Assembly (NCBI GenBank): GCA_002633005.1
Contig: NMRA01000417.1
Span: forward strand, 343,183 to 407,182
From: Phoronis australis
Taxonomy: Eukaryota; Animalia; Phoronida
Direction of reading: 5' to 3'
Length of the DNA stretch: 64,000 nt
In this document: one piece after another, positions 1-64,000 of the stretch
Layout: every line of letters begins with the position of its first letter
How positions within the stretch are numbered: the stretch's first letter is position 1
The notes under the pieces: model-generated
What the model saw: only the letters and a program-made list of their open reading frames with translations
Database searches by the model: none
Told to the model about the DNA's origin: nothing
Made by a program: the position numbers and the translations under genes

Positions 1-662
1 ACCCAAATTCACCCGTCGCCACCCCCTCCCCCTTATCAACTGTTCTACCTGGTCAATCAGTCCACGTACATCTAATACGCGGTAAGTGAGCAATAGAGAT
101 ATAATCCGTAACGTTGTTTTCTAATACTTACTGGCAGCATAAACTCCCTGAAACAAACAACAAATTGAGATGTAAACAATTAAATGGTAGGAAAACAAAA
201 ACAAAAAAGGAGAATTTACTGGATATTATTACTTGTACTTTTTCCTCCATTGCACAATAACCGAATTCACCACATCTTGTCTAATGTAAATGTTTTGAGA
301 CTGTTTGTTTTCTGACAAGGGTAACTCGGTCACATAACATGAACATCCTCCTACTTTATGAACGATTCAAATGTCTGTCAAACGTTAAAAAACATGAATC
401 ATGACCCAGCCGTTGCAGGCGATGATGACCATTTACTCGTTTGTCACGGTTCACCTGTCATGGATAATATATTTTCTTTGCAGGTGTGGCTGTGTTAAAA
501 CACAATCGCTCTGTTATCAGCCTTCGGAGAAACGGTGAAATTAATTCACAAAGAAATAAGACTGGACCTCTTACTTGTAACATTGTCGTGCAGACTAGGA
601 AGGCTACTAAAGTCTTCATGATTGTTGATTCACCTCTGAAAATATATTATGAACTTAAGTAG
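1..662 (+). CDS. Probable last two coding exons of an unidentified gene (exon <1..81, intron 82..483, exon 484..662)
   Basis: Donor G|GTAAGT at 81/82 and acceptor ttttctttgcAG at 483 are both phase 1. The joined frame stays open: PNSPVATPSPLSTVLPGQSVHVHLIR-G-VAVLKHNRSVISLRRNGEINSQRNKTGPLTCNIVVQTRKATKVFMIVDSPLKIYYELK*. No family recognised. Confidence 0.45.
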
Positions 663-779
663 GAAATTTGATTCGAGTTCACATACACACATGTATTTCT
701 CAATACATTATGAACACAGAATTGGCTACAAATATTACTACGTCAAATCTGAGGTACACATTTTCAGTGTCAATATGAT

Positions 780-2060
780 CTCATGCTTTCGACTTTCGCC
801 AGGCGTGGACAGGTGGCACAAGGGGCCCATGTCCCATTGTCACTGCGTAAAACGACCCTGTCAAACGCTGTCTACTTTGATTAATCGACACACAACATTT
901 GATCTTTCCGGTATAGAGTAATTCTACATCCGCCTCGATGTTGACACTTGTAATTCTTTAAGCATGTCCAATGTATTTATCGGAAGCAACTCGGTGTGGC
1001 TCCTCGGTAGTTTTGATGGAGTGTCTCACTGTTCATATCTTATACCTAAAAAGAATGATGGTTCGGGTAGACTGAGGATTTCATGTAGCTGTATGACACT
1101 GACGTCAATGATGGTGTAAAATTATGATCGTAAACGTTCTGAAGGTTTTGAAATATACATGTATTGCGATTTTACAGCAAGGCAATTTATGTATGGTTAG
1201 CTAAATCAACGGCTATGTTCACCGACGTAGTGTGGAGGCACCAGGGACCATTGTTCATACTGGTTTTTGATGAGGACACCTTAGCTAGGACAGGCAATTT
1301 TGTTTGAGTATGTGAGAAAAAGAGCACTGATGCATTGACCAGATTTCACGTCTGTCATGCTCAAGGGGTTAATGGTGATCACCACGCCACATGAGTGTGC
1401 ATGTATATTGTAGTACAGTATCGACGGAACACAGCTTAATACATGAGGAGCACGGAATAATACGGTGTTTTGAAAGAAAACCATAAACTTTTAACTGTCT
1501 AACCCCATCCATTACCGGCGCATGATATTCTGTAGTTGTGGACAAACTAATAATAGTAAGAAGTCTTTTTGTGCATGTCTGTTGGTTTTCAAAAGCAGCT
1601 GACTATAGCTTTACTCGGAAAAGGTTCCAAACCGCAGAAATAAAATGAATCAGAGACTTGAATGATCTTGGCTGCGTTAAGACTTAAGTATAATAATACC
1701 AAAGATATTAAGAAACAACTACAGAAGAGTACAGATACATGTGAGACAAATATAACCCGTAAACGTGTAGTACTTACCTGAACTTCCAACTAAATGTGCT
1801 CAAGCGTTGACTTTCGACTTAAGAGTTACGGATATCTCGATTGCATTACTCCACCTGAAAATCCACTGATGTATGCTTGGCTTCGCCTCTGGTTCTATTC
1901 ATGTCAACACGGGTGTGGGGTGACATCCTCAACAAAACGCGTGAACAAGTCCATTGTCATGGTGGTGACGTCATTGACCTGCTGCACAGCGGGTGGGTGC
2001 CGCCAATTTTGTTTTCGAATAAAGTCGACATGATAAAAACCGCTTTGAAAGTAGTAAGGC
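780..2060 (-). mobile_element. Highly decayed non-LTR retrotransposon fragments
   Basis: Broken minus-strand motifs: D-x-SK-x-TAFDRV (~855-890, like RT DxSKAFD), EVQVSTTRLRV (~1755-1790) and LLLVCPQL (~1535-1560). Many stops. Confidence 0.3.
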
Positions 2061-2228
2061 GTAGGATTGTACCAAATAGGATATTTTCTCCTATTAAAAT
2101 GGATGTGTTGTGAAGTTTCATTTACCTAACCTTAACTCTAGCCCTAAACCTAACCCATACTGGGAAGTTTGTAATTAACAAGATACAATCCTGCCGCATA
2201 GAGGAAAGTAGATGCATCTTTCAAGAAA

Positions 2229-2505
2229 GACTTAGCTGCATGGCCAGGTCGGATACGAGTTTAACATAAGATGATGAGAAATCTGCACTATTCACGTGGC
2301 ACAAAATAACGGCAATTTTGATCGATATTTTAAAGCTGATAACAATCATGATGTGAAGTTTGAACAATGACTTAGATGCATGGCCATGTCGGATATGAGT
2401 TTAATATAGGATAATGGGAAATCTGCACTATTCACGTGGCACAAAATTACTACAATTTTGGTCCATATTTTAAAACCGATATCAATCATATTGTGGTGTT
2501 TGAAA
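2229..2505. repeat. Two-copy tandem repeat, ~140-bp unit
   Basis: gacttag(c/a)tgcatggcca...aatctgcactattcacgtggcacaaaat...gtttgaa starts at 2229 and again at 2369. Confidence 0.85.
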
Positions 2506-3101
2506 CACCAACTTTCTTTACATATTTATTCTTCAAAAAAGTCAATGTAATCTCTGTTCTATATTTGTTTAAATGCAAAGTTAAGCCTGAGCCTACAAAG
2601 GCGTTGCCTTTTTTAATCCTCAATTACACCAATTTCCATACAAATCCATGCTTGAATATGTTACTCAATGGGAAATTTACTAAAAAAACTATACACTATA
2701 TTACAAGAAAAGCTCCCATTCACACCGCTTTACAGAGAATTCGTTAAAGAAGTATAAAATTTATGGTCGTATCATCTTGAATTGAAATATTTTAAGCTTT
2801 TTACACATCGCATTTAAATTTCTGTGATATTATGTATTCACGTAACAATCAGTAAATGCATGCTTACTTCTCCAGGTACACATATTCGATTAGAGGAAGC
2901 TTTAGGCATAACAGAAGCTTAGAAAATATTCAACTCAGTTAGGTTCTAAGTTGTCTCAACCGGATAAAACCTGTAACACTAATCTTAAGTAGCCATATAT
3001 GCCTTAAAGTCTTAAAAACATTATGATTTGTTTATTACCACAAATGACGTTACTAGGTTGTGGCAAGACATTTTATACCTCAAGAATAATTTAAAGCCGC
3101 T

Positions 3102-3198
3102 TTGAAATAATATTAAGGGCACTGGAAAGTCCCGTAGGGTGGTATGTTGCCAACTTACTACCCTTCCGGACTTTTCAGTGCCCTTAATATTATTTCAA
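3102..3198. repeat. Palindromic hairpin (MITE-like)
   Basis: ttgaaataatattaagggcactggaaagtcc ... ggacttttcagtgcccttaatattatttcaa, near-perfect ~31-bp arms. Confidence 0.85.
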
Positions 3199-4626
3199 TT
3201 TCCTCGCAAAAATGAAATTACCTTATATAGAAGTAAATGTCGATTGTTACTGAACAGCAACAAAATCAGAATTGATTTGGAGATCACAAATTTGCTCACA
3301 TACCCTCTCACAAAGCGGAGCGCACTGCTTTTCCCAGGTATTCAAACAACGCACATATGTTCAAACCGTTTGTTCAAATCTGCACAAAATGGAACTCTGT
3401 ATGCTTTCAGATTTATCTGACTGAACCTCTGTTCATTACTCTCGTTTACTACAGCTTCATTTAAATGTAAGCACATTTTCTGAAAGGTTGGGATCACTGA
3501 CATTTCGAAGGATCTAATATATTTTTAAACGAATATTTGCCCATAATCACACAATCTATAAAACACCTGTAGGATTCTGAATAGTAATTTGTTGCAGTCG
3601 TGAAACATATAGGATTATTATACGTCTTTTAGGTGAAGCTATAGAACAATATATAGACTAACCTTCAGAAAGTTCTAAAAGAGTCCCAGTTCATTTTTCT
3701 CGCTGGCGCTATTGCGCGTATTGTCATTTATGTGACTTTAGTCTCCGTTATACTAGATAGTATTTTGTTGTGTTTTCATTCCCTGTGGCCCTGAGCGCCA
3801 TGTAAGCACTGGCGAAAAAAAGAGATTTATATGGCTGTATAGATGAACATCAAGGGTGTTAATCAGCCATCTCTGTAGAAATGTCTGAAAGTGGACCTTG
3901 TGTTTCCATAGGCTGAACACACCCATCGTAGGGCTACTTAAAAGAAAGGTTCGAGTCCATGTAGAAAAAATCAAACTCCAGATGAGAACCTGAGTCCAGG
4001 TGAGTAATCTACGGTCCATTTTATCAGTGGTGGAAAGTAAGGTAGTCAAAACCGTACTGGGTAAGTGCGTAATTGCAAGAGAGGCGCTGCGTTTATGTGA
4101 GAGCGAAACATAGCAACTTACGTTAAGTTTATTAATTTTCACATTCGTACTAAATAGACCATGAACCGTAGCTCCAATCATTTCATCATGTGACCATGTG
4201 GGGTTGCCAATTTCATTCTATGTGACTAGATTTGGAAAAGGCACACGTATGAATTACCTTTCTGTGATAACTTCCCTTTTCTCGTTGTCCTTCTACATTC
4301 TTCTGATGGTAGGCTTCCTACTTCAGTTTCTCAAAAACCCAAAGACATTGGTGCCTGTTTGCATGCTAAAAGTGACTGTCCTGAACGCTACAAACTAGCA
4401 GGTTTGACTAGTTACCTGAGGAGGGCGCACCAGTTGAAATCCAACACATAAAACAAGTTCTGGTTAACAATGGTTATTCTAACTTTTTCGTTGTTACCAA
4501 CGTTAGGTCCTTCATCTCTAACATTGACTCTCATGTTGACATTGAACCTAGTGCTAGCACCACTAAGAATGTGTACTATAAAAACTATAAATCTAATAAT
4601 TATCTGAGTAACGAACATGTACTTAA

Positions 4627-5345
4627 AGGAGAATGCAATCCGATTAAATTAGTAAGTCTTTTTACTATGTTAATCGGCATATATCTACTTCGTATACGGT
4701 CGATCTAACCTCGAAAAGTGTCGCGTTAATCTGTGAGGAAAGTGAGAAACGGCGCAGCGACGACAGTGGTTCTTCTGCAGAGTTAGTCTCGCTCTGGTGT
4801 GGTGTATCGTTCCCGCTTATGCAAAATATGAACTGTGAGGAAAGCGTTTTTTTTTCAGTTTCCTTGAGAGCCCATTATGCTTCGGAAGTGGCTCGCGGTA
4901 GTGAAGAATGAAAAACACTACGCCGTTAATAACACTCATGCGCGCACCCAGCCTTTAATATGGGGTGGGGGCTCGAATTTCTGACGATCTGGACATTTTA
5001 CTGACAAAAAAGCCGGAGGACTAAAAAAACGTGTACCACCTTCACTGTGCGTCTGCGCCTTTTTAGTGGACTTTGTCTCGTTTTCTCGGATTTTTGTTTC
5101 TCTGAGGCGGACCTTTTTGCCCACCTCGCCAAAGGGAGGGGGGGGGGGGCTCGAGCCCCCCCTTGGGTGCGCGCATGCAAGTATGAGGCCGTAAAACTCC
5201 TCCGTGTGTCAGTGGCCGGCATTTTGCCGACAATGATTTCACTGACGATCGAATGCCAGCTTACCAGACAGCTCACGCCAGGGCAGAAAAAGAGGCTGAG
5301 GCTGAATTCAGATGTTGTGCCTATTTTGTTTGCGTTCGACAGGCA
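4627..5345 (+). mobile_element. Decayed DNA transposon (Kolobok-like 5' end) with a THAP zinc-finger relic
   Basis: TTAA|AGGAGAATGCAATCC at 4623-4641. Frameshifted THAP motifs: WCIVP..C...FFQFP*EP..LRKWLAVVK (4799-4906), then, after a MITE insertion, GRHFADNDF and KKRLRLNSDVVPILF (to ~5332). No matching 3' end found. Confidence 0.6.
4937..5177. mobile_element. MITE with 14-bp TIRs inserted in the THAP relic
   Basis: CATGCGCGCACCCA at 4937 and its reverse complement TGGGTGCGCGCATG ending at 5177. No clear target-site duplication. Confidence 0.7.
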
Positions 5346-7545
5346 GGAGACAAAGAAATGCGGATCTGTTGTTGATTAGTTTTTGATTGTGGAGATCGTA
5401 GTTCATGGCCACGAAAACATACAACTAATTCAAGGCGTGAGAGCATATCGTTTTAAATAATGATGACTGACTCGTTCGTCAGACTTCTGTTTGGTCAGCT
5501 GGGCGTAGGGTGTTTTCGCCAGTTCTTTTTCTCTGCGACCTAAAAACATCGCAAACACACCTCTGTTTAGATGCGGTGCACAATCAGGATGGCCCGCGAG
5601 ACACATCTGCTGTTCTCCAAGAAGAGGTTTCACTTGCAGAGTTTTGTGGCAGCAAACGCGAGCGTCAGTCGTTTCCATTATCGTGACACCATGACAAGTC
5701 ATCCAAACGGTGTTCGGAACTATATAGCGGCATTCACTTTGCAGACGAACCAAAACAGGTTAAAAAATGAACAAATGCCATTCATAGCCAACAATTTTGA
5801 TTATATGCTTTCTGTTGTACAGTCGTTTACAACATACCCTGTACTCCATATAACGTTGAAATACTTTTTAGTAAACAGTTTGCTTTTTCAAACTGCATTT
5901 ACTGGTGAAGTTACAGTTTTGTCGGTTCCTCGCACTGTCCACAAAACAAATTGAATTTGCCATTCACTGAAGAGCAGACGAGAAGATTACGCTCTGCCGG
6001 TAACGACATTTGTAACGTTGGTAGGTCTTTGATTTGATTTGGTCGCGTTTTTTCGTGTTTTTGGCTTTCAAACTTACCGAATAGACTCTCTTAATTGCAA
6101 AAAAACAGGGAAAAGCCAGCAGAGTTCACGGCCCAACTCCTTGGTCCTGCAAGTCAGCGCTTGTTATATGTTCAGATCGAGTGGAGCTTGTGTAGACTGG
6201 GAGTGGGACGAGGGGGTATCGGGTCGTGGGGTCGAGGGGTTGTTGTGGGTCGAGGGGGCCGTGGGTCGAAGGGTGTGGGGTCGAAGGGGTTTTAGACATA
6301 TCCTTATTTTTCTATGCCGTTTTTTCGATGAATTAACCCATTAAAAATCTGTAGCATAATTAAGTTTCAGTTATCATTAGAGGTGTATGAGGATTGGGAA
6401 TGCTACAAAACCTTTTTGTTTTTTCAGACTCTTGATAAGGGCGTGAGGAAAGGACAGCCAAAACCCTGTAAAAACTGTAGTGTGTAACCTAATTTAACGC
6501 TCTAGACATTCCGTGATCAGTAATGCTGACCTCTGACATGAATAGTTGATAAGATATCGTATTATACTACACTAGCGTTATCTCATGTTTTCTCGTCACC
6601 ATAGAGTTTGACCTGTGAGGAAGAATAAAATCAGCGTCCTTGTGCGTCACTGATGCCTTGTTCAAATACTCGAACAGCCTATTGAATGGACCATGCTTTT
6701 TAACGTTTTCCGAAAGGCTGGCTATGACATCATCAAGTTTTTTAACAATAACAGGTAAGCACTTTGTTGGCCATTGAGTATCAGAGAGCCCAAAGTAGTG
6801 TCAGGTTGGGTTTTTAATGTGAATTAAGACGTATTATCGAGCAAGACAAGGAGTCAACAACCTTTGTGTTAAGATGCTGCTCTCCAACAGGTAAAATAAC
6901 CTGCTGGCGCACTCGCGTTTATAGGGTTATCATTTCAACTAATCGTAGGTCTCCTAATCTTAAAAAACAATGGTGTTAGATAACACAATGTGTCGTCGCC
7001 ACATCGCGCGTTGACTTATTATTACTTCGGCTGTTTTGCGTAGATGTGTCTTCTGTTTTCAGACAACTGAACCATTGTTATTAGCACAACCTGCCACTGA
7101 GCTAAATGAAAAACGAGAAGTGTGGACTGAGTGTTGAGAACAGTGGATTCCTCGGCAGGAATTCCCTGTATGCATTAAAATATGTTTTTATCGATCTCCC
7201 AGTTAATGAGTGTCTGCCTTTGATTCTCCAAAACAGAAAAAAGTAGTTGTTTTCAAGAGACGTTTCATGATTTGTTTCCATTTTTTGTTTTGTTTATACT
7301 CTGGTAGGAGGTGGTGAATTTGAGTATTTGCACAGTCGAGCACTAACTTGTTAATACAAAACGTGCGGTGCGGTGTTACCAGGAATTAAACGATATTATC
7401 AATATAAAATTCTTGTTACTCCTGCGACATCTAAGGCGTATTATGTAATTTACTCAACTAATGTGTGTATGTTTTTCAGTCGCACTTCGAGTAGTTAGGA
7501 TCCAATAAGGCTGTGAATGTTTGACTTGGCACCAGACGTACACTT

Positions 7546-7603
7546 ATGAGTAGACACTACCACCCCTGTCTCGTGCTGTCGCTCATCTTTGTATTATTCT
7601 CAG
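7546..7603 (+). CDS. Ly6/uPAR three-finger protein, coding exon 1 (signal peptide)
   Basis: ATG at 7546 gives MSRHYHPCLVLSLIFVLFS-G, followed by phase-1 donor G|GTAAGT. Upstream acceptor tttttcAG at 7479; a possible 5'UTR exon donor lies at 6754/6755. Confidence 0.75.
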
Positions 7604-7942
7604 GTAAGTTTTGTCAAACTTCAATGTGTGGAATTGAAGACAATTACAGTTCGTGACTACGATATTTGGCTAAACAGCTGTCACATGGTTAGGCAGAAAG
7701 GGCACAAAAGGCTATCTGACTACTAGGCTGTTTGTATCCTCAGTCATGGATATCTCATTCTCCAAAGGTCCGGGAAGTCTTTTTAAGTAAAACGTTCCCA
7801 TTGCTGTGAATATTTATCCAGTACCTGTATATGTTTACTAAATAGCGGTACAACTATGGACTTTTACAGATTTTTGGACCAGTCTAATTATGATAAAGTT
7901 TTCGTCTTTAGTACTGAATAATTGCACCGGATACGACGTCAT

Positions 7943-8087
7943 ATGGGCGGCGCACCATAGAAGGCTGGGGGGGGGGACTATAACCCCACTTTTTCAGTGC
8001 CCCGCTCACCGTCCATGGGCGGTGCATCACAGTAGGGCTCCCGGGGGGCTATAGCCCCCGACCTTTTCCAGCACTGCGCCGCTCATG
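7943..8087. mobile_element. Small MITE in Ly6 intron 1
   Basis: ATGGGCGGCGCA ... TGCGCCGCTCAT inverted termini (1 mismatch), with an internal second copy of the left end. Confidence 0.55.
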
Positions 8088-11000
8088 TCGTTATCACGGC
8101 ATGTCAATAACGTGGGTAGAGTTTAGCAAAGCTCAGTCCTCGATAAAAGCAAAATTTTGCGAGATTACTTGAGATATTACCGTGATTTTGGCTAGATTTT
8201 GGCGAGGTCCTAGCCTAGGGCAGAATGGTGAATGTTGACCAAGACCCTTTTGTCCATCTGACGTCACACGCAAGCTGCCCCCCATTGGAGGTCATGAGAA
8301 TTCATGAACAGAGTTCATGAACCCGGAAGTGGCCAGCCTAGCAACAGCTAAACCTAACAGGCGAACCGATTTGTACTTATTGTAGAGCGTTGTTTTTACT
8401 AGAAACATAATATATAATAATGAATGATAATTGCAATTTTCATATTAATGATTAGCAGTCACCATTTAGTAGTTGTGAAACCATAATGTACTAATTAACT
8501 GATTAATTATAAATGTTACGTTAATTAATTTATGCTGTAATTATGATGGTAATGCAACTTAACATGTAAGTCAAAAAACATGAAACGTCCCGTTTTTTCT
8601 TCTCAGTCTCGCGTAAACAAGGCTATTTCGCGTGGGGATAAAACTTTGATTTGCCGTGTATCACACAGCAGAACATTTGGATGATGTTTCGGGGATGGCT
8701 AGAAAGATTTCAAGCATGGGGTGTGGACTGAGGCCTGGCCTGAGGCCCGGAGTTTTTTGATGAAATCACTACTAAGAAACTAGAAGGTTTCTGTGAAATA
8801 CGTATTGAAATTGATAGTAATCAGCATAGTAATTAGACAATTCCGTGCACGCTACTGGTAACCTTTTCTACAAATGCCACAAACTCAGTTTTGAAGCAGA
8901 ATTAATACCCTGGCCCCCAGTGCTTGCTGTGGCCGTACTAACGCTTGCAGGAAGGACACAAATGTTTGTGCTCTTTCTTTTTACATATCAGAAATACACA
9001 GCTATATTATCTGATAACGGGGTCATTTATTAAGTTCCAAAATTATTTATAAGGCAACCTCTGAATTCAATATGGTAACATAACACAAATACATTCTTAT
9101 AATTTTTAACTGTTGAGCATTGAGGAAGGTGACAATACAGCATTATTTGTTACAGATATCTGTATTTCGCCTGATGCTACTTAACATTCATTATTTGGCT
9201 AAATCATGATTGAGCAGTAAGTGATTAGAAAATGTAACTTTAAACCCAGGAAGGCATACTTAAGGCTACACAGGCAATTCGAATCTGGCCAGCTTCATAC
9301 TACGGTAACACAACACCAGTCCTATAACTAAAATACATATGCCTCATTAACATACACCATGCAGACCTTTCTAAATTGTTGTTTTGAAAACGTTTTTAAT
9401 TCATGCAATTTCATATGTAATATTTCATAATTTCATCAATTCAACCAAGACCTATCTGGTCAGTTTATTCGAAGCCGATTGCATTGGCCAATCACAAGCA
9501 GTTCAAGCAAGCAGTTTCAAGATATCATGCAAATTCTTAATGAAATAAGTTTTTCCCGAAACGAAGCAAACTATCCAAATTAATTTTAAATGGGTTTTCA
9601 ATTACACTGAAGGTAATGATGACGTATTTCAGGGGGCTCGAAGACTAGGATTCCTAGTGGACTTGACCGCAACTCCCCAAAACGTCGACGCGTTGACGTT
9701 AGTATGAAAGGCTCTTATACTAGTTGTTACATTTATTCTAATATTATGTTAGTTTCAAACTTGCATCGCTTATCCTTAGCTTTCACTGGTTGTAAGGACT
9801 TTTTGACAGCACCAGCTTAAGCTGTCGATAGAACAACTGACGGTATGCTGCAAGTATAAAATATACACTGTTTCAGGTCGAAAAATTATGGTCATTGTAT
9901 CGAGTGGAATAGTCATGCGATCTGGTTTCCCGTATTCTAGTCCAACTCAGGACTACATTTAATTTTATAAACGCAACGTACATGTAATATAAAAACTTTT
10001 TCCGAAAATGCCAATGCTCATGGGGTGATTTCGCACACATAAAGTAAATGTATCAAATGTATTTATGTACTTAGAATTCAACAAATGTTAACAATTGATA
10101 AAATTTGGTTAATTATAACAGAAAGATTCCACAAGTGTCATGACAAATTTTTGACTTATTTCTTTACTAGAAAAAATTTCCTTTAAACTGTCCTTTTGTT
10201 TGACAAGCAAACTGATTAGTTAGCGCACAAGCCTAAACACTTTATATAAAACGTTATGTTCTCACGCTTTGAATAAATTGTTATTGTTTATGTTCTCATG
10301 ACCATTTACAATTCTTCATAATCTAAAACTGATCAACAACCGATCCGACGAAATGCAGGCCACTGACAGACACGGAGAAGATTCACGGCCTCAGTAGTTG
10401 GTATTAACGGCGTACTTTTCATTCTTCACTACAGCGAGCCACTTCCGAAGCATTATGGGCTCTCGAGGAAATCGAAAAAAACGATATATCCGCTTTCCTC
10501 GCAGCTGCATGGTTCGCACAAGCGGAAACGATACACCACACCATAGCGGCACTCACTCTGCAGAAGATCCACTGACGTCGCGCTGCGTCGTTTCTCACCT
10601 TCCTCACAGGTTAACATGACACCTCTCGGGGAGTTAAGATCGACCGTATACGAGTTGATTTGAACATAGACCGATTAAGACGGTAAAAAAGACTAATCAA
10701 ATCGGGTGGCATCCTCCTATGAGATTTTCTAGGGCGTTATGTCCACAAGGCACTGTCAGTTTGAGCTGCCGCCCAATTTCCACCCGTTTCAGCACAGTAT
10801 TCTCTCCCATGACACCACAATTTTCTGCCCTCCAGGTCGCCACAATTCTCGAACTATCCCCACATCCCCTCATCCCCATAAATGTTGTTTCCCATTGTCC
10901 TTTGTCAAGCTGGATTCTGTGGCTTTGGGATGGGGCCTCTGCACAACTTGAAGGCCCTAAGGCATTCGGAGCAACTTGAGTATTTTCTTAGCCTCAAATT

Positions 11001-12361
11001 TCTCTTCGAAGGAGAATTGAACATACGTGACTATCAAATGATTGGTCATAATGACCGGAGTTCTATCCGAAAACATCCAGTTCTCAGGTAGGGCATCTGG
11101 AACACCTTGTGTACTTTCGCAACCTCAAATTTTACCTGAAAAGTGAACGCGTTTCACGGACACGTTGACTTCGAATGACTCGGGATAGCGACAGAAATTG
11201 TTGAGAGAACTGATGTTAAGAATAAATTAATCTAGTTGTTTACGAGCAAGAATCACGCATTGTGACTTCCAAATGTTTCTACTTTCTGATTCCTTGTGTT
11301 TAGGTTACAACAAGTCCCAAAACACCTAACTCAACTCTATTGCTTGTGCTCGACACGTTTCTCTTCTGTCAGCTGGTTCGTGTGCATTATGGGTAATATC
11401 TCCGCTGGCAGCGCCGCATAAATAATGAGGTTTCGCTGAAGGTCCGCCTACTTTTTATAAATTATTAAAAATTAATAGTAAAATTACGGGTGCATGTACA
11501 TGGCTGCTATTTACGAAAAGTTTTAATTTTAGTGATATCTTTTGACTGGCAAAACTCATTTTGTGATCTAAGCAGGTGAAAGTAAATGAAATAGTATCTT
11601 TAAAATATTGTCAAGATGTATTCAATTGTATTTGCACTGTTATACACACTAAATACAGATACAGATAGAGATAAAATGAATGCTTGTCTTCATTTTCATT
11701 CTTAGCAACTTTATTATTCGGTATGTACGTTACTGTTGATATATTCCTTGACTCGTTAGCTTTGCAATGCGAGAATTCGATGAAACAAAACAGAGCGATT
11801 TAAACAGCTGTAAAGCCACTGATGTTCCTTCACTGGAAATCGCCATGTTGGTGAACTAGTTTTACCAAAAATACAACAGACCAAGAGAATGCCTTGTTTC
11901 TTGAAATCGGAATGGCCAATAAAATTCTAAGGTGCGAGATGGAAAAGTGCGCTATAAATTCCCTAACCGCTCTGTTATTGCCATTGAAAATCAATGTAAA
12001 AAACCTACCGCTACGCTGCGTTTGTTGCTGAACAGTATAATACTGCATTGAGCGGGAGCCCAGAATAATGTATACCTAAGGAGGATGCGTTGTTCGTGTC
12101 TGACTACATATGTGTCTTGCAGAACAATGGTCTGTTTTGTTACGTTTCGTTTAACGATTGGTTATTATAATAAAAGCAAGATGGCGTATACATTATGTTA
12201 GCGCAGTTTAACCAAAACTTTATGGTGCATTACACCACCGCAGTATCAGATTGTTCATTGCCTTCAAGTTCATTGGGCTTATACCGACACATTAGGCGTA
12301 AATCTTGTGCTGTGTTGTTATTGATCAGTGTCGCTGCAACTTATTATTTTTGTCATGTTAG

Positions 12362-12501
12362 GTTGTCCCACTGCGTTGAAGTGTCACCTGTGTGAGAAAG
12401 TGACATCAAATGACGACTGTCTGTCCTTGACTCAAACTTGCAAAGCAAATGAAGTGTGTTTGACAGAGATTCAAAGGGCGGTCTTCAAATATTATACCAA
12501 A
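12362..12501 (+). CDS. Ly6/uPAR three-finger protein, coding exon 2
   Basis: Phase-1 acceptor at 12361. Encodes (G)CPTALKCHLCEKVTSNDDCLSLTQTCKANEVCLTEIQRAVFKYYTK with the typical LxCxxC start of LU domains. Phase-0 donor AAA|GTAAGT. Confidence 0.88.
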
Positions 12502-13263
12502 GTAAGTAATGAAGAAACGCCGAGACTGGTCGGTGTATGTTCCGGGTTTGTTGAATCATAGTAATAGTAGCGTGATCGTGATTTTTAGGAAGTGTTTTAA
12601 GTTCATGCACAATTACCGGTGTTTTTATCTTTCAATTGTTATCTCTTTTCAAGTAATAAATCGTTAAATTTAAAAATGTTTCCTTTTAACCTAACGTGCA
12701 ATTACGTTGGGATAAATACAAAATTCGGTCTGGGTCGACTACGCGGAATAATGTTTCTTATGACATTACTTCATCTACATCACACTTGGTATGTTTTGTG
12801 TATTTATTTTATTTTAATCGACAATTAAAACTCACATTTTGCACAACGTGTGATCAGTGGTTTTCGTATTGTATCCGCCCGTGTGGCAAAAGTGAACGCA
12901 AACATGTAAATCAACACTGCAGTGAGCAAAGAATGACGACCTCAAACGTTCCCTTTACTGTTTAACGTGTAGCCCAAACTCGCTATTATCTGAGACGCTA
13001 CGTACTTGTAATGAAGCCGTCCATAGTAAAGGTACCCCAGTTTGCAAAGGACGAACTCACGCCAGGAACTGAGAGAGGAACGGTGAGAATTGAATATGGT
13101 TGAACAGCTGGCAGTCGGGAAAGGTGTGTGAATGTGAAGTTCTTCGGGCAAAAACGATCCATGAGAAAACGTCGTTCGCCATTCCAAATGATGTTCAGGA
13201 TGCGTATTTGTGTATTCTTTACAGTACTGCGCAACCACGAATTTCTTTTTTTTTGTGTTTCAG

Positions 13264-13479
13264 AGATGCATTGACAAAGACAGGTGTGAACTTTTGGCTT
13301 CTTTAGGAAGGGGCCGATACTGCGGAAACAGTCCTTCAAAATGTAGATATTGTTGCAGCAACAAGGACATGTGCAACGCAAATAACGGTGTGTCTAGGCT
13401 TTTAACATATACATGTAAAACGCTGGTAGTGAGTTGGGGCACTACAATCAATGCGTTTTTGAGAATTAAATACTCGTGA
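13264..13479 (+). CDS. Ly6/uPAR three-finger protein, coding exon 3
   Basis: Polypyrimidine tract and cAG at 13263, phase 0. Encodes RCIDKDRCELLASLGRGRYCGNSPSKCRYCCSNKDMCNANNGVSRLL...KYS* with the LU-type CC-x5-CN end. AATAAA at ~13506. Spliced product is 137 aa; an alternative donor G|GTGTGT at 13387/8 cannot be excluded. Confidence 0.85.
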   Translation, partial: RCIDKDRCELLASLGRGRYCGNSPSKCRYCCSNKDMCNANNGVSRLLTYTCKTLVVSWGTTINAFLRIKYS

Positions 13480-14020
13480 CCAATGAGTCTTTACAAGTCG
13501 AAAATAATAAATATTATGTTGCTAAATGTTTAATTGGTGCTTTAGCTGAAGTCTAAGTCTATGCCTTCAACAGAGTTGTAGATTTGTACTCAAACTGCTA
13601 TAATGTTGCATGAATGTACTGCTAATTGATTATTTCAAAGTCTAAGTTTTGTTGCATCTTATTATTATTTGATTGCGTTAAGTGTTTTCACAAATTTTTA
13701 ATAAACGGATTTTACACAAATATGTGATTTTTTGAATGTGTTGATTTCGCCTTCCTGACAAATCTTTAAAAAATCTTAAGCTTACCGTTCCTGCCGCCTG
13801 CAAAGTTTGCCCAGTTCATTTAAAAATGCGTCGTTTTCTTGGTAATACTACATGTATTTTCCTGTAAACTTCTTTTGTTTCTCAAAACAACGTTTGGCTC
13901 GAGATCACATTTCTCTTGTCACGAACCACATTTTCATTTCCTAACAGGAGGCATTAGTAAGCACCTGTTCATAATGCATTTAAATAATTTCATCAAGGGG
14001 ATTCCTGTATTGCATAAACA

Positions 14021-14916
14021 GTTGCATATCACTAGAAATCGAAACGCAACTGCATACATACTAGTATATATAGCTAGAGCTTTGTTCCGATAGCTTAATT
14101 ATTTCAGTGGACCTAGGGTAAGTATCCGACCTAACACTAAAGTTTGATGGACCAAGTGAGGATCTCAGACCTATAGGATAGCTTGGTAGAACAAAGTTGT
14201 GGTCCCCAAGGTTATTTTGGTGGGACTGAGGTTGCGGTCCTCATTCAGGCAAACCATGAGTCCATGTAAGTAGGATTCACTAAGGTTAGTGTGGTGGAGG
14301 TGGCCGTTACCGTAAAGCTAATTTGGTGAACCCGGGAACGATGTTGTTAGAGCTCATCTTAGAGAAGGGCTACGTCCATAACACAAGACACTGCCACCAA
14401 GACTAGCTCACGCTAAAGGCAAGCACACACGTGGGATCTCCCGACAATATCATACTGTGTGCGCTGGGTTNACTTGCATATCACTAGAAATCGAAACGCA
14501 ACTACATACATATATATAGCTAGAGTTTTGTTCCGATAGCTTAATTATTTCAGTGGACCTAGGGTTAGTGTCCGACCTAACACTAAAGTTTGATGGACCA
14601 AGTGAGGATCTCAGACCTATAGGATAGCTTGGTAGAACAAAGTTGTGGTCCCCAAGGTTATTTTGGTGGGACTGAGGTTGCGGTCCTCATTCAGGCAAAC
14701 CATGAGTCCATGTAAGTAGGATTCACTAAGGTTAGTGTGGTGGAGGTGGCCGTTACCGTAAAGCTAGTTTGGTGAACCCGGGAACGATGTTGTTAGAGCT
14801 CATCTTAGAGAAGGGCTACGTCCATAACACAAGACACTGCCACCAAGACTAGCTCACGCTAAAGGCAAGCACACACGTGGGATCTCCCGACAATATCATA
14901 CTGTGTGCGCTGGGTT
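14021..14916. repeat. Near-identical ~450-bp tandem duplication split by a single N (probable assembly overlap)
   Basis: ttgcatatcactagaaatcg...gtgcgctgggtt occurs at ~14022-14470 and ~14474-14916, with an n at 14471. Confidence 0.85.
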
Positions 14917-15505
14917 TGTAGAATTCAGTCATTCAGCTGAGTCTATCGATATCCGCACTAGCAGCGATTTTTTAGGCTCCCAAGCTTACTCCCATACACT
15001 CGTGGCGTGGCTTTTTAGTAGTTTTACGTGAGGTCCACGTTGGAATGCACCATCGGTTTGTTTTCCTCATATGATCACTTAGGCGGATCTTTATATTTAC
15101 TTACAGTCATCAGGTGACGACACCGGCTCCTCCGGGAGTCGTATCACCAGAAACACTTAAACAACATGTCGTGCACAGCGACGACATTCCGTGAATTCGC
15201 TCAAAAATAGTTCAGTAAAGAAATTTTCATATTGAAATTGATTTGCACGAGTAAGGGAAGCAACAGAAATGAAACCCAGGATCAGTTGTCACTTATAGCT
15301 TTGATGCCCCATACAAAATAATGCCAATGCATTTTTCGACAAAAAATGCCCGCATGTGGTAACATGATGAGATAACTATGACCATAAATTTGTAATACAG
15401 TACGGTTTTGGAATGCCTTCGTGCGTGTGAGTGAGCGCGTGTACGTGCAGCCTTGTAACCAAGTCTCAAAATGGCGCTGATCGGCTTAGCCATTTGAGGC
15501 TTTGG

Positions 15506-18500
15506 TGGAGAAATTTACTGGTCAGAATTCTGACATAATTTTACGAAAATCGCTGGAATATCACGAGTAATATCAAGCTATTTCACAGCTGAAACTTGCT
15601 GTAGAATAATACAAAACTTCAAAAGGGGTTATATTATGCAGCAATTTAGTTTAAGATCATTGAAAAATCGATGTATTTGAATTAAAAAGCAGGATAATTT
15701 CTATGGCCGGTGCTTTCAATACAAAAGAATTGACAATAAGTACGGTAGCACTTATTATGTCATACAATAACGAAAACAGTATATTGTTTCCTAATCACGA
15801 ATCGTAGCAGCAACAACGCATGTGAAAATAGTTAGAATCTGCATGCGTTTGGATCTTATTTAGTTTCTGAAAAAAATAATCCAATTGATCACATCAAAGA
15901 AGTAAAGACGAGAATCTTCAAAAACTGGCTTTCACGTATTCAGAGATTCAAGTGCTTGAAGGTTTCTCGTGTCACTCTTGTTAGCGATAAACTTCGTCTA
16001 CGGCCAATCAGCGGGATATCTCCTCACCAAGCCTCAAATGCATAAACTAATCAGTGCCATCTTGACGCCCGTATAGGCGCACGTGCATGTGGCTAGTAAA
16101 TATAGAGTCACACACGAGTCTGAGGTTGATGACATGGGCAAACCTCTTGGAAATTTCGTCAAAATCCCTCTGCAAGCCTCAGGATTTTGACAAAATTTCC
16201 ACGAGGTTTTGTCCATGTCATAAATCTGTAGGATTCATGAACCGTAAAAACAATCTTTTTTGCTGAAAAACTCGACGTGTCTAAAACTTTCAACTTTTGT
16301 AAAAACACGCTTTCGCAATGTAAAGTAATTCAGTTACTTTTTGTTGATAGGTTTATTTTAAGCTTAACAATTGCAAATTGCATTCAGCTTTCGCAGCAAA
16401 TATTGAAGTTAGAATCTAAATAGTCTTTGAAGTTATAATACTAAAACTTAAAAAATACTTATAAATAACAGTCAGCAAGGCTTCCCTGCGTGTGAGCACT
16501 GAATTGACCGAGACAGCACAGCTAGTCAGTCTCACCGCGTTTCTTGAGTTGGAGCTCGTCTCCGTTTGAATGAACTTGGACATGGAAGTCGCCGCCGAAG
16601 ATGGACCGTTTAAGAAGTTGTTTGCATGTCTTTCCGACTGGGAGTACGTACAGTTGCGACACCCGTTTTGTCAATCACAACCTTGTCACCTTCTCGGAAT
16701 TCCGGCATTGTTTGGTTGGCGCGCATTTGGTTGTTTTAGTGTTTTGCAGGCGATAAATGTAAAGCGTATGGATTTCTACTTTGCACTACTTTGTGATTTG
16801 CCCATGTAATATCAAAAATTACGTACTCGGTGTTACTGCAGACGCAATCATTCATATTGCCTGTGTATATTAAGTATTGTTTCAAGTACCCCCCAGATTG
16901 TGAACTTGTCACGTGGTACTGACATTTAAAAGCGTTTTACCCGCCAGTTCCATTCATTCGTATTTCGTATTTCGTATCTGTGTGCAGTGTATGCATCTGG
17001 CATTGGTTTCATCGTCGAGATTGCAGGGTTTTCATGATGTAAGTAGTGTTCTTTTGCTTATCGTTATATTCTGGTTTGTGCAATGCATTCTCTCGTGTCC
17101 CGTGTAGTTTCAGTATTTTCGCTTTATTTACTTNNNNNNNNNNNNNNNNNNNNNNNNNNNNNNNNNNNNNNNNNNNNNNNNNNNNNNNNNNNNTGGAGAA
17201 ATTTACTGGTCAGAATTCTGACATAATTTTACGAAAATCGCTGGAATATCACGAGTAATATCAAGCTATTTCACAGCTGAAACTTGCTGTAGAATAATAC
17301 AAAACTTCAAAAGGGGTTATATTATGCAGCAATTTAGGTTAAGATCATTGAAAAATCGATGTATTTGAATTAAAAAGCAGGATAATTTCTATGGCCGGTG
17401 CTTTCAATACAAAAGAATTGACAATAAGTACGGTAGCACTTATTATGTCATACAATAACGAAAACAGTATATTCTGTTTCCTAATCACGAATCGTAGCAA
17501 CAACAACGCATGTGAAAATAGTTAAGAATCTGCATGCGTTTGGATCTTATTTAGTTTCTGAAAAAATAATCCAATTGATCACATCAAAGAAGTAAAGACG
17601 AGAATCTTCAAAAAATGGCATGCACGTATTCAGAGATTCAAGTGCTTGAAGGTTTCTCTTGTCGCTCTTGTTAGCGATAAACTTCGTCTAAGGCCAATCA
17701 GCGGGATATCTCCTCATCAAGCCTCAAATGCATAAACTGATCAGTGCCATCTTGAGGCCCGTATAGGCGCACGTGCATGTGGCTAGTAAATATAGAGTCA
17801 TACACGAGTCTGAGGTTGATGATATGGGCAAACCTCTTGGAAATTTCGTCACAATCCCTCTGCAAGCCTCAGGATTTTGACAAAATTTCCACGAGATTTT
17901 GCCCATGTCATAAATCTGTATGATTCATGAACCGTAAAAACAATATTTTTTGCTGAAAAACTCGACGTGTCTAAAACTTTCAACTTTTGTAAAAACACGC
18001 TTGCGCAATGTAAAGTAATTCAGTTACTTTTTGTTGATAGGTTTATTTTAAGCTTAACAATTGCAAATTGCATTCAGCTTTCGCAGCAAATATTGAAGTT
18101 AGAATCTAAATAGTCTTTGAAGTTGTAATATTAAAACTTAAAAAATACTTATAAATAACAGTCAGCAAAGCTTCCCTGCGTGTGAGCACTGAATTGACCG
18201 AGACAGCACAGCTAGACAGTCTCACCGCGTTTCTTGAGTTGGAGCTCGTCTCCGTTTGAATGAACTTGGACATGGAAGACGCCGCCGAAGATGGACCGTT
18301 TAAGAAGTTGTTTGCATGTCTTTCCGACTGGGAGTACGTACAGTTGCGACACCCGTTTTGTCAATCACAACCTTGTCACCTTCTCGGAATTCCGGCATTG
18401 TTTGGTTGGCGCGCGTTTGGTTGTTTTAGTGTTTTGCAGGCGATAAATGTAAAGCGTATGGATTTCTACTTTGCACTACTTTGTGATTTGCCCATGTAAT

Positions 18501-18525
18501 ATCAAAAATTACGTACTCGGTGTTA
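15506..18525. repeat. ~1.33-kb direct duplication (15506-16835 and 17194-18525) across an N gap
   Basis: Both copies begin tggagaaatttactggtcag and end gtactcggtgtta, with scattered substitutions. Gap at 17134-17193. The ORF track shows duplicated short ORFs. Confidence 0.85.
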
Positions 18526-19019
18526 TTAACTTCAATGATTCAAAAGATTTGTATATCAAGACAAAGAATATGGATCATTCAAAGTTGTTGTGAAGAATTT
18601 CGTTTGGCATTCATGCAAAATAATAAATATGTTAATTGGACTTTTGGTGCCGTTTGATACAGTTCTTCAGTAAAAATTCAAGTTGCAGTGACATTTACAA
18701 AAATGTGTTAAGTAATTACTGCAATTACTTATCCGAAATTTGCATATAAAGGCTGTCAAATAGATAAGAAATGAGCAAATATCTATTGTGTAGGTACTTT
18801 GGATAGATTTTTTTAATGTTTATTACGAAATCTTCAGAATGTAATGAATATACATAACCCAGAAAGCGCCAAGGGGCATTAGGTCTGGGTTAAAAAATAC
18901 AAAGAAGTCTATATACAATTATTATACACGAATACAAAATTAAAAAAGCTGATGTTAAGATTACAATGATATATGATTTCGAATGTAAATAATTCAGTTT
19001 CATACACATGTATACAATT

Positions 19020-19250
19020 TTATCCACTCACGCAGAGATTTAATGTTATCAAGAAATTCTGATACTATTTCGAATAAAACCTTATTTTCATTTGGGTTGA
19101 GTTCTTGACATCCGTATAGAAAAAAATTAATTTGTTGTAAATTTGCGGAATTTAAGAATATTTTTTGTAAACATTGGGGGTATTGTTCGAGTGTCTGGAA
19201 AAGCTGTACCCTCTGCTCCTTTAATACCTCACAAGCAAAGAAAAAAAATG
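19020..19250 (-). mobile_element. 3' end of a LINE ORF2 (CR1/L2-like C-terminus)
   Basis: FFFACEVLKEQRVQLF...INFFLYGCQELNPNENKVLFEIVSEFLDN fits the HFxxxC....R..L ... LLYG...L....N..IF..V..FI pattern of LINE ORF2 ends. Confidence 0.6.
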
Positions 19251-20250
19251 TCACGTGATAGTTTTATGACCAATGCAAGTAAAACGGCACCGACATTAAA
19301 ATATTGGTTACCATGGTAACACTGAAGCTGTTTTCGTGGAGATACATTTCATGCTTGTTAAAAACCAGCAGCGAAGCTTCCTCCACGAGAAAACTGAAAA
19401 TAATAACAAGGGCATGTAGAAGACTCCATGCTCTTGAAATTAATTCAATAAACCTTGTCAGCCCTTCATGCAGGCTTGGTAGTAGGTGTCTGAATTTCAT
19501 TTTCAGACCGCACATTTGTGTATTTGTCATGTTAAACCAGTCACTAGCTGTGCGCCGTTTGTACGCATTAAAATGCCGTGGTATAGTACAACAATTAATA
19601 GATTTGGTTTGCTTAAATGCTTTTAATTAATTTTAAGGACACAAGCAATTCCCACTAAAATATGAAATTATACTAGATTTGTTCATCTAACTCATTGAAT
19701 ACCAAACTAAAGCATACAATATGTGTTAGATGAATGATGGCTGATCCAAAGTCCAGGTTTGCGATTTTTTTCTGGCACTGCCATAGATAAGTATAGACGA
19801 GTATCTATGCTGCCAGTCGCATCAAATGTGGTATTTTTACAAATTGCCGCGAGAAACAACTTTGAAAACTCTTGGGAAATGCGCAAGTAACTTAGCAATA
19901 CATTTGAGAACCTTGAAAGTGAGGGGAGGTGATGTGAAGGAGATGATTTGTGCCTTCCTGAGTATTCTGTCCGCCTTGGAGGCGTGCGGCTGGAGCTAGA
20001 TAATCTAACGTAGTAGATTAATTGGCTCGAATTATCGATACAACCCTCGACATTTATTGGTGTCGCCAAAGACACTGAGTACATCCACTGTACACGAGAG
20101 GGGAAATCCGACAGTGATCTGAAAAATGACCAAAGACGTAAAATCAAGGGTCAACGTCCTGCTTTGTGTGAGCTCAGGTAGGAATCGCCAAACTCCAAGG
20201 TCTGACCCTGAGGAATATTTTTGGGAGCACGTCATTCAAGCATAAATCAG
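19251..20250. repeat. Interspersed repeat, copy A (~1 kb; copy B at 59460-60445)
   Basis: Colinear similarity with copy B, e.g. atggtaacactg...ccacgagaaaactgaaaataataac...actgagtacatccactg...ggagcacgtcattca. Confidence 0.8.
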
Positions 20251-22129
20251 TTTTGCTACGCACGTAGGACTGCAACAGGTACCCGAAATCACAGAACTGT
20301 TGTCCAGCGCTGTCATTCGGTTGTGGTCCTCGAATCTTTCTCTTTGGTTCTAATAACGATAAGACCCACTTATGTATGTTTACTAAACTGAAATTATGTT
20401 CCATTGACAGAAAATAGGTAGTCATCACAACTTTTCACAATCACCACCAAATTTGTTTAAACATTTTACATGACTTCTGCCCATGACCTACTTTTATAGA
20501 CTAGAGAGTATGTTATGTCCGTCTTTGAATTTCTTTGATTGAATATGAAATTAATTAAATATGCCAAAGCCGTCAAAATATTGTGTATTTCGCTAAAAAA
20601 TTACATTGATATTAAGTTCTGATTTTGCAACTAGTGAAGCTTACAAAGATTCATGGTTACCGGTAGGCTAAAAATGGAACGGAACTAAAAAAGTGGAACT
20701 GTTGTATCCCGAATGTGCTATTCACAGTTTTGCCCTGTCAATCATCGCTGAGATAGAAGACAGAGTCGATCATCAAAATGCACCCTCCTAAAATTGAAAT
20801 AAAAAGACAGAAAGTTCTAATATGACCCATGGGTCCCCCAAATTGGCCCGTTGACTTGAGGCCCTGCAGGTCAATTCATAAGATTCCGCGTTGTTTCATG
20901 CATGCTGAATTTGCAGTAGAGTTCAAAATTTACCTCATGGTTGCCAAAAAGTAGTGTATTTCTGAATTTTGGGGTAAAGTAACAAAAATAATCAGTGGCT
21001 GTTGTGAGGGTCCCACAATATTTATCGAGGATCTTGAACCTACCGTTTACATGTCATGCTTGTGCATGAAAGATAGTGTATGCTATGTATAAAATGGAGT
21101 ACAAAAACACATTTACAAAAGTCAGATGTTTGTTTGGAAACCTGTTTTGTTGAAATGGTTAACTTTTCGTGATCATCATGAATGTGGGCTCATGTGAAGT
21201 GCAGAATGGTAATTCTCAACTTTTGGGGTCATATCAGCTGCCATTTTATAGTTCTGTGTTATTTAAGATTATAAAAAGCCAGGATGGTAGTGAACGAGGG
21301 TGGGGAGATCTTGTACGATTGCATTGGGGATTTTAGACGGTCTTACTAGAAATTGCTTAGCAAGTACATAGTATACTGTGGGTGCCACTCAAGCAAACTA
21401 GAGTAACCACCTTTATTAAGGCTCTGTTGTTTTCATTTGGTTGATCCCTATAGCTTATGAACATGCAACAAAAGATATTTCCAACAGAGCTTTTGAATAT
21501 AACTATGAATTTTCATGGAAATGCGGAAGCTGCCACACAAAACAGGCTGACTTAATGAAATTTCAGGGTGGGTCAAAAGAAAGCGAGTTAGATTTGGAGC
21601 CCATGGATACTACAGTAACAGTAAGTACTTGTAAAAATAAATCTGTAACAAATTTCGTAATTGCATAAAATCGGTCAATGGTTTTATGTTTCAATGTTAT
21701 GAAGAGAAATATAAAGCACAACTCATGCATTTCATAATGAACACTGACACACGGTCAATGTAAATCGGTCTCAATATGTTCTACATGTAGTGTGCCATAC
21801 TTCAAGGCCCATTTCCATAAAAGTTATTCGCTGTATAGCAACAATGACGTCGCATTATCACGCGCCACGTTGTAATGGTTGAACATTGCACCTGATGTCA
21901 CGCAACAATCAAACTTATCCAGCGGATAATTTTGAAGTTTTATGCAACCCAGTCCACTCTTATACCTTTGTCCTACTGCAAGGTATATAGAAATTCATTT
22001 TGTAAATTTTTATAATCAAATATAAATGACTTATTTGTGATGCTTTCACTTTAGCTTGGTATTCCTATTTTCTGAGCCAAAATGAAAACATTAAACTTAG
22101 TATGCTTAATGTTTTCATTAATACAATTT

Positions 22130-22540
22130 AAGGAATCAGGAAAGGTTTATGCTGAAAAAGTGGCTTCTGCTGAAGTTGAAGACCTGCTGATTATTCGTAA
22201 AGTTTGGGTATGGAAAATCAGTGAGAATTTACCCTTAATCATGAAAAAATTCCTGCTGGACAAATAAGTGAGGGGGCTAGAGAGAGATGCCGAAAAGTCT
22301 ACTCCCAGAAGATGTATCAAACAGAATTTGTAACTTGAAGAACGAGTCGGGGAAAAGTATTTGCCAAAGATTACTGGCTTATGCCACAACAAGTCCAATG
22401 TTATTTGTTGAGATAGGCCACTCTCAGCAAATATGAGAAATTGGAACACTTGGATGTAGGAGATATGACAGAGGAAGTGGAGTATGCATTGGAAAGAGAC
22501 AATCTGCGCTTTACGATCGTCAAGGATGTAGAATTGTAAA
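22130..22540 (+). pseudogene. Relic of the C-terminus of a large invertebrate DNA-transposon protein (possibly Sola3-type)
   Basis: Across frameshifts: KFLLDK*VRG...PEDVSNRICNLKNESG / KVFAKDYWLMPQQVQCYLLR. This resembles a recalled motif, KxYLxxxFxxGExxGxK..P..VA..MR..R...G...F...EWLxxQQIxSYFSRL. The superfamily is an inference. Confidence 0.4.
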
Positions 22541-25500
22541 AAATCAGAGAGGAAACAGTACAGTGGCTGAACCTGTAAATACTCTAGCTGATCTGATAAA
22601 TCCAGTGATAGCATTATTATGTCAGCACAGCTCTAGGGAAGTAGGCTTGTGTGTTGTTGCAAGCTTTGTTTGCACCAGAACTGCTGTGCGAACAGCTCAA
22701 ATCTAAATTTACCTGGATTGAATTTTCGTCCAGTCACCGATCATGATCCTTGGCCAGTGGATTAAGTTGGTACAGTCACATGGTATTGGAACATTGTTCT
22801 TTTTGTTTAGCCACTGGATTTTTTAATCTAACAAGATTTCTGTGTAGCCACTACATTTAGACGTTTGTTTCGTGATATCTGACCACTGTACTGCTTCTTT
22901 TCCTTGAAATTGTGTAACTGATCTGAATTCATGTTTTCACATTTCATTTACCTTTATGGATATTTGTTTGTAAACGAGTTTTATTATTGAATTTGAGTTC
23001 TGTTACGGTTTGGCTGGTTTTGTTGACGTATCTGGGTTGTAAGTCCACATTCCGTACAGGAGGTAAAGTTTTGATTTAGACCATTTACCTCTGTAAACTT
23101 TTCTCAATTTGTTCCTTATCCAGATTGGAAGTGATTTCTGGAATTGCAGCGACAGTTTGCGATTCCTTGAAACCCTGTTGTGTGCATAAAATCACTCACT
23201 ATTAGACAAGCCATCTTATAGAGATGTCCACTTCAAATGATTTTTTTTGTTCCAGTACTGCAAAGTGTTGACACATTAGCTCTGGTGACTCCTTGGTTTT
23301 TGGTGAATTGACCATTTTATGGTTCCCATGAGTAATTTCGTAACTGGTCATTGATGTGATACATAATTCTCCGTACAAACAGCCACCTCAAGTTTGTGAA
23401 GAAGAAATGTAGTGTTGCCAGCGACATTGCGAAATCCCTTTTTCGCAGTGAGACTACATCACCTTAAATGTAATTCTCTGACTTCATGGGTTTTGTGTGG
23501 CTGATTCTGTCCTGTAGCAATTGGAGTTTTGAAAAGGTCTAGAAGGCATTTGTTTATTAGAGCCATAACATTTGCACTTTTGACTGTACAGTTATCTTTG
23601 TATTGTATTATGAAAACATTTTCTAGTATACAAGTCTTTTGGTGGTGTTTTATATGTTTTCACAAGGAATATTTTCAACTTACAACAGTTGTCTGTGTGG
23701 TAGACAACTTTAAAATGAGATAAGGAATAAAATTGTCCAACATTGTTTTATTTTTTAGGTGTGTGATCTTCCAGTACGTAATTACTTTTGAAAAAACCAG
23801 CGCAGAATTTTATCTTTACTCTTCATTTAAAGGAGAATAAATCTAGAAACCTGCATTGCCTAGAACTTTTATTCAAGCTACATATTACAGGGTTGGGAAT
23901 TGGAACTTTAATACAACGGAATCTGAACCCGTACTATGAGGAATACAACACAATACATGGATATAAAAATTTGGTGTTTAGGTTCCACGGAAAGGATTTG
24001 TGTGCGCGGTAAGAGTTACTTAGGTGCGTGATGAGCGTTTGTGGATACTTTGGGATTCCTCTTCCGTGGTCATCCACGGGAAACCTGGTCGCTTATAGAA
24101 CAATAGATTAGCATCTTCATTTTTCCCGTTGTTATAATATAGATATTGACAAGCATTCACCGGCAACGGTCTGATGTACGACCAAGGTTATATATCCATG
24201 TGACCTGTGTTGTTATATCCAACAATGACACAACAACAGAAAATAATGATACGACCGATGGGTAATATAGATGCGACGAGTTGCTATGGACAGTGGTGGA
24301 GTTTGTCTTGTCGTTCGAATACTTTTCAGAGAACTGCAAACTGGGTATTTCGGCAGGAAAACAAGACTTCTGCGGCCTATTGTTTTATGTCGTATAAAAA
24401 TTGTGGTCATGCCACTAAACTTATCATTCATTTGATATTACAATGCATTGCACAAGCATTTGATCAACAGAAAATCTGATTTGAATATGTGTGAAGAAAT
24501 ACCCATGGGGAAAATTACAAGGCATAACAACTATAAACCAAAATAACCAACATTGGTCAAGTTCATGTCTAACCCTGTTCACTGGGGAGGATATAATCAA
24601 TTTTTACAGAAATGGAGCCACGTATGGTATCTAGTTGTACTATAGTCCTAGGTGGTAAATAGTAAAACATTCAAAACTTTCAGGAGGAACAAACTCATTG
24701 CAAAATATCAAAGAAACATTAAAGAAACCTGATTTTACGTGCTGACCCAACGATCTCAGATATTTGAAAAGTTCTCATTTTAGTACATTTGAGGTGACAA
24801 AATGTATAACTAATAAACTGGCTGACAGAGTTTTTATTTTATGCAATGAAAGTAACATGTTTTGTCAACACTGTGGCCAAGTTTCATTCTCATAGCAGTG
24901 GGGGTACATTTGGTATACACGTAGCAGTCTATCAAACTGTCTTAACGGGGGTAGTGTAGTAAAACTACTAAATGAGGGTGGTAAATCGGTATGTCGTTTT
25001 TTCAAGACATCTGTGTAGCAATCTACTGGCGTCACTAAACAATGCTAAGGGAATGATAGTTCTATAGCTTCCATTCAAGGAAAATGTAAACAGTTAAATT
25101 TGGACAGCTGGCTTTTTAGCAGGAAAACATGGCTGCGAAGCGGTAAAGTGTGTTTGAGCCCATAACTTTGGTAAAAGTAATATTTGGGGTAAATATTTTA
25201 CCACTGTTTATAGATCTCATAGACTACCTATGTGTCAAATTTGGTGAAAATGGGCTGACCCCCACCTTGCCGCTGGATGGCTGGTGCTTTCGTGAACTAG
25301 TACTTGACCCGTATTGGCGAGAACATTATTTTTTAGAAATGGCTAGAAAATTGCTGAATCACCAGACTGGAAATAAAGGTTTTTTGAGTCCATTTGATTC
25401 TATGGGACTGTTGATGTAGAGTAAGAGGATGAGGGGTCCTGGTACGTTAGCCACAAGTATTCCAGAGTTGGCGTAGCCCGGCGAAGACTCCATCAATGCA

Positions 25501-26520
25501 GACTTTACATCTGGCGATATGAGAAGGTAGAAGTTAAGGAGTGCCAGAGATTGTAGCTTGTATAGGAGCAGTTCGATTGGATTGACATCGAAAGGTGACG
25601 CAATTTCTCAAAATGCACATCTCACGTTATCACCTTCCTTCGTAGGATGCTCTAATGGATCGCCTGCAGAATGGATACATGGAAGAACTGAAACCAATCG
25701 TGACAGAAGATGTTATTGTTCAAAGGACATCATGGGGAAGAACAGATTTCAATGCTTATATTCATGCAAAAGAAAGAGCTTTGCTGCACCGATCTTTATC
25801 TGTGCGACATACGGCATTGGTGCGTTCAGTCATAAACAATTAAATGGCTGGCTGAATATGAGACTCGCGATGATAATGATGTCGATTATGACGGAGATGA
25901 TGATGATGGTAATCAAAGACTTATCGGTTGCCTTAAGGATGGCAGATTTCTGTCATGAGGAGCACGTTCGTTCGGAAGTGACATCAATTTAACTGAGCCA
26001 TAGACTATTACAGACTTACGTGGACCGCAAACTGTGCTGGAAACCTGTAAACTTGCGCACAATCCGCAACACCCTAAGTAATTAGCGCGGCCTGCGTGTT
26101 TTACTTCGGGTATGTGTATCTGCTTACTATGAGTTGTATCGCGACGCCCCGGGGTTAGGGCTGAATTTTATTGCAGTTCTTAAACTAATGCCAAAAATGC
26201 TCACGAAAACCATAATTTTGATATTTAGGATGATCTTGAACGACTTTTCAATGCCGAAATGTTTCTAGGCATTAAAATACATAGCATTCCATACTTTTCA
26301 CCCAAATACACTGCCAGAAACTTGAGATTAGTTCTCGAAGTAAGTAGCGCTTTTGCTGGGAGTAATATACGAAAATGTGGGGTGTGTGAATTTGTTGCGA
26401 GATGGAACGTTCATGTTTGAACACTTGTATAGCATTGATTAAAACGGAAAAGTTCAGGTTCGTCGTCCAATCCAATCTAGACATGAACATATATGTTATA
26501 TTACGTACGTGATGATAAGT

Positions 26521-26665
26521 ATAGATTATTTCATGGCGAACTCGTCATCCCCCGTTATCTAGAACCCGAGTGGATTTTGGAGACTTATTATTGGTGATAA
26601 TTCTACAAAATCCACGAGGGCTCTAGATATGGGGGATAACGACTGAGAACATGTAATAATCTGTT
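26521..26665. repeat. Imperfect palindrome / hairpin element
   Basis: agattatt..cgtcatcccc..tctagaacccgagtggatttt ... aaaatccacgagggctctaga..ggggataacg..aataatct. Confidence 0.7.
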
Positions 26666-28370
26666 TATACCAAATACTGAACGAGAAACATTACAATGAG
26701 TCGATCTACCTTTCTCGACTCGCCTTGGCTTTCTATGTCAGAGGCCCGGGGTCGGAGGTCGTGACCTTTTAAGAAAAGCCGAGCTATTTTTGTCAAATAG
26801 TGCTTTTACTCAAAACCAATTGAAAGTTTAAACAAAACAGAAATAAAGTGAATCTATAAATTAAGGCTTAGCAACTATTATAGCTTACTAAACATTTTAT
26901 CACGCTAAGCTTCGACTGGGAAAATATCGTCTGCTAAAGCAGTAACTGAGTATAATGCTCAAGTCAAAGGATCCCGACGACACGATACCCGCATTCAAAT
27001 TGGAGATCGGTGATTTACAAGTTAGAGAACCACCACTTGCTGTAGCGACGTTATGGTTGATGTTTGGAGGAGGGTGCTAAGGCCAATGTATTTGCCTCGT
27101 CATGACTTTTAGTGAGAATTGAAGATAATACAGGAGCACCCATTACAGGAACACGCCAGGAATTGGTGTCACTGGAGGTGCCTCAAAATCAAGCAAAGCC
27201 ACCTCAGAAGCTAACCGACCTGGTTGAAGTTGAGAATTAGTCATTGCAGACGTAGATGCTAGATGTCTTTGACTGGTTGAGGCCTGGTCAGACTTCTCTC
27301 TCTCTGTCCTAGCTGATCTATTGATTGTCCAGGTACCTTTAGTGGTGGCTCAGCTTGATGATTTTGTAGTCTTGGCTTTGGCTTACGACGTGTCGTATCG
27401 TATCTCAGATATGAAAATGAGTGAATATACTGTTCCTTGAAGCTATGCCAACCGGAAACTGGAGAAAAAAACATCGTTTCCAACGGGCTAGGTGCGAACT
27501 AAATAGAAGTTGTATATGAAGCCTGAAAGGTTGTAGAATAGTATTTGCCCAAATAATAGGATTTATGCCAGAGTGCCTGTCGTTAATTTTCATCAAGTTT
27601 ATTGTTATTGAAATTTTAGTTAGTATTTAACGGATATGTTTATGATTTGTGCTATTTGTAAACTGTTTTTCAATTATTGGTGACACAAACAACATGCAGT
27701 ACAGAATTGTCAGCCGTGAGTGGTAGCCTACTATATATGTTAACGGAAATCTTTTTCACGGAAGCCGTTTTGTAAAATCCAATATTGCGGCCACATAAGA
27801 CTAGGGACCAACGGACACACTGTTTTCTGATTGCTTGAACTTTGAAGTTTTTAAAACTATGTAATTTTCACACTTTCTACAAACAGTCAGCGAAAATCTG
27901 AACATAGTGAGCCTGACTAATCGTTGTTTATTCGCGACGAAGAAGTCACAAGCTTGTGAAGATCTCGTGAAGTAAGTTTACGTGTCATTGAATCACGAGC
28001 TCTTTTGATAACGTCATCTTATTGAAAGCACGTCATTCATAATAGATTTTGTGTTCAAATATGTCGAAGTTTGTCAAATATTATTAAATGACGGTGAGTC
28101 TTGCTATTTACAACATTTTCTTTGTACACAGCAACATGTTTCTAATGTATGGCTAACGTTGATGCTGCGAGTCAGCATCATTGGTTTCAAAAATGCTAAG
28201 ATATCTGATCAGTCTACACCAACGCCTTGTTGAATGGGGTCATCTCTAACATTTGTTAATAACAGTTACTTACAGCACACCTCCTGCAGTTTGCATAATC
28301 GTCAGTGCAATATTTAGTCTGCATCGTCACTGCCGGCACTGGCGGTATTCTCTTAGCTTTTAATGTCCTC

Positions 28371-28619
28371 GGGCCCGTTCCAACAAATCTGACTTAGCTA
28401 AGACAAATCTTAAATTTTAGTAAATTTTAAAATAAAAGTTAAATTTGTCTGAAAACCAATTCAAGAAAGAGATCTTAAGTTTGACTTAAGTGTTTGACAT
28501 AAATTTTGTCTTAATTTTGACCGACCTACCGAATGCGGAAGTTTCAAAGTTTGTAAATTAAGAGAAATCTTAAACTTAAGTCAAAAATGAACTTAAGTCA
28601 CTTTCTTGGAACAGGCCCC
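28371..28619. mobile_element. MITE with GGGCC-type TIRs (Harbinger-like)
   Basis: gggcccgttccaacaaa ... tttcttggaacaggccc; AT-rich interior with repeated cttaag motifs. Confidence 0.65.
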
Positions 28620-28724
28620 ATGGTTTACTCTTCACTCATTTCAATGTCACTTTACCTTTTAGCCTAGCCAGCCAGCTAGCTGTATCAAGACTATCGTCAC
28701 AATACAGCTAGGTACCACTGTGTG

Positions 28725-29635
28725 TAGCCTTGGTGCAAAGCTGTGTACTAAATTAACTGCTTTACGCCAATGTGGGAAAAACTAATCAAATAAAATCTGA
28801 CACAAAATCAGTGTCGTTAACAACTACACGTTTCCTTGAGTAAACTAAATTATTTATCTGTGTTGGAAAAGTTAGCTTTCATTTGATAGGTGAATCGGCG
28901 AAAAAGGAATGTAGCCAATAGGTGACGCAAAGTTTCATGGCCCCGAAAGCCGACGCAAAATATCGCTCCACAACTTAAGAAGCAGAATAACGGTAGAACG
29001 CCAAATTTTCCAACACCGGCAAACAATTTATTTAGTTTACTCATGGGAGAGTGTAGTTTTTGATTACACTAATTTTGTGTAAGATTTTATCTTGTCATTT
29101 TTTAACCACATCGGCGCAAAGCTGTATAGTTAGTACATAAGTTTGCGCCAAGGCTAGCTGGCTGGTTACACTGAGCTCCGACAGACTTCGAAATTTCACA
29201 TATCCCGGGTTGTTCTGCTCGTCACCTCGCCGTGAAACTTTTATCAACATTTAAAAGACCGGCAGGTGTGCTTGGAAAGTCTTGGAGTCAACAGATACTC
29301 ACCTTGCCCGTTACAGCCATTTTAAGTGAAAAATGTTCTAATAAACGTCATTTTCTTGCGTAAATAATTTAGTTTACTCAAGTGTGTCATTCTTTTGTGT
29401 CAGATTTTATTTGGTCAGTTTTCTACCCACATCGGCGTAAAGGTGTATATTTAATAGACACCTTTGCACAAAGGCTACGGCGCCGTGTGAGTATTTCACT
29501 CGGCCTTTGGTCTCGTAAAAATACTCACACGTGACATCAACCTCGGCTACTAACACACCCATGTAAAACACGTGTAGTTTAACAAATGCTTATTTACCCG
29601 TGTTGAAAAATTGGCGTCCTACCGTTATTTTGCCA
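28725..29635. mobile_element. Cluster of fold-back MITE copies
   Basis: Inverted arms of ~150 bp (28725-28875 vs ~29005-29157), a third arm copy at ~29360-29478, a hairpin gtgtgagtatt...aatactcacac at 29485-29530 and another partial inverted copy at ~29590-29635. Confidence 0.65.
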
Positions 29636-30110
29636 CAAGTTTTAAGTATTTTAATAGCAGCAAAGAGAGTTTTAACTAATTTTGCTGCTGCGAAGCTGTC
29701 ATCTTTTCCCGAGAGAAGTTGAAGTTTTAGGAAATGGCGGGTGCGCCTGTCACAAGTTTACTGTTTTCAAAACGACGACAATTTTTTCTTTGTTACAAAA
29801 GGCGGAGAATAATACAAGCAAATGACGTTTATTAGACTGTTTTTTCACTAAAACGGCTGCAACGGGAAAGGTGANNNNNNNNNNNNNNNNNNNNNNNNNN
29901 NNNNNNNNNNNNNNNNNNNNNNNNNNNNNNNNNNNNNNNNNNNNNNNNNNNNNNNNNNNNNNNNNNNNNNNNNNNNNNNNNNNNNNNNNNNNNNNNNNNN
30001 NNNNNNNNNNNNNNNNNNNNNNNNNNNNNNNNNNNNNNNNNNNNNNNNNNNNNNNNNNNNNNNNNNNNNNNNNNNNNNNNNNNNNNNNNNNNNNNNNNNN
30101 NNNNNNNNNN

Positions 30111-30300
30111 CGGACGGACGGAGGGAGGGAGTGACGGACGGAGGGAGGGAGGGACGGAGGGAGGGAGGGACGGACGGAGGGAGGGAGGGACGGACGGAGG
30201 GAGGGAGGGACGGACGGACGGAGGGAGGGAGGGAGGTAGGGAGGGAGAGAGGGAGGTAGGGAGGGAGAGAGGGAGGTACGGAGAGAGAGAGAGAGAGAGA
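30111..30300. repeat. GGAG/GGAC/GA microsatellite next to an assembly gap
   Basis: Directly visible; gap at 29875-30110. Confidence 0.95.
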
Positions 30301-32310
30301 CGTGACTGTTTTTGGGTGCGTAAGCTATGCTGTAGAGTGCGGGTCGTGTTTGCAAGTCAGTTAGCTGTGTTTGCCGTGTTTTTGAGCGTTGTTCGGGTTG
30401 CCTAAATACAGGCTAAATTGCAGTTTTATTCATGAAAAGTGACTTGAGACTTACACAAGAAATTTAGTCTTACGTTCCCACTTCAAAATCACTGAATACA
30501 TTTTTAAAAAGATATTATGAGTAGTAAATCTCAACCTAAAAATAATTTAAGCAAAAGTAATGGGTATGCCAAAGACTTTGTACTTTTTTGCTAAACTGAG
30601 ATTAAATAAATATTTTTTTTAATATTGCTTCTGCGTTTTCCATGAATGAATTAAGTCGTTAGTCTCTTTTCATCAGTAGACCGCTGTCGTGTACAGTGAT
30701 AAATTACATTTGAATTATGCCGGAACTCTAGTACAACTCTCCGTTTCTTTTTTATATTAACTTTCCGCAACGTGGAGTTTAACTTGTCCTTTGCTTACTT
30801 GTACATTACATTGGATCGTGACAATTGTGATAGTGAACCAAGCAAAGTCTCGATTTTACTGCGGAGTCGGTTAATTTTTAATTTTAAATTTTAATTTCTC
30901 ACCGTTGCTTCTTTTGATAAATTAAAGGCTACCGAACTACACTACCAATACTTCAAATACTTCAATATGTACAACTCACCAATTTTGTCTGACGATGGGT
31001 GCTACAGTGTCTTCTTGAGCTTTCATTCTTTTAAAATCTCTTCAAGAGCTGCGTCAGACCGTTGGCATGTGGACCCACAGAAATCTACCCCTACCTTCTA
31101 GATGTCGCCACCGGCTGTCTTCCTGGTGAGATATTCAAACTTCACACGTTAAGGCAGAGTTGACTGACCCGTGATTTGTGAAGTGTTCACATGCCGTTCG
31201 ATCAGGATGAACATTTCGAGTCTGTTCTACCTTTTAAAAATCACAATTTGCTCCGAGGACGTAATGTTTAGCGCCTGATTTCCCTTTCTCATTAGACGCC
31301 ATACCTGCCTTCTTTTAAAACTTCCATATGTGAACGCGGTAAGTGACCTACAGCCCTTCATTCCACCGTAATCATTTCGCTATGAAAATATTCTGAGTTC
31401 AATTTTGAATTTTTTTTTGTATCAAAGAGGTACTTTCCTACACCGTGAGCTATTTACCGTGATCCATTTGTCTAGGCTCAGGTACGAACGCCGATGTGTG
31501 GATCAAGTTAAGGGGAGAGCTAGGAACCTCGAGGTGGTACAGTCTTCGCTTGCTGCACGCCTCCCAGCCACCGGCACCGGCACTGCACTTTGGACAAAGG
31601 GCAATTTTCCTGATGTACACCCAGAGTAAGCGTTGTGTAGTCTGGTGTTCTGGGGGAAGGGAGGGATGTTACCGTATGCACATTGTGAACTCGCCAAGAC
31701 TTCGGAGAGCTAAGAGCTCGACTGGTTTCCTCAAGTAAAAATTAGGTGACTTCACAATTGAATGAACTAAAGGCTACTTAACCTGCGGTCTAATATCCAA
31801 GACTTAATGTGAGCTGTCACTAGCTCAGCTAATTTTCAATTGAAGGAGCAAGCTGTGCTCGTAGCTTTACGTCTGGGCTGACAATATGGCATAGTTGATA
31901 GAAAAGGGGTATATTAGGAATGATTGTGCGACTCATGATTATTCTGACCTTTGCCAGGCTGAAACGCTGTGCAATAGTTCCCCATGTTTTACATTATTAT
32001 TGACTTTCAATGGGCCGGTCTCAGACCCCAAAACGTGATAATGACCGAGTCACCTTTTGGAGTCTGAAACCAAACATATTGAGTGTGAACCTTAGTATCA
32101 AATAGTGACTGAGATTATGAATGTGATTGCATCAGTCTGTTTTTGTTCGAGATTTTGTGGGAATGCATGCTATCAACATATACGCCAATGCTCAATAGTA
32201 GAAAACGAAATGTGTAGATGCCACGGAAACAGTTTGAGGTCACGACCGCAGCCGACACAGAGGCTGACGTCGGGCAATGGACCGAAACAATCGACGAATC
32301 AGAACGAAAT

Positions 32311-35300
32311 GGGGCTATTCGGAGAATTCTCCTCGCGGTGTCGCTGCTGTACTAGTGGTGATTAAATTGCGCATGCGTGGCTGTCTGCATGTAAACAACT
32401 GGTAAAAGATGGAATTTTTATCAAAATACGTCGTCGCGCTAAGCCTTATTACTGCTAATTTCCCTGGTGCAAGTCTTCGACAGGTGGCCACAAATTCCCA
32501 AAAGACCTAAGGTTACTATATTCGTGGACAACTGCGGTCAACAGGGTCAACTAACTGACAAAAAGTGTGTGGATGCTGAAGCCCCGTGTGTGCTCTATGT
32601 CTATGACTATGCAGTTCCATTCGGAGACTACACAACATTACTTGGTAAGTTTTTAGCAATCAGTTTCTATCAACATCGTTCGGTGATGTTATCCCCACCA
32701 GTTACCCCACTGAATAACAGTTTTATTGAGTGGAACTAAGTGTTTCTTTTTGGAAACTCACCCGATGCCGGATATGCTAGCAGCACTTATTCATATTGGC
32801 CTGGGTGGGACAGTGCTCCCAAAATAAGAGGTGTATGGTACGTGATGCACAGAAGTCAAGAGTGACTTTTTCACAGCAGTTTCTCTTCAAAACTATGCTG
32901 TTTCCAATAAAATTCTCTAGATGAGTGAGTTTCCTTATTTTATCGTGGACCCCACCCCCAGGACCACCAGCTCAGTTATCGAATTAACATGAATAAGCCT
33001 TAATTCAGTAAATGTCGTAACATTGCATTGGAAAAAAATTGACACCTAGATAAGAATGAATTTTACTTGTTGAGATCAGAAGCACATTTTAAGTGTCATG
33101 AAAAATACACATTGTTAAATCACTTTTAGCCTGTTTCACATATTTTATGCAGTTATTAAATAAGACTTGGGTACAAAGGTTATTAGTTTCTACACATAAA
33201 CATGAAGATGAAATGTCAAGTATGTTCTGCCTTACAAAAGTAGTTTTGTCTTGCCTTTTCTTTTACAATTTGCTAATATTTCTATTCTGTTACAGGCAAG
33301 AAAAAACAACTGAAACCAACCGCCTGACCATCTATTTCACCGTTGGACAAAGTGAAAAGCAATCCTTCAGCAATAACCTGAGAGAATTGAATGTAATTCA
33401 GTAATTCAGCACCTGATATGCCTGATTATGGACTCCCTCGCAATGTTTCTTTCTGTGCTTTTTCAGTTTGCCATTTGTTTTTAAATACACTGATAATTGT
33501 TTATTCTCGAATCTTGTGCATAGCAGCTAGCTACAATTGAAAACATACAATAAGACAATCGATGCAGTCACTGAATGTCATTTCCCCATAATCTGTACCA
33601 AATTGAAAAGTTTTTACCAATAGTATAAAGCCTTTCTTCTGAAAGGAAAATTTAATGTCACTCAGCTTTTGGCTTTCATTTCACTGGGTTCTAGTTTCAA
33701 TGGCCTATAGAAGCGCTTGTAAAAAAGGTCCAGTTTCAACACGTGGCTTTCTTTCATGTAACCTCATTCAGCCTCAATAACATCCACAATTAGACCCTTG
33801 AAGGTAAACACAGCAGTATATCACTTGAATCGTTTTGAGCCCAAAATCAGACTCTGAACTAGACCAGAGTGTGACTAGGTCTTCTTTAGCTTCAGTCCCT
33901 CATGTTTCTTCCAGGAAAGGAAATAAACTATTGTCCACACATGACTCATTGCCTATGAAAGGGCATCCTCGCCAACAAGGCTTATTTGTGTAGCAGTCAG
34001 ATATAGTTCATCTGGATACACAGACACTTCACTGGCACATTGTCTTATGGTAACTTAGTACTGCGATTCACATTTCTCCAGGGCCACTGACTTGCACATT
34101 GTGCCAAGCAGCACTCCTATTGTGTGGAAGTGCTGTGGGAAGAGAACGGAGTAACAAAGCTTGTCTATGATACTGCTTGAAGTGGTCTTAAAATGTCACT
34201 GCACCTGGAACAAATATTGAAATATGAATAATTAAGTACTCCAGATTGGATCAAAAATGTTATCCCTGTTTTTCAAAAATATATGGTGATTGGTCTACAG
34301 TTTCACATAAAAGTAAATATTTACTATTTTCAGAAACTGAAGGTGCATATAATGAGTACTGCATAAAACTGTGTCTTAATTTTTTATCCCTAGCGATAAC
34401 AATTCTTTAAACGCATCACTTGTCTGTAAAATATACAAGTTTTTTGAGACAACTTCAAATCTTTGTTACCCATTTTCAAGCCTTTTTAATTTTGATACTT
34501 TCAGCAATTTTAAACTCAGATTACAGGTTCATGGGTCTGTCGAGCATACTTCTAGCGTAAGGTTGAGGGAACCGTTTTTCTTCTAATAGAAGATATGAAG
34601 ACTTGGGTCATTTAAAAATGATGGATAATCGTTCTTTTGTTTAAGAGTAATTACAAATCATAAGGCACCATCAAAAACGCAATTTTCACAAAAATGGCAG
34701 TCATTTGAATTTATAACGACTTGCAACATTTCAAGGCATGAGTTAAGACTATTCAGTCACAGTGAATTCGAAAAATATTACAGTAATATATTTTCGTGGT
34801 TTTACAATTGATACAAGTAGCAAAACAGCATATCTCAGTCCTCTGCACGGTACAAGCCTTCAAACCTAAAAACCAAAGGTTACGTGAAAACTGACGTGAT
34901 AGATTTCCATTTCAACGTGTAACAGATTGCCAGAAGACATATGATAGGGAGTAAACAAATAGTCTAATGCAATGGATATTTATCACTCACGTACCCTTTA
35001 CCATTGGGATTGGATTGTAGGCTTAACTCATTAACCTGTATCGAGTTGACAGCATAAACATTCAGCATTGATTGATGTAACTATCACTGATAAACTTTTA
35101 GAAATCATTCCAAACAATAATAATGCTTTGATGTACGAAAGATCCCGATTGCTACGTCAAGTATCGTATCACATATCACAAAATATAAAGATTAACCAGA
35201 CTCTGGCTGGCGACTGACTGCCGCGAAGTCGACATCGGCGAGTGCCTCAGTTAACAGGCATCGGTAGAATAATCATGGAATAATCGTAAAAATAATCACA

Positions 35301-35493
35301 AACCTTACCTTTGTATGAGGCCGTGTTTACTTCCTCTCATAGAAGCACCCTTTTTACGCAATCTCAGATTCTGTTGGCACGGCTGCAAGCCATTTCACCA
35401 TGTATTTAAAGGGCTCGCGAAATCGAGGCTGTTAATCTATCACCACTAGTACACGCACGCCCTCTAGTTATTGTAGATTTTCCGAATAGCCCC
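32311..35493. mobile_element. Decayed ISL2EU-type DNA transposon: THAP relic (+) and YqaJ/lambda-exonuclease relic (-)
   Basis: TIRs GGGGCTATTCGGA / TCCGAATAGCCCC, subterminal TGTACTAGTGGTGAT / ATCACCACTAGTACA, AT on both flanks. Plus strand: C*FPWCKSSTGGHKFPKDLRLLYSWTTAVNR...RVCS, donor gtaagt at ~32645, then GKKKQLKPTA*PSI at ~33296. Minus strand ~33700-34185: GTMCKSVALEKCE...VYPDELYLTATQISLVGED and LKLKKT*SH..LVQ...VFTFKGLIVDVI...LKLDLF, a degraded YqaJ pattern. Confidence 0.7.
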
Positions 35494-37404
35494 ATTGCAG
35501 TGTCCGCTATTCGCGACTGGACTTTGACAGTCTGAGTAAAAGCTTCGGTTACATTTCAAAGTTCGAGACACATATTACCTACACTAAAGCGGCTAGAAAA
35601 TAAAATCGTGGTTCAATAAAAGAATTTATTACTCGTCAAATTCGTTCCCTAAGTCTTCCTAACTAACAAATCAATACTATCTGTCATTGCATATATACTG
35701 TCAACTGATCGACGTCTTCCACTGATGACATCACGTGTCGGAAAATCAAAAAATCATTAATTTTCTTTGAAATTCAAAATTCTTCAATTATTTCCCAAAA
35801 ATAAGTGATTGTTTACTTAGATCTTGTGTTATGAATAAAATTATTGTACACGTTCTAAAAACCTCAAACGTGTAAAAATCCGTTGTAGGAACCCTTTAAA
35901 CGGAATTAAAGCACCACCATCTTGTAGAAACGGTCAACATGGAGATGGCAACAGCCAGTATAGAAAATTATTGACACCTGAGTACAGACTTTTGGTGACT
36001 TTATCATTTTATAATCTGACCAAATTAAAATATAAATAGTACTATTGACCAAGGAAATTCGCTTTTCATTCATCCCGCCTCGACGCCAGATGTTTCTATT
36101 TGCGATCTGACCACATACCCTGACAAGGAATTGATGACAATACATCAAAGCAGGTACGGAGAGGCAATACATCGTCTGTGGACACCAAAGGTGTACCGGC
36201 GATGACCCTGAAATGAGAATGATCAAATGGCTCTATTTTTGATTCACTGTCAAAACCCCAGTTATATTCCTCTTTGTTTTGCTGAACTGAATATGCTAAC
36301 TGTACATATAGGCCACCTGACCAAAAATGTGATCATGACAATACGAAAAACATGGGTGTCAGCTGACGATTTCGTAACATGTGCTCAAGTAAATAGTATA
36401 GTAATAGAATTGAATGGAAATTGGTTGTAAGAGTAAATCCAACTCAAAAACATGAAAAGGGACAAAGTTTATTGACAGGTAAGTATAACTATGAAGTTGT
36501 TAAGGTTTAAGTATTTCAATATGTTATAACTCAAGAGTTGTCGCCATCTCCCGATGATATCCATCGGTTAGCAAATAACCAGCGTGGCTACTAGCCCTAC
36601 AAGCAGGGTATGTGCACCAACTAAGTAAGGATAAGTTAAAATCTGAAGAAATAAGTATATAATAAGTGCGATAAAACAAATTTAGGCTGATCCTCTGGGC
36701 GCATCAGATGAAATGGACCGCGAGAGAGAAATATAGCTGTCTATTGGTTCATCTTATCTGATATAACACTCGGCATATGTCCATATTTCTTTAAATGAAG
36801 TTCGCAAAATGCCATAGCGAACTTTCAAAATGTCCATTTTGAAATTTCAGTGAAAAGCGAAGATTGCCAATAGCTATTGTGAAGCGCTTTGTATATTTAC
36901 GAGGAACAAGGCGATTCCTGACTTATGGCACTCGTCTTCTTATTCATTACTGCAACGGATAATTATCTGCTCGCTCAGTGTTTTACCCTGTGGAAGGTTC
37001 TAACAGTTTCACTGTGTACAGTTTTGATCTTGATCATATTAGCATCATCGTCAATTCCGTTACTCGTATAGTGCCTTTTGGTGTGTCACATGGTCAACGG
37101 CACGGTTCAATGGTTATTATTAGGGGTTATTGACTCGAGCAAACTTGTGACGTGTTTATGAAATTATGTCATCATAGCAACGATAATGAAATCGGCCCAC
37201 ATTGTAGAAGATATTCTGATCTGTCCAAGGAAGCATGCTAAGAACGATTTATCTATCCTGTTCAGAACAAAGTAAATCAGTATAGGTCTTTGAGAATAAA
37301 ACAAGCAGTGATACTCCGCGAATATCGACATTTTCGTGGTCAGGTGGATTCTAGTTGTTACATATTAATATATACATAACGATTGTTTTTTTTGATACTT
37401 GCAG

Positions 37405-37468
37405 ATTGGCTTGGTGAACTCGAACATTTGGCTGTGTTCAACAGGGGATCACAAAGTAGTGAAAAATG
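37405..37468 (+). CDS. PKD1-family (polycystin-1-like) gene, PLAT-domain exon
   Basis: ttgcAG acceptor at 37404. WLGELEHLAVFNRGSQSSEKW matches PLAT LGxLxxIxxxHDNSG..xW. Phase-2 donor TG|GTAGGA. Confidence 0.75.
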
Positions 37469-37798
37469 GTAGGACTTCTTAGAAGATATAGACTATTCTT
37501 GTTCGTATTTATTTCCACGAGCCCCTAGTGGAGTTGTAGGTGGCGCATCTGTGTGTGTTAAAACTTCACTGAAATTGGGATTGCTTACATTTAACGATTG
37601 TTAAGTTATTTTCGTCTAACGAGGAAATAGATTATGTTAAAGAATATCATTAAACAATTCGCTCGAGCTAACATTTACCAAGTTTATTATTATGAGATTT
37701 TAGGAAACATGCTTGCTTTAGTGCCATAAAACAAGATATATTTCAGCATCAGTTGTAACTTCAAACGGCCAATTGATGATATTTGCAATTTATTTAAG

Positions 37799-37927
37799 GC
37801 AACTGAGCGACATCTCCGTGTATGACTTGACGAGACAGGTGAAGTGGTATTTTCCGTGTTTCCGATGGATATGCCCATCTTTGTGGTACCTTTTCCAACC
37901 GTCAAAGGGTGGCGCAGGATTCTGGAG
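37799..37927 (+). CDS. PKD1-family gene, PLAT C-terminal exon
   Basis: Acceptor tatttaAG at 37798 completes the TGG codon. (W)QLSDISVYDLTRQVKWYFPCFRWICPSLW...GFWR matches PLAT WxLxxVxVxD..T...WxFxCxxW. Phase-2 donor AG|GTATTA. Confidence 0.8.
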
Positions 37928-38055
37928 GTATTAATTGCTCATAAACAACTGGTATATTTTTCTGCAAGGAAGTGGAATGCACCCAATCGAGTTCAGAAAT
38001 TGCCATTTGGTACGTTTTTTAATAATTACCTTTTCAACCAGGCATTTTATTTCAG

Positions 38056-41000
38056 AATATTTGTGCGTACGTTTGCCACTGCCTCTGGTCGTTACAACAT
38101 TTGGTACACAGCTTTGACTGGACCCGCCGGCTCGCAGTCAGCCATGACGTGGCTGATGAATGTGACACTGTGCTGGTGTGTCTTGTGTAACATCCTGCTC
38201 GTCTCAATAGTCCCCTTCATAATTCCTTGGGCAGATATCGGTGGGCAGCAGCTGGTCGACTTCTTCGGCTTCAAGTCATTGCGTCACATCACGCTGACCA
38301 GTCACCTGGAGATCAACACGGAGCTGGTACTCCTTGGTTGTATCTTCAACATGAGTGTTTTTGCCCTGAACCTCATCTGGGAGATAATTATTCGCCATAC
38401 GCGCCGCCCAACTGGACAGGTTTACTATGACATGCAAGAGTTTCAAATGTGCTGTGACAAGTGGAAGAAAGAGAAGGCTGCTAAACTTGCTGCAACGAAG
38501 GATCAAAGCTTGTCTTTAAAGCAACGAATGAAACAAATGGCCATCGCGTCAACGACATCATTGAAAAATCTTTCGAGCGGCATGAAACGTAAAAAGGATG
38601 CTATAGCTACATCTGCTATTGGTAAGGCTATGAAATCAGCTTCAAAGAAGCTTTCATCATTAAGTCCAAGCCCTAAACGAAAAGCGTACGAAGCTAAACA
38701 AGTGTTGTCAGCCTCAGTTTCAAAGGTCAAATCAACGCTTGGTAAAAGTCAGCCTACCGAAAGTTTCCAAAAACAAACCAGAGCTGTTGACCCTAGCCAG
38801 GCATTTCCAGCGAAGATGGCAGGCACCGCAAAAAATGCTGTGGATAGCGTGAGGGGTATGTTCTATTGTGGTAAACCCCAAAGCATCGTCCAGCAAACCA
38901 CAAAAACAGCCCAAGCAGTACGCCGGGTATTTCAGAAACTCAAAGATTGCCTTATTCCCAAAAGGTCTGGTGGGGCAAAGCAAACACAACATCTTGCGGC
39001 AATGGAATCAGTGAAGGTTGCCCCGAAAGCTGTTCCTGACGTGATGGAGCGGAAGCTTGATCAATGGTACGAGTCAAAATTTGCGACACCTGGACTTAGA
39101 TCAGAAACTCTTATTGAGGTCAAAGATAAGGAACCAGCATCAGATGGCTTAAAGTCAAAAGCCTTGCATCACGACCCAAGGCAGCCTTTAATCCCGTTTG
39201 TGTTTCCATCCAAAACTGAAAAAAAGAAAACAAAAGGATCACGACTTAAGTTGTCGGTCAGTCTTATGAAGCTGGTCTTGCGTGACGACCAGTTAAAGCG
39301 TCTGTTTTCCGAAATCGGGGAAGAGACGGATCGCTTTGAGAAAAAATCAGACAAACACTACGAATGGGAATTTTATAGAAAACGGAGTGGCAAAAAGTCG
39401 AAAAAGGGTTTGCATCCACTTCAGATGGCGAGCAGCATGCAAGCATTAGTTGAACATGACAGGAAAATGAAGGGGGCGTTGGACAAAATATCGCATTATG
39501 CTGAACAGAGAGAGGAGAAGCTGTCTAAACAGGATGCCTCGTTTTGGCACTTAAGACGAAGAAGTGCTACAAAGCACAATATTGAGGAAGATAAAAAGCT
39601 CATGGTATCTTTTTTAAAGAGTATCAGTAAACGAGAAGATAATGAAATGGTGCCAATTACTGGAGTAAGTGCAGGTGAAACTGTCGCTTCTAAAAAAGAC
39701 ATCTCTCTCCCTGAAACAAAAAATGCGATATCTGAAAAGACGTTGGCAAAGACCGAATCAAAGAAAAGCGTGAAATCGTCTCCCGAAAAAAATATACCAA
39801 AATCCCTAACTAAAATTGCGTCAGGTGAAAGGGTTTCAAAAAACAAAGATAAGTCCGGTAGTGATGAGTCTAAAAAAAGTAAAAAGGGCAAAGCAAACAA
39901 AAAAGACAAGAACAAAAATGAAGAAGATAAAAGTAACGATAAGAAAAAAGTAAAAAAATTAAGTAGTGTTAAGAAAGCAAAAAAGGATAATGAGAAAATT
40001 ACAGATAAAACTTCAAGCAGTGGTATTTCGAAAAAAAACATAGGCAAAAGTAAAAGCAAAGAAAATGAAATAGATAAAGCATCAGTCGGTGGTAAGAAAG
40101 ACAAAAAGGTGAAAGATAAAAAGGGTAAAAAAGATAAAAGCGTCGTTGCCAAGAAGGGCAGTGCAAAAGGCAAGAAAGACAACAAAAAGGATAAGAAGAA
40201 AGACAAGAATAAATCAGCAAATGCATCAAATAAAAACTTTAATAATCCGCCAAGTGAATTGGAAGCAAACCTTTCAGCTGCCATGCAGGACAATAACTAT
40301 GGAATATTTCCAACCAAACATACTCATTACAGCAAAAACATTCCGAATGTGCCCTCTACTGAACATGCCTTAGAGAACTCTGAACTTGGATCTCCGCATA
40401 AACCTAATTTAGATAACACTCATTGTCACGAAAATGGTGGTTCACTTTTGTCACCGCACATAATATCCCATTCAAGAGCGAAACTCACCCATGTCAACGA
40501 CCTAGGGCTTGATCAAGAAGAACCTGGTATGAAAGAAGGCAATACTAAGCGTAATGATCCGGTGATCAAAAGAATAAGAAAGTCTAAAGCGAAAAGTGAC
40601 AACGATGACAGCGAAAAAAAGAAAACAGATGTAAGAAGCATACAAGAACATTCTAGTCATTCAAAGAAACTAAAACCAATTAATAGAATTAAAATACAAA
40701 AGAAAAAACGCTTGTCTAAATGGAATCAGGAATCGTCTGAGAATCAGAGAGAACTAACCAGACATAAAGACAAACAGGCTCGGGAAGTCGAAATGAATGC
40801 ATCTGAGCAACACTACGTAACTGATGACAAACTGTCATTAAATCAAGCCGCGAGGGTAGATGACCTCACAAAACGTAGAAATTCCCAAATTCTTACGGAT
40901 AATTTTGAAATACAAATGAAGCTCCTTGAGAACGTCCACGAATCAAAGGATGAAGTGAAACGCCACCACCATAGCCATAAACCAAAAAAGCACAAATCAA

Positions 41001-44000
41001 GGAGGAAACCTGGGTCCAAGAACATCGTATCGCCCAACAAAAATTATAATAGCTCGCGCCACCCGTCAAAAGATGCAGGGTCTACGGGCGGTTCAACGTT
41101 TGGAGATGGCAACGACGCTGAAATTTCAAAAGACAAAACATTCGATTTCACATACTTTGACATAAAGGCCTACTTTGAAGCGATAGGTGTGGAAGCCAGA
41201 GCCATAAGGCTTCCTCGTTATGTAAACGCCCTCACAGTTGATGATTTAAGTATAAAAAACGCTGTAAACAAAGAATTTATTGATAATCTTATGTCAATTG
41301 ATCACGATGTACAAAGAAGTGTACAGAAAGCAATAGAAGAATATAACGGCAAGAAGAAGACAACCTTATCCACTTGTACAGGTTTAGTTGTTGAAAAAAT
41401 GAAGTCTGGTCGGAAATCAGGGCTCAAGGAACAAACAAGGAAGATTGCTGAGGACAAAAGTTTGAAAAAGTCTTCAAGTGATAAAATCAAGCAAACATGC
41501 TCGTGTTGCCCGTTTGTGAAGAGAAATGATGGTGCTAAAGAAGACCATGCAAGCAAGGTCCATGATCGTAAGATAGATTATAAGGAAACGAAGTTAGAAA
41601 ATATAAACAAGGAAACAGGAGACGCTAAAGAGTGGGATAGCAAAGAGTTACCACAGCATAAAAAGACAACATTGTCGGAAATAGATGACACGCACAAGAA
41701 AACAAGGGCTTCAAAGCAACAGATGAATCATGAATCTTACACGCGCATTGGTCAGGTAAAAAACTTGGAGAGTAAGGACGAGCCAACAAATCAATGTTAC
41801 ATTAACACTGCTGGGAATGCAAATGCAGCTGAAAAGGTCAGCGTAAATGCAAACAACGATCCAGATGATTCTCACAAAGAAAGCAGCTCTTCCTCAGAGA
41901 AGAGTCTTACGGATTATGATGATGCGGTTCCTAAAAAGAAGAAACAAAAAACCATCAAGAAAAAAATAGGAAGTATGATTGACTCGCTTAAACGGAGGTT
42001 ATCAAAAGGCAGTCGGAGAAAGTCGTCTTTCGATCAGACACCCATACAAGTAGAGAGAGGCTTAGATAAAGCGAAGATTCCTAGCAAGCACCCACGGAAA
42101 GGAAGCAAAGATAAACATAAAGACAATATAGGTCGTTCTCTTAAAGACCCAAGAAACAAGAAGATATCTCTCATTGTGCAGCCAAGTGAATCATTTCGTG
42201 GCTACGTCACAGACGAAGTCAAACTTCGATTTCAAGAATTTTCAGTGGAACTCTCTCGAAGATTACTGGTTCTTCAGGATGACCAGCTGCAAGGTCGACG
42301 ATATCTTCGACAAGGAATAGGCGAACCGTTGCCACAAAGGACGTCAGGCAGGAAATCGGGCCAGAGCAGCAAAGACACAACATATCTAGCCAATCTTCAC
42401 AAAGCTACCGATGTTTCAAAGGTTACACTGCAATCGTGCGAAACTCAAGAAAATACCTTTGCGACGATACTGCCAACTGGAATAGACTCGCGGAAGGAGA
42501 CCAAACAAAAACGCAGTGAACAACAAACAGAAGCTTTAACAATTGAAATAAGGCGACAAGTAGATCAATCGAAAAAAAAATTGCTGGACCCCTTACTACT
42601 CCCGGACTATCTACCTCGGACACCACGGTCGTCTAAGATGGAACCCAACCTAGATACGTGTCTTCAAAATGAAACCAGTGACGGTAATGAAAAGAATCTT
42701 AAACGGCATCTCCTTGAGAATAACGCAGACAATGAAAATTTTGGAGAAAAAAGAAATGGTGAAATAAAAATGAAAACTGAAGATATGACCAATCAGTCAC
42801 TAGAGCAAAATGTAAATGCCGACACAGTGGGGGGTGTTGAATTGTCTAAGAATGAAAACGCAAGGGACTTTTCTGGGTACAATTTAGAAGAACCAACGCT
42901 AATGGAAAAGGTAAGCGATATAATGCAGATTAGCCTCGATTCTCTCTCTAAAATGATGCTCCAACAAAACGCAAACTCAACAGGAACATCTAAAAAACAA
43001 GATCGGAATGAATCACACGAAGACCTGTTGGAAAATGCCCGTGCAATTATCGCCTTGTCTGTGTGCAAAATTGCAGAGGAGTTGTCAAAAATGAACGATT
43101 CTGGTGAGTTGAAAGAGATGATAAAGGATTCGTGCATAAAGGTCCGCGTTTCACAAAACGCTCTTCTTGTCGAAGACGTTGCAAAGGCTAAAGCTTCTGG
43201 CAATCTAAGTCGACATGACTACAGTTCTGTTCAGTTCGAACAAGTGAAAGACATGGTTTCGAAAACAGTATCAGGCGTTGCACTAGCCATGAATGTTCGA
43301 AAAGAATCAGTCCCTGTGAAATATCCAATAAGTCAAGAGGTGTGTGATGTTTTGGATCTTACAACTCAAGATCTTGTTTCTCTAATGCTTTTGACAATTT
43401 CTAACACGATCGCTAACGAAGCAGGCACTAAGGGACTCTATGGCACCATCACATACGACGATACTCGAGAACCTATGTCGAGATATATGAGAGCCGCAGT
43501 AGGGCTTGCAAAGTATTCTCTACAGAAAATAGAAGATTCCATGCCTCAAAACATTATCCCTGATAAAAATAAACAGCAAGTGTATATACCTTTTGACGAA
43601 AAGAATGAAGTGTATAAAGTTCTCAAAAGCCTTACAAGCAACGTCGCACAGAATTTCTGCTCCAAACCAAAAAACCAAATTATGTCGAAAAGCGACACAA
43701 AATTATCAAAAGAAGTAACTCAAGAAATTGACCTAGCAGCAAAAGACATGGTGACTGTGATGCTTCTACAAACATCAGGGGTCCTGTCAAGGATGGAACG
43801 TTCTGGAGAGCTACAAGTGGCAGTTGCGCAAAGTATGAAGAGTGCTGATAAGCTGAATAAGTTATCAGACCCATCTCATTTAGGAAAGGTTCTTGGAGTA
43901 GCTCAATCGTCTCTCGGAAAAATCGATGGCGATCTCACGTCCGGAATGACCATTCGCGTCTCAAAAGAGTTGGCAGATGAGCACAGTGTTGAACAATTGA

Positions 44001-47000
44001 GACGGAAGCTCGCTAAGCATATCGTAGACTCTGTAATGACCCAAGCAACCAGCAGTTTGTCGATGACTATACAAGTACCATCAAGCAGTGGCCCTAAAGT
44101 GACAATACATGACCTAATGCGACTTGGTAGAAAGGATCCTCGTTTCGCAATGAGAGTGCTCGTGCAGAAGATCGAGGCTAATCTTAAGAAAACATACGGA
44201 GTTCTTCGAGACTTTGGGGCTAAAGGCGTTATGTATAAAGCCTCCAAGCGAATAGGTACGTTGAAAGACGACTCGTACAAAAGAGCGAAGATGATAGTGG
44301 AAACGACGGTGCATAAAATCTGCAAAACCGTTGACGAAAGTGAAATTCTTAGAGGGGTGAATGAACATGTAAGAAAAGTATTGGACGAATTGAAATGTCT
44401 AATGTGCATTGACTTGATTTCACCTGACTCCGATATGACTGTACAAGCAAAAAAGTCAAAACAAAGGGAACGAGAATGGAAAAAGAAATCGCGTCAGCTC
44501 CAGGAAAGTTTATCTATCAAACAGGAAGTTGCCCAAATTAAAGAATCGTTGATGTACATCGATACAGAGCTAGACAATGCTAGGAAAATTGCAAACGACA
44601 TTGCGTTTGCCCAAATCGAAACAAATAGATCTACCATGAGAAATTTGGATGAAGTGAAAAAGAACCTTGAGAACATTGCATATAATTTACATACTCATGG
44701 CAGTAAAACTGATGTGAAAAGCATTAATGACGTCATTGAACATGCTAAAAAGGTGACTGAGGAAATAACGTCTGTGCATTGTCAAATGACTAAGGCCACA
44801 AGAAGTCATTTAGTTATTGTTCGTCAAAACTTAGACAATTTGGCAAAGAAAATCGTTAATAGAAACAACAACATGGCGGAATTTGACGAAAATCAACTTC
44901 AAAAGCAAAGCTGCCTTTGGTCCCTGCAATCATCGTCGCTAAGCCTGGCGAGAATCGTATGGGACGAAGGCCCTTTCAAAGTCGAGCATGTGTCTGGCCA
45001 GTGCCACACAGCAACTCAGTTAACTGACGAGTTAGATGAAAAGCCTTTGTCGTCCCTCGCGTCAACCGTTGACGTTGCAAATATTTGTCTTCGACGAATC
45101 ACAAAGGAACTTAGCGCTATGGAGTTAGAGCTTCATCCTGTTGCCAACAACGTGTCTTTGCGTGTAGCATTAAAACTATCAAATTCGGCCATGTTAGACA
45201 TAGAGCACGCACTTGCATCTTTCCGTGCTGAAACTGTCAAAGGCTCTAAAAGGCGCGTTTTTCTAAAGCTACCTCTGCAAATTTCGACATTTATCAAATG
45301 CCTGGAAAATGTTTGGTGGCAATTTAAACAACTTTCAAGGCTTATTGGAGGACAAACATTAACACGGAAAGGAAGCGGGGAGACGGTTGTGCACGACGCC
45401 ATGGCTAACATTCTGACCTCTTTGTTACAAGTACGAAGTCAACTACAAAACATCCAGTGTGTGCACTCGACAACTGAAGGTCTTTCACTGAAGGAAACGT
45501 TGTCTAGTACAAGGGACGTGATATCAAATGTAATGAATACTATGAAAAGCCAATGTTCATTAACACAGGACATTCGCGAGTCATTGCAGATTGCAAGTGA
45601 CTTGGCACTTGCGTCGCTCGACAATATAGAGCTAGGTTTATTTCAATGTGTCACTGCCACAAATACAGCACCAACACTTGGATCATTAGAGAATCCTGTT
45701 CTTATAAAGATAGTTGTCTCTTTTATGCTATCTGTCCTTGAAACGCTTATAGAAAACGAAGTCGACCTGGAAAAGGCTACAATTAGCAGTGTCGATGCCA
45801 TGGGCATGCTCAGGACTGTGTTGATTGAATTGGATCGTGAAATAAGCTTAAAATGTAAACCAAGGGATATGAGCCACCTGAGCGTCGCAGAAAGTAATCA
45901 AACAAAACGTGCCATTAACGAGGCTATTACATGCGTGCTTAATGTAGAGCACGTTGTGAGAAATGCCTCCTCGTCAAAAAAATTTCGTATGGATGGTCGA
46001 ACTCTGTTACCTCTTGCCTCAATGTTGAGAAAAACCCAATCTTATAGCCTGTTTGGAAATTCAGAAACATTTGTTAATATAGGTGGTAGATGCTGGTCTT
46101 CTGAAGATCTCGATATCCCGGATGATCCTTATATGGAGTACTTCACGTGTTGGAAGGACTCTGTAGAATTAACAAAAAGTGTAATGACTTCATTGCAAAA
46201 CAACGACAATAATGATGTCCATTTTGTTACCTATAATACTCCTGGTATTCTAACAAGGAGTTATCATGATCTAAGGCGAGAATATTTGAAACTGATGCAA
46301 CTTTCGCTGTGTGCAATGGAAGACGAGTTCGACGATTTGGTTATTGTTGATGATATGAGCACAAGGAACAACCTTTCAAACGAAAATGCACAAACAAATA
46401 ATGATGATTCAACCAAGTTGGTTAGGAAAGCCTCCTTGCTTGTGAAAGGAATCAAGTGTTTGGTAGATGGCGAATTGGTGTTCTCTTCAAATGATCGCCG
46501 TCAAGCAGACGATAACGATTTTCTGTTCGATATGCCAACGGAACTTAACAAAAACAATGCTAACGCATGTGCCAATTCTGTACTTCTCCCAGTGTTTGTC
46601 CAGTTTGCAAAGGAAATCGTCACACACTCGCTGAGTACGCCACGGACGATCCAAATGAGAAGCATTAACCAAAAACAAAGCTCATTTGCTTTAGTTGAGA
46701 CAGTCAAGAAAACTATTTTGGACAGTATTGAGCCATTGCACTCACACAAACTTGTGTCAAGAGTGGCCTCGTATTTACAGGAACAGTGTGATGCAGCAAA
46801 ACGTGACGAACAAGTTGATATGGAAACTATGAAAGACGCACTAACAAAGGTAATGAAGGCACTCGAAACATTTAAAGACGGAAACGCCACAGCCTTCAAG
46901 ACTCCAGAAGCTGTTCTCGGTCATAGAGAAAAAAATACAACTGATCACGACGTTCACCTGAATTGTGCCATATTTCTTGTTACAAAGTCTTTAGAGGAAA

Positions 47001-50000
47001 TATGCGAAGAACTTGACATGAAAGGGAAACAAATAAAAGAACACATCATTCCCTCTTCTACAACTTTGGATACCTCGTCGGTATGTTTGACGCAATCCAC
47101 TCAAGCTACCGTTATTAACGGCCAGGTTGAACTGGAAAACAATCAACCTATGGTCCGTTCGGCGAAAGAAAGTGCGAAAAGCCTGATTTCATGTGCGTTG
47201 ACTGAAATCGAAAAAAAAGGTCTGAAAGGGTCTGATTTAGGCGTCAGAGCTGCAAATCCTGATGTTTGTCTAAAATTGTATGGAAATTGTTCTGCTTGCA
47301 CTGTTGCTGCACAGTGTTTGGTTAGGTCGAATTTATTAGATGTTGCCATCAGCAACTTTGCTGGAGACAAAAATGCTCCAGGCCACTGTGAAAGCTGCCG
47401 TTCCGTTGAATTGACAATGAAGACGCCTTCTCAACAAGGTCACGCCAGCGTAGGTTCTCAAAGTCAACCATTTGTAGCTTCACTAGGTACGTCGACCTCT
47501 CTCATACCCCGTCAGTCGAAAGGAACGCAAGTGCGAACTCTTCGCGGTTTACACAGTAGCTTGACGTCAAGTGTCTCTGTGGGTACTCAAGTCCATGCAA
47601 GACGCAAATCAGTGTACAAATCCCGCTCGGAGGAGTGGAGAATTTCCATGGATGAAATAGCCAAAACGGCTAGTACTTTACTACAAAACATTGTTAGCAA
47701 CGCCGAAAACAAAAAGCGGTTAGAAAAATCCTCCATGAAATCTCGCAACGTAGTTTGCAGATGTCTTCTCAAAATAGATGATGTCTTGAAGGACGCTCTT
47801 GGCAAGGATTTTGGTGTCTTAGATGCCTTGAAATACAAAAAGTCTGGTGAAATTGCCAGTTCTCTGGTGAAAGCTATTTGTGCAGACATAGAACAGGGCT
47901 TGGAAGCAGTCGCCGACGATAAAGACTCGTTAGGCTTGCAACATAAATTGGGTCAGAATAAATTGCACAATTCATTTAAGGCCGATTTTTGCGCAGATCT
48001 ATATTCGACTGTATTCAAAGGGCATGATTTCTTTGAAAACAATCTAGGTTCGTCAAACCAAACTGTCGAGGAAGCATTAGAGACTATTGCGATATTACCC
48101 GAGAACAGTGAAAACATGTCAATAAAACAAAATGAATCGAATGCTGAGGGTGAAAGTTCTAACCTGCATGAGATGGTCAGTGACACAAGACTCGTCTCTG
48201 CAGATGATTCTGATGGAAAAGCAACTGCAAGTTTGTTTTATACTCCAGGTAGGGAGGTTGTACAGTTAGACACAAGCCGAACATATACTGTGCAAACTGC
48301 CTTGCAAGGTCACAAGACGTGGAATCCTGGCGAAAGTTGTGACATACTCGAGGGAGCGGAAGATCAAATGAGACGAAGGCAGTCACTGAGCGTTGGCGGG
48401 GTTGACTTCTTTCAAGCACGGGATGACAGTCTGCTGTCAGCGTCTTTCCCCAAGATGAGGTTTCTAATTTTGCCCTCGTCTCATTCTAGTCAAAAAATGA
48501 TATTACCACCCGTCGATATCTCTCAAAGTAACTCAAAGAACCGAGCAATAATGAAGCAGGACTCGTCTGTGAATGATGTCTTAACCAACGCAGTAGCAAT
48601 GACTAATTTACCTGAAGAAAAGGAATGTGGCAAAAACAGTCTTATGTTAAGAACTGTTATTTTAGACGGAGTCAAACTCCGGGATGACTCGTGCTATCAG
48701 CACAGTCTGACGCCATCTGAGCCATCGACACAACTTCCAGTAAGAAATTACACATCCACAGACCCTGTTATAACATCCACTATGACAGCAACAATTCGTC
48801 CTACCACATTAACAAGTCCAAATCAATCGCTGGATGATGAACGGCAACACTTTTTGGAAACCCTATGCAGCTCTTATATGCAACTAGACACGATTGCAAC
48901 TCATCCACAGTGCAGCTCTAGCGACTTCCAGATATTCGAAAACAGTAGAGGAGACGTTGAAACATCTTTAGATATTTTAGGTGGTGCAAAACAAAAACGT
49001 AAGCGTCGCACTTCAATGAAGTTACCTAACGAGAAAACGGATATTGTGGATGGTACACCGGGAACCAGAAACATTATTTCAATGGATCCGCTCAAAGTTG
49101 ACCACAGATTCGTCATCACCTCAGTTGATGAGTTAAAGAATATGAAAAATCAAGCCAAACAAGGAGATGATTGCGATCCCAGTCTTACAAGGGCTAGAAC
49201 TCTTGTGAAAAATAGTTTGCAGGAGCTTCAAGACTCCAATGATACAGACTGGACTGTAAAAAATGTCAATGATGTCCAAGAGCTAAGAAATATTCAGCTG
49301 TGTTCTAAAAGTGCTGACATCAAAGATGTGGCGTCTGAAATTGTCAGAAAATCTTTCAGTCGTGCAAAGCTACAGTCTCGCTCATCTGGACGTATCGATG
49401 GTAAATCAGTGTCTGTGAAAAGATTGCGAACAACTGTGCACCCAAAGATAGATGCAATTCGGCGTCGTATGTTCAAAGATTCCGAACTGTCGTGTCAGAA
49501 GAGTGACCCTGGTCCTCTTCTTCCAATAGACGTAGTGAAACGAAAGTCGGTTTCTAATGACGTGATGACAGACTTTAAACTGGTGAACAGAAAAATTATA
49601 GTTACTGCCAGCTCAAGTGTTGACACTCTAGGCATGGACTTGGAACCAGTGGAAGATGATACAATGCCAGCGAATGTACAAAAAAGTGACGTCATTGAAT
49701 CATCGTGTAGCGAGAACACAAAACTAGAGGAAAAAATAAAATGTGACAAAGACATTCTAAAAACGTTATCGGGAAATTTAAGAACCGATGAAAAAGTTCT
49801 TCCACTAAAAACTAGTACATGCTTTTCTGCCAATGGCGCTACAATATCTTGTGAAGCAGAAACAACCAACACAAAAAGACAAAGCAGCCTAGGTATACGA
49901 CTAAGAATGTCATCTGAGTCTCCAGAAAGTCTACGGAATGCTTCGTGGATGTTAGTGGCGCAAGTAGAGTGTGAAGTGCAAGCGTTATTGAATAGAATGT

Positions 50001-53000
50001 TTAGGCCCATGTCTCTGCCCGCTATGAACAGACGTCCTGTTTTTGACGAACACTCTCTTCGAGTACTTCAAACTAAAAATACAAGCAACCATCCAATCGA
50101 GAACAGGATTACTCAGCAAGAACAAACGTTTAGCAATGCCAATCAAAATGACAGGCTCAGAGACATTGCAACTAGTACAACTCAGCTGATTGTCCCAGCA
50201 GACCCAGCGCAAGTGTCTGAGAAAAATGCTCAAGGGAGACGGTATGCAGTCGTTGAGTCAAAAAGTGCAACCTCGCTGCTGACGAATAAGGGAGAAAGCA
50301 AAGCAAACAACTTCAAAGCAGTCTCAGTCTTGCGCAACATCAAGCGATCTACTTGTGGTGTGCTCAGTGAAATACTAAGTTGTCAAGAAAAACATAACGT
50401 TGTCGTCATGGCACCAAGCACAGCTATCGGTAGTGATGGTTCTTCAATAAAGGACTTCGTAAAGCACGGAACAACGGTCAATTCTAGCCAGAACAGTGGA
50501 CATTCGTCCATCATCTCTGCCGCTTGCAGGACGTGTGAAGACACTGAATCCATGAGCCCGCTCTCCCTTCCGAGTCCCGAGTCTAATAAGCTACTGCTTC
50601 GCACTCGCCGACCCTTTACAAGGAGATTGTCGACACACGGCTTAACTGAGCATGTTCGGCCAAGTGTAGACGAGACGTTACCTCTGCTACCGGTGTCACA
50701 TGAAGGAGAGCTTGATACAACGGCCGTTCTTCACGAACGCTTATTGGATAAATTTGATGATGACACGTATGACATTAAAGGTCCGCTTACTCAAGTAAGC
50801 GAAAGAGCACTATCTTCTTCAAAATTCACATCCACTGAAACTATAACATCGGTGAGCTCTTTACTCTCAAAAATGGTTCATCATGATAGCACACCATGTA
50901 CATTAGGTTCAAGTGACTTGCAACGGTGGTCAACTTTTTCCGTGGCAACAGAGAATGAAAGGACAGCATATGATGTCGTGGACACCAAGTTGACTAAGAA
51001 AACTGCCCTGTCAGTTATAATGGACTATGTGTCGGAGTCTGAAAGCGAAGACCTAGGAAATACGAAAGGTGACATGCAATCACATAGGAGTAATGAGGGT
51101 ATCAGCATAGATGTGCAACCAGCAGATGAAAAGCCACCAAGTGATCAAAATTCATGTACAAATTTTCAGGAGCTGAAGCATTCTAGAAGCATTAAGCCGG
51201 TCAATCCTGATTTATTATTGCTTTGTTACGTCAACCCCGGAACAAAGCAATCAACTGATCCGCTTTCAGACTTCTACAAACCCCGTAACAGATGTCTGGA
51301 TACCTTGAGAATTGGACAAACTGGACATGAAGTATCCGAAGTTTCGCCAAACAAGGAAATAGTTGAGGATGCAAAATCATCGTCGGTTACGGTTAGGGAT
51401 GCGAGTACAGTCCCCAACGAGAAAGAAGTAGTTATCTCCATGCCAGGCGAAGAATCACCAATTTCTGCTAAGTCCGATATTTTTTATGGTGTGTCTGGAA
51501 GTAAGTCTTCTCATGCCAGCTCACCATTTAAAATCCGCCGTAATCCCGTGGACGGAACATACGACAATCGCATAAGGCACAAAAGTGGCCAGATGAGTGC
51601 TATTGATGAAGAAATTTGCCAGGCAACAACACCCAATAATGTTGTCACTAATCGACACGAGCTGATGGCAGAGCCTCAAGGCACTTCACTAAGCCGAACA
51701 AGTACGTGCGAAGATATTATTCAAATGGAACATCCAATCAGTGTAGATGACGCGATACGCAATGTGTGTGACCATCTGATGGATGGCGAAAGTATGGCTA
51801 GTTTATTTTTGAAGAAAGGTGACCATGAAGAAAGTTCTGCTGACCACAACAATTTTGCTGACCTTAAAGACTTTCAGTCACAGAATGGTGCATGGGAGAG
51901 GCATCATGACGTACACATTGAATCTACTGCTGAACGGTCAAGTGGAATGCCAGTTTGTAGACTCCAGTCCATGAATAAGGAAGTGGATAGTCCCAAAGAT
52001 TGTGCACTTACGATTGACATTGATGCTACATCGCGTGCAACGGAAAGGTTAGGTACCATTGTTGGGAATGAACAGAAGACAAATGTTGCCCAAGAAGTCT
52101 CGCATGAATCAAACAGTCCAACTGCTCACGTTATGATTCCTGTCCAATTTCCAAATAACATCTTACTCAATACGCCTGAACTTTGCCGTACAAGCCAGCC
52201 ACTCAACAAAGCACAGCTTCCTTCAAGAACCATAAAAAGATGTATTGCAGAAAATGAACATTTCAGTTCAGGAATGCATTGGGATAAAACTATTGGTGGA
52301 AAGCTGGAACGATTTATGTATCAAATACAGGAACTGGAGTCTACCTGTTGTGCACTTGGTGTTTCGCACGGGACCTCTTCCGTGACCAAACTGTTTACTG
52401 CCATCTCGAGCTTCAATCGCATGCCTTGCGGAGGAAGAAATGCCTTCAAGAAGCTATTCGAAGCCCTTGAGCCGCTAGAAAGTCCGCAGTCGCTGAAGAA
52501 TGTGTCCGTTGTTCTCTCAATGTTTACATCTACCATGAACGAACTCTGTGATTTGTCAACTGGTAACTTTGACTCCTCGAACTTATCCCAGAAGGTCGAA
52601 ATGTTTTGCTCTTTGATGGCGCAGCTGTCTTTGCATATTCAGAATCAGCAACCGAAGTTACCAGATAGTGGCGCTATCCATCCACCAGTTTTGTCAACGA
52701 GAGAGTCTTCGAATTCACACTTCAGTCGTATAAACCTTAGCATCAACAAGCGTATGCACTCTGTGAATAATTCACCAAACCACGGGCACGAAGAAAATTC
52801 GAAGGAATGTGTGAACAGTCGGACCATTTCTCTTGTAACGAAACAAGACGCGAAAAACGGGAATAGCATGGCCTCCAGTGATGAAACCCATAAGAAAGGT
52901 CATGGACAACGAGTAGAAGATTTACCCCCGAGGGATCCTATGCGTGCAGGAAAGAGTTTAAAGTTTCCAAGAGCACCAGCGGCAAGTGGTATAGAAGACT

Positions 53001-53909
53001 CAACTCCTGGATCGTCAACATCAGTCGTGTCAGTTGGTGATCAGCCTGCCGACTCCTGGTGGTTCATGACGAGTTCTACTGCTGGAACTTTGCAGCTTAT
53101 GAAAAACCAATTGAGCGGGGTGGAGAAGGATCGTCGACTCGTCAGCTTTAAAACTAGAGACGCAGCACATTGGAAAATCTCCAATGCTTCTGTGCCAAAG
53201 ATATTTAGACAAGATGACTATCAGCCAAGACGACAAACAGACCAGCCAAAAACACCCATAAGCTATCACGGATCACAAGAGAGCACGGCGACCGTCTGCA
53301 AGTTGTCACCACCATATAAACTAGACAGCAGTGATGCTTCAAGGGTAGAGGCTATCGACGAATACAGGTGTAAGAAAAGGTCAAATGAGAATGCCTATGG
53401 GTTGTCGAGCATAAGCCGGATAATTGCATCATCTGCGAGTAGACGGAAACTGTCGGAACAGTTCAAACCAAAAGAGCAGAAGCTCAACGTTTCGACCGGT
53501 ACTGTGGAACCAGAGGCAGCGGCTTCACCCATGTGTGCAGTTCCGTTGCAGCACATCCCAGTTCAAGATGGCTCTGTGTTGGCTGACTCAGGTTCTTCCA
53601 CACTTGTCTCGAGTTCTTCAACATCGTTCTACGCCACCACTGATCTTGATGAAGACACATCACGGACATCTTTAGTACAAATCGCTCTGTCTAAAGAGTC
53701 GGCAGGTACAACGGAGAAAGCCCAGAAACTCTTACCTGTAGATTGTGACGCCGTTGCTTCGGATCACGAGTCGTCCAATTCTCTTTTTCATGGAGCAAGT
53801 CCAGGTTCAAACACGTCTACTGTGTCGTCAGGGGCAACCACGCTTATCGATGGTTATCAGGCTATTTCTGCGTCTGCTGGAGCTACTCATCGGGAAGGAG
53901 ATTTGCAAG
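38056..53909 (+). CDS. PKD1-family gene, giant 15,854-nt exon (TM2, TM3 and most of the TM3-TM4 insertion)
   Basis: Lies in the 5373-codon ORF 37844-53965. Acceptor ttttatttcAG at 38055 is phase-compatible with the previous exon. YNIWYTALTGPAGSQSAMTWLMNVTLCWCVLCNILLVSIVPF aligns to polycystin-1 HIWxS..RP..S.FTRxQR..C..LL (TM2); LVLLGCIFNMSVFALNLIWEIIIRHTR fits TM3. Phase-1 donor CAAG|GTAAGT at 53909/10. Confidence 0.88.
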
Positions 53910-53994
53910 GTAAGTCGGTCTGCTCAGGTAGTCAGCTGAGCATCGTGTGGCTTCAACACTTATAATCTTTGCGATTAAAAAGGGTCCCTGTTGC

Positions 53995-54070
53995 ATTCTC
54001 TCTATCTCTCTCTCCCTATCCCTTCCAACGTCCCACTCCCTCCCCCTCTCCCCCCCTCTCTCTCCTTCTG
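53995..54070. repeat. CT/C-rich microsatellite inside intron 53910-54410
   Basis: Directly visible; supports this interval being intronic. Confidence 0.85.
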
Positions 54071-54410
54071 CTGTTGGAAACAGAAAAGAGTAGAGCATGA
54101 GCAGAATTATGATCAGCTTAACACACGAGGGGATCGTTATTTCACTTGTGGGGTCGTGTTTAAGACATCGCTATCAAATACCACTCTGTGTCGTTTTTCA
54201 AAGACAAGGAACGATTTGGGATCATTTTACCGGGTCCAGGCTTTGTGCTCAGGCGCACTCGATACGACATCTTTTGACTAGACATCTTGAATATTCACCA
54301 ACATTGCGATTATGTCATTTTGTTGTCGTGAACCAACGCACACAAAACGTTTTTCATGAGATATCATATTAAGTGCAATGACCTTAATATGTTCATTTTA
54401 AATGCTGTAG

Positions 54411-56119
54411 ATGGGCTGGGTACTTTTGCACCGCGATCCGGAAGCCTTGATGCCGCGTTGACGCAGTCATCCCCGAGTACAATGCTAATGGAGCTGGCGG
54501 TCAGAAACCCCACTTTACAGAGTAAACTGGAACAGTTCCTCAACAGATACGACCAAAATCTGCCCGATCCTTTTTTCGAATGCCTCACGGAATACATCAA
54601 AGAGCTGTTGTCCGAGGCACGTACAGAACGCCTTCAAAGTATGGAGAAAAGTCTTCTTAGTCAAGCCTTATCCAGCCCTTTCATACAATCGGTAATAACA
54701 AACAATGTTATTGCCGAGCAATGGAATGTTGTAATAGAAGAACGAATACAAAGCGAGGGCCCATCAGAGGTGGTTGTTGACCACGCGCCAACATCCAAGC
54801 CTTCGTCGCCACCGCCGATTTATGACAGAAACAACAACGCTCGAGTATCGGACTATCAAAAAAATAACTCGGCCAATACCATGGTGTCGGACAGTCTTGA
54901 AAGTCAAGAGTTGATTTCAAATTCCATCCGCTACTGGCAGCACAAGATTCAGCGTGGAGCACGCAGCGCTATGGATGCAACAGTACGGGCCATACGCTTT
55001 ATGTCAGGAGATGCTGTCGCTGACGATCGCAGCACATCCACGCCGAAAGCCAATGAGACTTTCCCTTCTAATATGAGAATAGTCCGTGGCCAGATGTCTT
55101 ATCCTGGTAACGTAACTACTGGACGCATGACTCATGACACAGCTAGCTGTAAATCATCTTCCTCTGAGATACTGACAATGCCTCGCCACTGTGAGCCCCA
55201 TAACAAACCTTCGCACTCAACCCAACCAAAACTGTCAACCTTGTTTTACCCGGACGCAACACGAGCCATTCAGCTGTCAAGCAAGCAACCCACAGATGAA
55301 AATCAAAATGCTAGTCCCAGTCTCATCCCAAAATGCGTGAGTCCAGGCCTGTTTACCATTCCTAATCAAACTCCGTATGTCAACGAAAACGCGGTTTATC
55401 GTGATTACGACGGAACCTACTCAGTTATCCCAAGAGCCAATGACCAATTTCTGGAGGAGTGTGCCGAGATAACGTTCGCCCGTATACTCGATCACTATGG
55501 TTTTTTCGCCACCAAGGAGCAGTGCGATCGTTGCATGGGAGATATTTATATCTTTCTAAAGCGTGCCCAAGATGAGATTTCGAAGTATTCGGAGCAGTAC
55601 GAGAAACTGCAGAAAAAAGCTCAGGAATGCATCAGATACAAACTCAGTGACATCGACGTCGATGTCAAAACCGTGGAAGATACTATCCGCGTGCTCGCGT
55701 GTGTCCAAACTGACCTCGACGACATCAAGGACATGCTGCTAGATTGGAACAGCGCCACACACTTACCCTCGCATCTCACAATCATAAACGATCAGCACAC
55801 GTGGTTTCCCAAGTTTCCGGATGCCGATAAAGCTGAGCAAGAAGAATATCTGACATATATCGAGAACCTTTACTACGAAACCAGGCAAAAGACATGGCTA
55901 CCTGCGTGGGTGTCCTACTTCATGTTTCTAATCCTATTCTCATCCGGATCAGTCTCCCTTATTCTTTTGGCTCTATTCGGCATGGGCATGGCGCCTTCTA
56001 TGTCCTATCAGTGGGTAGTGTCTGCTACAGTCTGCCTGACTGAACACGTACTTTACTTTGAACTTTCTAAAGTGTTTATGATAGCAATATATGCTGGCTT
56101 TAAGAGGACGTATTTGTAG
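54411..56119 (+). CDS. PKD1-family gene, terminal exon (end of insertion, TM4-TM5, stop)
   Basis: Acceptor gctgtAG at 54410 gives G+AT=Asp in frame with ORF 54356-56119. Ends WLPAWVSYFMFLILFSSGSVSLILLALFGMGMAPSMSYQWVVSATVCLTEHVLYFELSKVFMIAIYAGFKRTYL*, matching polycystin-1 LPxW...TM4...G....xWxxS...S....EPxKV...A. AATAAA at 56476. Confidence 0.85.
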
Positions 56120-56624
56120 CTAGATTTGTTTTGATACTATTTACATCAGTGCAATGTGCAAAAACAGGAAACTAAAGGATACTAAAACTTTATCTATTTA
56201 TTTATTTAATTTTGTAGAAAAGAACTTTGTTTCCAAGTAAAATTTTATCATTTCCAACTTGCAGTTTTATTATGACAAGAAAATAACGTCCATATAGTGT
56301 GGTTGGTAGTAAAGAAAAGTGAAGTTGGGTGGAACAGGTTGGGCAAAGACGACAGTCAGGTTAAAACTCCACGTCTGTTGACTTGCACGTGCGCTACACA
56401 CGCTTCACTCAGCACACGTTCTTGTTCTTGTTGATTAAAGATTTCGATGCCATTTTAATAAGATAATTAGTTACTAATAAACTTGCCATTGTTACTGTAG
56501 TCACCACGAAGATTTGATCTCTGTGGGCGACCGTCGTTCGTAGGTAGAAAATGCTTATCCATATTCAAAATTAAAATTACGTTGTTGTTTGTATGACATA
56601 TTCTGAGCATGGAGCTAAGAGCTT

Positions 56625-56990
56625 CTGGTGGCGGTTAGCCATTAGTGATAGCAAGAAGGCTAGGGTCCAAGGCACACTATCGCCGATACAGTATATCTGA
56701 TAGTTTTGATGGTATACGCCAGTGCTCCAGGTGACGAATAATCATTGGTGAGAGAAAGAGACCCAGGATACGAAGCAAACTATCGCCGATATATCTGGTA
56801 GTCAGCGCTCCTGGTGACGGTTAGCCATTGGTGAGAGTGGGAGGCCAAGTGTCCAAGTCAAAGCCAATATATCTGATACGTAGTTTTGATAGTATAGTCT
56901 GTGGCGGTTGGACTGTTGGGGATATTGGGAGGGCTAAGGTCCAAGGCAAACTATCGTCAATATATCTGATATTTTTCAATTTTTACGCCA
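56625..56990. repeat. Degenerate tandem repeat, about 4 units of ~90-100 bp
   Basis: Recurring ggttagccatt / gtccaaggca..ctatcg / tatatctgata blocks. Confidence 0.65.
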
Positions 56991-58187
56991 ATACTAGCAC
57001 AGATGATAGATAACAAATTGTGCGTAAAATAGGAGGATAGTAAATTAGATAACTATGAAATATTGTCTTCTGACTGTATTCGTTTGATGTAACTTTCTTC
57101 CATATTTTTTGTTTAAATTATGAATCATTTCGTATAAATATAGAATGCGTGTATTTAATACGGTGTATTAATGTATCTGAGCAATAATTAAAGCAACATG
57201 TTTAGTCAGTGATCCCGCTTGAACGTGCAACTCTTCTCACCTACACAATTTTCTGCTAGATATTGATTTGTAGTGTTATGGAATTCTTCGTATTTTCGTT
57301 CCTCCATTACGCCCCTACATAATCACGAAGAGACATTTTTTAGCTGAACCCGTTAACCCAAGTCATATCTGTTGAAGTTTATTTTTTTAAAGCGGAGGCT
57401 TAGTGTCAAAAGATGTATGAGTGATATTATTAATAGCGGATTTGCAGCGCAAACGAACTACGCATTGCGCATGTGCGAGTTACTTACTGCGCGAATGCTC
57501 ATGGGATAGCTTGTGGTCAGACATGTCTTGAGCAGGCTGGATAGTGTGTGCATTTGGAGTGATTTGCAAACTAAAAACCATGTTTCATTTTTTTGCTTTA
57601 TAATACCAAGCAAGTCCTCTCTCTCGTTAGTAAACACAGCGTAGCTATGATCAGTGACCGTGTGACCGAGGGCACAACTGTCGTCATGATGTTCAGCATT
57701 GGGGCTATCGGCGTTGATTTCGAAATCTCCTCCGGTTTCAGACAAGTTGAGAGTTCTTGGGTTGCTTAACTTTTGTTAATTTTAAGAGGAAACTCCGTCG
57801 GAATGTTGTTCTCATACGTCTTTTTTGCACCAGGAAAATGTTCGCTGCACACACGATGGCCCCTAGGCAAATGCCGCAGGCATTCAGGGGCGATAGTACA
57901 TCCTCACAAAAAGTTACTCATTTCAAAATACAGCAAATAAAACCAAATAAACCATACATGTAGGAACACGGAGTAATTAACACATACCACGACTCTGGAT
58001 ACAATTTAGTCAGCAAAACTTGAACAAATCGATGAAAATCTGTCGCGGTTTGCTCGAGCTTTTCTCAGTTACCGGGTGCCATTTTGAGGAAGTTAGTGAA
58101 ATTACGCATGTTGACGAATAAAAAGTCTAAGGGACACACATCTTACAAGTTTCACCCGATACCCTCTCATGCTATTTTACAAGTGTC

Positions 58188-58350
58188 GCGCGCTAGCGTC
58201 ACGCGCTAGCGTCACGCGCTAGCGTCACGCGCTAGCGTCACGCGCTAGCGTCACGCGCTAGCGTCACGCGCTAGCGTCACGCGCTAGCGTCACGCGCTAG
58301 CGTCACGCGCTAGCGTCACGCGCTAGCGTCACGCGCTAGCGTCACGCGCT
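58188..58350. repeat. Perfect 13-bp tandem array (CGCGCTAGCGTCA)n, ~12 units
   Basis: Directly visible; the units are identical and have no spacers. Confidence 0.95.
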
Positions 58351-59459
58351 TCGCTCAGTCTCGCGCTAACCTTTGCTTAACTCACCCGATTCAGTTGACA
58401 TGCTTTGTGGTTATCGCGGCTCACGCGGTGATAAAATTAACGGCAACCAAAAAAGTGGAGTTGTAATTCTTCGCCAAAGTCAACTTAATTCTCACAACTA
58501 AGCTTCATCAAAGATATGTATAGAAGTAGAAAGGACCGATGATGAAAGTAAGCGTTTTTTAATTGATAGTTTTAAGTGTAGAATGTATTTTTGACGAGGT
58601 GAAAACTCGAAATCGGTAACCCAAATCCGGTCACGGCCCGTTTAAAATACACTGAAGTAACGAAATGAGTACAGAAAGCGAATGGGAGTACTGTAGCCCC
58701 TATATCGCCAACCGAGGGGCTACGTGTTGCCTACTAGATAGCCCTGCGTTGGTTTGAATGCGCTAAATCTCCCCTTACTCCCAGCTCTCTTAATGTTGTT
58801 TATCCATTTTTCACGAAATTCTTGGTTTGCAGGGAACACATAAAAACTCAGATTTTTATCTGTCTTGTTGTTTTTGAAGCAGCCAGGAACACAAGTGTAT
58901 CCACCGTAAGTAAGGAAAATTAATATGAAATGCTATTAAGGTTATGTAAAAACCACATTCAGAAATGTGTACACTTAACCAAACATCTGCAAAACTGCAA
59001 AATTTAATTCAGCAAAATTACATATTTTTGAAACCAGAAATTCCGTACAATATAATTTTTGTCCTTTTCCATTGTTCCTTTAATTAGGTCACATAATTTT
59101 GTTTTTTTAGTGACATTTAGCAAGAAAATAGGCACGCTATATCATAACAAGGGGATCGGTGATATAAATGCTCAGAAACGGTGCTACAGCTCAGTAAGCA
59201 TCAGTCCACGTAAACACCGACCACAGTACAGCCAACAAGCGGCAAGGTTGGGGGTCAGCCATTCAGAACCATGTTCAGTCTACTAAATCACATTAGGGAT
59301 GAGAGAAATTGGGTGAAGTATGACACCACAGAGTTTGGTGGTTTAGGAGATAATTGGGGGGGGGGGGGGGNATTTTGTGATGCGGAATGAGTCATTTTTA
59401 CTACATTTTCTACTGCAGTTTTTGCTTCAAACAAAAATCTCTTCTGAATAAATTTGATA

Positions 59460-60445
59460 TCACATGATATGTTCATGACCAATGAAATTAAAAACGGTAT
59501 CCACACTAAAACATCGGTTACTATGGTAACACTGGAATTGTTTCCGTGGAGGTACTTTTCATGCTTGTTAAAAATCAGCAGTAAGTTATACCGTTACAGC
59601 GAAGCTGCCCCCACGAGAAAACTGAAAATAATAACACGGGCATATAAAAGACTCCATGCCCTTGAACTTGAAATTAATACAAAAAACTCTGCCAGCTCTT
59701 CAGACATGCTTGGTAATAGGTATCTGAATTTCACTATTTTCAGACCGCACAAATGTGTATTTGTCGTGTTGAACCAGTCACAATTCTGCGCCGTTTCTAC
59801 GCATTAAAATGCCGTTGTATAATACAACAATTAAAAGAATTGGTTTGCTTAAATGTTTTTAATTAATTATAAGGGTACAAACAGTTCCCATTACAATATG
59901 AAATTATACTAAATTTGTTCATCCAACTCATCGAATACCAAATTAAAGCATACGATATGCGTTAGTTGAATAGTTGAATAATGGCTGATCTGAAGTGCAC
60001 GTTTGCGAATTTATTTATTTATGTGGCATTGTCAGTCGCATCAAGTGTGGTATTTTTACAATTTGCCGAGAGAAACAACTCCGAAAACTCTTGGGAAATG
60101 CACAAGGAATATAGCGAGACATTTGAGAACCTTAAAAGTGAGGGGATGTGAAGGAGGTGGAACGTGTCCTGAGAAGTAATCTGTCTGCCTTGGAGGCAGG
60201 TGTGCAGCAGGAGCTAGATAATCTACCGTAGTATATTCACTTGTCCGAATCATCGTTACAACCCTCGACAAATATCGGCGTTGCTAAAGCACTGAGTACA
60301 TCCACTGCACACAAGAGGGAAATCCAACAGAAGTCTGAAAAATGACCAAAGACGCAAAGTCAAGGTTCAACGTCCTGCTTCGTGCGAGCCCATGGTCATA
60401 CCCTGGAGAATATTTTTAGGAGCACGTCATTCATGCAAAAATACT
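59460..60445. repeat. Interspersed repeat, copy B (homolog of 19251-20250, same orientation)
   Basis: Colinear similarity with copy A; ORFs 19304-19630 and 59454-59807 give similar translations. Confidence 0.8.
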
Positions 60446-60499
60446 TTTATTTATGCAACGTGATTGCTTATAACTTGGGCCTAATTGCTTAATCATATC

Positions 60500-63400
60500 T
60501 TTTTTCATATTTTTATTTTGCTCCAGCATGATAATTACATGTCACATAAAACAATACAGTATACATCGTTTACAAAGAATAACATTTAAAAATCGTTAGT
60601 CAACAAGTACCGTATTTCCTTCAGGATGTAATTTAATAAAGTTAACGAACAATTGGAAATTAAGGTTTTCTTTAACAGATTAATATTACAATTTTCCGAC
60701 TGAATGTTTCTCAAAAAAGCAAAAAGGTGGTATCTTGTCCACATGAAAATTTATATGATATGTTTGTTTTAACCACTCAGCAAACAGGAGTCAGAAACCG
60801 GAGACAAGATGACATTCCGAAAAGAGATGGAAAAAAGTTTCACTGTGTTCACCACAGAAAGAGCATAGATCACTTGTTTTTATTTTAATTTTATGTAAAT
60901 AATTATTAGTTGGTAATATTCTGTGAATTAAGCGGTATTGAAACCAAGAACGCAATTTTGTGTCTTTTGTACAATTGAAGGGGAGTTTATTTACTTTTCT
61001 CCACCATCTATCAGAGTCACTAAAATTAACATTATTTATAACACCGTTTATATCTATCTCATATGACCACTTGTTTTTATAATTACAAGCTGTCTGAAGT
61101 GACGGTACTAAGGTGTCATAAATATTTCGCCTTGTGATTTATCATGTAAAATTTTATCAATATAACTTGGAAAATTTGGTAAAGAGATATTGTCTTGTCT
61201 ATTCTTAAGACCCCTGTACGCTGCAACGGTTGCACTTCTTAATCCATAGAATTCTAGTATTAGAGGTTGAAAGCTATAACTATTACAGAGTTTTTCGTAT
61301 GACATAAAAACCTTCATCTTTGAATTATACCACAGGGGAGAGTAAATAATATTCTCATTTTTGTCACACATTTGAAACAGGAGCACAACATCGCTTAAAG
61401 CTTCCTTCCAGAACAGATTGTCGGTTCCTTCAGCTGTTTTTTTAAGGAAAGCGTCTCCCATTTTAAAAAAGTTATCAACTTTACAACCCAAAACTGCCTC
61501 TGCAAGAACGCGTGTGGTATTTGAGGTAAATGGTTTACGAAGTCACGATATTTTCAAACACTTAATAAAAAAAACATGAACCATTTTTAAACCACCATGA
61601 TCCTGATTTTGTTCAATTTCATTTCGGCTAACTCTGTCACTATTCCCATTCTAAATGAAGCCAAAGAAAACTCGCTCTAATTCTTGAACAATGTCAATGA
61701 AGGGGCTAGGGAGAGATTGAAGCAAATGAACAATCTTGGGCAATAAATGTTTCTTAACCACGGTTATTTTACCTAAAACAGTAAAAATTCTTCTTGACCA
61801 AGAGCTCATCGTTTTCTTTATTTCCAAAAGCCTGCAACTATAGTTAATACCCGACATTGCATTATAATCAGTGGGGAAGTTGATTCCCAAAAACATGAAA
61901 GGTTTGTTGGTCCATATCAGGTTCTCATTGACACAAAGTTTGTCCTCAGAGTCTTTTTTGAACCTATCCGAACACATCTTGTTTTCTCGATGTTTGGCTT
62001 TAAACCAGAAATTTCGCAAATTGGTCAATTACATTCAAAGATGATCTAAGAGATAACTCAGAACCGTCCAAAATTAAACAAGTGTCGTCAGCGTACTGGA
62101 TCAATTTAAACTCAGAAACACCTATCCTGATCCCAGTGATGCCACCATCCCTACGAATTAAGTTACCCTATATTTCTACACATAATACAAAAGGTAAGTA
62201 GAAATAGGGTCTCCTTGACGACGGTCTCTCCCCATTTAAAAAAATTCAGAGAAAAATCCATGTTGGAGAACACAAAGACAAGATTTGTTGAAGAGTATTT
62301 TGACCGTGTCATTGAACCTTGGGCCAAAGTTAAAGTATGATAATGCCTTGAGGATGAAAGACCAGGAAACCGAGTCGAAAGCTTTGTCAAAATCGATCAT
62401 TAACAGGAGTCCGTGAAAGGGTTTACACTCTAAAAATTGAATTATATCATATAAAATTCTTATGTTTTCTCCAATATATCTGCCTTTCATGAAACCTTGT
62501 TGGTTCTCGTGAATAAGGGGTCCGAGAAAGCTTTTTAGGCGTCTTGCAATACAACCAGACAAAATTTTGTAAGCAATATTCTATAGTGAAATTGGACGCC
62601 AATTTTTGATGAATTTTCTTGGTTTATTTTCTTTTGGTATTATTGAAATAATACCCTGTTTTTGAGTTGTAGGTAATTCTCCTTTATTGGTACCTTCTTC
62701 AAAAGATCGGAACGAATAATATTTAAGGTCTGGCCAAAAAAAAAATTAAAATTCTATTGTGAAACCATCTGGGCCAGGACTTTTGTTGTTTTTTAAATTT
62801 TTCAGAGTTGCGTGAATTTCCTCCAAAGTAATAAATTTTTCAAGTTCGACTCGGTTAGACTGGTTCAATTTAGGCATTGGACATGATGCCAAAAGTTCAT
62901 TTAAACTAACATCAACAAGGTCGCCATCTTTACAGCAGTATAAATCTTTATAAAAAGAAGTGATCTCCGAGAGGATGGCAGATTGTTCCTTGATAACAGC
63001 GTTATTGGAGCTTAGTAGCTTAGTTACATTCTTATTCACAAAATTTCGTTTTTCCAATGCACAAAATACTTGGTTGGTTTTTCGCCATTTTTAACCCAGT
63101 TAGCTCTCGATCTGACTATTACTCCATGCATGTATTGTCTGCGATAATCCTGTCATATTCTGACTTCTTATTTTCCAATAGAACAGGAACTTCAGGATCG
63201 TCACTGTCATTGAACCTGTCTTGTAAGGACATTAACTGTATTCTTCCAAGTCTTTTCCTTTTCTATTTTTTCTTTTTTCTTAGAGATACAATATGNTCAG
63301 GCGCTAGCGTCAGGCGCTAGCGTCACGCGCTAGCGTCACGCGCTAGCGTCACGCGCTAGCGTCACGCGCTAGCGTCACGCGCTAGCGTCACGCGCTAGCG

Positions 63401-64000
63401 TCACGCGCTAGCGTCACGCGCTAGCGTCACGCGCTAGCGTCACGCGCTAGCGTCATTGGAGCTTAGTAGTTTAGTTACATTCTTATTCACAAAATTTCGT
63501 TTTTCTAATGCACAAAATACTTGGTTGGTTTTTCGCCATTTTTAACCCAGTTAGCTCTCGATCTGACTATTACTCCATGCATGTATTCTCTGCGATAATC
63601 CTGTCATATTCTGACTTCTTATTTTCCAATAGAACAGGAACTTCAGGATCGTCACTCTCATTGAACCTATCTTGTAAGGACATTAACTGTATTCTTCCAA
63701 GTCTTTTCCTTTTCTATTTTTTCTTTTTTCTTAGAGATACAATATGGAATAGTTACCGTTCGAATATTTAACAATAACTTCTCCAAAAACAATTGATAAG
63801 ATATATAAAACTGAAGATTATCAGAGTCAATTTCTTGTATTTTGTTCAAACCTTATACTGGAAGAGCATATTGTTTTTTGTACAAAACATTTCTTTCATG
63901 ACGAGATCAATATATTCTTTTTCTTTTAGCAGTGAGTTATTAAATTTCCAAAAGCCCGGTCCTTTTTGAACGTAGTTAATTGTATAGTTAAGACGACGTT
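60500..64000 (-). mobile_element. Decayed Tx1/L1-clade LINE ORF2 (reverse transcriptase and C-terminal zinc finger); continues past the window end
   Basis: Minus-strand motifs GPGFWKFNNSLL (~63930-63965), NNKSPGPDGFTIEF, WRPISL, QQGFMKGRYIGENIR, IDFDKAFDSVSW, QYADDT (62082-62099), LGKITVVK and HRILPTN...CSFCGEHSETFFHLFSEC (~60820-60950). Broken by frameshifts and stops. Confidence 0.92.
63296..63455. repeat. Second (CGCGCTAGCGTCA)n array, between two copies of a ~290-bp LINE segment
   Basis: Starts right after the n at 63296. Segment 63005-63295 is repeated at 63456-63746 with a few substitutions. Confidence 0.9.

Follow-up and report, generated by a model that had tools for sequence, protein, structure and literature searches.

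The 64,000-nucleotide stretch of Phoronis australis DNA analysed here (contig NMRA01000417.1, positions 343,183 to 407,182; hereafter the window) carries a spliced gene on its plus strand whose visible product resembles polycystin-1 weakly at its two ends and has a giant loop between the predicted transmembrane helices TM3 and TM4. Three RNA runs from 2026 (X5, X6 and X7, from the same study and with the same species label), together with likewise labelled DNA runs, were compared with the window. The features of the gene are as follows.

31047..31125 (+): upstream coding exon with a linker and the first PLAT strand; donor from the RNA junction to 31476, start inferred (acceptor AG, frame, bin depth)
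31476..31625 (+): PLAT exon, absent from the initial annotation; RNA junctions on both sides, Pfam PF01477
37405..37468 (+): PLAT exon (exon 1 of the initial annotation); RNA junctions
37799..37927 (+): end of the PLAT domain (exon 2 of the initial annotation); RNA junction, position and motif
38056..53909 (+): giant 15,854-nt exon with TM2, TM3 and 5,170 loop residues; open frame and full RNA cover
38168..38392 (+): predicted TM2 (aa 179-197) and TM3 (aa 227-253); hydropathy peaks 2.59 and 1.68
39314..43003 (+): Lys-rich, low-hydrophobicity loop part (aa 561-1790); net charge +6.3 per 100 aa, 21% hydrophobic
43004..48013 (+): central loop part, rich in predicted amphipathic helices (aa 1791-3460); 23 of 35 pattern matches
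48014..55414 (+): Ser/Thr-rich loop part (aa 3461-5760), across a 501-nt intron; 21% Ser+Thr
54411..56119 (+): last coding exon with the loop end, TM4, TM5 and stop; RNA junction and cover, PDB and Atlas matches
55907..56101 (+): predicted TM4 (aa 5925-5947) and TM5 with the following helix (aa 5960-5989); hydropathy, polycystin-1 alignment
56120..56182 (+): short 3' UTR; read-end clusters at 56177 and 56182
56265..56285 (+): minor alternative last exon, spliced from 37927 in a few reads

The initial annotation had described the neighbours of this gene as otherwise decayed, which seems not to apply to all of them: a two-exon Ly6/uPAR (three-finger) gene with a hydrophobic tail at about 12300-13480 (+), whose first exon matches Pfam Toxin_TOLIP (E=2e-4) and UPAR_LY6 (E=4e-4), appears intact. 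At about 62200-63300 (−) lies what by eye resembles a decayed LINE-type reverse-transcriptase fragment. The 5.8-kb intron of the gene holds a 3.19-kb repeat (32308-35496) bounded by terminal inverted repeats of 20 nt (95%) and carrying inner ones of 15 nt, in which AT flanks both sides of a GGGGC...GCCCC core; reads of diverged copies were present on both strands in all four runs, and a spliced form (32644/33296) was seen. This repeat is likely a non-autonomous DNA transposon, and its AT duplication resembles that of ISL2EU/Harbinger-type elements. A 1-kb repeat flanks the gene in two 78%-identical copies (19248-20247 and 59457-60442), and one and the same 13-nt unit forms two arrays of 12-13 almost perfect copies each, at 58185-58350 and 63297-63455. 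Near-identical (98%) duplications lie beside N runs (15506-16835 and 17194-18525; 14022-14916; 62998-63746); they are possibly assembly joins of two alleles and may explain the unseen 5' exons of the gene.

Gene structure, transcription and variation

The initial annotation had joined the four exons from 37405 to 56119, with GT-AG sites and matching phases, into one frame, and all of this was recovered: the AG and GT ends lie where it had placed them, and the joined frame comprises 5,917 codons plus a stop. All 5,284 codons of the giant exon are free of stops in this frame, against 144-438 stops in the five other frames, and the chance of such a stop-free frame, calculated from base composition, is about 1e-149. 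Two further upstream coding exons (31047-31125 and 31476-31625) bring the gene to six exons and its product to at least 5,994 residues (~668 kDa). The visible six-exon product has no initiator Met and its N-terminus lies outside view; given that the exon at 31047..31125 is without a Met, still further exons upstream of 31047 are required.

Reads of X5 and X6 are stranded and lie on the gene in the sense direction only. The upstream junctions were covered at 31125/31476 (22 reads in X5 and 19 in X6) and at 31625/37405 (48 and 33), the latter being found via a loose end at 37405. The three junctions predicted by the initial annotation were all present in both runs: 37468/37799 (41 and 26), 37927/38056 (27 and 27) and 53909/54411 (65 and 38), the last showing that the giant exon and the last exon are spliced together and belong to one gene rather than two. 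Depth over the giant exon was 33-104 in all 23 bins lying wholly within it, and no internal RNA joint was found there in X5 or X6. A form skipping from 37927 to 56265, whose product would end a few residues past PLAT, was represented by three reads in X5 and none in X6; constitutive removal of the giant exon was therefore rejected, the exon being kept in nearly all junction reads. Depth was ~25-55 near the 5' end and climbed to ~100 near the 3' end, reads crossed the stop at 56119 with many ending at 56177-56182, and a depth of 6-8 persisted to 57000.

The gene was expressed at ~40 reads per kb per million in both X5 and X6 and had 0 reads in X7, indicating on/off expression between samples; the 2,615 X7 reads placed on 30320-38400 fell nearly all on the intronic repeat. 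It is spliced and strongly transcribed in two of the three RNA samples, one single 18-kb molecule being beyond the proof of short reads. In DNA run X1 the stretch lies whole within one contig, which is not independent support because X1 is possibly the source of the window. An assembly artefact or a pseudogene was ruled out by the RNA junctions, the RNA cover and the single DNA contig.

For 40 of the 81 differences listed between reads or contigs and the window, the 36 in coding sequence were analysed. These 36 comprised 13 silent and 23 replacement changes with no stops and no fixed frameshift, and the indels among the differences covered were single-base calls in a minority of reads (at most 13 of 77), none of them fixed. 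The resulting pN/pS was 0.49-0.66 (p 0.04-0.16, and p=0.16 once transition bias was allowed for), a weak constraint on the residues that qualifies the earlier argument for selection.

Polycystin-1 resemblance and the end after TM5

The exon at 31476..31625 matched Pfam PF01477 (PLAT) at E=0.034 with 15.3 bits (cut-off 23) over profile positions 12-56 of 117, an E-value that refers to 24,736 models and corresponds to ~1e-6 for a single family named beforehand. The score is weak because only single exons could be scanned, and the match fell on one of four PLAT exons; the PLAT domain of the PKD1 family is thereby represented by a sub-threshold score on an RNA-verified exon. Scanned alone, the exon at 37799..37927 gave no database match, PDB searches with single PLAT exons returned unrelated chance matches only, and chance Pfam matches at E 0.01-0.09 arose in 11 of 157 non-gene frames. 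At the other end, all three PDB matches of the last 115 residues were to polycystin-1, at TM4-TM5 (E 2.2-2.6), with a gap-free alignment to the human protein over 74 aa (E=2.2). The top ESM Atlas cluster for the last 239 residues was 'polycystic kidney disease protein 1-like 2' (PKD1L2) at 0.91 with 198 of 256 features, under low Atlas recognition (1688). The TM4-TM5 unit of the family is therefore present at weak scores in both PDB and Atlas; TM4 reaches a hydropathy of 2.34, and TM5 stays below the 1.6 threshold. The TM2-TM3 region shows two hydrophobic peaks at the position expected and had no Pfam or PDB match; sequence motifs there and in the PLAT end (37799..37927) resemble those of polycystins. 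A single-sequence structure model reached only pLDDT 45, too poor to bear on the relationship, with no Foldseek match at E<=0.001.

The polycystin-like matches are collinear, occurring along the gene in the order expected. Homology of the ends to polycystin-1 thus appears weak and concordant, with every score sub-threshold, and it carries weight because the family had been named in advance and the matches are correctly ordered on verified exons. That the initial annotation had assigned the terminal segments to a polycystin agrees with Pfam PLAT, PDB and Atlas, which all name it, each below threshold. Upstream, REJ or GPS was found in none of the 108 plus-strand frames scanned between 13.7 and 31.1 kb (116 listed), and no convincing GPS motif or TM1 exon was found in 1-31047; GPS and TM1 could sit beyond the window, fall in the gap at 29875-30110 or have disappeared.

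The stop codon (56117-56119) comes right after TM5, with only about five residues following the last helix, and RNA reads continue across it into the UTR. Among the RNA joints listed none departs from the last exon, at a depth of 70-110, and none of the 49 downstream frames matched a polycystin family. The protein is without TM6-11 and the TOP/channel half. The C-terminal coiled coil that binds PKD2 is likewise missing from its end, two heptad-like stretches occurring in the loop instead (aa 2292 and 5830). Given that possession of the channel domain serves in PMC5318412 as the test of a bona fide pkd gene, we file this gene as PKD1-derived and not as a full member. The initial annotation had not drawn out the end after TM5 or the loss of the channel half.

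The TM3-TM4 loop

The loop spans ~5,670 residues (about 254 to 5921), as the initial annotation had it, and makes up 94.6% of the 5,994 visible residues; with two upstream exons added, the very large share claimed for it stands and the exact figure of more than 95% does not. The loop had also been called an insertion. Its length is confirmed, and in-exon expansion fits better than an inserted exon cassette because the loop shares exons with the helices at both ends, TM2-3 lying within the giant exon and TM4-5 in the last exon together with the loop's final 500 residues. No Pfam domain was found over the giant exon at E<=1 and its sub-pieces gave chance-level matches only, ruling out a captured domain or transposon. 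A recent tandem duplication was rejected as well, the coding DNA showing only 9-15-nt periods and short diverged repeats; self-comparison of the loop protein was marginal (best pairs 55 and 59 versus shuffled maxima of 37-49 and 34-51), and its BLAST self-match gave the diagonal only. Relatives were found neither by word search nor in metagenome contigs, and phmmer with the last exon against 1.84 billion representatives returned none, blanks of this kind being weak evidence; as no relative was found in these sequence searches, the layout is so far represented by a single species. A gene of this type is missed by domain searches, 95% of it matching nothing and its ends scoring below every threshold.

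The Lys-rich and Ser/Thr-rich arms of the loop are likely disordered, judging from composition, and a single-sequence AlphaFold model of the core between them was helical at pLDDT 37. Amphipathic spacing of the AKAP type (Ala first) gave 35 matches in the loop versus 15±4 after shuffling, with none of 300 shuffles reaching that number, and the same pattern gave 22 matches on the reversed loop sequence. By contrast, an AKAP consensus was not enriched (8 versus 5.5 expected, reached in 102 of 500 shuffles). None of 14 loop helix fragments matched an RII-binding family, and a cross-validated motif search of the loop found nothing. Two helix patterns with 10 and 9 matches (versus fewer than 1) were written after seeing the sequence and are not counted. 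Judged by their pattern, the predicted amphipathic helices are real; the AKAP-like spacing suggests a candidate feature only, AKAP identity being beyond pattern evidence.

RRxS/T sites numbered 10 versus 2.7 expected (0 of 500 shuffles) and the reversed motif 2. This excess is due in part to the frequency of RR pairs themselves; given an RR pair, S/T followed in 10 of 29 cases (p=0.028, one of several tests). N-glycosylation sequons were slightly depleted (41 versus 50-52, with 479-484 of 500 shuffles reaching 41), and one borderline hydrophobic stretch lies inside the loop (aa 2684-2702, 1.62).

Interpretation and comparison with known systems

We favour, at a probability of roughly 0.6, a membrane protein that derives from polycystin-1 and has lost the channel half, and whose loop would act as a membrane-tethered cytoplasmic scaffold. 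PLAT and TM2-TM5, with the unseen TM1, would anchor the protein in the membrane and direct its trafficking as they do in PC1, whose PLAT domain interacts with membrane lipids and, itself under the control of PKA, governs trafficking (PMC9672506). Because TM6-11 and the C-terminal coiled coil are absent, it would not be a pore subunit of a PKD2 channel. The extracellular ends of TM2-3 and TM4-5 of human PC1 are placed near residues 3297 and 3579 (PMC11458180), so that the loop between TM3 and TM4 would lie inside the cell, in line with the slight depletion of sequons in it. There a helical core that binds partners would be framed by disordered arms, one basic and one Ser/Thr-rich, and the RRxS/T sites suggest cAMP/PKA control. 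In view of the on/off expression and the record of the family, in which PKDREJ and SpREJ1-4 are sperm proteins (PMC1934368), the gene would most likely act in specialised cells that carry cilia or flagella, for example sperm; that record, and the use of giant PKA-linked scaffolds by flagella, make a sperm role plausible. The scaffold proposed by the initial annotation gains support in this way, and none of the contrary results that it had named was obtained; that the loop is a scaffold is something we infer. A more specific version, tentative and on balance unlikely, would have a PKD1 paralogue rebuilt as a multivalent scaffold for PKA and D/D domains in the sperm flagellum or in some other ciliated cell, an invertebrate structure convergent with the FSIP2/AKAP4 sheath and attached directly to the membrane. 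In it the channel half would have been dropped, and the 5,670-residue loop would have arisen in its place with many AKAP-like helices and PKA sites.

The loop could instead be a loosely constrained spacer grown by drift within the exon after the channel role was lost, with only frame and rough composition kept. The pN/pS of 0.49-0.66, not significant with transition bias, agrees with this, as do the low complexity and the absence of a domain or relative. However, no stop or frameshift interrupts 17 kb in three or more individuals or samples, expression is high and restricted, and the composition is zoned, with a helical core of 1,670 aa; these points speak against it, and we hold a mere spacer to be rather improbable. 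Still less probable is that the 18-kb frame is divided between two products, one with PLAT, TM2 and TM3 and a giant one that is soluble or anchored by TM4-5, through an internal promoter, an internal poly(A) site or proteolysis. Such a split would account for the rise in depth towards the 3' end and for a read-end cluster at 46391 in X6 (16 of 51), the minor short isoform agrees with it, and short reads cannot show one molecule. Yet the rise is gradual, as 3' bias would give, with no gap or joint in the exon; the cluster appears in one of two runs and adjoins A-rich sequence; and in PC1 a single fold includes both TM3 and TM4.

Chance likeness of the ends in a protein unrelated to polycystin-1 would be compatible with the uniformly sub-threshold scores and the poor structure model, although three libraries name the family predicted in advance, with matches located and ordered as expected, which leaves chance a very small share. 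As for a full 11-helix form, in which alternative splicing or read-through would join TM6-11 exons downstream, the low depth continuing to 57000 and the end of the window at 64000 leave it some room. Against this stand a last exon from which no listed joint departs, read ends piling up 60 nt past the stop and downstream frames blank for the polycystin family, and we consider such a form the least probable of all. Under the preferred reading of a channel-less, scaffold-bearing derivative of polycystin-1, the gene shows that the PLAT and TM2-5 unit can stand alone and bear a loop about 20 times longer, which bears on the function of the non-channel half of PC1 and offers a natural test case.

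Flagella contain large scaffolds tied to PKA anchoring, namely FSIP2, AKAP3 and AKAP4 (PMC11506864), and AKAP helices carry hydrophobic residues at positions 2, 5, 6, 9, 10, 13, 14 and 17 (PMC12083921). This spacing is frequent in the predicted helical core of the loop, and the likeness to these scaffolds is one of analogy only; AKAP3 and AKAP4 arose in tetrapods and amniotes according to the same source (PMC12083921). No sequence relationship of the loop to FSIP2, AKAP3 or AKAP4 was found in Pfam, RII-family and word searches. None of the three is known to span the membrane.

With the PKD1 family (human PC1, PKD1L1-3, PKDREJ and SpREJ3-6; 11 helices) the protein would share the order PLAT, TM2, TM3, cytoplasmic loop, TM4, TM5, with TM2 and TM3 putative, and it differs in being without TM6-11, the TOP domain and the coiled-coil tail. 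REJ is regarded as the family-defining domain (PMC1934368). From the outer loop of TM2-3 to that of TM4-5 there are ~5,740 residues here versus ~280 in human PC1 (PMC11458180), and the visible 5,994 aa exceed both PC1 (4,303 aa; PMC11448475) and zebrafish Pkd1 (4,608 aa; PMC5318412), the bulk of which is extracellular, whereas the loop here would lie inside. Channel loss is shared with family members of fewer helices: SpREJ7 has six predicted transmembrane segments and SpREJ1/2/8/9 have one or two (PMC1934368), and teleost pkd1l3 remnants and stickleback Pkd1b provide further precedents (PMC5318412). The fish cases are, however, treated as remnants or incomplete models (PMC5318412), whereas the stop here is RNA-supported. 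The largest SpREJ has 3,716 aa, and none of the proteins described in these two sources has a giant TM3-TM4 loop (PMC1934368; PMC5318412). Full-text searches of the open-access literature, read at the level of listings and abstracts, likewise turned up no polycystin with such a loop, bearing out at that level the statement of the initial annotation that no described polycystin is known to have this layout. Taken together, channel-less proteins of the PKD1 family are known, and the giant TM3-TM4 loop, predicted from sequence in one species, appears new among them: polycystin-1 proteins are known as large, outward-directed receptors paired with PKD2 channels, whereas here the bulk would lie inside, in a protein without the channel half.

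Follow-up and report, generated by a model that had tools for sequence, protein, structure and literature searches.

A giant loop of a probable PKD1-like protein in Phoronis australis carries an enriched array of AKAP-like helices: a possible multivalent docking scaffold

Introduction

Does the very long open frame at this locus of the phoronid Phoronis australis encode an array of docking helices for D/D domains, or do its many short amphipathic helices resemble those of AKAPs for some other reason? The question arises from a first-pass annotation of the window (the whole stretch of 64,000 nucleotides that was analysed), which read the helices as a possible multivalent PKA anchor on a polycystin membrane tether. 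That interpretation is partly supported by the analyses reported here. The exon structure, the expression pattern, the stop after a TM5-like segment, and the enrichment of both the helix motif and RRx[ST] sites are observed. Our leading but tentative reading, held at a little short of even confidence, is that of a membrane-tethered multivalent scaffold with some ten helices predicted to dock D/D domains. All features below lie on the forward strand.

Results

Gene structure and expression

A stop-free frame of 5,379 codons spans 37826-53962. In the aligned RNA reads, 15,854 bases (38056..53909) form a single unbroken coding exon, which contains TM2, TM3 and about 5,170 loop residues; read depth is 23-115 in every bin, and there are no internal joints among those listed. 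A joint supported by 65 and 38 reads leads from this exon to the last one (54411..56177), which encodes the loop end, TM4, TM5 and, after the TM5-like segment, the stop codon (56117-56119). Molecule ends pile up at 56177, the transcript's 3' end lies near that position, and no joint leading out of the last exon is among the RNA joints listed.

Upstream, a PLAT/LH2-like domain is split over four exons. The most upstream exon placed (31047..31125; linker and first PLAT strand, …YPYLLDVATGCLP-G) lies outside both RNA read alignments, and it is therefore predicted, from its AG/GT ends and its open frame into the next exon. The N-terminal half of the domain is encoded at 31476..31625, where the Pfam PLAT match (E 0.034-0.049) falls below the curated cut-off; 44 and 34 reads with loose ends at 37405 agree with the end of this exon. 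The middle of the domain (WLGELEHLAVFNRG…, 37405..37468) is linked to 37799 by a GT..AG joint with 41 and 26 reads, and its end (…WYFPCFRWI…, 37799..37927) to 38056 by a GT..AG joint with 27 and 27 reads. Because 8,309 of the 9,083 reads from one run match at 99% or better and the frame is kept across joints, we reject an assembly artefact or a pseudogene.

Those 9,083 reads come from run X1; a further 7,903 align from X2 and 0 from X3, so that the gene is expressed in two of the three raw-read RNA runs and off in the third. Neighbouring repeat DNA draws 3,775 reads from X3, versus 4,321 from X1 and 3,883 from X2. A sperm or ciliary setting, as the annotation proposed, gains nothing from this pattern, since the run labels are coded and convey only two runs on and one off. 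Among 40 listed read differences, 32 are carried by both X1 and X2 (11 synonymous, 21 non-synonymous), for a pN/pS of 0.5-0.7 that is not significant.

The membrane core

The host protein is probably a shortened, PKD1-like member of the polycystin-1 family of membrane proteins, with a sequence that ends ahead of the channel half. Following the PLAT-like domain, four hydrophobic segments occur in the PKD1 order TM2-TM5, as in PKD1-type proteins: TM2 (38165..38224; Kyte-Doolittle 2.59, numbered from its position after PLAT), TM3 and then a basic RHTRRP, an inside signal (38312..38392; Kyte-Doolittle 1.68), and, within the last exon, TM4 (55898-55984) and TM5 (56012-56101). For the last exon, the first ESM Atlas match is 'polycystic kidney disease protein 1-like 2' (0.91, 198/256 features), at a recognition value of 1700 that is below 2300 and weak alone. 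From these features together we infer PKD1 family membership and topology; the 5,662 residues between TM3 and TM4 would then form a loop that is likely cytosolic.

The proposed polycystin tether draws support from the PLAT-like domain and the PKD1-like membrane segments. The further label 'REJ-type' draws none: there is no Pfam match to REJ or GPS among 52 selected ORFs of the window, and no GPS motif in its six frames. A search by donor site and hydrophobicity yields no candidate for a TM1 exon, and no gene-specific joints are listed in 17200-29870, a repeat-dominated interval in which single exons with both neighbours beyond it could hide among 1,130 loose ends. The channel half (TM6-TM11 and the TOP domain) is absent, the stop codon preceding any such region. 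The protein is like PKD1L2, PKDREJ and sea-urchin SpREJ in having a PLAT-like domain and then hydrophobic segments in PKD1 order, but differs from PKD1-like polycystins in ending after TM5 without TOP or channel half, in its insert between TM3 and TM4, and in that REJ, GPS and TM1 are not found in the window. Truncated members of the PKD1 family with 1, 2 or 6 TM have been described (PMC1934368). Since the channel half is missing, the five-helix core would act as an anchor and not as a pore.

Homologue searches return nothing when the last exon is compared with longer proteins, residues 1600-3300 encoded by the giant exon with proteins of 2,906-9,247 aa, TM4-5 with viral contigs, or 42902-46501 with 1.84 billion representatives; this animal group may be missing from the libraries searched. 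Sequence comparison with the PDB gives 0 matches save two irrelevant ones (E 0.67 and 1.1). In Pfam, the AKAP, RII-binding and FSIP2 families find no match among 26 pieces, even at E values as high as 5.

The helices of the loop

All eight peptides quoted by the annotation are exact translations in the forward frame. Three helices are of class A: QLRRKLAKHIVDSVMTQA (43994..44047), with an Ala end and the best AKAP-IS match; IAKTASTLLQNIVSNA (47657..47704), the sole match to the strictest motif used; and IKDVASEIVRKSFSRA (49319..49366), the best fit to the published consensus at 19/28. Those of class B are LLENARAIIALSVCKI (43025..43072), with an Ile end, an N-terminal Leu and a consensus score of 18/28, and, placed by their motif matches, AKMIVETTVHKI (44285..44320), AIFLVTKSLEEI (46967..47002; absent from the annotation's list), AKSLISCALTEI (47174..47209), ASSLVKAICADI (47855..47890) and ARTLVKNSLQEL (49193..49228; in a polar region). 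A looser match, AQCLVRSNLLDV (47309..47344), is doubtful, being only weakly amphipathic: its hydrophobic moment is 0.07, and those of the other nine are 0.25-0.50. An eleventh core match (53720) contains a proline and is left out of the column counts below.

The layout of the loop is uneven. Its Lys/Arg-rich first third (38411..42900) is predicted to be disordered, its charge/hydropathy index, taken over blocks of 100 aa, being negative in 14 of 15, while the more hydrophobic, helix-dense block that follows (42900..47400) is predicted to be ordered, with a positive index in 14 of 15. Five of the ten matches fall inside this block of 1,500 residues.

Randomization tests

In the 5,662-aa loop the annotation's motif has nine matches (the eight quoted peptides and AIFLVTKSLEEI at 46967), versus 0.23-0.52 in shuffled loops and 0 in the reversed loop; five types of shuffle were drawn 500 times each, two of them preserving the hydrophobic/polar pattern. 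Its density is 4.25 per 1,000 aa in the region that the annotation delimited (43037..49366) and 0.15 per 1,000 aa in a control set of 127 E. coli K-12 ORFs (8 matches in 53,806 aa). Because this motif was fitted to the very examples that it describes, we also ran tests that were not fitted to them.

Among generic amphipathic frames, 13 of 32 begin with Ala in the exon loop (background 6.0%), and 47 of 388 do so in E. coli (background 9.5%). When 345 spacings are combined with 20 anchor residues, the top-scoring combination has Ala as its anchor and hydrophobic residues at +3, +4, +8 and +11, the same spacing as in AKAPs. With every combination allowed to compete, this score is equalled in 4 of 600 pattern-preserving shuffles. 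The annotation's identification of the spacing with the AKAP consensus is supported by a graded score as well. The published LxxxAxxIVxxAIxxA reaches a z of 2.9-3.7 in the loop, and its score is attained by 1 of 300 and 0 of 300 pattern-preserving nulls. Both the vinculin-site consensus (z 0.9-1.9; 59 and 10 of 300) and the leucine heptad (z 0.8-0.9; 65 and 76 of 300) fit more poorly. The reversed AKAP consensus also exceeds the null (13 and 0 of 300), and direction is thus less clear-cut on the graded score. As for the proposed likeness to AKAP-IS, the 17-mer at 43997 is the loop's best match (score 30, p 0.03-0.04 from 150 shuffles each, with AKAP-IS as the annotation quoted it), a result that is modest alone; the maxima in E. 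coli and in the reversed loop are both 28.

The core pattern enriched here is that of an RII anchor, an amphipathic helix of 14-18 residues in which Ala, two aliphatic residues as a pair and a small one take the consensus positions, and nine of the ten helices have moments of 0.25-0.50. Positions on which no selection was made agree with it as well: +7 is small or beta-branched in nine (background 0.42), +10 is polar in all ten and +1 is S, K or R in eight, for residue sets picked after the matches were known, and there are no prolines. An N-terminal Leu or Ile is found in three (43037, 47669, 49331), equal to the background of 0.28; two have a hydrophobic residue at position 18, and six end in Ile or Leu rather than Ala. 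None has the FA or YA (F or Y before the Ala at helix start) at helix positions 1-2 that marks RI-type anchoring under the rule given in PMC12083921, and we therefore reject RI-type anchoring. No helix is diagnostic alone: the top consensus score is 19/28, and the E. coli set has 10 windows at 18 or above and 4 at 20 or above.

A broad 'Hou-like' AKAP expression, for which no relevant printed source was found, shows no enrichment (8 matches versus 5-9). The strict expression used beside it is of the 'Vij' kind.

RRx[ST] sites

The annotation also saw many basophilic sites in the loop, and the count bears this out: there are 10 RRx[ST] sites, which are of PKA type, versus 2.5 expected, a fourfold excess, and 2 in the reversed loop. 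Their placement is another matter, since several lie outside 43037..49366, namely RRRS (39554), KRRLS (41990), RRKSS (42014) and both RRLS (41993, 50621), with KRRLS and the first RRLS being a single site. Four sites occur in the disordered first third (39554, 40874, 41993, 42014) and the others at 45092, 47600, 48374, 49004, 50621 and 53228 (45092..53239).

Discussion

The proposed scaffold and its alternatives

If the helices do dock D/D domains, some of them would be free and would occupy a D/D dimer's groove, the Ala-ending helices at 44012, 47669 and 49331 being the best candidates. The partner may be PKA RII, or an RII-like or DPY-30-like protein, and an anchored kinase could phosphorylate the RRx[ST] sites on the same arm. 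About half of our confidence in docking goes to PKA itself. PKA is a less secure partner than D/D domains in general because helices of like pattern are bound by ropporin/SPA17- and DPY-30-type domains (PMC3494852, PMC12203939). For DPY-30-type domains four helical turns are enough, according to the same papers, and PKA R subunits are said in PMC12203939 to require five.

The most serious alternative, which we consider quite possible, is that the helices are units of folded hairpins or bundles in a long cytosolic, talin-rod-like arm, with a likeness to AKAPs that comes from Ala-rich packing and with some helices perhaps serving as cryptic sites exposed on unfolding. The hydrophobic, helix-dense block is what such an arm would contain, as are 19 looser matches, including a recurring S-L-x-x-I-[EC]-x-x-L tail, three matches back to back (47669, 47741, 47855), the further hydrophobic residue at +15 in five of ten helices, and a weak duplication, within the loop, of an adjacent helix (43328 versus 43703; E 0.003, 38% over 29 aa). 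That pair is the only one at such an E among 9 self-matches, and we reject the idea that the motif arose by tandem duplication in recent times. Talin sets a precedent: it too has many amphipathic helices, several matching the AKAP motif in silico, and PMC10990152 describes 4 of 62 bundle helices as predicted RII sites, the true site being a different, cryptic helix among helices buried in bundles. A sequence relation between talin and the loop is not evident, however. Folded E. coli proteins have no such excess of the motif: their counts, helix-rich chemotaxis proteins and MukB included, are 0.93-1.04 fold those of their own shuffles, in a control that is bacterial and not drawn from eukaryotic bundles. 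Heptad and vinculin-site patterns also fit less well, and the helices at 49193 and 49331 sit where the order index is negative. Single-sequence AlphaFold models are uninformative on packing, both for 42842-44401 (pLDDT 37, almost all helix, low confidence) and for 47585-47959 (pLDDT 49, helical).

That the repeated helices serve to bind some different partner or to self-assemble, in a sheath-like scaffold whose RRx[ST] sites would make it a kinase substrate and not an anchor, strikes us as improbable. Such a role would accommodate a directional motif in copies without mutual homology, as well as the giant exon, the on/off expression and the loose constraint. The style is presumably that of FSIP2. 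Yet the FSIP2 Pfam domain is absent from the pieces searched, and the motif fits D/D-binding spacing specifically. Chance, that is, a degenerate motif fitted by eye to a long, fast-evolving loop, is very improbable, for although motif and region limits were picked after the sequence was seen and single helices score no better than the bacterial background, the look-elsewhere test, the whole-loop tests with a published consensus and the unselected positions all speak against it.

Docking of D/D domains thus remains our preferred reading. We regard as rather unlikely, on the other hand, its fullest form: a channel-less polycystin-1 relative whose single-exon cytosolic arm of some 5,700 residues offers ten anchoring sites to PKA or to further D/D proteins and has PKA sites of its own. 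Such a protein would be a membrane-rooted cAMP scaffold of a single cell type, possibly sperm, and would belong to a broader invertebrate class of helix-array D/D scaffolds.

Significance and known anchoring systems

If the docking reading is true, a polycystin-type membrane protein has some ten docking helices built in, which makes it more multivalent than any membrane-integral anchor that we found described, and a channel-family protein has come to serve solely as a tether. Those known AKAPs that have several anchoring helices have two or a few of them, and the known contact of polycystins with PKA goes only via a separate AKAP, which is AKAP150 in PMC10226274 (citing Choi 2011). Even as bundle elements, the helices would belong to a PKD1-like protein that lacks the channel half, that gave no homologue in the searches and whose gene has an exon of 15.9 kb, an unusual gene structure that is verified.

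AKAP220/AKAP11 and SKIP/SPHKAP are also large and for the most part of low complexity, and their short amphipathic helices have the same spacing; such multi-helix AKAPs are said to hold several PKA holoenzymes (PMC12083921, PMC3682517). Binding is shown for their two or few helices, whereas the ten or so here are predicted from sequence; moreover, most of these lack the first consensus Leu, none has the RI-type FA, and all are built into a multi-pass membrane protein. The D/D-interacting RSP3, AKAP28/AKAP14 and CFAP65 of cilia and flagella also have repeats of paired hydrophobics (PMC3494852, PMC12203939), but are axonemal and not membrane proteins. GPR161 is a ciliary membrane receptor with a PKA-anchoring helix of its own, and differs in being a GPCR with one RI-binding helix, located in its tail (PMC10226274). 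On the side of the possible partners, 32 natural RII-type D/D sequences were gathered (PF02197, E 1e-15).

A repeated helix in the probably cytosolic insert

The first-pass annotation proposed an array of AKAP-like helices at 43037..49366. All eight peptides that it quoted translate exactly on the + strand, within one stop-free stretch of that frame (37826-53962, 5,379 codons), and its motif far exceeds shuffled controls. The 5,662-residue loop, the insert between TM3 and TM4 of the probably PKD1-like protein, holds nine matches, the ninth at 46967, whereas the means of five shuffling schemes (500 trials each, two of the schemes preserving the hydrophobic/polar pattern) are 0.23-0.52. The reversed loop has no match, and an E. 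coli K-12 set of 127 ORFs (53,806 aa from four 50-kb stretches) has eight, or 0.15 per 1,000 aa, a rate not raised above that in its own shuffles.

Since the motif and the region limits had been picked by eye, we tested the whole exon-encoded part of the loop (5,166 aa) without fitting to the examples. Among its generic frames x-x-x-H-H-x-x-x-H-x-x-H, alanine stands first in 13 of 32 (background 6.0%); the corresponding fractions are 47/388 in E. coli (background 9.5%) and 2/20 in the reversed loop. The top template from 345 helix-face spacings and 20 anchor residues is Ala with +3, +4, +8 and +11, and 4 of 600 pattern-preserving shuffles score equally in this look-elsewhere control. The same spacing is that of the consensus LxxxAxxIVxxAIxxA, printed in the available excerpt of PMC3682517. 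When the ten top-scoring windows are averaged and compared with two nulls of 300 each, the nulls reach the loop's score for this AKAP consensus in 1/300 and 0/300 trials, and for its reversal, also above null, in 13/300 and 0/300. Weaker than the AKAP consensus are a leucine heptad (65/300 and 76/300) and the vinculin-site consensus (59/300 and 10/300). The basophilic sites are also in excess: RRx[ST], the PKA-type site, occurs 10 times against 2.5 expected, and twice in the reversed loop. Taken together, the shuffle, E. coli, look-elsewhere, consensus and RRx[ST] tests show that both the recurring helix and the surplus of kinase sites are genuine.

Gene structure and expression

Three raw-read RNA runs, all labelled as one species (X1, X2, X3), were aligned to 36600-56599, giving 9,083, 7,903 and 0 reads; the contig run X4 gives six short pieces. 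Nearly all X1 and X2 reads come from a + strand transcript, at about 700 per million. X3 does contain the organism, because 3,775 of its reads align to the neighbouring 17200-29870 (4,321 for X1, 3,883 for X2). The tissue labels of the runs are coded, and expression in testis is therefore a guess.

RNA reads give + strand GT..AG joints at 37468-37799, 37927-38056 and 53909-54411. The giant exon between the latter two (38056-53909, 15,854 bases) is single, with no internal joint among those listed. Loose read ends link 37405 to an exon ending at 31625, and the 3' end of the transcript lies near 56177. Once joined, the exons keep an open frame from 31047, where a + strand exon is predicted only, to a stop at 56117-56119, and encode at least 5,994 residues. 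Among the 40 read differences listed of 70, 32 are fixed and carried by X1 and X2; these comprise 11 synonymous and 21 non-synonymous changes (pN/pS 0.5-0.7, not significantly below 1), and none falls in a motif core, numbers too small to inform.

A minor splice form, 37927 to 56265 (3 reads, X1 only), skips the giant and last exons and would end SFIMTRK-stop directly after PLAT. An extra A in the A-run at 44448 (13/77 and 5/81 reads), which would change the reading frame between helices three and four, is probably polymerase slippage.

Family and topology

We infer a PKD1-like family and topology from several features. One exon has a weak PLAT match in Pfam (E 0.034-0.049, below cut-off), it is followed, in PKD1 order, by four hydrophobic segments of which the second and third flank the insert, and the nearest ESM Atlas cluster of the last exon is PKD1-like 2 (score 0.91, weak alone according to the tool). 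The channel half of a polycystin is absent from the gene. The established topology, with PLAT in the first intracellular loop (excerpt of PMC9672506), and the basic residues after TM3 together suggest that the insert is cytosolic. REJ, GPS and TM1 were not found within the window, so the earlier description of a REJ-type sperm polycystin lacks support there. The family in sea urchins includes members with 1, 2 or 6 TM, and most of its members there are not testis-restricted, according to PMC1934368. Inspection of the last exon reveals two coiled-coil-like helices (55571-55747) just upstream of TM4.

Protein database searches with the last exon and with parts of the loop returned no homologues, and no gene piece matched AKAP, RII-binding or FSIP2 families. 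Self-comparison of the loop gives, among nine self-matches, one weak duplication (43328/43703, E 0.003).

Likeness to anchoring helices

No helix is diagnostic of an AKAP by itself. The best AKAP-consensus window in the loop scores 19/28; the E. coli set has 10 windows of at least 18 and 4 of at least 20. A broad AKAP regular expression shows no enrichment in the loop. The proposed resemblance to AKAP-IS of the helix at 43997 is present but modest (p 0.03-0.04).

Column counts cover ten core hits, an eleventh, proline-containing, being left out. Position +7 is small or beta-branched in 9/10, +10 polar in 10/10 and +1 S/K/R in 8/10, with these residue sets picked after the hits were seen. The leading Leu/Ile is present in only three, and position 18 is hydrophobic in two. 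The FA motif, which marks RI anchors (excerpt of PMC12083921), occurs in none of the ten. By their ends, the hits form two groups. Those at 44012, 47669 and 49331 finish with Ala and by sequence look most like RII anchors; most others end in Ile/Leu, often extending as S-L-x-x-I-[EC]-x-x-L. PKA R subunits require five turns and DPY-30-type domains four (excerpt of PMC12203939), and no residue discriminates RIIa- from DPY-30-binding helices (excerpt of PMC3494852); sequence therefore cannot name the D/D partner.

Candidate mechanism and alternatives

The leading reading, a serious possibility though short of probable, is that the truncated core of a polycystin tethers an extended cytosolic arm, several of whose helices would be free and would dock D/D dimers. 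The core would hold the arm at the membrane, PKA RII would be the partner in about half of this docking reading, and the RRx[ST] sites could be local substrates. Among precedents, the polycystin-AKAP150 complex and GPR161 come closest (excerpt of PMC10226274). A polycystin with built-in anchoring helices was not found in listings of the open-access literature, and the available part of PMC12083921, on AKAP evolution, does not contain the word polycystin.

The helices may instead pack into helical bundles, a doubtful but substantial alternative. Talin is the warning case for predicting RII sites from helix sequence: four of its bundle helices were predicted sites, and the true site is a different, buried helix (excerpt of PMC10990152). 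Counted by position, six core hits of the ten (43037, 44012, 44285, 46967, 47174 and the doubtful 47309) fall within 42900-47400, a hydrophobic and helix-dense region; hits further along occupy a more polar stretch of mixed character, and loop residues 1-1,500 are basic and predicted to be disordered. Single-sequence structure models are helical, with low confidence.

Service to another partner, or self-assembly, seems unlikely. That the pattern arose by chance is very improbable, given the controls above.

Other features of the window

A small Ly6/uPAR three-finger protein gene is indicated on the + strand by two exon-like pieces (12325-12501 and 13265-13479). The first has a signal-like start and a Cys-rich domain (Pfam UPAR_LY6 E 4e-4, Toxin_TOLIP E 2e-4); the second ends CCSNKDMCN, followed by a hydrophobic tail. 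Near-identical duplications at 14022-14916 (446-bp tandem, 97%) and 15506-16170 / 17194-17860 (about 1,690 bp apart, 96-100%) adjoin N's and are likely an assembly of two haplotypes. A GT..AG joint from 20177 to 22133, in all three RNA runs (6, 2 and 12 reads), belongs either to a separate spliced transcript or to a transcribed repeat. At 27577, about 105-111 loose-ended - strand reads in X1 and X2, with none in X3 among those listed, are a repeat piece inside another transcript that has the on/off pattern of the giant-exon gene. Two 13-bp satellite arrays (58185-58350 and 63297-63455) have 12-13 copies at 99% identity, and a non-LTR retrotransposon, broken across several frames, occupies about 60794-63090 on the - strand (RVT_1 E 2e-10, zf-RVT E 3e-9).

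What the first reader, a model, noticed from the sequence alone, without database searches (positions are those of the whole stretch)
55895..56500. Polycystin that stops after TM5: no TOP domain or TRP-like channel
Seen: TAG at 56117-56119 comes about 15 residues after the EPxKV-equivalent motif (ELSKV), followed by AT-rich sequence and AATAAA (56476). No channel-like exons are visible before the window end. Known: PKD1-family proteins have 11 TMs, and the last six plus TOP assemble with PKD2. Inference: this protein cannot form a PKD1/PKD2 channel and uses the N-terminal TM bundle only as an anchor, unless the channel half is encoded by a separate gene.
Basis: partly seen in the sequence, partly recalled or inferred. 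Interest (0 to 1): 0.7.

Follow-up and report, generated by a model that had tools for sequence, protein, structure and literature searches.

The report
Channel-less polycystin with giant inner loop
This expressed gene encodes a likely polycystin-1-type membrane protein whose main message ends just after its last anchoring helix, so it lacks the ion-channel half, as a known sea-squirt sperm receptor also does; its unusual feature is a loop of about 5,700 residues, predicted to lie inside the cell and likely acting as a scaffold.

Summary
TAG 56117-56119 lies 14 codons after ELSKV. Stranded RNA reads from two runs cover the last exon through the stop. Their ends pile up at 56177-56182, and no joint leaving the exon was listed. 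A minor spliced form under about a quarter of reads is not excluded.

RNA joints link six exons into one 5,994-residue open frame: a PLAT-like domain, two helices, a ~5,670-residue loop (mostly one 15,854-base exon), two more helices, then the stop. TM1 and any ectodomain were not found. No database search returned a relative, so the polycystin identity rests on a weak Pfam PLAT hit and recalled motif order.

Channel loss after TM5 is not new: Ciona s-Themis-A is a 5-pass PKD1-like protein without the channel (PMC9265791, PMC8849226). The giant loop, and expression in two of three runs of one study, are the unusual parts. The scan earlier noted a channel-less five-helix anchor in another genome (e1-7397801), with no sequence look-alike. 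Verdict: real; new variant of a known kind; interest 0.4.

The parts
31047..31125 (+). Most upstream exon seen; first PLAT-like strand. Its 5' edge is uncertain (AG candidates give starts 31047, 31049 or 31058). It has no in-frame ATG, so coding exons further upstream are inferred
   Evidence: RNA joint 31125 to 31476 in 22 (X1) and 19 (X2) reads, short side up to 64-66 letters; in-frame TAA just upstream
31476..31625 (+). PLAT-like exon
   Evidence: Pfam PLAT E=0.049, 14.8 bits (cut-off 23), profile 13-54 of 117; joint to 37405 in 48 and 33 reads
37405..37468 (+). PLAT-like exon
   Evidence: joint to 37799 in 41 and 26 reads; recalled pattern match
37799..37927 (+). End of the PLAT-like domain
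   Evidence: joint to 38056 in 27 and 27 reads; recalled pattern match
38056..53909 (+). Giant coding exon, 15,854 bases: TM2- and TM3-like helices and most of the loop
   Evidence: 0 stops in frame against 144-438 in the other five frames; continuous + strand RNA depth and no internal joint listed
38168..38224 (+). TM2-like helix (model residues 179-197)
   Evidence: hydropathy 2.59, highest window of the model
38324..38392 (+). TM3-like helix (residues 231-253), followed by basic residues
   Evidence: hydropathy 2.06
38393..55894 (+). Loop of about 5,670 residues between the TM3- and TM4-like helices, predicted cytoplasmic; lysine-rich start, more hydrophobic middle, Ser/Thr-rich end; spans the last intron
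   Evidence: no Pfam family at its cut-off; no internal repeats listed
53910..54410 (+). Last intron, GT..AG, 501 bases
   Evidence: 65 and 38 joint reads
54411..56177 (+). Last exon to the main RNA end
   Evidence: depth about 90-100 over 54775-56108, then ends at 56177 and 56182
55919..55981 (+). TM4-like helix, preceded by LPAW
   Evidence: hydropathy 2.34; recalled pattern
56012..56101 (+). TM5-like helix holding ELSKV (56060-56074); only moderately hydrophobic
   Evidence: hydropathy 1.29; helix 202-236 in a low-confidence model
56102..56119 (+). Five-residue basic tail KRTYL and TAG stop
56177..56182 (+). Main RNA 3' ends; no canonical hexamer in the 40 bases upstream; not an A-rich priming site
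56476..56504 (+). AATAAA and a possible minor 3' end at about 56503
   Evidence: hexamer; 6 of 6 and 10 of 10 reads show A for C at 56504, which may be poly(A) or an allele

Best explanation
The gene is expressed and its main mRNA ends 60 bases after a stop that follows the last membrane helix, so the protein has no TOP domain or channel; it is likely a polycystin-1-derived protein that keeps only the TM1-TM5 half and likely works as a channel-less membrane receptor or scaffold through a very long loop predicted to be cytoplasmic. Shown: exon chain, single open frame, stop, RNA ends, four hydrophobic helices, sample-restricted expression. Inferred: polycystin ancestry (motif order), an upstream TM1 with an ectodomain, the topology (PLAT, loop and tail inside), and the function. 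By analogy with s-Themis-A it would act beside a separate channel-bearing polycystin rather than form a pore. The loop would tether cytoskeletal or signalling proteins to that membrane site. A sperm or other ciliated-cell role is a guess from family precedent.
For: RNA: five joints give one 5,994-residue frame with the only stop at its end. Ends pile up at 56177-56182 in X1 and X2, and a contig of a second study ends at 56177. No joint from the last exon to any place up to 58099 was listed. No TOP or channel hit in 105 of 105 downstream frames and no hydrophobic exon candidate there. Ancestry: Pfam PLAT E=0.049 for one exon. Five recalled PLAT patterns fall in order at residues 16-121, one of them formed only across an RNA-shown junction; four recalled TM4-TM5 patterns fall in order at 5922-5984; 0 of 2000 shuffles give either order. 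The break falls at the published boundary between the TM1-TM5 and TM6-TM11 halves (PMC8357825). Precedent: s-Themis-A, 5-pass, no channel, still functional. Expression: mean depth 71.9 (X1) and 62.4 (X2) over 27 bins, 0 in X3, which does cover nearby repeats.
Against: No relative was found by any database search: 0 hits among 1.84 billion representatives, 0 in three word searches, 0 for either helix pair in the PDB. The Atlas's named hits for TM2-TM3 were anoctamin and TMC fragments at 0.83 or less, not polycystins. The patterns are recalled and were written after seeing the sequence, so the shuffle counts overstate the evidence; the strict EPxK pattern does not match. TM1, GPS and REJ were not found. 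The loose-end table left out 81 rows, so a splice to DNA beyond 58099 in fewer than 27 (X1) or 19 (X2) reads would be unseen, against depth 96 and 85 at 55957. The gene's real donors can be weak (-0.6 at 37928), so the low scores of 56072 and 56110 do not exclude them. Of 31 coding differences listed, 20 change the residue and 11 do not (8.6 expected silent, P=0.22): no sign of strong constraint on the loop. An extra A at 44448 in 13 of 77 and 5 of 81 reads would shift the frame. No protein-level or functional evidence.
Confidence: 0.65

Rival explanations
1. Split gene: an ancestral 11-helix gene broke after TM5, and the TOP and S1-S6 half is now a separate gene whose product still pairs with this protein and with PKD2.
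For: The TM6-TM11 half alone gives a working channel with PKD2L1 (PMC8357825), and PC1 is cleaved in the TM5-S1 loop (PMC9672506), so the halves can be separate chains. The DNA after the gene is rich in transposon pieces.
Against: No channel-like frame within 7.9 kb downstream on either strand. RNA depth falls to about 2 at 56776-57442. No genome was available to look further.
Confidence: 0.12
2. Alternative 3' ends: the short form seen here coexists with a longer spliced form that leaves the exon at 56072 or 56110 and reaches channel exons beyond the laid stretch or the window.
For: GT exists at both places, and true donors of this gene can score poorly. The loose-end table is cut short and only 18-19 in 100 of each run was read. 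Depth falls from 96 and 85 at 55957 to 38 and 30 at 56177.
Against: Both donors score below all five real donors (-2.6 and -3.8 against -0.6 to 8.1). No such joint or loose end was among the rows listed. A fall of depth towards a 3' end is expected (general knowledge). Two studies end at 56177.
Confidence: 0.1
3. Decaying paralogue: a recently truncated PKD1-like copy that is still transcribed but is losing function, like the channel-less pkd1l3 remnants of teleosts.
For: Near-neutral ratio of silent to residue-changing differences; a frameshifting extra A in a minority of reads; published channel-less remnants regarded as not bona fide (PMC5318412).
Against: A 5,379-codon frame without a stop (chance about 1e-151); 0 new stops among 31 differences; precise splicing; restricted, substantial expression; both listed differences inside helices are silent (2 of 2).
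Confidence: 0.08
4. Not a polycystin: an unrelated PLAT-like membrane protein whose helix motifs resemble PKD1 by chance.
For: No database or fold match to any polycystin; the Pfam PLAT score is below its cut-off. A similar claim in another genome was not upheld (e1-7397801, not checked here).
Against: A PLAT-like domain followed directly by two helices, a loop and two helices with the recalled patterns in order; the searches used short, divergent pieces and single-sequence models of pLDDT 47-52.
Confidence: 0.05

Closest known systems
Ciona s-Themis-A (sperm self-recognition receptor; PMC9265791, PMC8849226, PMC7018956)
   Same: PKD1-like, LH2/PLAT domain, 5-pass, no C-terminal PKD channel domain; works beside channel-bearing paralogues.
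   Different: s-Themis-A has a hypervariable region, REJ and GPS, and a fibrinogen-like v-Themis gene in its first intron; none was seen in this window. The passages read mention no giant loop. No sequence link was tested.
Canonical 11-helix PKD1 family (PKD1, PKD1L1-3, PKDREJ; PMC8357825, PMC7728438)
   Same: PLAT followed by the helices of the TM1-TM5 half, by recalled motif order; the stop sits at the boundary between the two halves.
   Different: No TOP domain, no S1-S6, no long C-terminal tail; loop between TM3 and TM4 of about 5,670 residues against a few hundred (recalled).
Sea-urchin SpREJ proteins (PMC1934368)
   Same: Invertebrate PKD1-family members with fewer than 11 helices (0, 1, 2 or 6 predicted), tissue-specific expression.
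   Different: None of the ten is described with five helices; the longest has 3,716 residues, shorter than this loop alone.
Channel-less vertebrate copies: teleost and gar pkd1l3 remnants, stickleback Pkd1b, human PKD1L2 as annotated (PMC5318412)
   Same: GPS or PLAT part kept, channel domain missing.
   Different: Treated there as no longer bona fide or incomplete; this gene has a long intact frame and RNA-defined ends.

Membership tests
PKD1 family (canonical 11-helix) | PLAT/LH2 domain before TM2 | tested here: met
   Pfam PLAT E=0.049 for one of four exon pieces, below cut-off; five recalled patterns in order in the spliced model, one only across an RNA junction. Weak by database, patterns post hoc.
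PKD1 family (canonical 11-helix) | TM2-TM3, loop, TM4-TM5 after PLAT | tested here: met
   Hydropathy 2.59, 2.06, 2.34, 1.29; ordered recalled patterns. One further window of 2.05 lies in the loop at residue 2688 and is not explained.
PKD1 family (canonical 11-helix) | REJ, GPS and TM1 upstream of PLAT | tested here: inconclusive
   None in 122 of 122 upstream + frames or by pattern and exon scans; the upstream exon is unidentified and may lie in a gap or before the window.
PKD1 family (canonical 11-helix) | TOP domain and S1-S6 channel half | tested here: not met
   Stop and RNA ends after the TM5-like helix; 0 of 105 downstream frames hit these families. Minor isoform not excluded.
PKD1 family (canonical 11-helix) | Sequence or fold similarity to a known member | tested here: inconclusive
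   No hit; queries were short and the models poor.
s-Themis-A type (5-pass, channel-less) | PLAT and 5-pass membrane part without channel | tested here: met
   Channel absent and four helices seen; the fifth (TM1) is inferred, not seen.
s-Themis-A type (5-pass, channel-less) | Hypervariable region, REJ and GPS | tested here: inconclusive
   N-terminal exons not found.
s-Themis-A type (5-pass, channel-less) | Fibrinogen-like partner gene on the opposite strand in the first intron | tested here: inconclusive
   0 of 128 minus-strand frames in 1-37800 hit a fibrinogen family; the first intron is not located.
s-Themis-A type (5-pass, channel-less) | Testis expression and role in self-sterility | not testable with these tools
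   Expressed in X1 and X2, not X3; the samples are coded.
AKAP-like scaffold (loop) | PKA-anchoring amphipathic helices | tested here: inconclusive
   Broad recalled pattern 6 against 3.55 in shuffles for residues 1601-3600, reached by 60 of 500 shuffles; no Pfam hit for the two best candidates.

The most novel reading that the evidence does not exclude
A polycystin turned inside out: it dropped the channel half and grew its TM3-TM4 loop to about 5,700 residues through one 16-kb exon, so that its main working part is a giant cytoplasmic scaffold tied to the membrane of one cell type, such as sperm. In the boldest form it signals or anchors with a channel half supplied by a separate gene.
Probability: 0.25. 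Interest if true: 0.7.

Novelty: new variant of a known kind. Interest (0 to 1): 0.4.

Why it matters
The TM1-TM5 half of polycystin-1 is dispensable for channel current in the PKD1L3/PKD2L1 complex (PMC8357825), which leaves open what it is for. Natural proteins that keep only this half test that question. s-Themis-A is the one with functional data in the papers read; this gene would be a second, RNA-supported case if the ancestry holds. It adds a loop longer than any whole SpREJ protein, which points to the TM3-TM4 loop as a site where the family builds cytoplasmic functions. The truncation alone would not surprise a specialist. The loop might.

Tried and rejected
No whole genome is held, so the split-gene test and the search for upstream exons beyond the window could not be run. 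No RNA holder was listed by the index; the four runs came by species label. Homologue searches gave nothing: representatives, C-terminal 238 residues; word searches with residues 30-260 of the giant frame, the TM4-TM5 piece and the PLAT exon (327, 261 and 51 candidates, 0 passing); PDB sequences (none; 47, 64, 65: chance hits at E 0.46 or worse). Atlas: TM4-TM5 scored 0.92 to unnamed clusters with low recognition; TM2-TM3 scored 0.83 or less to anoctamin and TMC fragments; both are leads at most. Single-sequence models had pLDDT 46.6 and 51.5; fold searches gave no match with E below 0.001 and best Z 5.0, so they were not used. The one metagenome locus (L001, 1 of 141 stretches) is a bacterial gene matched in an off frame by a short word, and was rejected. 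My first guesses of an exon at 31296-31338 and of an acceptor at 37918 were not supported by the listed RNA joints. Joining the Ly6-like gene at 7546-13479 to this gene was rejected because it has its own stop. The AKAP-like idea was not supported. PKA-type sites were 37 against 27 expected (P=0.04, post hoc), a lead only. Paper searches for a giant TM3-TM4 loop or giant exon in a polycystin and for other channel-less members listed no description of such a loop; the library lacks most subscription papers, and no supplement was opened. The look-up of earlier scan notes found nothing near this place or by sequence.

Full report
Observation. The frame beyond the stop closes again after four codons. 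The stop ends a 595-codon frame (54332-56119) that follows a 5,379-codon frame (37826-53965). The chance of the long frame from base composition is about 1e-151.

RNA at the 3' end. Four runs were laid on 38100-58099; 18-19 in 100 of each raw run was read. X1 and X2 are stranded and cover the gene on the + strand throughout, with mean depth 71.9 and 62.4 over 27 bins. One joint was listed inside the gene: the intron 53910-54410, in 65 and 38 reads. Molecule ends pile up at 56177 (18 at depth 38 in X1; 13 at depth 30 in X2) and 56182 (7 at depth 16 in X2). A contig of X4, from a second study, also ends at 56177. These ends lie about 60 bases after the stop. They have no canonical hexamer upstream and are not followed by a long A run. 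Six and ten reads reach 56504 and all read A for C there; this may be a poly(A) start 22 bases after AATAAA, or an allele. No joint from the last exon to any place up to 58099 was listed. The limit: 81 loose-end rows were not shown, and the rows shown had at least 27 (X1) and 19 (X2) reads. A splice to DNA beyond 58099 below those counts, against depth 96 and 85 at 55957, would have been missed.

Downstream DNA. Of 105 reading frames after the stop (70 on + of 30 residues or more, 35 on - of 45 or more), none hit a TOP or channel family; three hit transposon families above cut-off. A splice-aware scan for hydrophobic exons found none downstream. Both tests are weak for this gene: only one of its four PLAT exon pieces hits Pfam, and three of its five real acceptors fall below the scan's threshold.

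The gene. A second lay on 30350-38500 showed joints 31125-31476 (22 and 19 reads), 31625-37405 (48, 33), 37468-37799 (41, 26) and 37927-38056 (27, 27). With the last intron, six exons give one open frame of 5,994 residues (the first exon's start was set at 31047 and is uncertain). It reads: PLAT-like domain (residues 16-121), helices at 179-197 and 231-253, a loop of about 5,670 residues, helices at 5929-5949 and about 5960-5989, and the tail KRTYL. The first exon seen has no in-frame ATG and an in-frame stop just upstream, so more coding exons should lie further 5'. No joint to them was listed within 30350-38500. No GPS, REJ or TM1 candidate was found in 1-31046 (0 of 122 frames; scans). They may lie in the gaps at 17134-17193 or 29875-30110, before the window, or be too divergent to see.

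Is it a polycystin? No search returned a relative. The case rests on a Pfam PLAT hit below cut-off (E=0.049) and on recalled short patterns. Five PLAT patterns and four TM4-TM5 patterns fall in order; 0 of 2000 shuffles reproduce either order. One PLAT pattern has no match in the six-frame genomic translation and appears only after the RNA-shown splice. The patterns come from memory and were written with the sequence in view, so this is support and not proof. The strict EPxK pattern is not met. I put polycystin ancestry at about 0.9. Because the channel half is missing, the protein is not filed as a canonical PKD1 member.

Expression and variation. X3, from the same study, has zero depth over the gene but covers the neighbouring repeats, so expression is restricted to some samples; which ones is not known. 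Of the 40 difference rows shown (152 not shown), 31 lie in the coding frame: 11 silent, 20 residue-changing, 0 stops, against 8.6 silent expected (P=0.22). The loop keeps its frame but shows no sign of strong constraint on its residues. An extra A in a run of six at 44448 appears in 13 of 77 and 5 of 81 reads; slippage or a null allele would both explain it.

How it likely works. In PKD1L3, TM1-TM5 form an N-terminal half and TM6-TM11 the TRP-like half with the TOP domain; the second half alone gives current with PKD2L1 (PMC8357825, passages; PMC7728438, passages). This protein stops at that boundary, so it should supply no pore subunit (inference). By family topology PLAT, the loop and the tail face the cytoplasm; basic residues after the TM3- and TM5-like helices agree. 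PLAT binds membrane lipids and regulates trafficking in PC1 (PMC9672506, passages). The most likely role is a channel-less receptor or scaffold beside a channel-bearing paralogue, with the loop binding cytoplasmic partners. No partner motif was established: AKAP-like helices were not enriched, PKA-type sites only slightly, and the tail fits a recalled class I PDZ pattern with a chance of 0.036.

Comparison with what is known. Ciona s-Themis-A has REJ, GPS, LH2 and a 5-pass membrane part; only s-Themis-B and B2 are 11-pass with the channel (PMC9265791 and PMC8849226, passages). Targeting s-Themis-A allowed delayed self-fertilisation, and the authors suggest it supports the B-type channel indirectly (PMC7018956, 12 of 17 passages). 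The original 2008 paper was not seen. Sea-urchin SpREJ proteins have 0, 1, 2, 6 or 11 predicted helices (PMC1934368, parts 1-2 of 4). Channel-less copies also occur in fishes and in the annotated human PKD1L2 (PMC5318412, 12 of 55 passages). Planarian PKD1-like proteins keep the polycystin domain (PMC11448475, passages). So loss of the channel half is a known kind. No fibrinogen-like partner gene was seen (0 of 128 minus-strand frames). Searches for a giant loop or exon in a polycystin listed no such description; the library is incomplete and no supplement was opened.

Verdict. The finding is real and RNA-supported. The loop of about 5,670 residues makes it a new variant. Interest 0.4.

Noticed in passing
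window 38056-53909: One coding exon of 15,854 bases, unspliced in RNA, supplies most of a ~5,670-residue loop with no Pfam family at cut-off and no internal repeat listed. This is more unusual than the truncation itself.
   Followed up: partly
window 7546-13479 (+): Three predicted exons (7546-7603, 12362-12501, 13264-13479) give a 137-residue Ly6/uPAR-like protein with a signal-like start, Pfam UPAR_LY6 E=9.6e-5 and Toxin_TOLIP E=1.8e-4, and its own stop; a separate gene, not checked with RNA.
   Followed up: partly
window 32308-35496: A 3.2-kb element inside the long intron, with inverted ends, transcribed on both strands in all four runs and with mixed flanks, so multi-copy. It has a spliced + strand gene (32644 to 33296) and a spliced - strand gene (34202/35307). 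Looks like a two-gene DNA transposon (Harbinger-type by recall).
   Followed up: partly
window 57428-59000: Multi-copy transcribed element with a THAP domain on the - strand (58723-58932, E=6e-8) and a 13-base tandem array at 58189-58350; the same array recurs at 63301-63455 beside a single N.
   Followed up: no
window 60794-63771 (-): Broken non-LTR retroelement: RVT_1 at 62239-62580 and zf-RVT at 60794-61138; 62998-63295 is repeated at 63449-63746, possibly an assembly duplication.
   Followed up: no
window 14022-14916 and 15506-18525: Near-identical direct duplications (449 bases at 97.6%; 1,333 bases at 97.8%) that each flank an N or gap, likely uncollapsed haplotypes. The assembly upstream of the gene may be unreliable, which bears on the missing TM1 exon.
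   Followed up: no
window 45695-45751: A hydrophobic 19-residue window (2.05) in the middle of the loop, as strong as the TM3-like helix; a buried helix or an extra membrane contact.
   Followed up: no
window 44448: One extra A in a run of six in 13 of 77 (X1) and 5 of 81 (X2) reads; it would shift the frame of the giant exon.
   Followed up: no
window 19248-20247 and 59457-60442: Two copies of a ~1-kb dispersed repeat, 78% alike.
   Followed up: no
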